The position numbers were made by a program, and so were the translations under genes. DNA of 63,606 bases, filler included, from Phoronis australis (Eukaryota; Animalia; Phoronida): the NCBI GenBank assembly GCA_002633005.1. It is 6 parts of 6 records of this genome, joined end to end, with 100 filler letters (N's around TTAATTAATTAA, not from the genome) between each part and the next. Parts side by side here need not be neighbours in the genome. Positions count along the whole stretch, not along the records: positions 30,728 to 50,565 come from NMRA01000288.1; 5 more parts are not named here. The stretch is one strand, 5' to 3'. Under the pieces are notes generated by a model. The model ran no database searches, had not been told where the DNA came from, and saw only the letters and a list, made by a program, of their open reading frames with translations. Position 1 is the stretch's first letter; every line of letters starts with the position of its first letter. Shown here in pieces: positions 1 through 63,606 of this stretch.

Positions 1-461
1 CCCTCTCTTCTGACGTTGGGTGGCTGCCATTTTAATGAGTTTTCAACCTTAAGATATTTGCCAAGTGAACAACGTCCACAAGAATTCAGTACTGGACCAC
101 TACACTGAAACTTTCGAAGCAGGCAACCATACAGCTTGAAGGTGTTAGAATCTCCTAGCAATACCATTCTTGACAAGGGGTAACCTATTAAACGAGTGTT
201 AATTTCGGGCAAAACACAGCTGTCAGGTATCCATACTGTTTCGTTGCGCTTCACCCACACTCCGCTTGACGTCGCTTGTATCACTGTCTTGCATGTATCC
301 GTAACTGTCGATTTATTGAACCAAGACGACGAATTAGTCCGTATCATGAACGGCTTTAGAGTATCTGTATTGCCAAATTTCAAAGAAAGGTATGATAATG
401 TTAGCCATAGAAGTAAGCTGCACGACACAAACATAACGATGGCTCTTGTCTTCGTGGCCAT
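1..461 (-). CDS. 5' part of a type-II membrane SGNH/GDSL-like (PC-esterase/NXPE-like) protein; open to window edge
   Basis: Manual translation from ATG at 461 has no stop to position 1: MATKTRAIVMFVSCSLLLWLTLSYLSLKFG...CKTVIQATSSGVWVKRNETVWIPDSCVLPEINTRLIGYPLSRMVLLGDSNTFKLYGC... N-terminal signal anchor, W-x-P-x-x-C motif and hydrophobic strand + GDS. Absent from the ORF track because it has no stop in the window. Confidence 0.65.
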   Translation of the reverse strand, partial: MATKTRAIVMFVSCSLLLWLTLSYLSLKFGNTDTLKPFMIRTNSSSWFNKSTVTDTCKTVIQATSSGVWVKRNETVWIPDSCVLPEINTRLIGYPLSRMVLLGDSNTFKLYGCLLRKFQCSGPVLNSCGRCSLGKYLKVENSLKWQPPNVRRE

Positions 462-1143
462 TTGTCACTTCCAGGGATTCCAGCGGTCTGAAATACCATA
501 AGCTTGCATGTAGGAGACCACTGCTAGACCACAAACTTTCACAATTACAAACATTAGCACAATCTAATCTGCGAAGGTTTCTGCAGACCTTCGAAGCACA
601 AACTGTCGTAATTTTTGTTCCAACAACTTGTGATTCCTTCAAGACTAGCTCAGCTTGACATCAGGCACATGTAAATCAACATTTACCCTACATGCATCAG
701 TCCATAATTCAGTTGTTAAACTGACGTTTCTATTTCGTAAACTTAATTCACCCTTACCTTCAATTCGAAGTCTAAAGACAGTGTTATCTACAAAGTTGAT
801 TGTAATGGCTGAACTCAGAAGTAGGCTTGCTGACTGAATGATTGAACAATGTCTTCTGATATTAGAAGTAGTATTAAAAGGGCGTATCCTCATCATAGTC
901 ACCACGCAGATGTCACGGGTCATGTACCTCTTTATTGTTATTAACATACGAGGTTTTCCGTACTTGCGCTCAATTCTTTATAATACTTTGGCCAAGAACT
1001 AATGTAATAAACTCACATGATGTATCTCATAAATCCAATAAGGGTGAATAGTTTTACATGTGCGTGTCTTGCCAACTAGTACAGGGTGTTTTTGTGTCTT
1101 TTGTGCATTCTTATTTCCATTGAAATATTTAATGCTAACATAT

Positions 1144-1283
1144 TTTGATGTTGTACGTACTGTAAGGTGCTGCCACCTATTGGGTACCTCTAGAGAGAGG
1201 ATTCCAAGATGGCGCAGCCCAGGTTGGGTTTGTAAAAAGAATATAAGTTTTTAGCATAAACAACATATTATTGGATCATTACA
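1144..1283 (+). repeat. Gypsy 5' LTR
   Basis: Direct repeat of 11327-11459, ends ...CATTACA; the start is TTTGA versus TGTGA in the 3' copy. Confidence 0.9.
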
Positions 1284-1284
1284 C

Positions 1285-1294
1285 TGGCGACGAG
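1285..1294 (+). promoter_or_regulatory. Primer-binding site complementary to tRNA-Ser(GCU) 3' end
   Basis: TGGCGACGAG one base after the LTR; reverse complement of CUCGUCGCCA. Confidence 0.8.
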
Positions 1295-1301
1295 TGACGA
1301 A

Positions 1302-2116
1302 ATGAACCCAATACAAGCTGTAGCACCATTTAAACCGGAGCTTGGCCGGCACACAGTGGGTCCTCGGTGGACAAAATGGCTTGCAAGGTTTGAAATTTAC
1401 GTCGTGACACTGGACATTGAAAACGAGAGCGTGATGGACATTTTTGACACTCTCAAAACGGATGAAGAAACATTCATCAGCGCAAAGAAAAAATTAACTG
1501 AGTACTTTGAACCAAAGAAAAATGTTCAGTTCGAAATTTTCACTTCCGAGAGGCGAAACATGAGCCTGGGGAGGACTTAGACTCATACACAACCAGATTA
1601 AGAGGTCTTGCTAAACACTGTGAGTTCGAAAATGTCGACAAAGACATATTGAGCCAAATTATTCAATGTTGCTCATCACAGCGACTGCGACGAAGGGCAT
1701 TACGTGACACAATGATTCTTGATCAACTGCTGGACATTGGTCGTGCTTTAGAACGTTCTGAAATGCAAGCCAGTGGTATTGAAAAATCTCACACGGTGAA
1801 CGCCGTCAGTAATCCAAAGCCAAAGCCCAAACACAAGCAGAAAAGCTCAGAACAGCAGAAAAGCTCTAAACCTAAAAGTTTGGACTTTAAATTTGTTTGC
1901 TATATATGTGGTGGCAATTACCCACATGCAAAGGAATGTCCTGCTAACAAAGCGACCTGCTATAACTGTCAACGTGTAGGCCACTATGGCAAAATGTGTA
2001 GAAATCACAAACAAAAACATAAAGAGAATGCTGTTAATCACCTGACCGATCATCAACCGCAGCAAGATGATGAAGAGGAACATCAGTCTGACACCAGTGA
2101 TGAAAGGCATTGGTGA
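1302..2116 (+). pseudogene. Gypsy gag (frameshifted) with two zinc knuckles
   Basis: RWTKWLARFE start; CYICGGNYPHAKEC and CYNCQRVGHYGKMC; split over two ORFs. Confidence 0.85.
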
Positions 2117-4989
2117 AAAGTCTAAGTTGCCCAAAACAACCGTCACAATAACTATGCCTGGTAAAGAGGTTCTGATTGACTCATGTGCATCAGCAAATTT
2201 GATCTCAGAATCGGCATATAGGCAGAGGAAACCACAGCCAACTCTGAGTAAAAACAATGTAAACTTGTACCCATATGGCTGCAAAGAGCCAATTGCTGTG
2301 CTAGGCAAATTCTAGACAAGTGTTCAGTTACTGACCAAATTTGTCCCTGTTATATTTTACGTTGTCAAAGGCGATACAGCCAACTTGCTTGGATACGACA
2401 CGTGTGTAGACCTAAATCTCATTCATGTTGCAAATAATCTATCAAATTTGAAGACTGAGTACCAGGATGTTTTTGGTGGAATCGGGAAACTGAAAGACTA
2501 CCAAGTCAAAGTGCATATATATAGACAAAGATGTAAAACCTCAAGTTCAACCACACAGACGGATTCCTTTACATACCTGTATGCGAAAGAAAGTGAAGAA
2601 AGAACTTGAATTATTGGTCAAACAGGACATTATTGAAAAAGTTCCAGAAAAACCGACCCCGCGGGTTTCACAATTAGTCGTGGTCCCAAAATCTGATTCT
2701 GACCAGCTTCGTCTATGTATTGATATGAGACTCGCGAACCAAACTACAAAACGCGAGAGACACGTGACTCCCACAATTGATGATATCGTGCACGATTTAA
2801 ACGGTGCAACTGTTTTCTCAAAGCTCCACTTAAAAGCTGGTTATCATCAACTAGAACTGCACCCTGATAGTCGTCAAATTACGACATTCTCGACAAATAT
2901 AGGCCTTATAAGCTTTGGAATCTGCTCTGCGGCTGAAATTTTTCAGAATTGCATTGAACAAGTATTGCAAGGTCTGTGTGGTGCCCGAAATTTCAGCGGT
3001 GACATTATTGTCTTTGGTAAAACCAAAAAAGAGCATGATGAAAATCTAAGAGCTGTACTCAACGGGCTTCGAGAAAAAGGTCTGAAGCTGAATGAGCAAA
3101 AATGCAGATTCGGACAGTCACATTTGTCATTTTATGGACACATACATGTATTCTCTGCTGAAGAGATTCTGACTGACCCAAAAAAGGTTGAGGCAATAAA
3201 AGCTGCTGGTTGCCCGACAAAAGTCACAGAACTGAAAAGTTTCTTAGGGATGCCAACATATCTGTCTAGATTTATCCCTGATTATGCAATGACGTTTACA
3301 CACCCACTGAGACAGCTGACTAAGCAAGATTTTAGCTGGGATTGGACTGATGAACACAGAGACTGCATGAAAAAACTCACTGACTTACTCACTGGTGACC
3401 AGTGCATGGCATACTTCGATCCTGATAGGAATACTGAACTGTATGTCGATACCAGTCCAGTCGGTCTCTGTGGTATCTTGACACAAAATGGCTACGGATC
3501 CAGAGCACTCACTGATACTGAACAACGTTATTCACAGACAGAGCGTGAAGTCCTTGCCGTTGTTTGGAGTGCTGAACATTTTCATTTGTACTTATATGGA
3601 AATCCATTCACAGTTTATACCGATCATCAAGCTCTTGAGAGAATCTGAAAAAATCCAAAGTCTAAAGTGACTGTTAGAGTTCAAAGATGGGGTCTCAGAT
3701 TAAAACCCTATAACTGTAAAATTGTGTACCGACAAGGAGCTGGTAATCCTGCTGATTATCTATCACGACATCCACTTCCGAATCAGAAATCACCCCGGAG
3801 TGCGATAGTTGCTGAAGAATACGTGAACTTTATTCATTACCATACAATTCCGAAAGCTCTCACAAAAGAAGAAATTGCTGACGCAACCAAAGGAGATGAT
3901 ACGCTCCAATTTGTCATCGAGAATACATGTATTGTGACCAACACATGGCGCAGAGAACCAAGTTCAAGTGATGATTTGAACGCACTGAAATCATTCAAAC
4001 GTGTCAAAGAAGAACTCCCTGTTTGCCCTGATAACAATATTGTGTTGCGCGGTGTGAAGTTAGTGATGCCAAAATCTCTACAGCAGAGGGCGCTTTCAAT
4101 CGCTCATGAAGGTCATCAAGGTATGGTAAAAACAAAGTCCTTAGTGCGTGAGAAAAATTTGGTTCCCTGACATTGATAAGCAGGTTGAACATATGATCAG
4201 TCAGTGTGCATCTTGTGAAGTTGCTGGCAGTAAGCAACAATATGAACAACTGAAAATGTCTGAATTACGCCTGAGAAACCTTGGTGCGAGTTAAGTCTAG
4301 ATTTCACTGGACCGTTTCCAAATGTTGATTACCTGATCGTGATTATGGATGATTACTCCAGATACCCAATAGTCGAAACTATACGTTCAACATCTGCGAA
4401 TACTGTCATTCCAAAGCTCGACAATGTATTCTCCATGTTCGGAATATCTGATATTCTGCGAAGGGATAATGGACACCCTTCTAATGGGAAAATATTCAAA
4501 CACTTTGCAAAGCATTATGGTTTCAAACATAGGAAAATTACACCACTGTGGCCCAGAGCCAATGGTAAAGTTGAACGCTTCATGCAAACATTGAAAAATG
4601 CTTTGTTGAAATCAGCCCGAGATGGATTGCCATGGAAACAAGGATTGCACAGATTCCTACGTAGTTATCGTGCAACGCCCCACTCAAGCACAGGTATACC
4701 ACCTGCGCAATTGTTGTTTGGAAGAAAATTTTCCATTAAGTTCCCAAATGTTCAATCATACCAATGCGATACAGGTGTGAAATTGAATGATGCCAAATCC
4801 AAAGGGGTTATGAAAAAGCATGGCGATAAGAATTTACGTGTGAAACCCGCTAGTATAAATGTAGGTGATAGTGTGATTTTGAAGCAACAGCAGACAGATA
4901 AGTTGTCTGCACCATATGAAAATAATTCATACAAGGTGATTGAAGTCAAGGGATCTATGATCACAGCCCAAAGGAACATTGATGGCAGG
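2117..4989 (+). pseudogene. Gypsy pol (protease, RT, RNase H, integrase), multiply disrupted
   Basis: LIDSCAS protease; LRLCIDMR, LKAGYHQL, degenerate YxDD (FSGDII); RNase H DTS/YSQTERE/YTDH; integrase HEGHQG, DDYSRYP, RDNG, VERF. C-terminus (VTRNSSHFK) resumes after 10958. Confidence 0.9.
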
Positions 4990-5206
4990 TGTCATGCGAC
5001 GGATTGCTAGTTAGTTATAAGCCTTTTCTATAGATGTCGCTGTCGTACGTTTTATCGGTTTGTGACAGTGGTGTTATTTGTTTGTAGTTCCACACAGTTG
5101 AAAAATACATGTATAAACATCGAGTCGCTCGCAATATTTATCGCATTTTATTCGCCGAAACGCATTGCAGAGACTATTTATTGTTTCAACGTGTGATTCC
5201 ATAACA
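4990..5206 (+). repeat. BEL/Pao 5' LTR
   Basis: TGTCATGCGACGG...TTCCATAACA, duplicated at 10737-10953. Confidence 0.95.
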
Positions 5207-5310
5207 GCTTTTTCAACTTTCGTGTGATATGTAAGTAGAAGTCGAACTATAAGAGTGAACTTTGCCGAACTTTCTCCGATAGCACTCAACGACCGTAGAC
5301 TGAAAATTCA

Positions 5311-8300
5311 AATGGCGGCGCCAAGTGACTCGGACTTGAGAAGTGTTAAATCGAGCCGGGCGGCTAGCAAACGTAAAATAACCGGATTTGTCAAACAGGC
5401 ACACCTGTTGTTAAGTTCCACGGATGGTATCCCGAAGTCTGAATACCAGAAACTCGGAGATTCTATTCGAAATAGTATGGATGAACTGGAAATACATAAC
5501 GAACGAGTGTTAGAACTTGAACTGAGTGAACTGGAAGACGTCAATAACGAAATGGCAGTAAACGATATTGAAGGTCGTGCTGAGGGCTACATAGATGATG
5601 TGCGTAAATCTGCTCTACCTATAATGTACCATCTCATTGCTCGTGGTACAGAGCCCGAACCCTCACATGCTGCAAAACCTGAGAAACTCGAGTCAAGTGA
5701 AGCGACATCTGCCGTACGAATGGCAAAAGTTAAATTCCCTACGTTCTCAGGTGACTTGAGAGAATACAAACACTTCAAAGAACTGTTCATGTATTTTGCC
5801 AAATCTCTGGGAGAAACTGAGTGTTTGTATCAGTTGATTGAATCAATGGACAGGCAAAAGGAGAAAAAGAAAATAGAAAACTGTTTGAGTGTTGCTAGGG
5901 CGTGGGAGATTTTGGACAATGAGTATGGTGATGATGATCGCATAATCGACGCTTTGCTGAGAGACATCGACAACCTAAAATCATATGACATAAAGGGGCG
6001 AATTGACCTACCAGTTTTAGAAACATTTGTCGAAACATTGCAGTGTTTTGAGGTTCAAGTAGAATCGCTCAGCTTATCAGGTGGTCTGAATGACAGGGTC
6101 ATTTTAACACAGATTCGACGTAAGATGCAAGAAGAACACCGCATTCAGTACTTGAAAAGCACCCGTGACGGCGAAACTGAAGATACACTGACCGATTTGG
6201 TCAAATGGCTACACGAGCAACTGATTGTCTTGCAGAAAGCCAAAGACTGTGGCGAGATACCTGTGCAAAGCCAACAACAGCAACACAAGCGGTACAAAAC
6301 AACAACGAATCACGCAACGGTGTCCCCTGGTGCTAAACTACCATTAAAATGTCCTCTGCATCCCAAGTTCACTAACCATTTCTTAAAGGCTGTAACAAGT
6401 TCAGAACATTGAAACAAGAAGCAAAATTTGACATCATGAAGAAGAATAACATTTGCTTTAGGTGTGGACATAATAACTGCATAGCAGGAAAATACCCATT
6501 CGATCAACAGAACTGCCAGTTTAAAGGTCCTTGCCAGATACCGACCTGTGGTAGAGATACGCATTTCTCTTCGATATGTCCCATTGTATACGGCCTCGAT
6601 GGCTATGGTAACTCAGACAAGTCATCGTTTACTCCTGGTTTGAATACGCAGGCACCCGAGTTTCAACCAGTGAATTCTAATCCGACCTCCACTCCAGATC
6701 TGAGCACTCGTGGTCAAGGCTTGGCCAATGTTTTGCCAACTGTGATGGGGTACATTAGTCATGGCACAAGAAAGGTGATGGTCCGTATTCTTCTTGACCA
6801 GGGTAGCCAGGTTTCACTTATTCGTGAAGGTATCATTCCTAAGTCTGCTGATCACCATATGCAAGAATATCAACTCACTACCGTGGGCGGCAACACAATG
6901 AGTCAAAGTCTCCGAGTCGTCGACTGTGTGATTGAAGATTTGTCTGGAACACTATCTCGTAAGGTCAGACTCACTGAAATGCGAAAACTGTGCGGAGACA
7001 CACCAATAGTTTCCAACCAGCAGATTGCACAGTATCCTCATTTACAGAACGTCAAGATAACCGAAGCTCCCTGTGACTTAATAGACGTGCTTCTGGGCTT
7101 AGACAATACTGATCTGATTACTTCAGAGGAAGTAATCATTGGTCCGAAACTGGATGACCCCATCGCTGCCAGATGTCCGCTAGGGTGGTACATTCAAGGG
7201 GGTCATAATCCTCGTAAGCTTCAATGCAATGCCCTACTACACTACGCACAAATATGTACAGTAGGCGAGCTTGAAGAGTTTCTTGGTTTGGAGAGGATGG
7301 GTTTGGAGCCGAAACGTTGTAAGTGTACTGCAGAAGAGCAGGACAAGCAGGCTGCCGACTTTATGAAGCAAAGTGTCACTCGACTAGAAGATGGTACATA
7401 CCAGATAAATTTGCCATGGAGGAAGTCTCCAGAGAAACTGTCAAACAACTACACTTACGCAATCAACAGACTTCAGAACCTAGAGAAACAGTTTCGCAAC
7501 AGACCAGATGAATGGATAGTTTACTGCGAACAGATGAGAGACCAGGTGTCCCGTGGCGTTGCCAGACTTGTTACTGAAGAGGAGCTGCAGAGAGACACTC
7601 GTGAAGACAAGGGAATGTGGTTCCTGCCTTATTTTGCTGTCAAGAAGGACTCGATTACTACTCCTGTGCGTGTTGTGTTCGACGGCAAGGCGAGATATCA
7701 AGGACACTCTCTCAATGATTACCTTGCGAAGGGTAAAAACATCAACAGCGATCTTTTTGATGTTGCACTACGATTTCGAGAGTTTGAAGTTGGCATAGCA
7801 GCAGACATTAGCAAGATGTTCCAAGCGGTTAAGATAACACCAGAGGATGCTCGATTTCACCGTTATTTCTTTAGAGAGCATCCAGATTACCCTGTCAACG
7901 TCTACGAATTGACAACGGTCACATTCGGTGACAAGCCGTCTCCGACTGCAGCCATAGTAGCGTTACGACATACAGTTGACGAGCATGCACCTGATGATGT
8001 AGAGCTTCAACGCATCACCCGAGACCAGTTTTACATGGACAGAGAACACCCCAGAATGCGCGTCAGTTGAAGGGCCGCCTTACTGAAGTACTAGACAAAG
8101 GGAAATTCAAGATTCGCAAGTGGTTATCCAACGTGAGCGAAATTTGTGAAACAGAATTCGTACCCAGCGATGGTGAGGCTGTTGTACTTGGGACCAAATG
8201 GAACCTCGAAAAAGACACAATCAGTGTGAAACCAGTCAATATTGAACATGAAATGGTGACAAAACGCAACATTCTGAAGAAAACTGCGTCCTACTACGAT

Positions 8301-10553
8301 GTATTTGGAATGTTGTCAGGTGTTCTCGTACGTCCTAAGGTTCTGCTTCAACGTTTGTGGCAATTTGAGTTAGACTGGGACACGCCATTAACACCCCAAA
8401 GTGAGCTATGCTCCATATGGGACGAAATCCAAAAGGATTTAGAACAAGTCAATACGATTGAGATACCTCGCTGTCTTATCCCGGAAAAGTTTAAAGGCTC
8501 GACAACCCTGCCCACAGTGTCACTACACGGTTTCAGTGACGCCTCTGAGGATGCCATGGGTATGGGTGTTTGGCTACGTTGGTCTTATCCAGAGGATGAT
8601 AGTGCTGAACTGTAGTTCGTTTGTGCCAGAGCACGAGTTATCCCGTTGAAACAGACAAGTATACCACGCAAAGAGCTTCAGGCGATCCTTCTTCTGTCAC
8701 GGCTGGTGATATGTGTTGACAGAGCTCTAATACTTGAAGTATCCTACAGGAGATTGTGGACCGACAGTTTGACTGCAATATGCTGGTTACGTGGTAAGTC
8801 GAAATCTTTCAAATCGTATGTAGCATACCGCGTTGGCGAAGTTACGTCAGAGTTTGATCCAATTGAAGACTTATCCTATGTTCCAACCAAACAGAATGTC
8901 ATCGATCTTGTCTCACGTGGTGGTACGGCTGCTGAAATGCAACAAGTTTTAGACGGACCAGAGTTCATAAAACAACCACCTGCCCTTTGGCCCAATACAC
9001 CAAAGACTATTCAGATTTCAGATGATCCCGAGCAAAAGAAGTTTCACGTCAGAAATGCCCACATGTACGCTGTGAAAGTGGCTGTCACACCGTTCATTGA
9101 CCCTAAACGGTTCTCAAGTTGGTCAAGGCTGCTCATGGTCACTGCTCGTATCTTGTCTTTGAGAGATTTGCCAAGGTCTCGGTGGTTAAAGTCGCTGACG
9201 TCTCACATTTCCAAATGGCCTACTCTAGCGCACCTGAAAGAAGCTGAGTTGTACTGGATTCGTTGTGCTCAACGGGAAATTGACATCAAGAACCACCAGA
9301 TAATGAGTCTTAGTCCTTTCTTCGACGATGAAGAGGGTGTGTATAGAGTTGGTGGTCGCATCAGAAAGGCACCGATTTCTTATGACATCCGTCACCCATA
9401 TCTACTACCAAAGTGAAGTCACATAAGTCTGCTGATTGTTCGTGAGAGGCATCGCCACGCATTTCATGGAGGACACCTCAGAACTGCCTTCGAAGTCCGT
9501 AAGAATTACTGGTTAATCGGAGACATCAACGTATCTCGACGCGTCGTTCACGAATGTATGACCTGTAGACGTTACCGTGGGAAACCGTTGAAACAAAAAA
9601 TGGCCGATCTTCCTGACTGTCGTGTTACGCCGTATACCCCAGCATTTAAGCCTACGCTAGTGGACTATTTGGGACCAGTTAATGTGAAACTCACCAGAAA
9701 CACCGTCTCCAAGGGTTATTGTGCTGTATTCACCTGTGTGGTGACAAGGGCAGTCCATCTAACATGCGTTCAAGATCTCTCAACATCAGCCTTTCTCCAG
9801 GCCTATGAACGGTTCGTGAGCATACGTGGTGCACCAGCTATGATAATCAGCGACAATGCCACGTGTTTTCGAGGTGCTGATAATGAAATGAGAGAGTTGA
9901 ATCTTCGTCTCAATCGTGAGCAACTCCAATGTCGTGGTCAACGTTACAACGCGGAATGGAAATTTGGGCCGCCTGGAGGACCTCATCATCAAGGGGCGGT
10001 AGAGCGGATGGTGCAAGAGGTCAAAAAGTCTATGCGGTACATGGTGCAAGCTGACAAGCTCCCATTCGTGGAGTGGGAGACAGTGTTCTGTCAGATATCG
10101 TCTTTGATAAATAACCGACCACTTACAGCCATGTCGTCCTCACCATTGGACGACGCCCCTATTACACCCAACCACTTCCTGATTGGTAGAGGTGAGCTGC
10201 CAAGTTCTCAAGTCCCATGCACTGAGTACACTGCTGACTTCAGAAAGCGTCGCGAGTTGTGTAACGCCATGGTCGATGGATTTTGGAGAAGATGGTTAAC
10301 TAACATACACAAACTGTCCCCTCGGCGGAAATGTTTCGACTCTAGTGATAATCTAGCGAACAGAGATGTTGTTCTAGTAGTTGACGAAAATGCCAAACGT
10401 GGATTTTGGAAAATGGCAGAGATTGTGAAAACGTACGCCAGTGATGATGGACTGATTCGTGTTGTGGACATTAGATTTTCAGACGGCCATGTTATCAAGA
10501 GACCTGTAACTAAACTTGTTCTATTGATGAAGAACACGGATAGACTCGATTGA
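5311..10553 (+). pseudogene. BEL/Pao gag-pol polyprotein, disrupted
   Basis: DUF1759-like KFPTFSGD; Cys/His knuckles (CFRC, CQIPTC...H); protease ILLDQGS; RT RVVFDG, ADISKMF, FGDKPSP, truncated FYMD; Pao RNase H LHGFSDAS, IPRKEL, WTDS; integrase VDYLGP, SDNATCF, VERMV. Frameshifts near 6410 and 8068, stops at 8613 and 9414. Confidence 0.92.
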
Positions 10554-10736
10554 CATTTGAACTTTATTACACGGTGCTAGACACTGAGTTTACGTTTGAT
10601 AGCATAGTGTGTGTTTCTAGTTAGACTTAAGTTGGCTCTAAGTGTTTACTAGTGGTACATGAGTCAGTCTGTGCCTAAGAACTTTTATATTTTTTTAGTA
10701 TTTTCGACATTCCTGTCTGTTTAGTGTCCCCTGGGA

Positions 10737-10953
10737 TGTCATGCGACGGATTGCTAGTTAGTTATAAGCCTTTTCTATAGATGTCGCTGTCGTTCGTTTT
10801 ATCGGTTTGTGACAGTGGTGTCATTTGTTTGTAGTTCCACACAGTTGAAAAATACATGTATAAACATCGAGTCGCTCGCAATATTTATCGCATTTTATTC
10901 GCCGAAACGCATTGCAGAGACTATTTATTGTTTCAACGTGTGATTCCATAACA
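10737..10953 (+). repeat. BEL/Pao 3' LTR
   Basis: Near-identical to 4990-5206, followed by TSD GCAGG. Confidence 0.95.
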
Positions 10954-11326
10954 GCAGGATCATAAATGGTGACACGAAACTCATCGCACTTCAAACCAAC
11001 AAAAGCGCAAAACTTTGCTGGAGACACTGAAGTAACGGATGATGAACTCTTTGACATTCTATGGGAGAATCGTGCTGAACATCAGCAACGTGACGCGGTG
11101 CCTTTGAAAATTGAGAAACGCTATCCTACTCGTTTTCGTAAACAACCCTCGCACTTGAAAAACAATGTTTAGGTTGTGTTTAATTGAAAGACACTAAGTA
11201 GTTTTGAGAACTCTTGATGAAGCTCGTTTTAAGTGTTCACATTGTTTACTAATTTAAACATCAAACAGTTGCCCATGACTCTTTTGTTTTTGTTACGGAA
11301 AAGTTTCATTGTAAGAAAAACGGTAA

Positions 11327-11459
11327 TGTGAGGTTGTACATGTACATTCTGTAAGGTGCTGCCACCTATTGAGATGATTCAAAGATGGCGCAGCCCAGGT
11401 TGGATCTGTAAAAAGAATGTAAGTTTTTAGCATAAACAACATATTATTGGATCATTACA
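11327..11459 (+). repeat. Gypsy 3' LTR
   Basis: TGTGAGGTTGTAC...ATCATTACA followed by TSD CATAT. Confidence 0.9.
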
Positions 11460-11869
11460 CATATCAGTTTCTATAACATGATTGAAGAGATGTAAACATC
11501 TAAGTCGAGCAGAATGGAGAGCCTAAATTTCTCAAGTGAAGTAAAGGGTTTTAGAAATGTGATAGCCCTAGGTGAGGAATCTGACGACAGCGAAAGCATC
11601 CTGACTAGTAATTATGATTATGTCTCTGGCATAGTCAATGATGGGGAATTTAACGGGACCATGGTCCCCTGTTCATTGCAAAATATGTTTTCCACCAGTG
11701 AAAAAACATTTCAAGTTTGTGTTTACCTTCCCCACACCCTTCATTTTTGCATAGAACATTATAATCCCCAAACTATTGCTTTCTTATTTTCAAGTTTTGT
11801 ATCATAGCTACCATTGGACAAAAGTTTTGAAAAATTATGGGAATTCACAATATTAGAAGCCTTTGAAAT

Positions 11870-12555
11870 GAACAAAACCAACGCAAAGCGTTGAAATGCG
11901 CCCACAAATGCTCCGCAAATAATGTCCTATAGGGGTGTTTATTACAATCATAAAAATGGCCACTAGATGGCACAAAATACGTTGAAGCCATCCGAAAACG
12001 GGAACAGGTCTTTATTAGAAAGCTATATCCAATTTCGTAAAAATCCGTCAAGGAACTTCTGAGAAACACGAGGAAATCAGAAAAAATGAAATTGTCACCA
12101 GGGGGCACATCATTGGTCACATCCGTCTGAAAGTCGTTATCATCGTCCGTAGTCAACTTCATATACATGTAAATACACTTGCTAAATTCCATACAGATCC
12201 TGCAGTAGGTTTAGGAGAGTGCAGCTATGCCTTCAAAAAAACAAACCTGCCACTAGAACGCACCACAGTAGACGAACTCGTTAGAAAAACACCGTCAACC
12301 ATCCTCTTCATAATAAGAACATATGTGCTAATTTTCACAAACATCCTTAGGGTGGTTTGTTGGGTTCAAAGAGGGGCAGACGCCAAAAATAGACAAGAAA
12401 ACCGTAAAATTTTCCACTAGATGGCGCAAAATACGTAGAACCCAAAATGGGAACATGTCATCGCTTCTTTAACAGAAAGCTATTTACAAAATTTCATAAA
12501 AATCCACCAAGGAACGTCAGAGAAACAGAGGAAAAGGGAAAAAATTAAATTGCCG
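11870..12555. repeat. Interspersed repeat with internal CCACTAGATGGC-containing subrepeats
   Basis: Start (AACGCAAAGCGTTGAAATGCGCCCACAA) recurs at about 59310-59393; internal duplicated units near 11960 and 12415. Confidence 0.55.
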
Positions 12556-13559
12556 TACACCTGACGGCAGGTGGAGGTGTTGAAATTATCCAATGACGTC
12601 ATTTGTTTCACACGCAGTCTGTTCAGCAGTTCACATCACGGGTTACTGGTGTTAGCTTATCGCAAGAATTCATCGTTTAACACTAATAAATCATCAAACT
12701 TCGACGTAAAACCCTTAAAAATGCACAGAGTTCTTATAAAAACGTGTTGTTTTATTTTGCTGTTAAGGATTTATTGGTATTTCGACATACCGTAGCCTAC
12801 AAAGTTCGGCAGGCCAATTTACCAAGGTCCGTAGCAGGAGCTTGGGGTCTGTTCCGGAGATAAATTCGAAGTATTCTTCCGTGAAATACAGATAGGAGAA
12901 CCTGTATTGTTACTTGTTTAGACTTTTGATTTTTTTAGTTCAAAACACACAAAACGCTTCTTATCCCGGGCAGTGGCTCGGAACCCGATCAGGCCCGTCG
13001 CGGCCGCACTTAGTGAAGACATCACGAACATAAACCAGCCAAAGTTGTAAAATAAACTCCCAGTCAAGAAAATACTACACTTGTGAGCCAAAGAAGTAAT
13101 GTGCACAAGATTAAGTTGGTAAATAAGCCACGAAACTGCAAATCTACTTACTCATCGGTGGCCGCGAATTCAGGTTCGCCTTTGGCCGTAGAACCGTCAA
13201 GGCAGAAATTGTACATTGACAATCATTATTTGAATATTGTATATGTAAGTAAAGATTCCCCTAACGCCTGGCTGTAGGATAGAAAATCGAGTTATTAGTT
13301 TCACAACAGTTTCAGTCAACAAACACTGAATTAACATGCGCTCACACGGCCACGTTTTCCCGTCAATTAGTTTTATTGCACCTAAAGCCGGTAACGCCGT
13401 GATTTATTCATTACTGGATTCTCAAATCATTTGCACTCACGAACGCTCTAAAGGCATTACAAATTGCATCTAATGAGACAGACTTTGCTTCAGTTTTATA
13501 TATTGGTTAGGGTGAGAATAATTCATTTTGAAACAGAACGCTCATTAATAAACGTCAAC

Positions 13560-13985
13560 ATGGCAACTCGCAATTCCGACTTGGAGGAGTACTCATCTGA
13601 CGAAGACTTCCCAGGTCGATCGCTAGGTTTCTCAGGATATTTAAACGAACTAGAATACACTGATCAAGAAATATTAGCGAGGCGCCGTGAACGTACACAG
13701 ACAATGCCGGAGCACATACTATTATTAGATAGTTCCGAATGAACCATCTCAATGACTTGTATTGGTGTCAGTGCGCTAACTGCCCCATAATGGAAACGAC
13801 GTACGCTTGCGTTTGTTGCCACGAAATTCAACATGTGAAAAGCCTTCTTGGAAAAGCAGAAAAGTGTCTCTATTATCACCCTGATTTTGCAGCGCACCTG
13901 AACAGCGGTGTGCTCACGACGTTTTTAGGGCTGGGAAAAAGAACTGGCGAAAACATCCTGCACCCTGAGGACAAACAGATGCCTG
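13560..13985 (+). pseudogene. P2X7 C-terminal (ballast)-like Cys-rich protein remnant, probably transposon-derived (KolX-like)
   Basis: GYLNELEYTDQE then, after a frameshift, WCQCANCPIM...CVCCHEI...CLYYHPDF; this is the spacing of the P2RX7 C-terminal Zn-binding domain family. Confidence 0.7.
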
Positions 13986-14244
13986 ACGAACGAGTACAGC
14001 ACACATCACGAATTTTTGTCCGACCGGTGGGAAATTGGTCGACGACTGGCTGTCGGCCAGTCGGCTAAAAATTAGCCACCCGCAGTGCCGACTCATAAGG
14101 CGACTCCCCAGCCGACCCTTCAGCCGACCGGCCTTCAGCCGAGCGGCTGGTCGGCTGCTATTTTTAGACTAGAGTAGCAGTTCCTTAATAGGTTGTCAAG
14201 CGGATACCACTTTGCGTGTTGATGCATATTCGTCTTTGCACACA

Positions 14245-14715
14245 GTCAAATAAATTAACCTAGTTTTACTGTCTCGGTTACATGAGTTCACGTCGGTTGT
14301 GTAACACCACTAATTCGAAGTTTGAACTGAGCGGTAATAGTAAACATTGGATTATGGACAATGCAACAAGTTTTGGATAAAAAATGTGAAAGTTTTCTTT
14401 ACATTTGATCTTTAATTTGACTCGTGACGTTAATAAGTTGCATTAGATTGGTTGCTTCCCGATCAATAAAACTATGTAGTCGTTTTGTAAACGCAGCTGC
14501 TTTTGACAGTCTTTGCCCACAATTGATTTTGTTTGTGTAACGCCAAATTGCATCTCTTTGCGTTTTTTAAGTTATTCACGTGTCTCCTGTCACGCACCCA
14601 TAATGTTGGGATGGTGAGTGAGTTGTTACACCGAAAAGAGCTCTCATTCCTGGGATTTTATTTTCATAGTATTGACCCTTGCAGTACAGACGCGAAATTC
14701 ACGGTCCAGTATGCC
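14245..14715. repeat. Interspersed repeat; inverted copy at about 22845-23310
   Basis: Reverse-complement similarity, e.g. GGATAAAAAATGTGAA / TTCACGTTTTTTATCC and CGGTCCAGTATGCCCT / AGGGCATACTGGACCG. Confidence 0.7.
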
Positions 14716-14942
14716 CTGAGCCCACGGACTTCGATAGCTCTACATGTAACTTCGAAATCATGCAGCACACATCACGAATTTTTGTCCGACCGGTGGGAAA
14801 TTGGTTGACGACCGGCCGTCGACCGGTCGTCTAGCCGACCAGCAGCCGACCAACAACGGTCGGATAGGAGCCGTCTGCTGAGTCGCCTCTGTGGTCGGCA
14901 CTTGGGTCGGCTAAGTGGTCGCCTAGCGTAGACGACCAATTC

Positions 14943-17900
14943 TATGGAACGCCTCTAGCGTCACCTTCTGACGGGTCTTTTCTGACACGTTACGAGTCAT
15001 CGAAGCACGTCAGAGTTGACTCGAAATGTACTTCCCAAATGTGTCAACTTACCGCCCCATTACTGTGGGACCAATAAGACGTTGTCATTNNNNNNNNNNN
15101 NNNNNNNNNNNNNNNNNNNNNNNNNNNNNNNNNNNNNNNNNNNNNNNNNNNNNNNNNNNNNNNNNNNNNNNNNNNNNNNNNNNNNNNNNNNNNNNNNNNN
15201 NNNNNNNNNNNNNNNNNNNNNNNNNNNNNNNNNNNNNNNNNNNNNNNNNNNNNNNNNNNNNNNNNNNNNNNNNNNNNNNNNNNNNNNNNNNNNNNNNNNN
15301 NNNNNNNNNNNNNNNNNNNNNNNNNNNNNNNNNNNNNNNNNNNNNNNNNNNNNNNNNNNNNNNNNNNNNNNNNNNNNNNNNNNNNNNNNNNNNNNNNNNN
15401 NNNNNNNNNNNNNNNNNNNNNNNNNNNNNNNNNNNNNNNNNNNNNNNNNNNNNNNNNNNNNNNNNNNNNNNNNNNNNNNNNNNNNNNNNNNNNNNNNNNN
15501 NNNNNNNNNNNNNNNNNNNNNNNNNNNNNNNNNNNNNNNNNNNNNNNNNNNNNNNNNNNNNNNNNNNNNNNNNNNNNNNNNNNNNNNNNNNNNNNNNNNN
15601 NNNNNNNNNNNNNNNNNNNNNNNNNNNNNNNNNNNNNNNNNNNNNNNNNNNNNNNNNNNNNNNNNNNNNNNNNNNNNNNNNNNNNNNNNNNNNNNNNNNN
15701 NNNNNNNNNNNNNNNNNNNNNNNNNNNNNNNNNNNNNNNNNNNNNNNNNNNNNNNNNNNNNNNNNNNNNNNNNNNNNNNNNNNNNNNNNNNNNNNNNNNN
15801 NNNNNNNNNNNNNNNNNNNNNNNNNNNNNNNNNNNNNNNNNNNNNNNNNNNNNNNNNNNNNNNNNNNNNNNNNNNNNNNNNGCACGCAAAATGAAGCAGC
15901 AACAGCGTGAACCGTGAGGAAATATAGAGTTCAGCAACTAGGACCGGCAGCGGAAGAGGGGGGCTCACATACCAGAGGAATCGTGTCCACCGATAGATTT
16001 TCTGAAGGGAACGTCCACATCCTGGCCCCCGTAACTTTCGGGCCCCTGTGCACATACAATCGCACTTTGCCCAATTCCCCAGGGCAACATGTTGGGCACC
16101 CCTTATGGTATCCTAGATCCGCCACTGAGTAGAGATGCTTTTAATAAAGGGACAATGTCTCTCTAATTGAGATGCCATACGGTGTCCAGAGGCATGACAT
16201 TTGAATTATAGGATTACCATAACAATACTTCTGTTTCTTTTCAAGATATTTTTGAAGGACTGTATAACACAATATATGAAATTGCCTAGCAATACAAGTG
16301 TTTGAGATTTGCCTAGGAATAGCAGTTTCACCTTCAACAGCGGTGGTCATATCAGGTGTCCCAAAAGCATTCACTTGATATAGGAGCTATGGGATGTCCC
16401 AATAATAATTGGCACAAAGTAATTTTATATTATTTCCATTGAGAACATGAATTATGTAAGAAAAGCTGTAAAAAATCTTTAATACCCTGACACATCCTTG
16501 GGGATGATTGATAATGAGGATGTTTTCTGTTTTTCATCGTAGGTTTGGCCTAGTAATTAAAAATACATCCAATCAAGATCATGTCAGAAATTTATTAACG
16601 CCCAGGCTTCTAATTGAAGCTTTATCATAGTCACAGGTCTTTGAACAGCAATTCAGCCATGACCACAAATATCAAGGCTTTAAAATCATATTTAAAGCCA
16701 GCCGAGAGCAGAATCCCACAAATAACAACGTCAAAAATACACAGGAAGGAATTGTCAGAACAAACTAACAATTTAATGAATCCTTCCCATCCAATGCAGA
16801 AACTCTAGTATAACAGATTACAAGTTACTAGGTTGTGAAAGACCATTTCAACTGGTAAATTAACATGAGCACCTCACCTATGAATATGAACTTGTAATAG
16901 AATTTACAAATCGCAGTGTTTTCTGATACGCTTGTAAGCTGTGAGTTTCTCTAATGTATAGTGAAGATACAAGTTCGTCAAGCCAAGATAGGTTGCTACT
17001 TGAGAGAGGACATGGAGAACATTCTGGAGCTATTCATTCTTGGGTATGTAGATCAGCATTTGTAGACATGTTTCTCGAACAGCTCAAGTACAGCAGTCAG
17101 ATTGCTGTACGGCAGTGCCAACACTTGCAGAACTAACAGCATGTATGATGACTTGCCCTTTTCTGTTCACAACCCATGGTGGTTCCATTGACCTTAAAAG
17201 GCTTTCAATGGTTGATTAATTTTGAGTAAAAACACATAGTGCAAGCACTAAAAGGACAGCTGATCATCTGGATCCAAAACACGTTTCTTCTCTAAAAAAT
17301 GAAACATCTCATGGTACACATTGGTGACACCACGCCACATATCTCGCCACAGTCTTTCTATCCTCTGATTGTGCACACTTTTTCTTCAATGTCACTCCCT
17401 CTGTCCAGACCACGGAACATTTCCATGAATGCACCATGGTCACATCTAACTCGCGAGGGTACACCTTACTTCGTTACCGCTTTTTGAAAGCAATCAAGGA
17501 CAGTTGTAGAACATTTGTTAACGGATGCTTTCCCATACACCAGGAACCGAGTGTCACTGTCTATTCCAGTATCTAAAACAAAAGATGTACTTATAGTGTA
17601 TATAAGACAGGAAAAATATAGCCATGTTTCTAAACAGTTAGTATTTAATATTAAAAATGTGATATGCACATTAGCAACAAACATTTGTGGCACCCCATGT
17701 AAGCACATTTGCAGTACTGCACTAAGGCACTCGGTCTCACAGGGGCTACTATCTTTTATCAGAAATTATAGTTGATACTTGATCATTCGTGACCCACTAA
17801 ATACCTTTAAAAGCAGTAGTCTAGTTGCCAAAAAGTTGACCCTGCAAAGTTGTTTACAGTAAAGTTTTCTTTTGGAAATTTATTATACATGGTTAGAAGA

Positions 17901-20234
17901 ATAAAAGTAACTTGGTTGCACTTTGTGCAACTTGAGCATTTTTTATAGTTCAAGATGGCGGCTTCCGCCACCTTGAATTTCGCCTAATTTCCACATTCTG
18001 CACATGATACCGTGTAGGATCATGCAATTCATGGTTTCCAATGTTCAATGGATGAGATTTACCAGAAACAATCTAAAGATTCTTTACTATACCACAAAAA
18101 TGATACAATTGCATTAATCACCACTAATTAAAAGCCCTGTCCATCAAATTGGTAGCAGCTTAAGCACTAGTCAGGAGACAGTGTCAATTCTTGAACAGTG
18201 GTAATGAAATTATTACATACTTCAGTCGACGTGATATGGTAGAGGACCTAACTCCCATTGATTCAGCTATCTCTTGTGTTGTGAAGTTTGCCTTTATCAT
18301 ACACTCTAAGTGAGATGAGGTTATGTCAAACTTTGACTGTACCCAAATATCGTTGCCCCTGCAATGTACATGTGTTTTCACATGTAATACACATGACTCA
18401 CTGAAATGTTAAACAAAAGAATAGAGAGCTTTCCTATATGGCCAGTTACAGGATACCAAATACACATATATTCGTAAACAATATCAGGCTGAAATGCACA
18501 AAGGTGAGTTTTGGTCATGTATAACGAGGGACATCTGCATGGGATCATTTTCAAATAGGTTTTTGGTATTAATTACTCAGTAACCAGTCATCCGTAAGTT
18601 CTCTGTTAACTCATGCAATAAATGTGGCAGCACTGAACACCTAGTCATGCACATAGGAATAACCTGAAATTGCTATTACCCACAGTAGAGGGATCTCAAG
18701 GTAAAGGTGACATGCTGGTACCTTTAATAAGCATCGGTCCAATTGTTAAAATTACAATTACAATTACAATTGTTAAAAAGAGGTAATCATATTACTAGTA
18801 CTCATTCAATAGATTTACAAGGCCAAAACTACAATACGCAAACAATGATGCTCACTTGATTCATATGCAGCTTGATCTGCCTCCTCCATTAACCTCCTAG
18901 CAGAATTCAATAGTTTTGCTGCATAAGCCTGATCAACACCACCACCAACAACAGCATTTTGTATACTTCTAGTTTAACTAGTCAACCTGTAAAATAACAA
19001 TAAGTTATTTATCAAACTGTTACTATTGTAGGGCCAGGCACATTGCAATACACTGAGAATATGTTTGTCTCAACATCAATTTCCGTGTAATAGATGGCTG
19101 GGCCAAATCCATTAATCATAGGGAACGACTCAAACATGAGAGTAAACTCGCCGCAAGGGGTTTTTGAAGAAATGTGGGCGTCCTGTTATAGGGACTTGTG
19201 CAAATTTTTAGTAAACACCTTTCACACAAGAATGCAAGATTGACAGATTACACAAAAATCTGGGGTACTAGTATGAAGGTTCACTAAGTAGAGAACCACC
19301 CATCCCTTCTGATGAAATTAACCCAAACAAAAGGCGGTTTTGGGGAAAATTTTTGTCAAAATGTGAGTTTTTCAAGGAGTTTCTTACAGATGGGCCCCTT
19401 TGCCGGTACTGCGATATAGAGTCCACTCTCTAAATGGGTGTCCATTACAATTTTCCAAATCAGAAGTACCTTCCCGACTTCCCGTAGTAGTCTTTAGACT
19501 ATAGTTAATTGTCAACACGGGGTACGACTCTATTCGTTTGCAGAACCTACACTTATAATACACAAATCGAGCACACCCGGCCAACAAAAAGGACAACCTA
19601 CTCCGCTTTCACTAAAGTGACGGTTTCTTGCAACACTTGGTCCATTGAAATATGTCTACAGCAACACTCCAGGTCACGTTTACAATCGACAACAAATTCA
19701 GACATCGTGACATCGATCCCAGTACACAACCTTGCACCCCGAAGTTCCATTATAAATGTCGCGCTTCTTCTGACCGCCATGTTGGCTTAACTCTTTTGCA
19801 CGTACTCGACACGCGCTTACGCTTTGCTGTTGCCGTGTTGGTCGTACTCATGTTTGGTGAAAGGAATTCCTGGAATGCACCATCACAAGAATTGTCGTCG
19901 CCGTACCCATCTTCGTTATAAGTACTTGCTGATCGTACAAATTCCTTGAAGCCATCCAATGCACATTTGGACACTTCCGTGTTCAGTAACTCATGTTTTT
20001 GTCTCTTGGAATACTAAGTCGATATATGATTGACAGCCTTTGTTCTTGTCAGTCACCTCAAAACATGACGATCTCATTGGTTTAGTCAACACACAATGAA
20101 ACCTTATCACTGATTGGTTCTTTTAAGAACATCCACACGAGTTCGACAACAGCATTGACGCGTCAGCGTGTCAAAAATGACTCGTCACGTGTCAGAAAAG
20201 ACCCGTCACACGGTGACGCTAGTGGCGTTCCATA
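14943..20234 (-). mobile_element. IS3EU-like DNA transposon (full termini, decayed transposase)
   Basis: About 57-bp TIRs TATGGAACGCC.CTAGCGTCACC...GACACGT.ACGAGTCA; TAT...ATA ends; perfect 6-bp TSD CAATTC (14937-14942, 20235-20240); internal integrase-core and HTH exons. Confidence 0.85.
17135..17572 (-). pseudogene. DDE integrase-core transposase exon of the IS3EU-like element
   Basis: GIDSDTRFLVY...TVLDCFQKAVTK*GVPSRVRCDHG...SVHNQRIERLWRD...LDPDD..CLHYVFL...WNHH, with in-frame stops; upstream HTH segment FDITSSHLECMIKANFTTQEIAESMGVRSSTISRRLK at about 18220-18335. Confidence 0.85.
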
Positions 20235-21162
20235 CAATTCGAATTAAGCGTGTCCTTGGTCGGCAATTACCATTTTATGACTTAGCGGGTGAACTTTGGC
20301 TAAACAAACATTTAACTGTTCGTTCACCAGTGGCAACTCCGGTCTCGACATCGGTTTATCAACTTTTGTTTAACATAAGCTTCATGTTGAATTACTGACG
20401 ACGTTGTAAAATCAAACGTTAACTGATATCGCGGACAATTTTCTGCCTCTTTGTATAAGACTTTTTATACAGTACATTATGCATAAAAACAAGCAAGAAA
20501 TTTGTAATTTTACAGTAAAATTGCACAAAAATCAGAATACAACGCTGGCTATTTTGCGACATCAAGTGTTTTCATGCCCCGCAATGTCAACAAGCAGCAC
20601 GCATTCGCGCTCATCTGTTATTGCTCTTGATCATCACGCTGTATAATGTGGTTTGCCACAGATAAATTATTGTTTATTTTTGTATGATTTCTTAATATGT
20701 TGGTACAGTAGAACAACAACAGTTTATTTTAAGAACAACATAAACAACGGTTTCGACATAGTGCAGAGATTACGATCATGGGCGCATTAAAATGGAAGAA
20801 TGTGATGGGTTATAGTGACGGGTGAGAAACAACATGACCGCCGGTCCTCTAAATCTGACTGACTCACCCAAAACAGGACCTCCGGGGATCAAATGGGACC
20901 GTCGCACCANATGTGGTTTGCCACAGATAAATTATTGTTTATTTTTGTATGATTTCTTAATATGTTGGTACAGTAGAACAACAACAGTTTATTTTAAGAA
21001 CAACATAAACAACGGTTTCAACATAGTGCAGAGATTACGATCATGGGCGCATTAAAATGGAAGAATGTGATGGGTTATAGTGTCATCCATGATCCATCAT
21101 CATTCTGAAGTTGTTGCCACTTTCGGAGTAAAATATTGTTTCGAAGCTAGAGCCTTCCTATC

Positions 21163-21940
21163 TAGCCAGCTAGCTTTATGAAGACTATAGTCAAAATACA
21201 GCAATGTGCCACTGTGTATTGAGCACCGACAGACCTCGAAATTGCACACAGCGCGAATAGTTACGCTCGTCACCTCGTCGTGAAGCTTGTATCAACATGA
21301 GCTAAACACTGGCGGGTTTGCATGCAAAATCTGGAACTCAATTGACATTCAGCTCGCCCGTTACGGGCGTTTAAGCGAAAAATATCCGACGTCATTTTCT
21401 TGCCTAATTCTCTGCATTGGTAACAAAGAATGTATGTCGTCGTTTTGAAAGTAGTCAGTACATTCGTGACTCGACATCTCCCATTAGATGATGACAACAT
21501 CGCAACAAAAGTTGTTCTAAAATTCGGTTTCCTGATATCAAATTCCAAAAACATATATGGAAGTGAAACCAATTCTAATCATTTGTTGTGACGTTAACGC
21601 AACCTCGAGGGAGAACGTTTGATTGAAAAATCTGGGAAAAAGAAACTGGCTAATAGGTGACGCAATATTTCATTGCGCCGAAAGTCGACGCAAAAGATCA
21701 CACCGCAATTTTAGTAGCAGAATAATTGCAGATAAGCAATTTTTGTAACGCCGGGAAATCATTTAGATTACTCAAGGAAGATTTTATTCTGTCAGTTTTT
21801 ACCCACTGAATGGCGCAAAGTTGTATATTTAATTTAGTAAACAGCTTTGCACCAAGGCCGAGCCCTTCGGAGTAAGAACAGTCACAATACTTAGCGTGTG
21901 CTATTCACAGTTATAACATACAATTCAACCGATATTACAA
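21163..21940. repeat. Non-autonomous repeat family copy 1 (others: 24880-25600 inverted, 35610-36252 direct)
   Basis: Shared motifs TATGAAGACT, CCCGTTACGG.CGTTTAAGCGAAAA, GAAGTGAAACCAATTCT, GGTGACGCAATATTTCAT, TTACTCAAGGAAG. Confidence 0.75.
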
Positions 21941-23909
21941 TAAACGTATGCTTAAAAACGTGCTCCGAGTCTGTGACCCCGCTGTAATCAGCATGCCGCA
22001 AACTTTATCTAAATTTTTAAGACGTGCTTTGTACTTGGCTTCGGTTTCTTAATATAGGGTCCTGACAAACACACGACTCTGAAAGTTTTGAAAACCCAAC
22101 ACTTTTTTACGCAGATACGTTTTCTGCCCATGCGTACATTTGGTGTACGGCGACGTGGGCAGCGACGCTCTGAATGTATAAATCAAGCATGTTATTTTTT
22201 GAAAATGCCCTCAAAAGTGGACTTTATTAAAATACCGTGTTGGCCGTATTCGTTAGTGTAGAAAAGCGAAATTAACAGATTTGTACACACTGCTCAAAGC
22301 ATTTTTGTGGACATACGGAAACGCCAACTTCTCCGTTACAACGCTGTACATGTATGTGCTTGGCATTTCTGATGAAGCGCTCTCATTCTGGATTTTTTTA
22401 AGATTGAGCGCTATTTCAAAAAAAAGTGATGTAGGTCTTCTTACAGCTGAGCACAGACGAATTATTTTGTACCTTGGTTTATTTTCTATCATTTTTTACG
22501 ACATCGCAATCGCTTTACCAAAGATTCACGCACATATGCCGAGTAAAGACAAGTACCTCTTCACCACGTATTCACATCTTCCCCGTAAATTGTTTTATTT
22601 TACATAATTTTTCAATATGTTGTTGACAGAAAATATTTATTTTTGGAACAACGCGAACGAAGAACTGATACATGTAACTAGCGCAGATTTTAACGTCACC
22701 GATGCACTAAAACGGAATGCGCAAAGATAGAATTGGTTGTAGCCTCAACAGTGGTTATTCCGTGTTTGATGTCAGTGTCTAAGTTCGTGGAAATCGTAAC
22801 CATGTTATTTTGATGTTAGAGCCGTCAAAGTCCGTGCGTTTAGGGCATACTGGACCGTGAAGTTCGCGTCTGTACTGCAACGGTTAATCATACATGTATG
22901 AAAATAAAAACCCCGGAGTGAGAGCTCTTCTGTGTAACAAGTCACTCACTATCCCATCATCATGGGCACGTGATAAGAAACCGGTGGAGAATTTTAAAAA
23001 CGCAAAAAGATGCAGTTCGGCGTAACAAAAACAACAAACAATTGTGGGCGAAGACTGTCAAAAATAGCTGCGTTTATAAAATGACTACAGCGTTGTACTG
23101 ACCGGGAAGCAGCCAATCTAATGCAGCTTGTTAGCGTCGCGAGTCAAATTAAAGATCAAATGTAACGAAAATGTTCACGTTTTTTATCCAAAACTTGTTG
23201 CACTGTCCATAACTCAATGATAAAACCGTTTGCCCTCAACCTTCGAATTAGTGGTGTTTCACAACTGCGGTAAACTCATGTAACGGAGAAGGTAAAACTA
23301 AGTTAATATGTTTCCACTTTGGCCTTCCATAAATGTGGGAGAGCAGATTGTGTACCATTGTACTACATGTATGTAACTTCGATATAAATCTAGGTGTTTG
23401 TGATTTAGTAATACTATGAAAAATGAGTAGTTATGACTATGAAAAATGAGTAGTTGTGGCTTCTTTTGAAATATTGTATCCTTTGTATATGCCAGGTGTA
23501 GATGGCTCAGTGTGATATTATGTCAGCCTTATTATCCTCTATGGCTTAACAACTATGTATCATCATTCATGCCTGTAATAGAGGTACTTCCAGGATCATC
23601 AAGCATGTGTATGTTTTTATTCTAATGAGGTGTGCTTCGAATGTACAATTAGTAATCATACTTTTGCAGTGGTTCATAACAAACGGATTCATTAAGCTCA
23701 GTAAATATTTTTGCAACTGCCGATCTGCATATTACGCATCCATATTGCATCATAACTCATCAGAGTAAAGCTTGTTATCAATCATAGTAGAAACAATTGT
23801 TTTTATCATTTCAACAAGACGTTAACAAACGCAGTCAGTGTCTGTAACTGTTGTGTCTACATTGCTGATGAAAAAACGTCAGCCTAAATTCATTTTTATA
23901 ACACTGATT

Positions 23910-24613
23910 TACAGTACAGCCACTGAATTATTAGACTCTCTCGGTGTCTCTCCGGTCTAGCCACCCGTGACCGTAACCGGAGACAGACCGGAGAGTAAGG
24001 CGTGAATCAACCGTGACAGCTGGCGTGAGCCTAAGCGTGACTGTACCCGGAGCTTACCGCGAGTTAGGCTTGAACGAATCGCGAGCCAGCCGTGAGCCAG
24101 GCGTGAGTTTACCTGCATCGCAGATGAAAAAGTAATTTATTAAAATTATATCAGTAACTAGCAGAGATGTGTGTATTCTCATAGACTTTTGCTCATGTAA
24201 GGTTTATTTTTTTGAAATCGTTTCGTTCAGTAAAAGACCAAAATTTCCGTCTCAAATCTTAAGTTACTTCAGGAAACAGACCTGTGGACTTTACTTTTCA
24301 CTTATATATAATTATTTGTTTTTATATAAAATAATAAAGAATTTTAACACGAGTGAACATGGCGGAAATATTCAATTGCCTTCACGATATGAAGGAGCAT
24401 AGCATGTCAATTCTGAGCACATTGATCCCAAGTTCCGGCATCATGCGTGAGGAAGGCGTTAACTAAGCCGGAGGTAAGCGTGAGGACTACCCGGAGAGTA
24501 CGAGTGAGGCGACCGTGACTGATTTCTGTCACGCCTGCGTTCCGGTTGCGCTCCGGTCTGGCCAGGCGTGAGGTAGCCCGGACGAAGTCTAAAAATTCAG
24601 TGGCTGTATTGTA
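23910..24613. mobile_element. MITE with about 28-bp TIRs and CGTGA-rich subterminal repeats
   Basis: TACAGTACAGCCACTGAATTATTAGACT ... AGTCTAAAAATTCAGTGGCTGTATTGTA; no coding capacity. Confidence 0.75.
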
Positions 24614-24879
24614 TGCCAAAGGCTTTAAATTGCGCCCCCTTAAGAGTTTTGGCTTGCCCTGATGATCACTAGAATCGATGCAATAAACTTGTAAAAGTTG
24701 TCTTTTAACCTGTGTAATAGAACTGAAAATTGTGTGCGTTTTTGTTTGCGAGAGTGTTCTTTTTGAATCACTGGGTTAATCATTTTTACGCTTTACATGA
24801 AAACACAGACTACTTTCTTTAGGATTACATGTACAGTACCAAGTTACCCCAAAATATTATTTTCAAAGCTTTACCCCGT

Positions 24880-25600
24880 GGAGCATACGCGAAACGCCAT
24901 GTATTGTGTTCTTACGCCACAGGGCTCGGGAGGCTCTAGCCTTTGTGCGAAGCTGTTTAGTAAATTAAAAATACAAATTTGCGCAGTTGTGGGTAAAAAC
25001 TGAACAAATAAAATCTTCCCAGAGTAATCTAAATTATTTACCAGCGTTGCAAAATTGGTTTTCTACAATTAGTCTGCTTCTAAACTTATGGTGTGATCTT
25101 TTGCGTCGACTTTCGACGCAATGAAATATTGCGTCACCTATCAGCCAGTTTCTTTTTCCCAAATTCTGCAATCAAACGATCTCCCTCGGGGTTGCACAAA
25201 CGTCACAACACAAAATCAGAATTGGTTTCACTTCATTCTATGTTTTTGGAATTTTGATCTCAGTAAACCGAATTTTAGAACAAATTTTGCTGATATGTTG
25301 TCCTCATCTAATGAGAACTGTCGAAAGCATTTTGGAGCTCTTTTCAAAACGACGACATACGTTTTTTCGTTACAAAAGGCAGAGAATTACGTAATAAGAT
25401 GACGTCGCATGTTTTTCGCTTAAACGGCCGTAACGGGCAAGCTGAATGTCAATTGACTTCCAGATTTTGCAGGACTTTAGCTCATGTTGATATAAGCTTC
25501 ACGAGGAGGTGAGGAACGTAACTATCCGGGCTGTGTGAAATTTCGAGGTCTTTTTGAGCTCAATACACATTGGCAAGTCACGGAAAATAGTCTTCATACA
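24880..25600. repeat. Inverted copy of repeat family at 21163-21940
   Basis: Reverse-complement match along about 700 bp. Confidence 0.75.
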
Positions 25601-27430
25601 GGACAGACACAAACAACTGTACATATGTTAGTTAATTCATAGAAGCAGTAAATTTTGATTATATTAAAAAAAATTCTCAAATTAATAAATTCACACCAAC
25701 AAAACTTATTTCATAGTTAACGAAACATAAAGTAATCGCCATCTAGTGAATTTGCACGCTTTTAGCAAGGGCCTAATGTGATGCTGTTTGATCTAAAATT
25801 ACTCAAAGACTAAGTCAGTGACCCCCTAATTTTATTTTCTTATTTCAAGTCAAAATAAAAACATAAAAGACATTTTCTTCAGTATTTCTTTTTGTGTTGA
25901 CGCCAAAATGCTAAAATCGAGAAAAACAGTTACTAACACTGGCATAAGACACCAGTAAACAGGGAATTATGATTGAGACCTTTTAAACCTAAAACTAGTA
26001 TCGTACAATGAATGCCTTCAGTTTTTAAAAGAATTTCCTACGGAAGTAACTTTCAATAAACCATGTAAATTTCATATTTTTGTCAGGAGTGCTGTGTTTA
26101 GGTGAGTGTAAAGGAAAAACTAATTTGGTGACCCCAATTTATTTCTGCAAATTTGCAGTAGGCAAATGCCAAAATACAAAATACCAAAATTTAAATAATT
26201 CATAGATAATTTTAAACTGTGTCTAACCCCCCTAACCAGCAATTATCAGCATAAAATACCAATGCTGCAAGCAAATGCACAAAACCAAAGTTGCTATCAG
26301 GAAACAGGGTAAGAGCCAAATTTGATATAAATCCGATCAAAACTGAAGGAGCTACAGCAGTGACACACTCAAACACAAAAAGGCACTAAGTGGCTAATTT
26401 TTTTACCAGAAGATACTGAATTTTGCATGGGTCTGAGCTACTGTTAATATACAACTATCAAACTGGAATTCAAAATTTCAGGAGCTAAAGCAATGACAGG
26501 CTTGTGTCAGACGGACGCCCGATGCCAGGGTCATACCATAATATGGCCTGTCTAAAGACAGGTCTATCAAAATAAATTAGCCCAAACAATTTCAGAGTCT
26601 TAAGTCTTAACCCACAGTGGGGAGTCACGTGATATTGACACTGTTCAACCTACTAACTGTGTCAACGGGTTATTTTCATGGCTTGCTTTAATTAATTAAG
26701 TGCACCAGCTTTTTCTGGCTGGGTACTCTGTTTTGGCTAACAACAATCTGAACCTCGTATCGACATGTGGAAAAGAGATATACTGATTTTGGTAGACCAG
26801 TATGTAATATGTCACGTGGTTTCGGTTCGTTTTTCAGCCATTTTTGCCAAAAGGGATACTTTTTTGCCATGGTCACACCATTTAGGGTGTGATTTTCAAG
26901 AAATGGAGGTTGGTTCGTGGTCAGAAGTTGTATAAATGAAACATAGTAATCTCATTGGTGAATTGAATTTTTCCTCTTTGTCTGTTGTTAGCTACAAAAT
27001 GATTTTAAGGTGTCATTTTAAAGCTCCAAGTTCCGTCTGAGCATTTCACTCAAATATGGTGACATTTTCCAGTTTCTCAATTCAACTGGATAAGTTTTTG
27101 TTGCCCCAAGACACTCCATTAGGGACTATTTTAACACTCCGCCAGGGCCTAATGGGAAAGACACTGTTAAAAAAACAGTATCAAGATTTTTGGGTTGCGT
27201 CTCAACACCTGCATAGGTGGACTTAGGGGGGCCTGGCCCTCTCTGACAGCAGGTAATCAAAATCATGGGCACATTACCCAAAAAGTTGGGCTCACCCCCC
27301 CCCCCCCCCCCNGTCTGGACTAGTCCGAAAATGTGTGCGAACAAAAAACATGGGGAAGTATTTTATAAGACTTCCTGGGTAGTTGGCAGTTGGAGGTTGT
27401 AGCCCCCCTCCCCCGATCCACCCTTATGCC

Positions 27431-28100
27431 ATGGATGAGATTTACCCGAAACAACCTAAAGATTGTTTACTACACCACAAAAGTGATACAATTGCATTAA
27501 TCGCCACTAATTGGTTGCAGCTTAAGCAATATTCAGGAGACGGTGTCAATACTTGAACAGGGGTAATGAAATTATTACTTACTTGAGTCGACGTGATATG
27601 GTAGAGGAACTAACTCCCATTGATTTGGGGCCATCTCTTGTCGTGTGAAGTTTGCCTTTACCATACACTCTAAGTGAGATGAGGTTATGTCAAAATTTGA
27701 TTGTACCCAAATATCGTTGCTCTTGCAATGTACATGTGTTAAACAAAAGAATAGAGAGCTTTCGTACATGTATATGGCCGGTTACACTAGGATACCAAAT
27801 ACCACACATATTCGTAAATATTATCATGCTGAAATGCACACAGGTGAGTTTTGGTCATGGAAAACGAGTGACTTCGGCATGGTATCATTTTCAAATAGGT
27901 TTTTGGTATTAATTATTCAGTAACGATTCATCCGTAAGTTCTCTATTAACTCGTGCAATAAATGTGGCAACAATTAGCACCTAGTCCTGCACGCAGGAAT
28001 AACCTGAAAATGCTATAACTCCCAGTACAGCGATCTCAATGCAAAGGTAAATGTGACATGTTGGTACCTTTAATAGGCATCGGTTCAATTGTTAAAATTT
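27431..28100 (-). mobile_element. Internal fragment of the IS3EU-like transposon (second copy)
   Basis: Direct similarity to about 18048-18755 including the HTH exon, with indels. Confidence 0.8.
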
Positions 28101-28149
28101 CACTCTGTTAAATAGAAATAGATAAACATTAAACATAACAACAAGAATG

Positions 28150-28520
28150 GATCAACTGAAATTTTCGGATGTAATAACGCCCTTTGTCAACAGAAAAAGA
28201 AATAAAGTAAAATCAAACACTATATGACAATTGACATTTAAGATATGGTGTAATGAATATGATACATTTTTGCGTAAAAAATTCAATGATATAATTTAAG
28301 AAGTTTTTATGTTCAATCCATGAGGTTCTAGTGTATTGACCCTGTCTATCCAATGTTGTTCTCTTTTGAGTCTGTGAGGGGTACTGGGTAGTGGAGTTTT
28401 TCTATCATTTGTACAGAAAGATCTTGAATATTATGGTTTTTAGAATTGAAATGATTACCTATAGTGTCAGAAATCTTTTTACGTATTATGTAAAATCTTT
28501 GATTATGAAACCGAGTATTG
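28150..28520 (-). mobile_element. Penelope-like element 3' remnant (GIY-YIG endonuclease tail)
   Basis: TIGNHFNSKNHNIQDLSVQMIEKL then, frameshifted, WIDRVNTLEPHGLNIK; downstream TGACAAAGGGCG...CCGAAA motif typical of PLE termini. Confidence 0.75.
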
Positions 28521-30671
28521 GATAGAACATTTTTTACAAGATATAAAGTAAATAATATTGTTGGTGGTGCAATAAGAATAATGTATATATGTGTATATAT
28601 ATAGGATAGACCACTCAAACGAATGACGCTAGTGGTATACCCTATATATATATTTATGATAGACCGATTAATGAATTTGCAAGCGTGGCATTATCTGGGC
28701 AATATCTTATTAAGTATTCAATTTAAGTCCTTTTTTCGAAGCTCATTTATTTGAGAAAAGCTCATTTCAAATGAGAAGATGTTATTTATGCATATGCAAC
28801 ATAGTCTTATTGCGCCACTATTGGTTTCCGGTTTATTATTTTACGCGAGTTATTCGTTTGACTATTTTTGTTACCCCTTCCGGTTTCGCCATTTGCGATA
28901 AATAAACACAAGTATTTTGAGTTCACACATTTACTCTCATTTTACTGGCGTGGAATTTAAAAATCCAGTGATTCAATATGCTCAGCAAAAGCTTCGCTTT
29001 ACGAATTTTCTCGATTTTTCGAAATGCATGTATGACTGATAAAGTGCACGCTTTCAAGTGCGTTTAAACGACCTACATGCACAGTTATATGCAGCAAAAA
29101 CGGAGACCTTAACAACAAAGATCTGACCAGGGCCCTCAAAGGGTAAACCTTGCACTGATACTGAGTTGTGAAATGTTCTCTTGAATTTTCTCTCCCATCC
29201 GTATTTGTAGTCTTTCTTTTCTCGACTGTCCCCGGCCCCAAACCTGTGTCGGTTGTCAAGGTTTAACCCTGACGCCTGCAAATTTTTGGGGTGCACGGCC
29301 CCCTCCCCGGCCCCGCTTCCTACGTCCCTGTGGCCTCTAAACATTGACCACCGTCTCTATGAGCACGCTGATTGGGCACAGCAAAAATAGGTCAAACTTT
29401 CAAGAGGCCACAGACAACCCTGCTTTTTCACATGCTCATGCGAGGTAGGACGACACATTCGTAAATTACTGTCAAGGGCCTCTTCGCTGAATGTTGCTGT
29501 TTTTAGTTGATGTAAGCGCTCTGAAGATGTCGCGAGGGGCCTTATGAGCATGCGCATTAGACNCAAACCTGTGTCGGTTGTCAAGGTTTAACCCTGACGC
29601 CTGCAAATTTTTGGGGTGCACGGCCCCCTCCCCGGCCCCCGCTTCCTACGTCCCTGTGGCCTCTAAACATTGACCACCGTCTCTAGCCGACTAGAGATGG
29701 CGTAGCTCCTATAGGAGCTTCATACTCCGGAAACTTTGTTATGCCTCACACTGACTTAAACAACAAAGTCACGTTACTATGAACCCTTTTGAGCATACAT
29801 GTAGAGAAACAGCTTAGGAGGCTGTCGGTGTATTTAATTCCTTCCAACTCGACGAAATACTCCTAGTAAAAAACTTTTTCTTCCAGCAGTCACTCGTTCA
29901 ACACCAAACACAATCTGCAGACCTGAATAGAAAGCCATCCTTAACAAATAAGAAACCATAATACGCTGTTGTAACCAATACCCATATACTTCCCAATATG
30001 CTTATGTGAGATTTTCAAGCAAATATAGGGATTGGAGTTGTCGTAAAAAAGCCGAAAAATTCTCAACATTTCACGGGAACTTTGAGCTTCTTTTATCAAG
30101 GTCAGCTGTTGTGTCAAAAATCGTAGATTTTGCATACATAATCATCTTTCATGGAATAAATATTTAATTCGTTGTAAAAATTGTTTTCTGTCAGTGTTGA
30201 ATGATCGTTTTGACATTGAGGTAAATACAAAACAAGTTATGCCAAATAGAACACGTTAGCGAAAGGCCGCAAATCTTGTTGAACCCACCCATTGACCTAT
30301 CGCCAGGATTACGACTGACTCAGGCTTAAATGACCAATCAGAACGCAGCATTCTTGACACACCTTCGTCTGCGTTTCCAAGCCGATATTTTACCCGACAA
30401 ACAATACGTTGTCGTGTAAAACTTATTTTGTCTATAGCTCAAGAAATTGCGTGATAAGACATAGGCGGATTTGGGGGGCCCAGCCCCCCCCCCCTTGGCT
30501 GCCGCAAAAAAAATAAAACAACATGAACATGAAGAAATGTTGAGTTTATTAATTAACCCCGGTAATTAACATTATATGGCTGAAACGAGTTTTAACAATG
30601 TGCGCAGCTTTAGTTTGTAAGTGCGTGNNNNNNNNNNNNNNNNNNNNNNNNNNNNNNNNNNNNNNNNNNNN

Positions 30672-30683
30672 TTAATTAATTAA
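30672..30683. other. Artificial scaffold spacer TTAATTAATTAA inside N run (also 50610, 52510, 59438, 61149)
   Basis: Identical six-frame-stop linker centred in 100-nt N blocks. Confidence 0.95.
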
Positions 30684-32696
30684 NNNNNNNNNNNNNNNNN
30701 NNNNNNNNNNNNNNNNNNNNNNNNNNNGGGGGTGTGGTGAATAATCTGTCTTTGATTGTATTTACTGGTACCCTTATGTCACTATAATAAATAAATAAAT
30801 AATATTGGGGCATGGGCGGTTATTTAGGCGAATACAGTATTTCAAGTGAATATTGGAACTTGTCTAAATCATCAATTTTCTTATGCGTTTACTCCAGTTT
30901 AGTGTTGCAAATATTTTCAGTCTAATACATGTATGTCTTCAGTACATGTGCTTGTAATCAAGATGCCCTTGACTTGATTAATGGCATAGTGTACATTTGC
31001 ACTCTGTACATTAGCAACATGGGTTTGTCTTTTTGGTTTGGTTTGGTGACTTTTGATTCCTTTTGCGATGTGTTTGGCTGAAAATACCCACTTGACAACA
31101 ATTACGGGTCAAACAATACCACCAAGTTTTAATGCTTTATTTCTTACAAGAAGGACCACCCATAATTTGGGTTTTCTTCTGAAGACCACCACCCATGAAT
31201 TTTTATTTCAACTGCCGTCCTCCCCTCCCATACGGATTTCGCTGGAACAGCCCTAAGAATAACTAGATGACATTGTAAACTATAACTTTCTTGCAAATAC
31301 TTTCGAAATTGAAAAAGTCCAATGCATTTAGTTTAAATCTGTAGCAACTTCTTTGCATAATTTTAAAGCTGCCTAAAGTTTGTAACATTTTATCGTTTTA
31401 AGGTTCTTAGGTGTGAGATACATTTTTTCTTCTGCAAGTTTAGAAAGCAAAAATATGACCTAAGGTTATTTTTATTGGCTGAAAAATTGTAATTTCATGG
31501 GTGTAATAGACGTACAAATTTGCTGTACATCTGTCATGCAATTTCTGACTTAATGAATAATCCGTGGGATCTAAAATTTTGGTCAATAGTATTGAGTAAT
31601 AAGTTAAAAGATAATATGAAATTATTTTACTTTAGATTGAAAAATTTTAACGTAACTAAACTTTTTAACACTTTCTTGTGACGAATGTACAGCATCACGA
31701 TTTCCAGTTGACCTTTGACCCCAAGTGATCAATGATGTTAAAGTTGAAATGTTACTGAAGTTTGGGGTTTATTTGGTTGCACAAATTTGATAGTATAGTG
31801 AAATACCAATGATTAGCTTTCTTATGGCAATAATTAGCAACATACATGAAAAACAAATTAATTTTTAGGGTCAAGTGACCCCAAAAATGGGTCCATTTAG
31901 GTAAAAAATTGAAACTCATAGGACAATCAAATATGGGTCCTGAAACTAGTGAGAATGGACTTTCAGAGGAGACCAGAAATGTTAGTTTAGCTACAATTTT
32001 ACTTTTTTGTCTTGAGCTTAACCTTTTCACAGAATTTCCCTTTGATAAACTGGACAAATATCCATTATTGCGTGATCTGAAATTCTTTGCCTTCCCCCAC
32101 CAATGAGAGACACGAAAATGAGCCTGATTTCCAAAACAAGGTCATGGGCTTTCTTATCTCTGGGAAAAAGTAGAGTTCTATGGCCGTGTAATCTGGGCCA
32201 GCCCTATTGTCCAACTCCAATCCAGGGATATACGTAGCCACTCGCCCAGTCGCCAATGCGAGTAAAAATGGTGCTGGGCAAGTAGAAGTTGACTTGCCGG
32301 TCGACCAGGTGGCGGGCAAATTTTCATAGCACAAAAGCACTATATCATTTCCGAGAGGAACATGAATAAATTTTCTCCTCTTTGTGCTGTTTTTGTCACG
32401 AATTTAAGGTTCAATTTGGTCAGCGTGTCGACGTTAAGGCAGTAAAAAACATCGGCGAAGTGCAATCCTACCGATTCAATAGATGTCACACGTTATGCGA
32501 TTTGTCTGGACAAAATTTCAAAGTGTGTGGTCGTGCACAAAGGAAGTTGTGGACTAGTCCGAAACGAAGAAAAGGGGGGAAAGCCGGAAGACCGGTCCAT
32601 ATGCTCACAACAAGTGAAATGCCTTATTTCTTGGAACTGATTTCATATTGGTACAATATGTACAATGTCATTTTAGCCAAAATTATTTTGTAAATA

Positions 32697-33755
32697 ATTA
32701 CATTCGTGCTAATAAGCCCCCATGCCCCTATAAGTGCCCCCCCACTCGTTTTCAGACTTTGTTAAAATAAGCACCCAGTCCATGAACGTGTACAGTTCTA
32801 AAGTTCTACAGTAATGTCTTCAATTTATCAATAATATACGACAGTCCTGAAAAATCATGGTGGGCAGAATCACAAGCCTCACCAGTCGGTATTTAGCCAT
32901 GGCTGTACACTACAAACTTGCGCAGTGCTTCAAAAAGAACGCAAAAGTTTTGCTAATCTTGCGAGGAACGTGTCCCACCATGGTCAGGCCTTTCAGAACA
33001 GACGCAGCGTACTTGTCAATGGGATTGTATTGTATCTTTCCCGTACAGATCTTCTCCCTCAACAGGAATCCAGATTTCTTTGTGCAATATAAAAACCACG
33101 AATCGAAACTTGACCAGTGTTAATGAGCACGTGGCCACGAAGCGCGTGCTAGGGCCTTCTTGTATCTGGGCCTGCTACGCTGGCAAATGAACTCTGATGA
33201 CATGCAAGCGCTCGCTCACTCGGCGTACACCTGCAGACTAACTTCAAAACAAACGTGACGTGACAACAACATGTGTGTTTGTACAGACTTTTCTTGTGTT
33301 GCAGGGTGCGATCTAGCGCAGATTTGGACTTAATCTGCAGTTAATCCAGCGTACACATCATGAACTTAAAAATCTTAGGGACGCTATTTGGAAAACTTAA
33401 GGAAGATTTCAGTTAATTTGTTGAGTCGAAACTGTATTTCTACTCAAGAATTCTCAAGTTGCCCCATTGATGATTGCGAGGCAGCAACGCCTCAGTCAGC
33501 AAGTTTTCGCCCAGGGATTTCAGCACATTTTTTAAAAAAAAGATCGTAATTTAACAACAAAGTTTGATAGCAATCCACCACAGTTTTGTAGAAAGTCTGT
33601 CATAGGTTACAGATACGTCACAGCACATAAATTTGATGAATCATAGCTTCCGATTTCACCCGTTTCGGTTTTCAACCACCTTAGGCTACAAGCGCCCTCC
33701 CCTCCGTAACGAATTTTTCTATGCACCCTGGGCGCTTATTAGGGCAAATACGGTA
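32697..33755. mobile_element. Tc1/mariner(pogo)-like non-autonomous element
   Basis: Right TIR GGGCGCTTATTAGGGCAAATACGGTA; degenerate left TIR ...ATTCGTGCTAATAAGCCCCC; a similar right end at about 30815-30839. Confidence 0.5.
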
Positions 33756-35019
33756 GCCCTAATAGATGGTGACATAAACGCACAAAACGATGATTTTTGT
33801 TGACACTGGCAGCAGATTTGTAGTGACAGAGGCAAACGGCCGGGCGACTGGACTTCGGGCTGGGCGCAGGGCTTCATCCAGGATTTCAAACATAGGGTGT
33901 CCAAAATGGGTTCCCAATATTCCAGGGCGTCCATGATTCCGACGACGCATTACCCCCCCCTCCCCACCACCATTCACCAGTAACCCCCCCAAACACACAG
34001 TGAGTTTTTTTNNNNNNNNNNNNNNNNNNNNNNNNNNNNNNNNNNNNNNNNNNNNNNNNNNNNNNNNNNNNNNNNNNNNNNNNNNNNNNNNNNNTGGTCA
34101 TCTCAAGTCAAATTCTGTTATAAAGTTTATTATATCAACTTCACTAGCTTTATATTCTGTACAATGAGTCATCAAAGCTGCAGTTACCAACAAAAGAAAA
34201 ATGCACAGATGATGTGTGGTTTATATTTTGGCAACAGGTGTCACTGCTGCTCCATTTTAGACGCACATACAAAAGCATGAAACGGGCGAAAACTCAAACA
34301 TTTTAAATGGGGATATTCTTGCGGCACATCATATTATTAAAATAATGACATTTATTTTGCTTTTGGTGTTTTCAAAAAAAGATGAAGTAGATGAAACTAC
34401 AGCTCTGAAACACCAGTTTGGAGTTGAGCAAGGTCCGTGTCCCTATATAAAGTACAGAATTGCAGTGGCACATGAGTCTACTGAAAGCAGACACTCTGGC
34501 AACCAAACACGTGCTAATGATTGACAGGTCTACCAAATACTTTGAAAATAGTTTGAACATTGCAACATTTGAAATACATTGTATATTTCTTTCTGAGTTG
34601 AAAGGGCCAACTTCTCTCTTTGATTAACTGGTAGTCTTAGTAATCTTACAATATGGGTGTCCAAACTGGAGAAATTCTGATTGACAGGGCGTCCAAATGA
34701 TACATTGGGCGTCCTTGCCAGAGTGTCCACATTAGTGCTAGGGCGTCCATTTGGACGCCCAGGACGTACGCTGCATGAAGGCCTGGCTGGGCGAGTAGAT
34801 TTTCTGGCTCACTTGCCCAGCTGGGAAGCAGGGTTTTGAAACCTGGGTATATCACGATTTTGGTAGCGTTCGATTCCGCCTATCATTCTCATTAAAAAAA
34901 TATGAATTTGTGACCTACCGCGTTACTTCACCATTTTATCGCCAAATTTCTGTTCGCACTTTATATTTCCCAGTTGACATCGCCATGTTCACTCAACTCA
35001 AAATTACAGCGACACCTTG

Positions 35020-35532
35020 GACAGTGATTACATATAGGAGCTCCGTATGGCGGAAGATTTTCGGCGAATTATGCCTCATACTGACTATAAAACATCAAAG
35101 TCACGTTGTTATAAATACCTTTTGCGCAGAGAGGGACACCTTAGGAGGCTGTCGATGTATTTAATTCCTTTCAATTCAAAGAAATACTCTCGCTATCAAA
35201 CTTTTTCTTCGATCAGTTAAAAAAATTGGTAACTCGCCATTTTTAACGCTCTGGCATGCGTTGCAGTGTAAAAATGGTGAGTTACCGATTTTGGGAACTG
35301 AACGAGGGACTACTCAAAAAAAATTTGATAACGAGAGTATTCTTTCGAGTTGGAAGGAATTATAAATACATCGATGGCCTTGTCGTATGCGCAAAAGTGT
35401 TTATAACAATGTGATGTTTTTTAGTCAGTAAGTCAGTGTGATACATAATTCGCCAAAAAGCTTGCAGCGTATGAAGCTCCCATGGGAGCTCCACCATCTC
35501 TACTAGTCCAGTTAGTGACGGTGATCACTGTC
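35020..35532. mobile_element. Foldback/palindromic MITE (about 510-bp imperfect hairpin)
   Basis: Arms pair around about 35260 (GGTAACTCGCCATTTTTA / TAAAAATGGTGAGTTACC; AATACTCTCG.TATCAAA / TTTGATAACGAGAGTATT); a related half copy lies at 29668-29885. Confidence 0.7.
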
Positions 35533-35609
35533 TACGACACCTGCAGAAGGCGAAGAACCCAAGACCAAGTCAAAGACTGAAAAGTGAAAGAGCCAACCAA
35601 CTAACCTGG

Positions 35610-36252
35610 TAGCCAGACAGCTAGCTGTATGAAGACTGTCATCAAAATACAGCTAGGTACCACTGTGTGCATTTCTTCCGTAGACCCCGAAATTGCAGGG
35701 TAGTTCTGCTCATCACCACGCCGTGAAACTTGTATCAAAATGTCAATCTAAAGACCAGACGGGGTGCATGCAAAATTGGGAATCAACCGATACTCACCTT
35801 GCCCGTTACAGCCGTTTAAGTGAAAAGCAGTGCAATAAACGTTATTTTCTTGCATAATTCTCCGCCTTTTGTAACAATGAAAAGTATGTCATCGTTTCGA
35901 AAACAATACGCTCGTGTCACGGGCACATGCCATTTCCTAAATTTTCGCGACAACTTCGGTGAAGCAAAATTTGTTCTGAAATTCGTTTTATCGGTGTCAG
36001 AATTCTAAAAAACTATAATGAAGTGAAACCATTTCCAATAATTTGTTGTGACATTTACGCAAGCTCGTGAAAGAACAACAGTTGATTGAAGAATTCGCAA
36101 AAAAGAAACTGGCCAATAGGTGACACAATATTTCATGGGCCATGGCGCCGAAAGCCGTCGCTAAAGATCGCTCCACAACTTTAGCAACAGAATAACGGTA
36201 GAACGCCATTTTTTCCAACACAGTTAAATAATTTAGTTTACTCAAGGAAGAC
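35610..36252. repeat. Third copy of repeat family at 21163-21940
   Basis: Same motif series, more diverged. Confidence 0.7.
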
Positions 36253-39200
36253 TGTAGTTTTTAATGACACTAATTTTGTGTCAGATTTTATCTTACCACT
36301 TTTTACCTACATCGGTGCATATATACAGCTTTGTATCAAGGCTACTAACCTGGATGCCATTTCAATGCCAGTTTTTTGTAAGCTTTCTTCAGTTCTTCGA
36401 TACTGGCATCNGTTTTCTCATTGGGTTCATTTTTGGACTCTTGCGAACGTTAGTTAGTTTGCGTTTGCGAGAAGACAACACGTGTTCTCTCGCGAACGTG
36501 ACCCCGTTCGCGAGAACAACGCCGGTCCTCTCGCGAACGTGAGTTCATTGGCGGACATCTTGGATCGAGGAAAAACGCTCGGGAGGCGAACATAATTTGT
36601 CGCGTATCTTCTCAAATGTTGTAGATTTCACGAAAAAGTGTGAGTAGAGTGGCGCGCGTGATCCATAAGAGTGGGTAATTGTATATTGCGACACTTCATT
36701 TTATTTTTTAAGTATTCCTGACAGAATTTGAAATGGGACCAACTTATCCGACTATTACCCTAACAGCTATAAAATAGATTGCGTCATCTATAGTAAAACA
36801 TTGTGGAAAGGGAGAGTGTAGAGTACCGTCGGTAATGCATACCGCGCTCATTTTCTAATTCAACAGCATTGTGAGTCACTGACTAGACTGAGTGGCAAGG
36901 CGAGTACAAACAAAGCCAAGAAAAGGGAGAGCTATATGATTGATGTGAAAGAGCTAGTAAGTTAACATTGCTGGTTGTATGCGTATTTAAACAGTTAACC
37001 GATATTAACCTGTTCCTTGAGTAAAAATGGTCTTGCAGTGGCGGATCTAGGATATCACAAGGGGGGGCCCAACATTTTGTTCGGCTGCAAGCATTTGCGT
37101 AAAGTCAACCACAATTGTAGATGCGCATAGCATCGAATGGGGGGAGGTTGGGAGGGAGGTTTACCCCCCTTAAAAGTACACAATTTCAACCAATCAGACA
37201 CGATCTGAAGGGCAAGGCCCATAACTCCTAGGTTCTGACCATGTTTGGCCATATCCAAAGGACCCAAAAATCATAGGAAAATTCCATACAGCTTGACCAC
37301 TAGAGGGCGCATTGATCTTATTTACATAGTCATGTCCAGGGCACTCCTGTTACACTATACTTCCTTGGCCAAAGAATATCTCATCGGGCTTGTTATTACT
37401 TGGTGAAATAAAGTTCCTCCAAGTATGTTGCTTTGCCATAAAATTTGTTTTTGTTTGTTGGTTTCTTTGTTTGCACGGTACAAATTGCAATTTTTTAGTC
37501 GGGTCAACCTGAAATTTACTCACAACCGTGATTTGTTAGTGAATGGCTCAGAAGCCTTCCGTTTTTAATTAAAAATCAGAAACGTACCTAAGTCATCATC
37601 ACTGTCCTGGATATCAAAGTTATAGAGCTGTGGATTTAATCCATTACTTGCTAAATGTGCTTCGTGTTGTGATAAATGCAGTTGTGCAGACATCGAAGTA
37701 AACGGTAGATGACATGTTGCCATCAAAGTAATCCCAAGGTAGCGCTGCACTCTAAGTTTTTTATATGTGACAATTTAGCAACATTTACACTGTGTTAATT
37801 GACATACAACTTGTTTTTAATTCGACTGGTGATTATTTGAGCAAAATATAATAACTATTAGCGAGACTACACTACCCTTTAATAATTGTTGATGATAACA
37901 GTGGGACCTGGCAAGAACTTCGATGGGACCAAAGTTGACTGTTCACTGCAGTACCGCAGCATCGACGCTCCGCTATTTAATCCACCTGTTTAGTGCCAAG
38001 TTGATTGGCGCTGTTAACTTTGACCCAGGACCGAAGTTAACCGTTCATAATGACCACAACTCAAAACATCGATGTGTCGACGTTAGTATGAAAGGCCCTC
38101 AAGACACTGCTGATGATCTGCTCTGTTAACATCACCTGTACCAATATGCCAGCATAAGGGCACCAATAACAACAATAATACTTCCAATAACAATGATGTC
38201 GCTACTAATAACAACAAATTTTGAGTTACATTGACAAAATTGTGAAAAGTAAAGGATCAATTTTGTTTCTATGTTTACGAAAACACCTCTCCAACACTGG
38301 TGTTGACCTTTATTGTGCATGAGCAGCATCGTGTGATAAAGTGACACTCTCGATGTCAGGTCACAATCAACTGGTTTAAAACAAACACATCAAAACTTCA
38401 AGCAAAAAAAGATGTCTATGCAACATTTTGTGTTGATTCATTGTGCTTATTCAGGAATCTTAAAGTGCATGGTCATTGAATGTGGTTGGTTTTGGGAAGA
38501 ATGTAGGGAAATTGGCAACTGCTGCACAAAATATTTGTTGGAAGAAATGGTACATATTGATAGCCTTTAACAACTTCACTGACATAAATTCACCTCCTAA
38601 AGCGACTGCCAACAGTGGCAATCCACTGACGATGATTGCCTCACTGTGGCTCATGACACCGACGATGCTGAAAACGGCTACCGGTATGTTGTTTTGGTCA
38701 TCGTTATCTGGATTGTCATCATCATCAAACATTCGTCATAAAATAGATAATGGAGAAAAACCAAGACTTGACTGTACAAATCAGTCGGCAAGAAAGTGAG
38801 GAAAGGTGAATCAATAAAATGGTTTTCAAAAAATCTCAACAGTTAGAGAATAGTTGGTCATAGGGAAAGAACTGACGGTGCATTTCTCGTAGCACTTGAC
38901 GAAAGATCCATCGATGGCTTTGTAAATCAAAATGTGAAAAAATGACATCGCACTACGGTGCCAAACATGATTTTATTTTAATGCAATACTATTATGTGTC
39001 ATCATGGCTTGATCTTGAACACTAGCTGACAGGACTTAACTACTTAGTGAAAATAACATGTGATGTGTGCAATGAGCAAAATCGTTATGGCTGCCGGGAT
39101 GAAATTCTTTTGATTGTTTCTGATTTGAAGTTTCTAAATTGAGATTTTAGTTTTTTATTTGTGTGTCGTTCATTCACAATGTTTGAGCTACATCCCAGGA

Positions 39201-39536
39201 AATTTACAATAATTTTCCATCATGAGAAAAATTGCCCAAAAATGTTGATTGTATCTCTTCTAGGTGAAATGTGAAGCCCCTGCCTAAAATGAGACCCCTA
39301 GCACTTGTAGAACAAAAATTACTGGACAGCTCAAATTTGAATTGGAGACAGAGTTTACCCAACTCACCCTGGTTTCAGCTTGAGAGTTTTTGTACTGTCA
39401 AACTGTTAGTTTGTCTCTATCCTAGAAATTACATTTCTAATTTGAGTAAAGAACAAGATGAGACGGTTGGTTTAAATCAAACTATTGTTTTTCTATTTCA
39501 GTTACGTAACCTTAAGCTGTTAATCACCTGACTAAA

Positions 39537-42500
39537 ATGGGATATTGTGGCTTGTGGGCATGTGAGTATGAAGTAAACGTAGAACTTCATCCAATGTGTC
39601 AATTTTGTGCTGCGTTTTGGTCCTGCGGCTACCAATTGTCTGTTACCAATGGTCTGCTACCAGCAGCCTGCTACCAGTAGCCTGCTACCAGTAGTCTGCT
39701 ACACCTAGGGTCTGTTTCATGAAAAGTGACTGGAAACTCAAGTCAGGAAATGAATTTTGTCTCGCAAAACTATTTCTGAACAATAATTAAATCTCACATT
39801 AGAAAACGCACAGTAGAATCTCATAAGTTTAGGACACCTCATGCCGGACAACTGACTTAAATAAGATAAGTAGCACCAAATCAATACTTCATCATTTAAA
39901 AGCTATCATTTGATAATGTTTCGAGAAATTTTGGGTGTTCACAGCAATGTTAGAATACATTGAAAAAGATCAATTTTAGCAAATATTTTTCAGACTTGGT
40001 GAGATTTCACCATATGATATCTGACATACTTGTAACCTCTACTTGCTGAGAAAACTTATTATTAAACTTTGTTTTGCTACAATTTACTATTTATTGACTA
40101 ACCGCGAACGTTATTTTATTCAGTAATTCATTGTTAACGTTGTATATGCATGCTCCTAACTATACTAACGTATAGGTTACTGTAGGAACTGAACGACAAT
40201 GCTATATGAACAACATCTATGCTAAATGAAGTGCAGTTGTATTCATTGACCACTTGCAAATGGGAGATCAAAAGATTCTGCAAGAAATAGGTTACCTTTG
40301 CACTCATGACATATACCTTGGGGGCTCACGTAACCCGCATCAAGCAGATTCCCAACACCAAGTCACGAAAATACATACTAGACACGGTTGACTAATTTAC
40401 AGTGGGTCATTTTTTACTCAAAATTCGTTCTTGAAAACATTTGGCAGTTTTCAACCTACTTTATGTTCACATCGTCGCTAGATGTTGTTTTTCTAACTAA
40501 TATGACCAAGTAATCACAAAGATAAGATTGAAATTAGAGCGTGAGACAACTTTCAGTCTTTAAGTCTTCCAAGTCACTTTTCGGGTAACCCCAAGGGCGC
40601 ATTCAACTATACTGAGAGAGTAGAATTCATTAGCTGTCTTACGGCAAGAGAAATCTAGCAAAAATCATGTGCTCTCATTGAAAATACACTGCAATATCTC
40701 TCGTCCCAAATTTGAGACATCGACTCAAGGGCTCTAATTGGATAGTCATACTTGCCAATTTAGTAGCCTATGCAAAACAAATTTCAATCTTATTACAGGC
40801 TTTTAAGGTTCGAGGATTGCTACCGATCAAGCTTTCTTTCTTTCGAGATTTACATGTCTAAATGTAATTGATATCTGTCAAATAAATTTGAGTAAAAACT
40901 GTTTTAATTTTAGCCATTCCAAATTTTCATAGGTTTTCGAAGACCCAAACGAAAAGTGGACATCAATATTGTGAGACTGTCATGTCGATGTGTTTCATAT
41001 CGAAAGGGAATAAATAGCAATAGGAAGGTAAGTACAGTATTGTTCTAGACGCTAATATATTTTTTTGCAAGATGGTTTCTAAACCTGCATTTCGTATCAC
41101 AAGAGACTTTCCAGACACTTGTAGCAATACACAAAATGTCCATCAGAACAATCATGGTGTTTGCAAATGTAATGTTCAGTATGCTACAGTGAAATATGCG
41201 TGCAGAATTGTTTTGAAATAATTATTTTACCCATCAGTTTACAGATGCACAGTAGCATGGAACTTTTTACACTTTAGTTTGCTCACTGTTTACCAGTACT
41301 GAAGCAGTAAAATCTCCCTATTTAGGACACCCTTATGGTGTACAGGCGAAATGTTATTTTTTCATTTTTTTCCTAAAAATGTGTAGCATCAAATTAATGC
41401 TTTGCTGTGTTCAAGTTCTGAAGCATAGCTATCATCAGAAAATATTTTATTATTTTTGTCCGAAGTTGGTTATATTTTAATGTCAATAAGTGGTGGCCTA
41501 CAGTAGTTGTATTTCAAATTGATAGAAGTGATATAGAAATAGCATAGTATTCGCTTTGTACACCAACTTATAAAAATGACAATAATTAGGAAGAAAATTT
41601 GGATTATTTCAAAATTTCCTGTAAGATACTTTGCTGTTGTTGTAAATGACAATATTAAATATTTATGGTTTTGTTTGAAAACTGAAATGTTGCATGAAAC
41701 AAAAACATCATGCAAATCTGTAATGTAGCATTTTTGAGATTTTATAGAATTTTTTCCTATTATGTTTTGATATCAATGCTTTGAGAGTATTCTGTTTTGC
41801 AAAATTCCACTGAAACAACGTTGTGATATGATCTGACCCAGGCAACGGCAGATAAACAAGAGGTGCAGGTGGCGTGATGCCTTTTGCGGTATATCAGGCG
41901 TGTTTAGGCCACAAGGCCGGGCCCATTACACAATGGCAGATAATATGTTAAGTGTCCAAAATTAAATTGAATTTCTACACTATTTTGAGAAGAAAATGTG
42001 AAATCTAGATATTTGGTAAAGTGCACAGACTTGGTTTTACTTCATTTCTTGTTAAATGAGTTGCTACAGGAAGATAGACTATAATTAAGGAAAGTTTTAA
42101 AGGTATGGTTGTTTTCCATGTGTTTGAAACTTAGGGAGTTCACCATAAGGAAATGAGGCCAATAGAATGTTGCATGTTCGTATTGACACCACTGGTTTGA
42201 TTAATGGGGGAATGTTTCTTTCAGGATGTGTCAGAAAATAGAGAAACTACTGTTGAGTTCATCAAGGACCAAAGTAAGTTTTGTTGTGAACGTAATATGA
42301 ACAACGAACCATGATTAGCGAAAAAATTGATATTTTTTGGCCTTGGTTATCAGCTATGAATCAAAAACCACAGTTGCTGCATTCAAAACTCTTTTTTCAG
42401 CACAGACATTAAAATAATATACAGGGATTCTTAACTTTAATTTAGCAAACAATATGGTCAACAATTGAAAGTTTGTGTCAAATTTCTTAACAAAAATAAA

Positions 42501-45500
42501 GATTAAGAAAATATTTGTTTGTTGCTATCATGGTTTCTAGTGTGTGGTAATTTTTCCATTATTTGCAGCATTGTGACCAATCAGCCTTTGAGAAATGGAA
42601 AATGACAATTGAACACTTAATTTATTTTTGTGCAAAGTTCTTAAGTGTTGAATTGCCGTACACGGTGCAGTCACATACTAAAAAGGCATTTCTACCGTAA
42701 TTCTCCTGCTTAGTGATGTTATAGCTTTATTTTTCCGTTTTGTAACATTAAATATACACTTTGATGCATAGGTTTGGTATTTGTTTTACTTTTTTGATCA
42801 AAACTGCAACAAACGAAATTGTGGTTCAAAAAAAAAAATAAAGTGGCACCAAAAATGTTGTGATCAGTTTCAGCCCTGCTGTTTATACGCGTTTCAGTTG
42901 ACCACTGTCCTTTTTGCAGCAAAATAAAAGATAGACCCCATTATGCAATAGGGTACAATTTAATTTCTCCTCCCATTACTTGGCCTGTATTTCCTCCTCC
43001 AGACTGTAGACATTTAACTTACACCGCTGAAGATAAGTGTACCACATGGACCATTTGGTTTTAAGTGTAGGCCTACTGTTTTAGTTGGCTCTTTTATCCA
43101 CTTTCGTCTCACTACTTAAAATTGTGAGCATTTGAAAAACGGCAGATAACGACACGAGCCTTTATCTTGCTCCAAAATTTGTTTACCGTTCTCAGGGATA
43201 TTGTGCTTTTGCAGGTGGTGAAACAGTCAGATTTGAACAAGTGGTTGAATCAGAATATCGCAACATCAGGAACACAGAAAATTTGATGCGTGTCACCTCT
43301 GAAGTAGATGTCCTTGAAGGTGACCAGGATCATATTATGCAGTGGTCGAAGAACAGAATCCTCATGAAGACGTTGGAAGAGACAGATGGCCTTCGCAATG
43401 GTAAGTAGATTTTTACCTTTAGATGTTTAAAATTTAACTTTGAGACATTCTGTAGTTATTCTGTCATACAGTCTCTACACGAATGATGTTTTCAGATAAT
43501 TTTTGGCTCACCATGTATGCTTACTTTCCTTTTTTAATAGACTTGTTTGTTCTGGAAGTGTATCGTGGCTGGGACGTAACTGATGGCGATAACAAATATT
43601 TCTGTGCAATCCGTGTGTACAAAGCAAACAAAATGAAGAGACATCAGTATCTGATGTGTACTCAAGAGAAAAAAGTGGCTTTAAAAGTAAGTAAAGATCG
43701 CACGATAATACTACACCCCTTCTTATCAGCCAAACTATAAAACTTTAAAATGTGATGGTGAAAATTTCCAGATGTGTAGGATTTTCGAGTCCGTTTTTGG
43801 GGTCTGCCTATCTCTGCACGAAACTGCTTCAAGTGGATCATTGGGATAATTTCCAGATGTGTTCCTGCCAAGAAGGCTACTCAGGTGATGTTGATTTTCA
43901 GATGAAGCCCACTACTGTGTGACGCACCCTGGCAGCAATGTTATCCAATGAATGAACAGATCACGACTGCCTCTATATCTTTGGATTTTCATGAAATTCT
44001 CCAAATAGTTTTTTTTAAGAAAATGATGACATCTTCCTGTTTTTGTACAGGTTTGACATATTCTGCTCAATCTGGTGGCCATTTTTATGACTATTAAATT
44101 CCCCTAGAAGTCTGTGGTTCGCGGTGCAGTCGGGAGTGCATTTCAATTTTTCATTTATTTTCTTTCAAATCTGTTTTTGATTTGAATTTAAGCACAATAC
44201 AATTTAAAGTATCACTAAGATTGTTAACAATGAACTGTTTTCTTAAAATCAAAAACTGAACGATCGCGGCACAAATAAAAAAGTTCATGTTCAATTCTGC
44301 AACGTTTCGTATTTTCATTAGACATCATCAGAATCATATTTACAACAATTTAGGACCACAAGTGCCAACATACAGCTCACCAGCTATAGTGATGACCAGC
44401 TTTTTAACTGACCATATTCTATGTATCTCTCACTTCACTCTATGGATGTTTCCTGAGCTGTATGTTGGCTCTTGTTGTCCTAAATTGTTGTAAATATGAT
44501 CTTGATGATGTCTAATGAAAAGACGAAACGTTGAGTTGAACATGAACTTTTTTATTTGTGCGGCGATCGTCGGGTTTTTGATCTGATTGTGGCCAAAAAC
44601 TGATTTGTTTTCTTAAAAAGTTTAATTCTGTCAGGCACAAAGTGAAATAAGTACTCACATTTTTAATGTGAAATGTAAAAATACTGTTGGAAGGATTAAT
44701 ATGCAAGTGGCTGTCGTCAGAAAAAGGCATTCATTTGATTTAGACAAATAATGTGATTTTGGTGTACTGATCAAAAAGGAAGTTTCAAATTGGATCCTCT
44801 CACAGTTTGAATATTTTATACAGTGTGTCTTTGCTATAGAAATATTCCAAGCTTCAATTATTTTCGTAAACCAACAGCGAGAGAATTTTACATCGAAGAA
44901 TACATTTTATTAAAAAGTGTAAGTTGGACGAATACCATGTATTCTGGAGCAACTCGTTAAAAAACCTTTGACATACAACTCCCAATATGGATTGAGCACA
45001 TGTTTGTCTGTATCATTTTTGTCTTATAAATAAAATAAAATTACTGGTATTTGAAAAGAAAGTTCTTTCCTCTTGTGATACTAGTTTATTGAAGATTTCT
45101 CTTGGTTATTTCAGAAAACTGTGTTCAAGTTAAATAGTGCGGACTTAAATAATCCAGATCCCACACTGTTTCTGCTGAAAGAATGGTCTGGCATCTCTTT
45201 TTTTGAGTCGGCAAAGCACCCTGGTGAGTAGTGAGCAATGATAGTAAAAAATTCTTCAGTTTGGAAAAAATCGCAAAAATTGACATATTTCTATTTTCAG
45301 AAGCTTAGCACACATTGTTGCAAATGCTCATTAAAATTTTACCACAGTCATGCTGTTTCGTGATAGATATGTTGTACAAACTATGCTAAAACCAAAGCAA
45401 GCTGCCGCGAAAAGTTACTTTTGTTGAAGAATTTGATAAAATGAAGTGTCACCTTTTCATCATATTGTGTTCCATACTGAAGAATTTTTCCTGTAATATT

Positions 45501-46554
45501 GTACGACAGGACAAGAGTGTTATTTTATGATTTTCCATCGATATTGCTCAAACTCTCTGAATATTCATGTACCTCTTGTCACTGAATCACTCTGACGAAA
45601 TAGAGTTCTGAATCCAAGAGACATGATAACGATGATGATGATATTAAATGTAGATAAAACATAAATCCAGATGAGTAATTTTGAATATACTGATAGGAAT
45701 TTTGTAGTTGCCTATATTTTCACAATCTCCTGATTTCAAGTGAAATGCGTTGTAATCCTGTTTATTTTCCCTAGTGCCACCTGTATAGGATGTTATGGAC
45801 AAGACTGTACGTTTTGCCCCATATGTACAAAACTAGTCTAAACTCAGCAAATCTGCCATCAATTAGATCTCATGAGGATGCTTTTTTGATAAAATTTTGT
45901 AAAAAAATAAGATACATTCATCAGTAGCAAAACAGAATCAATAACATGAGTCAATTTTATATGCTATAAATGTTCAATATGAAATCTCAAAAACTGATGC
46001 AGTTTCCTGAATTATCGTTTACATTTTGTTTTCTGCAACTTAAAATGTTTTCATAAAAATTTTACAAGTCCTATTTTTTGATAGCCAGCCACTCGACTCA
46101 TGCAAAAATGGAACATTTTGACAGCAATTCCCAACAGATTTTGGAGAACAATGTGTAAAGCATAGTACCTGAAAGTTCTGTGTGAATGTTACTGGTCATT
46201 TTTGAGATCTGATGTTGCTAAGGTGGCCAAAATTGGAATTTTTCTACATTCTAACCTTAAATGGGCAAGCATCCTTTTTCCTCTTCCAGTGTTGTCACCT
46301 GGTGCCAGCCGGAATGGGTTGGTATTCAGGTGCCGGCTTTGAAGCACCGGTCTCAGAATGAGTCCGGTGCAGTCCTGAACCAAAGCCTCATCTAGTATAC
46401 GTCTTCTCTGGGTATCTTTGCAGGTTTCTATCTCGCCCATGATAAAGAAGGCTCCGTATATTTAAAGAAGGTCGGTACTGAGTCAACGCCGTTCTCTGTA
46501 TTGGAAGACATTCCTGAGATACAGTTTAATGTGCAGAAGCAAACTCAGCTCTAA
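39537..46554 (+). CDS. IL-1/IL-18 family-like beta-trefoil cytokine precursor, 246 aa, 7 coding exons
   Basis: Exons 39537-39561, 40933-41027, 42225-42273, 43215-43400, 43541-43686, 45115-45223, 46424-46554 (741 nt). All introns are GT-AG with GTAAGT/GTGAGT donors and compatible phases 1,0,1,1,0,1. Kozak-like AAAATGG with an upstream in-frame TAA. Protein: MGYCGLWACFRRPKRKVDINIVRLSCRCVSYRKGINSNRKDVSENRETTVEFIKDQSGETVRFEQVVESEYRNIRNTENLMRVTSEVDVLEGDQDHIMQWSKNRILMKTLEETDGLRNDLFVLEVYRGWDVTDGDNKYFCAIRVYKANKMKRHQYLMCTQEKKVALKKTVFKLNSADLNNPDPTLFLLKEWSGISFFESAKHPGFYLAHDKEGSVYLKKVGTESTPFSVLEDIPEIQFNVQKQTQL. Confidence 0.8.
39628..39702 (+). repeat. 14-bp tandem repeat (CTACCAGTAGCCTG)
   Basis: About 5 degenerate units in the first coding intron. 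Confidence 0.7.
44249..44581. mobile_element. Inverted-repeat Penelope-terminus-like element with hammerhead-like cores
   Basis: About 80-bp inverted arms, each reading (C/T)TGATGATGTCTAATGAAA...CGAAACGTTG. Confidence 0.5.
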
Positions 46555-47647
46555 CAGTTCGCCTTTCTAAACATGTTCAATGTTTTTAAAAGTCATCACC
46601 AGTTTTACTTGGACACAACATACTAAGGTTTTAACTGCACTAAAAGCTGCCAAGGGTTTCTGTCCATAAACCCATTCCTCACTCAAACTGGTTGGAAGCT
46701 ATGGAGAGTAGACGTGCCAGTTAGGAATTCGCCATAGTGTTGTTCGCCTGAATGTTGCCTTATTTTAAATGAGACAAGTGTTTCATCAGTGTACTGAGTG
46801 CACTAATGAAGACCAAGTCTTAGATAAAACTTGCAAATGTTCACAATTCGTGTGGTAAAGAAGTTGCGTTTTAAGTTCATGCACATGTACTTTGTCATTT
46901 GTAAGTACGTCATTCATCTATTGTGTAAAGTTAGCTCCATTAGTAGTATTGTATAGTACATGGACCACCAACTCTGTATACATTCAATGGACGAAATCTG
47001 TGCTCTTTCATTAGCAAGGACGTCATATTCACTAGCGACACCTGACCAAATTATCTGGTATCATTTCTGGCAGGTATGTCGTCTGCTAATAATGGTTGGC
47101 TTTGTTTTGTCAAAATACACTAACCGTAAACTGGGACAGATAATTTAGGAGAGTGGCGCCTCCTCTAGGATATTACGCAAGAAAATGTCGGTGTTGCGAA
47201 TCTGTTATCTATAATAGTGCCATAAATATAATCTCTTTATTATCAATGTTATAGTTATGATATAAATATTATGTTATGTTTTCTAAGTTTAGGTAAATGT
47301 TGAGTTATTTTTTCCGTCCACGCAGTTTCATTGTCTGAATCAACATTTTTTTTGTTTTGACAATTAGCTGTTGTTACTGGGAAAATGATGTTTTGTCTAG
47401 TCACTTTTGTTTTGAACGGTATGGAGTTGGCTCAATGATTATGAGGAGGATGGATCCCTTACAAATTTTCGAGTCCAGACTGTGGCCTGTTCTATCTTGC
47501 CTTTCTGAGGGATTCTTTTTGTGAGGGATTACCATAAGTATTAATATATTTTTGTGCATGTTGTTTTCATTAGTTTGTTGTCAGTATTGCATCTTCCTAA
47601 ACGGTGCATAATATTCCTGTTATTAAGATCTTATTTTAGTAAATTAT

Positions 47648-47653
47648 AATAAA
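47648..47653 (+). terminator. Candidate polyadenylation signal of the IL-1-like gene
   Basis: AATAAA about 1.1 kb after the stop, following an AT-rich tract; no transcript evidence. Confidence 0.3.
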
Positions 47654-50361
47654 TCTGAAAAAAGAATGTTGTTATAGTTTATTTACAAGAAACCAAGCAT
47701 TCTTGACTGTATTAGTAAGAGGGAATGTGGGGCGTCCGTAATTTGGAGTTGTGGCACAAACAACAGTCAAGTTTTTTCCATTTTGGATTTTGTACCTTGT
47801 TCAGTCCAGGGTGATGCTTAGGGCAGATACAATGTTGTCAACTAAAAAATTGCCAAACAAGATTTCATTATACTCCATATTTAGTTTCAAAATGTAATCA
47901 GGGGAACAAAACGAATTTCTAGATTTTATTAATTTGAACTCCCGGTAACCAACCCACGAATTCTTTGTGCTGGATACTTCGTCATAATTAGTCTCCTGCA
48001 CAAAAAATGAAAAATCGTGTACTCCACGAAACTTCAGATATCCCATAATATGGAATTTTAGTCGAGGTTCAGTTTATATTAAAGTTAAGTGAAAAAGTAG
48101 CCCAGTTGGCAAATATCCTAGGAAGGATAAAAATAAATGTCATTTTAAAGTACAATTGGTCTGTGGCTAATTTCCAAGTTTTTCTCGGTAACTGGAACTC
48201 GAGAAAATGTAAAGGCAGTATTGTATGAACAGTTATCCCCTGTGCTCCATATCGTGGCGGGATACGGCCTTCGCTCGACTATTAAGCGCCTGGTCTTGAA
48301 AAAGCGCTGGTCTGAAATTAAACAGTTGTATCCAAAATTAACGCCGTTGTCGTAGGAGTCCTTCCTGAATGTGTATGAGGGGCAATATTCGAGCACGTAT
48401 ACGGATGCTTCATCTGCATGAGGCGCCAGCGGTTCTTAAACGAGACAAATTTACAGCCAGTACAATATAAAACGCCATAATTTACGTGCTGAGACATTGA
48501 ATTATTTCTTTTCCCAACCGTCAAGAAGCTGAAAAACCCACTCCGAGACCGTACAAAATCACCCCCTACGATACCTCTGAGAGCAATTACGTACCACCCT
48601 AGTGGACAACACATAACGGCGGACAAAATACCCACTCAAATTGGTGGCACATCCCTGTACCCTTCCATCGCTGAAAAAGTGATTTGGAATAACTGATTTA
48701 TCGTTTCTTTGGAATGCAGGGTTAATCTTCTGTGATCGCTTTTTAGGTAGACGAAACGAAATCGTTTTAAGAATTCCATTTAAATATGGTAAATATCAAA
48801 AAGCGGTATGACTTGAAGGGAGGTCCTATCATATTTTTTATTCGGTGACGACGACTTTGAGGAAAGCTATGGGCGTGTTTGGAAAAAGGCTGGTCAGTTG
48901 TAACAACATGTATTACTATAGTAGGACCGTCCAACCCCAGCCATATTCACTAATGGGTTTTCTGGGTAAATGAATGTACAAAATTGAAAAACCAAACCCG
49001 TTCATCGTTAGGATTTAAACGCTGTAACTGGATCTGGTCTTAGTTTTGGGAGAATTGACCATTTCCCCTCATACCCTTTGCATTCCTCTTCTAAAAATGG
49101 CTTGGAACGCCAATAAATTGGATTATTCAAAGTGATTCTGTGCCACTATTTCGCCTTCCATGCCTCTTCAGATCGAAGCCACCTGATGCCGGCTGAAATG
49201 AGTCTACTTAGCTCGAATAATACTGTTATCAAGGACCAATTCGATATGTTCTCTAGATCACTTCTTTTCGATAGCACCGCAAACGGTGTGATTCTATGGG
49301 ACTGTTTTATTATCATAATGACGCAGAGTGCGTTAAACCCATTCGAATTGAGAAGGTGACGTCAAATTTATGAAAATTAGCCAAGGAATTCCTAAGATAT
49401 AGAATGAAACGTAAAAAACAATTAACTCTGGGAAGCACAGCTAGAGTGAGTCCGATTGGTCTAAAGCTCGTTATCTGTTTCCATCTCTATACAAGCTCAT
49501 TTGCCAAATTTCGCAAAGATCCTTCAAAGGGATAAGGAGATACAGGCGTAAATGTAAAAAATCAAAATTGCCAGAATAGCCAAAACACACCCGAAAATCA
49601 ACATCAGACACGGAACACAATTTTCATAATCGCTCTTTGAGTAGTTTGTCAGATAAAGAGGCATGCGTCAAAAACATACTCTAAAATTTTAAGTGGTCAT
49701 CGGGTGGCGCAGAAAACATAAAATCTGTTCGAAAATGGAAATAGAATTCCATGGAAATACATTCATGAACTCCGAAGAGGAAAACGTAAAAAAAAACAGT
49801 TTGCTACAAGACGTGTCGGACTTTAATGAGACAATCTAATAGAAACATTAAGTTTAAAAGAAATAATATTTAATGAAGTTTCAACATTCAAAGAGAAACG
49901 AACATTTTTACACACAATAAGTTTCGTCACTGCATGGGTAGACCACTCTCCACATGGCACCCAACTAATATTATCGAGTCAGTTCATTTTATATCACAGT
50001 CTTTTGTGGTCAGCCTCCGACCCCGAATGTCCCAAGACTTTTGTAGACACAAACGTTCCACTTTCTGTGAAAAGCTTCAGACACGTCTCCACTATGTCAC
50101 GGCTGCATGGCTCTCGACTGCCGCACAGGTCGAACATTTGAATGCGCCCGGCCAACACAGCAGTTCATTTGCATATAAATGTCCCGGCAACAATCGTTGA
50201 ACACTGACGCCGGCGACGTAACAGATTGTTCCCAATTATCAATTCTTTACATAATCCTCCACTGAAATGTGAACATACAGGGCAAAACACTGCCTGGCAA
50301 TCTGCCCAAACGAATCAAGACTGTAAAATTCAAATTCACCCCGACCAACAAGCGATCGAGA

Positions 50362-50565
50362 ACGCCGGAAGGCGATGGGAGGACGCCGGAAGGCGATAGG
50401 AGGACGCCGGAAGGCGATGGGAGGACGCCGGAAGGCGATGGGAGGACGCCGGAAGGCGATGGGAGGACGCCGGAAGGCGATGGGAGGACGCCGGAAGGCG
50501 ATGGGAGGACGCCGGAAGGCGATGGGAGGACGCCGGAAGGCGATGGGAGGACGCCGGAAGGCGAT
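50362..50565 (+). repeat. 21-bp minisatellite (ACGCCGGAAGGCGATGGGAGG)n
   Basis: About 10 near-identical units running into a gap. Confidence 0.95.
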
Positions 50566-50711
50566 NNNNNNNNNNNNNNNNNNNNNNNNNNNNNNNNNNN
50601 NNNNNNNNNTTAATTAATTAANNNNNNNNNNNNNNNNNNNNNNNNNNNNNNNNNNNNNNNNNNNNGGGGGGGCACCTACCATGTTTATTTTCTAACCGTT
50701 TTCTGTTTCAG

Positions 50712-51775
50712 TCTCTGCGATTGAGCAATGCAGCTCTGCTCCAGACGACCACTGGCCAGATAGTCAATCTCATGTCCAATGATGTCAACAGGTTTGACCA
50801 GGTGAGACCGCCATCCTACTTGACTGAACATACTGTGCTCATAAATGCAACTCACGTGTATGTAAAACAGGTCTGGTGCATAACCTACACATGGGGACTT
50901 ACTGTCTGTGAGTCTCATTAGTTTTGGATGAGATCAGCGTCAATCACCATGAGGTATACTGTATCTGTTGGATATCCTCACAACATTGATCATTTCGTAT
51001 GTCTACAAGTAGATAATCATTTTTATGTGCCCCCATACATGTGTCATCTTTACGTGCCATTGGCGCGTATTGCTGTCATCTTAATCTATACATACTGGAG
51101 TTTGAGGCTTGGTGTCCACAGCTGCATTTTGTATACTCTCTGCAAGATCTTCATGAAATTATGCATTTTGAAATGTTTAATTTCATGAAGATCCTGCACA
51201 AATTTTTTGTTGATGGTCGTGAAGATGTGAGATGACCATTTTGAGGCAATTTCATTTGTATTTTGTTGAGTTTGGTTTGTAATAAACTCCCCAGTCCATT
51301 TGTGTGTCCCCATGATCTTAGGCAGGTAAGTGTGTTTATGTTGGGGAGGGGATGTCACTCACCTATTTTGGACACCCGTTACAGTTGCTGCAACACATTA
51401 ATTTTGGATTCGTACCCCTCGGAGCATCTTTGTGAAATATGTTTGACAAGTTTCTATATACAAGGGACATGGTGACATAATGTTTTGGATAAATCCTACT
51501 ACTATTGTCAATTATGCACAAGTGTGTCTCAGCATGAATGGTAGTGTTGTTGCAATCCTGAGAATGTTGTGTTTGAGGTGGTAGCTGACTGATGTCTTCT
51601 TTATCTTGTAGGCGGTCATCTTTCTCCACTTCCTTTGGGTGGGCCCCCTGCAGACCATTGCTGTGATGGTCATCTTGTGGCACGAGGTTGGACCAGCCAG
51701 TTTGGCTGGATTAGCTGTACTAGTCCTTCTTATACCACTCCAGGCATGGATGGGCAAGCGCTTTTCAAAACTCAG
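50712..51775 (+). CDS. ABCC4: ABC transporter C family (MRP4-like), two internal TMD1 exons
   Basis: Exons 50712-50801 ([30 protein letters not shown]) and 51612-51775 ([18 protein letters not shown]...[14 protein letters not shown]) with AG/GT boundaries; closely match ABCC4 as recalled. Confidence 0.88.
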
Positions 51776-52249
51776 GTAGAAATCTCTGTATGGTTTCATA
51801 TCCTGCTTTCTCTTTAGGTGTTTGGGTCAATTTGATTGAAGGACATGTTCTCAGCCAGAGCTAAGATGGTCTGCCTTAGGGATAGCATGTGTAAAGCTGT
51901 GCTTTTTAAGAACAGAAATTTACAACAAACACGTTAGTCTATATCTTCAGGTAATGACCATTTTGTTAACTGCTTGAATCCTTGTAAAATTCTACCGTTA
52001 GGCTCACCTGGTGTGAATATTTGTAGGGATGGTTGTGAAACATAATAATGGCTCACAATTCATGCGCATTGTCGCACACTTCATACAAATGTCACCCGAT
52101 GTAAACCTTTGTACATTGTTCCCCGCCTTGTGTTCACAGTGCAAACTTTGTATGAATCACACAGATGAGAATGCATTCATGATACATTTTGAAAGTTTTG
52201 TAGGATGTGAATGAATGGATGCAAATTTATAGCACAGCCTTGGGTCATA

Positions 52250-52465
52250 TTGCATTGTGGGACAGTTGGAGGACATCATGGGACAACTTTTAAGTCGTGG
52301 GACAACCGTAGGGCATCCTGGGGCAGTCGTGAGGCAGTCATGGGGCATTGTGATAGTCATAGGACATCCTGGGGCAGTCATGGGGCATCGTGATACAGTC
52401 ACAGGGCATCCTTGGACAGTCATGGGGCATCGTGATACAGTCATAAGGCATCCTTGGACAGTCAT
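52250..52465 (+). repeat. About 20/42-bp minisatellite (GGGCATC...CAGTCAT)
   Basis: Tandem degenerate units running into a gap. Confidence 0.85.
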
Positions 52466-53966
52466 NNNNNNNNNNNNNNNNNNNNNNNNNNNNNNNNNNN
52501 NNNNNNNNNTTAATTAATTAANNNNNNNNNNNNNNNNNNNNNNNNNNNNNNNNNNNNNNNNNNNNTAACTGCCCAATCTTCCGCCACCTTCAGCTCTTCT
52601 TGAAGAGACCTGCGACAGACCATCACGTTCAACAGTGAAGTTTTGATGCACTGAGCTCAGGTCAGCACGGCTCCTTGGAGATTCGGGTTTGGAAATTGAA
52701 TACCGTTGACATGGTACTGTACTTGACTCAAAACGAACATAAAGCACACAAAATCAAACGTGAGAATATACTTCACCAAGTTACCAGCTATAGTCCTGGT
52801 CAATTGGCTCGACCTCATCATCATTCATGGATTGGAGAAGTTTGCACTTTTTGGAATGCATTATTTTCCAAATAGTCACGTTTTGTCGAATCTTGTTTTA
52901 AACAAGTTTCTAAAACTGGACTTGCATTCGTTTGAAGATAGATATGCTCATGCATTTGGGTAATTATACAAAAAAAATTAAGCATATTATTCGACTTTGT
53001 AAATTTTCTGTTAACCTTCGGCAAGTAACACCATGTCATTTAAAACCTAAAATTAACGACAGCAACACCTACTTGAAAAAATTCAGAGGAATTGACGCCT
53101 AAATTGTTTAACTCAAAACGTATTCGACAGGAACACAGGAGCGTGCGACGTCTGCTTATGCAAACACAGGACAAAGTGGGCCTTTGGAAGACTTCCAATG
53201 GTAAAGGTAATAAATAGTGTGGTAAACTCTTTGGATCTTTCTAAAATTTCGTTTCAAAAGGTGTAATTTGTATAATGAAAGTGCGCATGGACAGTTTTTC
53301 AAAAAAAAATACTAAGTAGCCTCCATTGATGAAGAACAGGCGCATAAATGCAAAAATCTCAGAAAAATCTCATGACTGTGGACAGAGGCCCATTCAACTT
53401 CAAAAAATTTTATATAACAAGCAAAGCATACAATGCCTGTTTTTACGTCTGCAAAAGAGGAGAGTTGAATTCGAAAATAGACCATTGATTTATTACCGTT
53501 TATCTCAGACTTAAGTAAAACTATTTTTGCAACACAACTTAGTAATCTAAATATTTGTAATGCGACAACATAATCCATTTTGAACTACTAACAGTTAGAT
53601 CTTGGAGTAGCACATCAGTGACTCAGGTTGGGCAACTTACTTAGGCAGATCAACAATGAGAACTTTTGCACAGTGGAATTAGAAATACGATCTTCAAACA
53701 GTTTCAAAGTTGCCTTTTGAAGGCTAAAAGAATGACAAGAATATTACTTTTAACAGTTTAATAAACTTAGGATAATTACAAATCATATTTAAAGCACTTT
53801 AACCCTTGCACAGGATAAATCAAAACACTTATTACAAGCCATACTTGGTAATACTGACTTGTCTGCATGTTAAGCTTAAATAATGTAAAATTTTCCTTAG
53901 AACTGGATACTAGTACAAATGTTCAGTATATCATAAGATGAAGCGTATCCCTCATGAAGAATACTG

Positions 53967-56900
53967 TCACATATCTAACCATTCTTTCATGTAGACACAG
54001 CTTGCAGGGGAAATAACTCCACCTTCATGGCACTCGCTGAAAACCTGTTGAAAAAATATAGACATGTTAAAGCAACCTATTCTTTTGATCAAAGTTCAAA
54101 GGTCACATACATCACAATGCCACAGACTGACAATCTGTCAATTGATGTGAATTCAGTGAAATACTAATAAAGCATTAAATAATATATACATATGCACACT
54201 GCAGTGGGCATTACAAACAACACTCATTTAGTAAATATAGAGAGTGATTTTTGTTCTACTAATATCAATTTGGTGTACACTTACCCACCATCATTTGTCC
54301 GGCATAATACACACACACACTGATACAGAGGCAGCTTATCTACTACACTTCAAAGAGCTACTTATGAAGTTGTTACTAATTCCATAATTCTTCAGCTCAA
54401 CACGAAAGGAATTTTGATCATTTTTCGTGATATTGTGTCCTGTAGATGCTGGTGGTACTAGTACTTATCTGAAGACAAAGTGAAAAGGTACCATGGAATG
54501 GGATGAGTTCTAAGAGACAAATTTCGCGTTTTCGACAATCTATAGGGTACTCTGTGAGGTATTATTAATTATAAAGGATTTTTTTTAAATGTATAACTGT
54601 AAGGGTACAGTTTTCCTAAAATCCTACATTACTGTTTCTGATCACAGCTCATGAACAAAGATGAAAAATGAATTCCTTCAATAATCTATTTGGAAAAGGT
54701 AATAACACTGTACACTTTTAACCTGTAATTTCAACTTAGCAGTGACTCACTGGACATACACCACAAGGTGTTCTCATTAATCCAGTAGATGGCGCCAGAG
54801 GTCTAATAGCTCGATAAAGTTTCGTCTGCTCTCCACTGTCACCTGCTCCTCCTAATAATGTTCGCTCAACTTTTCCATCATAAATCAATGTGTCCAGTAT
54901 AGTCTCAATGTCTTCCACAGATAATTGNACCATCAAACATTTATGGCCCAATGAAACAACAACGACCTGTAAATTTTTATTTTTTTGAAGTACGACCACC
55001 ACCCATTTTGAATTTAAATCAAACGCAACCACCCATAAATTTTTATTTCAGTTGCCTTCCCCCCTCCCACACAGATTTTGCTGGAACAGCCCTGAGGTAT
55101 TATTAATTATAAAGGATTTTTTTAAATGTAAGGGTAGTTTTCCTAAAATGATACATTACCATTTCTGATCACAGCTTATGAATAAAGATGAAAAATGAAT
55201 TCCTTCAATAGCTTGGAAAAGGTAATAACACTGTACACTTTTAACCCCTAATTTCAACTTAGCAGTAACTCACTGGACATACACCACAAGGTGTTCTCAT
55301 TAATCCAGTAGATGGCGCCAGAGGTCTAATAGCTCGATAAAGTTTCGTCTGCTCTCCACTGTCACCTGCTCCTCCTAATAATGTTCGCTCAACTTTTCCA
55401 TCATAAATCAATGTGTCCAGTATAGTCTCAATGTCTTCAACAGATAATTGCACCTTTGAAGAAAAACATTCAGAATCATGACTCACTACAACATAACACA
55501 ATAGAGTATAAACAAGGCCATCATTTTACTATTATACAAGACTGAGAAATAAAATGTTTTACTTTTTCCTAACCTAGAGGATTTGTCCTCATACCAGGGC
55601 CCTCGAATGGTTGAGGGGAAAGCTGGAGTGTGCATTCTGAGAAGAGATTTTTTGGGGTGAGTGGAAAATTTTACCCCAACTACCATCAATAGCACCCGGG
55701 CCCCTGTTGCATGCCATCAATTAGCCAAAATTGACTTTTTGTGCTCATTCAAATCATGATTAACACCTGTCTGAGATACAAGTGAGCCAAGCCTCCAGGG
55801 GAATTTTTCAGTCACTCGACGGGAATTTTTGGCCTCATGAAGGGAATTTCGCATGATTTTTCAATAACTTTCAGAGGAGAATAGGGCCAATGGTCGGCCT
55901 CGAAATCGAGGGACTGAGGGAACTGCATACATATGCGTGTGTTTACATACTTTCCGCATTGACACTAACATAGTTACCTTACTAATTCCCAGCTCAGATA
56001 TAAACTTCCATACTTCCTTCGAAGAGGCAAATGAGGCATTTCTCACAGATAATGGATCTGACTGGGTATTTCTAGCAGACGTAGTCTGAAACAACAAAAC
56101 AGTAATACACTGAGTTTGAAATTCTGAATCCATGGCTAAACATGGAAATATGCAAATGACCCAGTATGTTACTAAACATAAATTTGATTCCAAAATCCAT
56201 TTTGAGGAGGTGAGCTTGAAAGAACAGTCCCAAATCTTCTTGGGGCAATAAATTATTTTGTACTTAAGAAGCTGAAGATCGGAATTTCACTAATAACAAA
56301 ATATGAGCACTGCCCCAGAAATCGCTTTCACATTTTATCCAGGTTTTCAATCATTCCCTTGCATACATTCACTAGTAAGACTGAGCTCAGGAGAGTAGGA
56401 GGGACCATTGTGCAATGCTTGATTGTCAGAAATTAAAGCCCGGACTCGAGCCCAGGTGTCCCCAAACAGGAGACCAGAGCTTGAACATCTGAGCCACATA
56501 CATAAAAGTGCCAATTATACTTAAAAAGTATGAAGAACTTACGAATTAATCAAAAGAATGGAGGTTACTATAAACTGACCAAAATGAGGAGGTTAAAGCT
56601 AGGTAAATTTGATATTCTTCTCAGTTACTTTGAGAATATCTTAGAATATAATAGAGATATGTGCAAAACTGAAATACTTGAAGTATCATATTCTCGCGAA
56701 GAAACCACAGATACCATTGAAATTGTGGCTAAGTTTGGGTACTTAAAATCCAGTAAATCAGATCATTCTATGCGTCTCTTAAAAATTACCTCCAAAGAAT
56801 GCATTTGATAAAAACTAAAAGAGAATTCCTCCAATGCAAAATGTTAGTTTTCAACATATTGGTGGAGATTTTTAAGTTAGGTTCCAACCTTTTGCTCTAG

Positions 56901-58553
56901 GAACTTAAAGCTCTGTTGGTTTAAAACTTCCACAAATTCCGACTCAAAGTCTTGGTCACTATACCACGCACCACCAGTCACTGACCGATCAGGCTCCAGG
57001 TCAAACAACATATACACCTTCTTTTTAGATGCCTGAAAAAAGATAAGATGAGAGGGGATTTGAAACTGATATATAAAGTGTGGAACATTTTTATTTTCTT
57101 GACAAAGATTTGATAACTCAATAATGGCTAGTAAACACATTTTTAAATATTTAAAAATGGTTGCGAGGAAATGAAATATACATGGAACTGTAGCCGACAG
57201 TAAAAAAGAGTGCAGGTGGATCTTTTGCGGCGCATCAGACGTGCACAGGCTACATGCTTAAGCCAATCACATCAAGTTTGCAAGAATTCGCGAAACTCCT
57301 GTTATCCATCAACAAATTCTTCATGAAACATTTTTTTCAAGTCTCTGTTTCGAGTCTGCCTGTCTCTTTTAAGAAAATGGATGGACTTTTTCACTTGTTG
57401 CAATGCACTTTATGTTGTGGGCATGTAATACTGCCATCCAGGAGCTAGCTCCTTAGCTAAAAAAATAACAAACAAGACTCTACCAGAGGTTTGGGTGTTT
57501 CAGCTTCAGTACCACACTCAAGACACACTGGGCTGCTCATACACCCACTGACATGCATGTGTTGGGCACATTACAGTGATCTTTTAAACAGCCAACTGTA
57601 AGTGTAACAGAACAAAGAGGAACAGTAAATGCCAAAAAAACCCTGACAACTCACCGCCACTGACTTGACAGCTTTTATCAGTTTTTTACTTTCGAGGTTT
57701 TTGAGTACTTTGTTCACTTGGGTTAGTAGCAAGNTAGATGCCTGAAAAAAGATAAGATGAGAGGGGATTTGAAACTGATATATAAAGTGTGGAACATTTT
57801 TATTTTCTTGGCAAAGATTTGATAACTCAATAATGGCTTGTAAACACATTTTTAAATATTTAAAAATGGTTGCGAGGAAATGAAATATACATGGAACTGT
57901 AGACGACAGTAAAAAAGAGTGCAGGTGGTCTGATATCTTTTGCGGCGCATCAGACGTGCACAGGCTACATGCTTAAGCCAATCGCAACAAGTTTGCAAGA
58001 ATTCGCGAAACTCCTATTATCCATCAACAAATTCTTCATGAAACATTTTTTCTCAAGTCTCTGTTTCGAATCTGCCTGTCTCTTTTAAGAAAATGGATGG
58101 ACTTTTTCACTTGTTGCAATGCACTTTATGTTGTGGGCATGTAATACTGCCATCCAGGAGCTAGCTCCTTAGCTAAAAAAATAACAAACAAGACTCTACC
58201 AGAGGTTTGGGGGTTTCAGCTTTAGTACTACACTCAAGACACACTGGACTGCCCATACACCCACTGACATGCATGTGTTGGGCACATTACAGTGATCTTT
58301 TAAACAGCCAATTGTAAGTGTAACAGAATAGAGAGGAACAGTAAATGCCAAAAACAAAACCTGACAACTCACCGCCACTGACTTGACAGCTTTTATCAGT
58401 TTTTTACTTTCGAGGTTTTTGAGTACTTTGTTCACTTGGGTTAGTAGCAAGTTACTCTTGTAACGAATGTCTCTCGTCCAGATGCCTTTGTTGCCTGCCT
58501 CTTCGATGATTTGATAAACAAGTCTCTCTTGGTTATCTCCCCCTTTTACTTTG
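53967..58553 (-). CDS. POLR3F: RNA polymerase III subunit RPC6/RPC34, 3' five exons
   Basis: Exons 58373-58553 (VYQIIEEAGNKGIWTRDIR...LIKAVKSVA), 56889-57032 (KKKVYMLFDLEPDRSVTGGAWY), 55978-56085, 55274-55453 (DIETILDTLIYDGKVE...PCGVCP), 53967-54044 (VFSECHEGGVISPASCVYMKEWLDM*); four-Cys Fe-S motif. 5' exons not found. Confidence 0.95.
56436..56498 (-). mobile_element. tRNA-derived SINE head (degenerate)
   Basis: A-box-like GTGGCTCAGATG and B-box-like GGGCTCGAGTCC about 40 nt apart; no intact cloverleaf. Confidence 0.35.
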
Positions 58554-58697
58554 CTAGAATACCACACACAGACGATACAGGATAAAAGTATTACGATTAC
58601 AGCACAATATGACCGAAAAATGGAACTTCATCTCTCAAAGTTGTAAGTTAAAATAAAGTTTTAATTCATTGTATTGTTCAGATGTCTGAAAACTGCT

Positions 58698-59137
58698 GGG
58701 GCCCGTTTCACGAAAAGTGATTGAAAACTTAATACCAAGAATTTGTTTAAGTTAAGACTGAAGACAAAAATTCTGAAAGGGCAGTTTCATGAACACTAGG
58801 TCTGCATTTGATCCTTGGTCTTAGCTTAGACAGAGATTAAGTCAGGTTTGACATAGGTGACCATACAAACTGCACTTTCGCCACCTGTTGCGAATTCACA
58901 AAACTAACTGAGGCAGTCTGTGAAATACAGTTTCAGAATAATCTTGGCCTTGAAACTCTAAATGAAGATTTATTTACAACATTTTGGGTGCAATTGTGAT
59001 CTCGCTTACGTGAGAAGACCCGGCCGATTCCAGTCTTAATTTTGGTCTTATCATGAAACGGCGCTAAGACGCTTTGTTCCTAAGCTAGCCCAATTTCGGT
59101 CTAAGTTAGACTGAAAAAGTTTAATAAAACAGGTCCC
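58698..59137. mobile_element. MITE with GGG(G)CC.GTTTCA.GAAA termini (Harbinger-like)
   Basis: GGGGCCCGTTTCACGAAA ... TTTAATAAAACAGGTCCC; a related left end GGGTCTGTTTCATGAAAAGTGA at 39708. Confidence 0.55.
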
Positions 59138-60423
59138 AGATGTAAGTTTGAGCAATTCCAATAATGTAGTAAGCCTTTGAAAATTGGAATAAATATTCTA
59201 AAGTTCAAAATTGAACAATGTTATAAGTTTCCAACAGAGGCTTAGACTAAAAGCATGATACTAACAAAATGATCAGTCAACCTATTGTCAACAATACTCA
59301 TAACAAGAGCAACGCACAGCGTTGAAATGCGCCCACAATTGCACCGCATACGGTATCCTTCTAGGGTTGTTTATTGGTACCATAAAGTGGCCANNNNNNN
59401 NNNNNNNNNNNNNNNNNNNNNNNNNNNNNNNNNNNNNTTAATTAATTAANNNNNNNNNNNNNNNNNNNNNNNNNNNNNNNNNNNNNNNNNNNNACCAGCT
59501 CTGCTCTTGACAACTTGGGTTCGGACCTGAGTTCATTGTGAATTTTGATAACACGCTTACCTTTACATGTTGATTTTCTGAAAAACTTAGACTTTTTTGA
59601 TGGAATGAAATTCAACAGTCGATCTGCTAATACATATACTACAATAACATAAAAATTGCAGAAAATCTCTAAAACAAAACTGTGGAGAAGTCTGATAATC
59701 ATAAGTAATTATGATGAGTGAGCCAGTTGTTAGAGAATGAAATCACATCCAACTCAGAGTGCACCACATTCAGGCACCTAGAGCTCACTAATTTTTTCAA
59801 CATTTTCGAGAATGTAAATACGAACTAGCATGACGGTGCCCTATGTAATGATGCCGTGATTTTAGAAATTCCATTTTGCAAAATTGCCATAGGTATCTAA
59901 TATGAAAATTTAGCATCAAACTTCTATGAAAGCTCATAAAAAGATGAACTATCAACATTTCTACCTTTCCTTGTTAGTTCTGGACTTTTCATCAGATTTG
60001 TGGCTGTCCTTGGTATCCCTTGAGCTTCAAAAGAAAGCAAATAATATAGTGCTAACAACATGATGAGTATTTTTGTTGTATAATTGGTAACAAGTCACTT
60101 ATAGGGGTCCCACATTTTTCAGAACCAGTTTTCTCCACTTAATAATGGGAATCAAACTGGTCCTCAAAATACGGGGCCTTTGCAACAGGCTACTGGTATT
60201 CCGGATGGTCCATAATTACTTCATATTTGGAACACGTGCGGCCAGTGGTTTTTCACATTAATGCAGTGTCAGAGAAAATAAAACAAAATTTGGAAATGGT
60301 TTTCCTAATCTTTACTTTTCCAGTATCAAAGTCTAACACTTTATAATTAATAAGCAAAACTTGTATGCCGTGACTTCACTAAAGACCGAACACACAACAC
60401 TTCCATGGAACACGAATGTGAAG

Positions 60424-60645
60424 TTAAAGGCACTATTTCCGCTTCATTTTTGTTAAAAACTTCATGAAACGGATCTTTACGCAAACACTTTTATACGAAA
60501 AAGATATCGTCAAGGAGTGTAAAGGGATTTCGCAGGTAATGCACATACATGTACTAGGGATCAATAAGCCTTTAAAGGCACTATTTCCGCTTCATTTTTG
60601 TTAAAAACTTCATGAAACGGATCTTTACGCAAACACTTTTATTCG
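60424..60645. mobile_element. Tandem TTAA-flanked non-autonomous DNA transposon ends (Kolobok-like)
   Basis: TTAA|AGGCACTATTTCC...AATAAGCCT|TTAA|AGGCACTATTTCC; about 68-bp identical direct repeat. Confidence 0.55.
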
Positions 60646-61574
60646 AAATCTAAGCCCAAATAGTAGCCTTCGCCATGGCGTCGAATTTTTTTATAGTGAA
60701 CTGAATTTAATACAGATTTTTTTAGCTTAATTTTTCATTTTGTGTGGTGCACCAAGAAATAAATGGATGCCGGACGAAGTGTCAATCGAAGATTCGAGTG
60801 TCGAATATGAACTTGGAGTTTCGGTTAATCTCAAGATCGTATACAGGCCTACGTGAACTCGGAATACCCACTCAAATAATCACGTTCAAGCTAGTATAAT
60901 TAGTTAACGGGTGAAATAAGTGCTTTTGGAACCAATAATTACAGAAATTCGCTACACTGAACAAAATATTCACCAGATTTCTTTAAAGTGTATTTAATTA
61001 GGAGCTCACGCTTACGCGATCTTCAGATTAAGCAAAGTTCAAGTTCACGCATACCAAGCAAGTAATGGCAGGCGTTCGGTATGAGATAGGTTGTCCTCCG
61101 TTGANNNNNNNNNNNNNNNNNNNNNNNNNNNNNNNNNNNNNNNNNNNNTTAATTAATTAANNNNNNNNNNNNNNNNNNNNNNNNNNNNNNNNNNNNNNNN
61201 NNNNAGAGTGTCTCAAATAAACACTTTTAACTGGAACAGACACAGTCATTTCACAAACATATAGCTGCAGGACAAGACAATGACAGAATCCGAAATACCA
61301 GTATCAAGAAAATTGACCAAGCTTCCTCTCGTCTAAAATCGGCAAATTTCATCAAAATGACTCAGAGCTATTTTCATCTATTCCATTCAAGGTTTATGCC
61401 ATATCTATAGGAATTTCATTTATTTTTCCTGCACAAGGGCCAGTTTAGCCATGTTTATGTGATGCTTAGCTATGACAGTGTACCACTACACGTTACAAGG
61501 TGCCAACGCCATAGAGCACCTGCCAAACCTGTACCTGCAGAGGCAGGGTGACAGGAAACTAGGCGAAGACTTAC

Positions 61575-62998
61575 TGAGATCCAAAACGTCTCCCAGCTTG
61601 ACACACTCATCAGTTTTGGTCAGGGGAAGCTGTGTCTCTTGTTCATTACACAGCTCCAGGGACAATGCTCTAATGAGGAAGAACACTCGAATAGCCTACA
61701 AGGAATCAACATGAATTATAAGGGCGACAACACACCATAATGCTACGTCAACAGTAAAAACATGTTTGGTCTGGGACATACCACCAAAGTAGTTCAATTA
61801 TTCCTTATATTGTGCAATTATTTAATTTTTATTCGTTTATTTCTTATTTTTTTGCTTCACTGGAAGACCATGGTGTAAATAAAATGATCAATATTTCTGA
61901 CTTATCCTCGTCATATTTCATGTCCCAGTATTCTATACATAGTGCAGTGCGTTGCGATTTTATAGGAGATTTGCTACATAAAATTCTATCAATCACTCAA
62001 GCAGACAGCCATTTCATTATCCAGACAAACTGTGAAACCTTGTAGGTAAGGCCATGGGCTAAGAGCCAAATAACGTATTTTTGGGAACAACCAAAAATGC
62101 AATGAACTTATATTGCGAATATCATATTCAATTTAACTTGAGTTCTAGTCAGATTACAAATAAACCTAAATATAATCATGGTCTTATTTGAATACGAGGC
62201 CATTCTGAAAAATAATACCATGGCCTTAATGTATACAAGTTTGCAGTATCCAGATTTTACTCTAACTGCGACTGTGACGAACCCATCCCTACTCACCCTC
62301 CGTGCCCTCTCTACCTCGCCACAAGGCAGCCTCTTGTTGAACTCTATCCCTGTCAGTGGGGTACCCGTCGGCTGAAGAAGGATGGACGCGTCCATTGTCA
62401 AGTACTCCACATTCAGGGGCTTCTTCTAAAACATCATTAAGGGTGATACAAATGTTTAAATGGAAGTACTGCAGGTATCGAATGAAGAACGAACATTTTA
62501 CTCGACATTAAAATAATGAGTGGATTAGAATTTGACGCCCACCCAGATGCTAGTCTATAATGGATTCACTTTATAATCAACACTAGTACACGTTTGTATG
62601 GCTAAGTCGTCTTCAGCAATGCAGCTGAATGCCTTGCTCAAGGACACACCCACAATGCATGTGGAGTCCGAAGTTGAACCCATGACCTTTGAGTTGAGAG
62701 ACCACCTTGCCACACAGACACAGTAATTACTTTCAGAATTTCAGCTAAAAAATCAACGCAGTTTCCTTTAAGATTAATCAACAGCATGCCACACATTCCG
62801 ACAGGTGCGATCAACAGAAAGCAGCTAACAGTGGTGATCACCATTCATGAATTATTTAATGAAGGCAAAGACTTTTCTGAACACATCCTATCACAGAACC
62901 TTATCAACAAACACAGACAGTCTTTACAACAGTTAGTCAGCACTTACCATCATGTCTCTGAACTCATCTTCAAACATGTCCATAAACATCTCCTCAGA
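61575..62998 (-). CDS. CLEC16A: CLEC16A (Ema/GOP-1) homolog, three internal exons
   Basis: Exons 62948-62998 (SEEMFMDMFEDEFRDMM), 62297-62425 (KKPLNVEYLTMDASILLQPTGTPLTGIEFNKRLPCGEVERARR), 61575-61695 (AIRVFFLIRALSLELCNEQETQLPLTK...DVLDL); in phase, GT-AG. Confidence 0.92.
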
Positions 62999-63525
62999 CT
63001 GAAATGAGCAGACAACAACATACAATTGATGGCTATGTGGCAAAACTACTCAACACAAGTACACATCCCAGCAAACACATTTTCATTCACGTGCACCTTG
63101 TCTATAGCTGCATTAACAAAAGACGGGAAATTTATCCATGACTGCAAGGCAGAGTCTAACACGCTACAAACTGGGAACACATCGATACAATAAAAAATAA
63201 ATTGATATGATTTAAAGAAATATGTTCTTTATGATAGACCGCATTTCAGACAACATTACTGAATGCATGGTGGGATATGTTGTGGTACAAATGTCACTGA
63301 ATCAATTAAAAACTATCTGAAATTTTGCCTTTGAAGAAATATTTTTTCTTCCGTCTTTTCTAGAAACTATAAAGGTGAAGAATTACCAGAACTACATGGA
63401 CTTGACTAAATGTGTAAAAATCCGTTACCATGTTACCACTCCTGACATCTGACTCACTCCGTAACATAACCTTGCTATGTTCCAATTCAGCCTGTACAAA
63501 ACCCTCATGTTCATACCCCCTGAAA

Positions 63526-63606
63526 CACTCACCCTGTAGTCCCTCAGCATGACTCACCCCGTAGTCCCTCAGCATGACTCACCCTGTAGTCCTTCACCAT
63601 GACTCA
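63526..63606 (+). repeat. 25/26-bp tandem repeat (ACTCACCCTGTAGTCCCTCAGCATG)
   Basis: At least 3 units to the window end. Confidence 0.85.

What the first reader, a model, noticed from the sequence alone, without database searches (positions are those of the whole stretch)
39537..46554. Cryptic IL-1/IL-18-family cytokine gene in an apparently invertebrate genome
Seen: seven short exons join in frame into a 246-aa protein with no signal peptide; the ORF track picks up only one of them, inside an unspliced ORF. Its C-terminal about 180 aa follow IL-18/IL-1 motif by motif (human sequences recalled): YRNIRN vs LSVIRN; FVLEVYR vs FIISMYK; YLMC vs YLSC/TLSC; KKVALK vs KIISFK; DPTLFLLKE vs DIIFFQR; FESAKHPGFYLA vs FESSSYEGYFLA/FESAQFPNWYIS; VYLKK vs LILKK; IQFNVQ vs IMFTVQ. 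It fits the IL-1 signature F-x-S-A-x2-P-x2-Y-L-A-T-x7-L except for H at the T position. Established: IL-1 ligands were long treated as vertebrate-specific and diverge too fast for BLAST. Inference: this is an ancestral-type IL-1 cytokine. Structure-based reports of invertebrate IL-1-like proteins exist, so novelty for this lineage must be checked.
Basis: partly seen in the sequence, partly recalled or inferred. Interest (0 to 1): 0.92.

Follow-up and report, generated by a model that had tools for sequence, protein, structure and literature searches.

The report
PDZ-less interleukin-1-like gene in invertebrate
This is a real, spliced and expressed invertebrate gene that likely encodes an interleukin-1-type immune alarm protein; such invertebrate relatives were published in 2025-2026, so it adds a member, with an untested hint that its cysteine-rich, basic front end could tether it to membranes or send it to the nucleus.

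Summary
The gene model is right. Seven coding exons (39537-46554, +) join by GT..AG introns into 246 aa, and all six coding joints appear in stranded RNA reads of three runs. The IL-1 PROSITE signature matches with one mismatch (2 of 20,000 shuffles do as well). Introns 3-5 have phases 1,1,0, as published for IL-1beta genes. By eye the C-terminal half resembles the brachiopod IL-1anc LanaIL-1.2. The fold of the whole protein was not tested, and no database relative was found. POLR3F points to a lophotrochozoan host, not a vertebrate. The surprise is already in print: the IL-1anc family (PMC13736523) spans cnidarians to fish. This protein's motifs are absent from that paper's supplements, and it lacks the usual PDZ domain. 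The scan noted similar genes in other genomes. One open lead: the leader has Gly2, Cys4, Cys9 and a basic run. By eye, 7 of 71 published invertebrate members also start Met-Gly with an early Cys, and the paper's main text does not mention lipidation. Verdict: new member of a known family.

The parts
36760..36956 (+). Non-coding leader exon holding 3 upstream ATGs. Its true 5' end is not mapped: the X1 contig runs on for 148 nt that were not listed as laid on the stretch.
   Evidence: joint 36956>39502 GT..AG in X1, X2, X4; uORFs
39502..39561 (+). Exon with 35 nt of 5' UTR (stops in all three frames), start ATG at 39537 with A at -3 and G at +4, and residues 1-8 (Gly2, Cys4)
40933..41027 (+). 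Coding exon 2, residues 9-40: Cys9, basic run Arg11-Lys16, Cys26, Cys28. Residues 1-40 hold 11 Lys/Arg against 1 Asp/Glu.
42225..42273 (+). Coding exon 3, residues 41-56: acidic linker with Asp41 and Asp55, candidate protease sites (inferred)
43215..43400 (+). Coding exon 4, residues 57-118: inferred trefoil strands 1-3
   Evidence: strand assignment is inference
43541..43686 (+). Coding exon 5, residues 119-167: inferred strands 4-7, flanked by a phase-1 and a phase-0 intron
   Evidence: modelled alone it is all beta, pLDDT 78
45115..45223 (+). Coding exon 6, residues 168-203: inferred strands 8-9 with PDP-x-LF and FES-x3-PG
46424..46554 (+). Coding exon 7, residues 204-246 and stop: rest of the IL-1 signature, inferred strands 10-12
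   Evidence: modelled alone it starts with two short strands, pLDDT 67
46555..47653 (+). 3' UTR of about 1.1 kb ending at AATAAA 47648; one AUUUA against 4.2 expected from shuffles
   Evidence: RNA depth; motifs

Best explanation
This expressed seven-exon gene likely encodes a PDZ-less member of the invertebrate IL-1anc family: a leaderless pro-cytokine with a basic 40-residue leader, an acidic linker and a predicted IL-1-type beta-trefoil of about 185 residues. It would work like an IL-1alpha-type alarmin. The protein is likely made in the cytosol and held inside the cell by its basic leader, most likely in the nucleus. It would be released when the cell is damaged or dies lytically, perhaps after a protease cuts the linker near Asp41 or Asp55, and the freed trefoil would signal through an Ig-TIR receptor. 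Shown: gene structure, splicing, expression, signature, intron phases, no PDZ on the observed transcript, no hydrophobic signal. Inferred: fold, location in the cell, cleavage, release, receptor and immune role.
For: All six coding joints are in stranded RNA. The PROSITE IL-1 signature, as printed in PMC4880838, matches with one mismatch 50 residues from the C-terminus; 2 of 20,000 shuffles do as well. The FES-PG motif named in PMC12108812 and the (F/L)ES motif of PMC13736523 are present. Introns 3, 4 and 5 have phases 1, 1, 0, the pattern given for the last three introns of IL-1beta genes; four exons cover the trefoil, within the three to five reported for IL-1anc. By eye against Table S2, the stretch from PDP-x-LF through ES, Pro, Tyr, Ala and EG-x-V-x-LK shares about 15 of some 42 positions with brachiopod LanaIL-1.2. 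Pfam gave nothing for 5 of 5 exon peptides at E up to 10, which fits the paper's statement that HMMER fails on invertebrate IL-1. The paper predicts nuclear signals in many invertebrate IL-1anc leaders and shows two urchin proteins in the nucleus. Host: POLR3F is 73-78% identical to most named lophotrochozoans and 72-73% to three cartilaginous fish, whose clade (support 99-100) excludes it.
Against: The whole protein was not folded or profile-searched. No relative was found: word searches with exons 4 and 5 were empty, and the two hits of the 1.84-billion search are repeat proteins. The only trefoil hit of any search was FGF7 for exon 7, at a non-significant E of 1.6. By recall, FGF genes share the central phase-1 and phase-0 introns, so those two alone do not separate IL-1 from FGF. 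The signature's Thr is His, and an extra phase-1 intron splits the signature. The basic run fits a class 4 nuclear signal as I recall it, but not as printed in PMC2878527, nor the K-K/R-x-K/R pattern. No kappaB-consensus site lies in 33000-48000 and the 3' UTR is not rich in AUUUA. Induction was not testable. Only 1 of 8 IL-1anc proteins tested in the paper was cut by a caspase. None of the published neighbour genes (GCC2, ESD, EIF2A, TRAF3, IL-1R) was recognised in the window, though they were not searched for systematically.
Confidence: 0.62

Rival explanations
1. Same IL-1anc family, but the leader is a lipid anchor. Cys4 and Cys9 next to the basic run would be S-acylated and park the precursor on the inner face of a membrane until the linker is cut, or acylation would switch it between membrane and nucleus.
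For: Gly2, Cys4, Cys9 and the Arg11-Lys16 run. By eye, 7 of 71 invertebrate Table S2 rows start Met-Gly with a Cys in the first ten residues (4 starfish, 3 amphioxus). Three sea anemone rows carry K-W-x-C-[FL]-G near the start, and Nematostella shares W-A-C-F with this protein. Precedents for acylation deciding between membrane and nucleus: R7BP (PMC2171691, abstract) and Plasmodium calpain (PMC2746569, abstract).
Against: Tyr3 and Leu6 break the recalled PROSITE myristoylation pattern. No acylation predictor was run and the count has no background control. None of the eight IL-1anc proteins localised in the paper was reported at the plasma membrane, but none of them starts Met-Gly. No orthologue was found to test conservation.
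Confidence: 0.2
2. A divergent beta-trefoil of another family, such as an intracellular FGF-like protein, with a chance IL-1-like motif.
For: Best PDB hit of exon 7 is FGF7, E 1.6. Basic leaders without a signal peptide occur in FGFs, and FGF genes share the central intron phases (both recalled). PMC5861070 warns that the trefoil fold alone does not show kinship (passages).
Against: The recalled FGF signature and its Cys-x-Phe-x-Glu core are absent, and so is ricin QxW. No Pfam family matched any of 5 exon peptides, whereas FGF exons are usually recognisable (own knowledge). The central exon is 146 nt against about 104 nt in FGF genes (recalled). The IL-1 signature is a 1 in 10,000 event under shuffling.
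Confidence: 0.1
3. An IL-1-fold protein with no cytokine role: a constitutive intracellular protein or a receptor antagonist.
For: It is expressed in all three RNA runs, whose treatment is not given. No kappaB site or AU-rich cluster. No ligand-receptor binding has been shown for any IL-1anc.
Against: IL-1anc genes rise on challenge in lamprey, urchin and anemone. Ig-TIR receptors are widespread in invertebrates.
Confidence: 0.08

Closest known systems
IL-1anc family (Fontenla-Iglesias et al., Nat Ecol Evol 2026, PMC13736523; preprint PMC12338702); by eye nearest to brachiopod LanaIL-1.2 in the C-terminal half
   Same: Leaderless; C-terminal FES-bearing domain; conserved central intron phases; no Pfam IL1 hit; basic N-terminal run.
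   Different: No PDZ domain, whereas all 9 lophotrochozoan rows of Table S2 are marked PDZ-positive. Four probe motifs are absent from the 7 supplements (cells over 400 characters are cut). Flanked by POLR3F and CLEC16A, not by the published neighbours. Host species not identified.
PDZ-less IL-1anc proteins (AjapIL-1.1, PclaIL-1.2 and 1.3, PvanIL-1.2, SparIL-1.2, SpurIL-1.3)
   Same: Trefoil with a short or unstructured leader and no PDZ.
   Different: By eye none of them has a Gly2/Cys/basic leader; SparIL-1.2 has a signal peptide.
Vertebrate IL-1beta, IL-18 and IL-1alpha
   Same: PROSITE signature (8 of 9 fixed positions), 1,1,0 intron phases, pro-region plus trefoil layout; a basic nuclear-signal-like run recalls IL-1alpha.
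   Different: Pro-region is only about 56 aa; His replaces the signature Thr; one extra intron inside the signature; no sequence-level hit to any PDB IL-1 chain from 4 exon searches.
FGF family
   Same: Weak exon 7 likeness to FGF7 (E 1.6); similar central intron phases (recalled).
   Different: No FGF signature or core Cys; longer central exon; FES-x3-PG present.

Membership tests
IL-1 superfamily | 12-strand beta-trefoil fold in IL-1 strand order | not testable with these tools
Exon 5 alone models as all beta with no significant PDB match; exon 7 alone gives two short strands.
IL-1 superfamily | PROSITE signature / FES-PG motif near the C-terminus | tested here: met
   One mismatch (Thr to His) at 197-217; 2 of 20,000 shuffles as good; FES-x3-PG present. 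The strict pattern is not matched.
IL-1 superfamily | Conserved intron phases in the trefoil exons | tested here: met
   Introns 3-5 are phases 1, 1, 0 as for IL-1beta, plus one extra phase-1 intron. The IL-1anc phase figure itself could not be seen.
IL-1 superfamily | No signal peptide (agonists) | tested here: met
   Best 19-residue hydropathy window 0.38; hydropathy only.
IL-1 superfamily | Pfam IL1 (PF00340) or PDB sequence match | tested here: inconclusive
   No hit for single exons. Fragments have little power, and published invertebrate members also escape HMMER.
IL-1 superfamily | Signals through an Ig-TIR receptor; induced by infection | not testable with these tools
   No genome held; treatment of the RNA runs not given.
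IL-1anc, canonical form | N-terminal PDZ domain | tested here: not met
   Only 56 residues precede exon 4. Stops in all three frames at 39502-39536 block any N-terminal extension through that exon. No other GT..AG joint into the gene was listed for 30728-42300 (6 rows not shown). The paper counts PDZ-less members in the family.
IL-1anc, canonical form | Linkage to GCC2, ESD, EIF2A, TRAF3 or IL-1R | tested here: inconclusive
   Recognised neighbours are POLR3F, CLEC16A, ABC-transporter fragments and LTR elements. No systematic search, and the assembly looks mosaic.
FGF | FGF signature with core Cys-x-Phe-x-Glu | tested here: not met
   Recalled patterns find nothing; no Pfam FGF hit.

The most novel reading that the evidence does not exclude
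A branch of ancestral IL-1 cytokines is lipid-anchored. Cysteines beside a basic run at the N-terminus, seen here and by eye in starfish, amphioxus and sea anemone members, are S-acylated and hold the pro-cytokine on the membrane, or toggle it between membrane and nucleus, until a protease frees the trefoil. In this gene that leader would replace the lost PDZ domain. It would offer a testable answer to how leaderless ancestral IL-1 reaches the cell surface, which the founding paper calls elusive.
Probability: 0.2. Interest if true: 0.7.

Novelty: new member of a known kind. Interest (0 to 1): 0.36.

Why it matters
It extends the recently described IL-1anc family to a lophotrochozoan that seems to lie outside the sampled molluscs and is neither Lingula nor Capitella, and it shows another loss of the PDZ domain. 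The paper's first screen used PDZ as bait, so PDZ-less genes like this one are easy to miss. The claim that IL-1 predates vertebrates is no longer new. The part worth a bench test is the leader: if it is acylated, it points to an unrecognised way of parking or exporting these cytokines.

Tried and rejected
Homologue word searches with exon 4 (50 candidates, none at E up to 10) and exon 5 (no candidate). HMMER over 1.84 billion representatives with exon 5: 2 hits, both repeat proteins (a tandem-repeat ORF and a protein with long C-terminal repeats), rejected. Pfam on 5 exon peptides and 3 longer frames: nothing. PDB sequence search on 4 exons: TIE2 kinase (E 0.19 and worse), none, FGF7 and a ubiquitin carrier (E 1.6), none. 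ESM Atlas on exons 4 and 5: no usable hit. Foldseek with the exon 5 model: no match at E 0.001, generic beta sheets only. No RNA holder was listed by the index itself; the RNA runs came by species label and were laid. No earlier notes on this genome or sequence. Species not identified: both POLR3F trees leave the window in no strongly supported group, and the careful tree did not finish. A PDZ-bearing isoform was looked for in RNA joints and not seen. N-myristoylation judged doubtful. My first by-eye placement of CLEC16A at 16800-19000 was wrong: that region holds an integrase remnant, and CLEC16A is at 62111-62425. No complex prediction was run, as no receptor was in hand.

Full report
Gene structure. 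Reading 38500-47500 and testing splice sites gave seven coding exons: 39537-39561, 40933-41027, 42225-42273, 43215-43400, 43541-43686, 45115-45223 and 46424-46554. All six introns are GT..AG, with phases 1, 0, 1, 1, 0, 1, and the frame reads 246 residues and a stop.

Expression. No whole genome is held. The run search listed one contig set holding 7% of the words and three raw RNA runs with the same species label. Laying all four on 36000-48000 showed every coding joint in each RNA run, always with the first mate on the minus strand, as expected for a plus-strand transcript in a stranded library. Counts in X2/X3/X4, allele rows added, were 11/3/13, 6/12/40, 6/2/10, 12/17/28, 5/11/11 and 14/6/42, from about a fifth of each run. 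The reads differ from the window at a number of places, most visibly at the end of exon 4 and the start of exon 6, so they come from other individuals or alleles. Of the 7 listed differences inside coding exons, 5 are synonymous, but only 40 of 492 rows were shown. A non-coding exon at 36760-36956 joins 39502, and depth continues to about 47630. The 35 bases before the ATG have stops in all three frames, so this transcript cannot carry a longer N-terminus. A second lay on 30728-42300 listed no other GT..AG joint into the gene (6 rows not shown).

What the protein is. The IL-1 signature as printed in PMC4880838 (passages) matches residues 197-217 at 8 of 9 fixed positions. In 20,000 shuffles none matched fully and 2 matched with at most one miss. 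In the unspliced six frames of the window, none of 40,432 stop-free 21-mers came closer than two misses. The same paper gives phases 1, 1, 0 for the last three IL-1beta introns, and introns 3-5 here have these phases. By my recall, FGF genes share the central 1 and 0, so this supports a trefoil of the IL-1/FGF kind more than IL-1 alone. Recalled FGF and ricin patterns are absent. The best hydrophobic 19-mer scores 0.38, so no signal peptide is apparent.

What could not be shown. The fold of the whole protein is untested. Searches with single exons found no relative in Pfam, the PDB, the 5.8-billion set, the 1.84-billion representatives (two repeat proteins) or the ESM Atlas. The only trefoil that appeared was FGF7 for exon 7 at E 1.6. 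Exon 5 alone models as three beta strands at pLDDT 78 with no significant structural match, and exon 7 gives two short strands. These fragments have little power either way.

Host. The neighbouring POLR3F is 73-78% identical to most named molluscs, nemerteans, annelids and Lingula, and 72-73% to three cartilaginous fish. In a 24-row tree it falls in a 13-row lophotrochozoan set with weak support (81), outside the mollusc (95), nemertean (95) and cartilaginous-fish (100) clades (I kept 23 named rows of 62). In the 53-row tree its set also held chelicerates. A jawed-vertebrate host is unlikely. A brachiopod, phoronid or annelid is the best guess, and it is not resolved.

What is known. PMC13736523 (abstract, two Results sections and three subsections, first part of the Discussion, Bioinformatics methods, first part of the Extended Data legends, Table S1 and Table S2 up to the bowfin row) defines IL-1anc: an IL-1 trefoil with an (F/L)ES motif, mostly behind a PDZ domain, from cnidarians to fish. 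It reports PDZ-less members, conserved central intron phases, induction on challenge in three species, nuclear location for two urchin proteins and caspase cleavage of one of eight. Receptor binding is not shown. A search for the term found only this paper and its preprint (preprint seen as a listing only). Four probe motifs of this protein and the names POLR3F and CLEC16A are absent from its seven supplements (cells over 400 characters are cut, and figures are not held). By eye the C-terminal half shares about 15 of some 42 positions with brachiopod LanaIL-1.2, and exon 5 recalls scallop PmaxIL-1.1. All 9 lophotrochozoan rows there are marked as having a PDZ domain; this gene has none. The scan's own notes list four similar genes in other genomes, one of them a PDZ-less abalone gene; I did not check them.

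Likely mechanism. Residues 1-40 hold 11 Lys/Arg and 1 Asp/Glu, residues 41-70 hold 9 Asp/Glu, and the inferred trefoil follows. I read this as an IL-1alpha-like alarmin: made without a signal peptide, kept in the cell by the basic leader, released by damage or lytic death, possibly trimmed at Asp41 or Asp55, and acting on an Ig-TIR receptor. All of these steps are inferred from the family. Against a classical inducible cytokine, there is no kappaB-consensus site in 33000-48000 and the 3' UTR has one AUUUA against 4.2 expected. The basic run fits a class 4 nuclear signal as I recall it, but not as printed in PMC2878527 (passage; test).

The open lead. The leader also has Gly2, Cys4 and Cys9. 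Counting by eye in Table S2, 13 of 71 invertebrate rows start Met-Gly and 7 of these have a Cys in the first ten residues (4 starfish, 3 amphioxus). Three sea anemone rows have K-W-x-C-[FL]-G near the start. The paper's main text has no hit for myristoyl, palmitoyl or lipidat, its first supplement none for myrist, and two library searches listed no paper that, by title or abstract start, treats acylation of invertebrate IL-1 (listings only). Acylation next to a basic signal controls membrane versus nuclear location in R7BP and Plasmodium calpain (abstracts). For this protein myristoylation is doubtful, because Tyr3 and Leu6 break the recalled pattern, so S-acylation is the candidate. The count has no background control and no orthologue confirms conservation. 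I put this reading at 0.2.

Verdict. IL-1-superfamily membership is likely (about 0.8) but rests on motif, gene structure and by-eye likeness, not on a fold. It is a new, PDZ-less member of a family published in 2025-2026. Other papers consulted as passages: PMC7144542, PMC12108812, PMC9382457, PMC5861070.

Noticed in passing
window 36760-36956 and 39502-39536: Three upstream ORFs in the spliced leader. The 16-codon one crosses the exon joint and stops 5 nt before the main ATG, which could damp translation.
   Followed up: partly
window 36559-36640: Sharp end of stranded RNA molecules at 36559 in all three RNA runs (27-30 molecules each), on an element of about 80 nt that ends near a GTGAGT donor. 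Reads continue into differing sequences not found in the window, suggesting a repeated first exon or repeat-borne promoter. Not shown to join this gene.
   Followed up: partly
window 54748-54930 vs 55274-55453; 57625-57738 vs 58373-58540: Two POLR3F exons are present twice with near-identical flanks, likely both haplotypes assembled in tandem.
   Followed up: partly
window 50712-50801 and 51614-51775 (+): Two isolated exons of an ABCC-type transporter between N gaps (Pfam ABC_membrane E 0.005 for the first, none for the second), with no rest of the gene seen; local gene order may be unreliable.
   Followed up: partly
window 1260-5010 and 5228-10553 (+): Two LTR retrotransposon remnants with frame breaks, one Gypsy-like and one BEL/Pao-like by eye (Pfam RT, RNase H, protease, integrase, DUF5641).
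   Followed up: partly
window 17251-17385 (-) and 62111-62425 (-): Integrase-core remnant (rva_4) and a CLEC16A exon (CLEC16A_C, E 4e-22), the latter upstream of POLR3F on the same strand.
   Followed up: yes
window 43386-43400 and 45115-45150: RNA alleles differ strongly from the window in these two short coding stretches, which lie in inferred loops after strands 3 and 7; possibly fast-evolving surfaces (table 5c).
   Followed up: no
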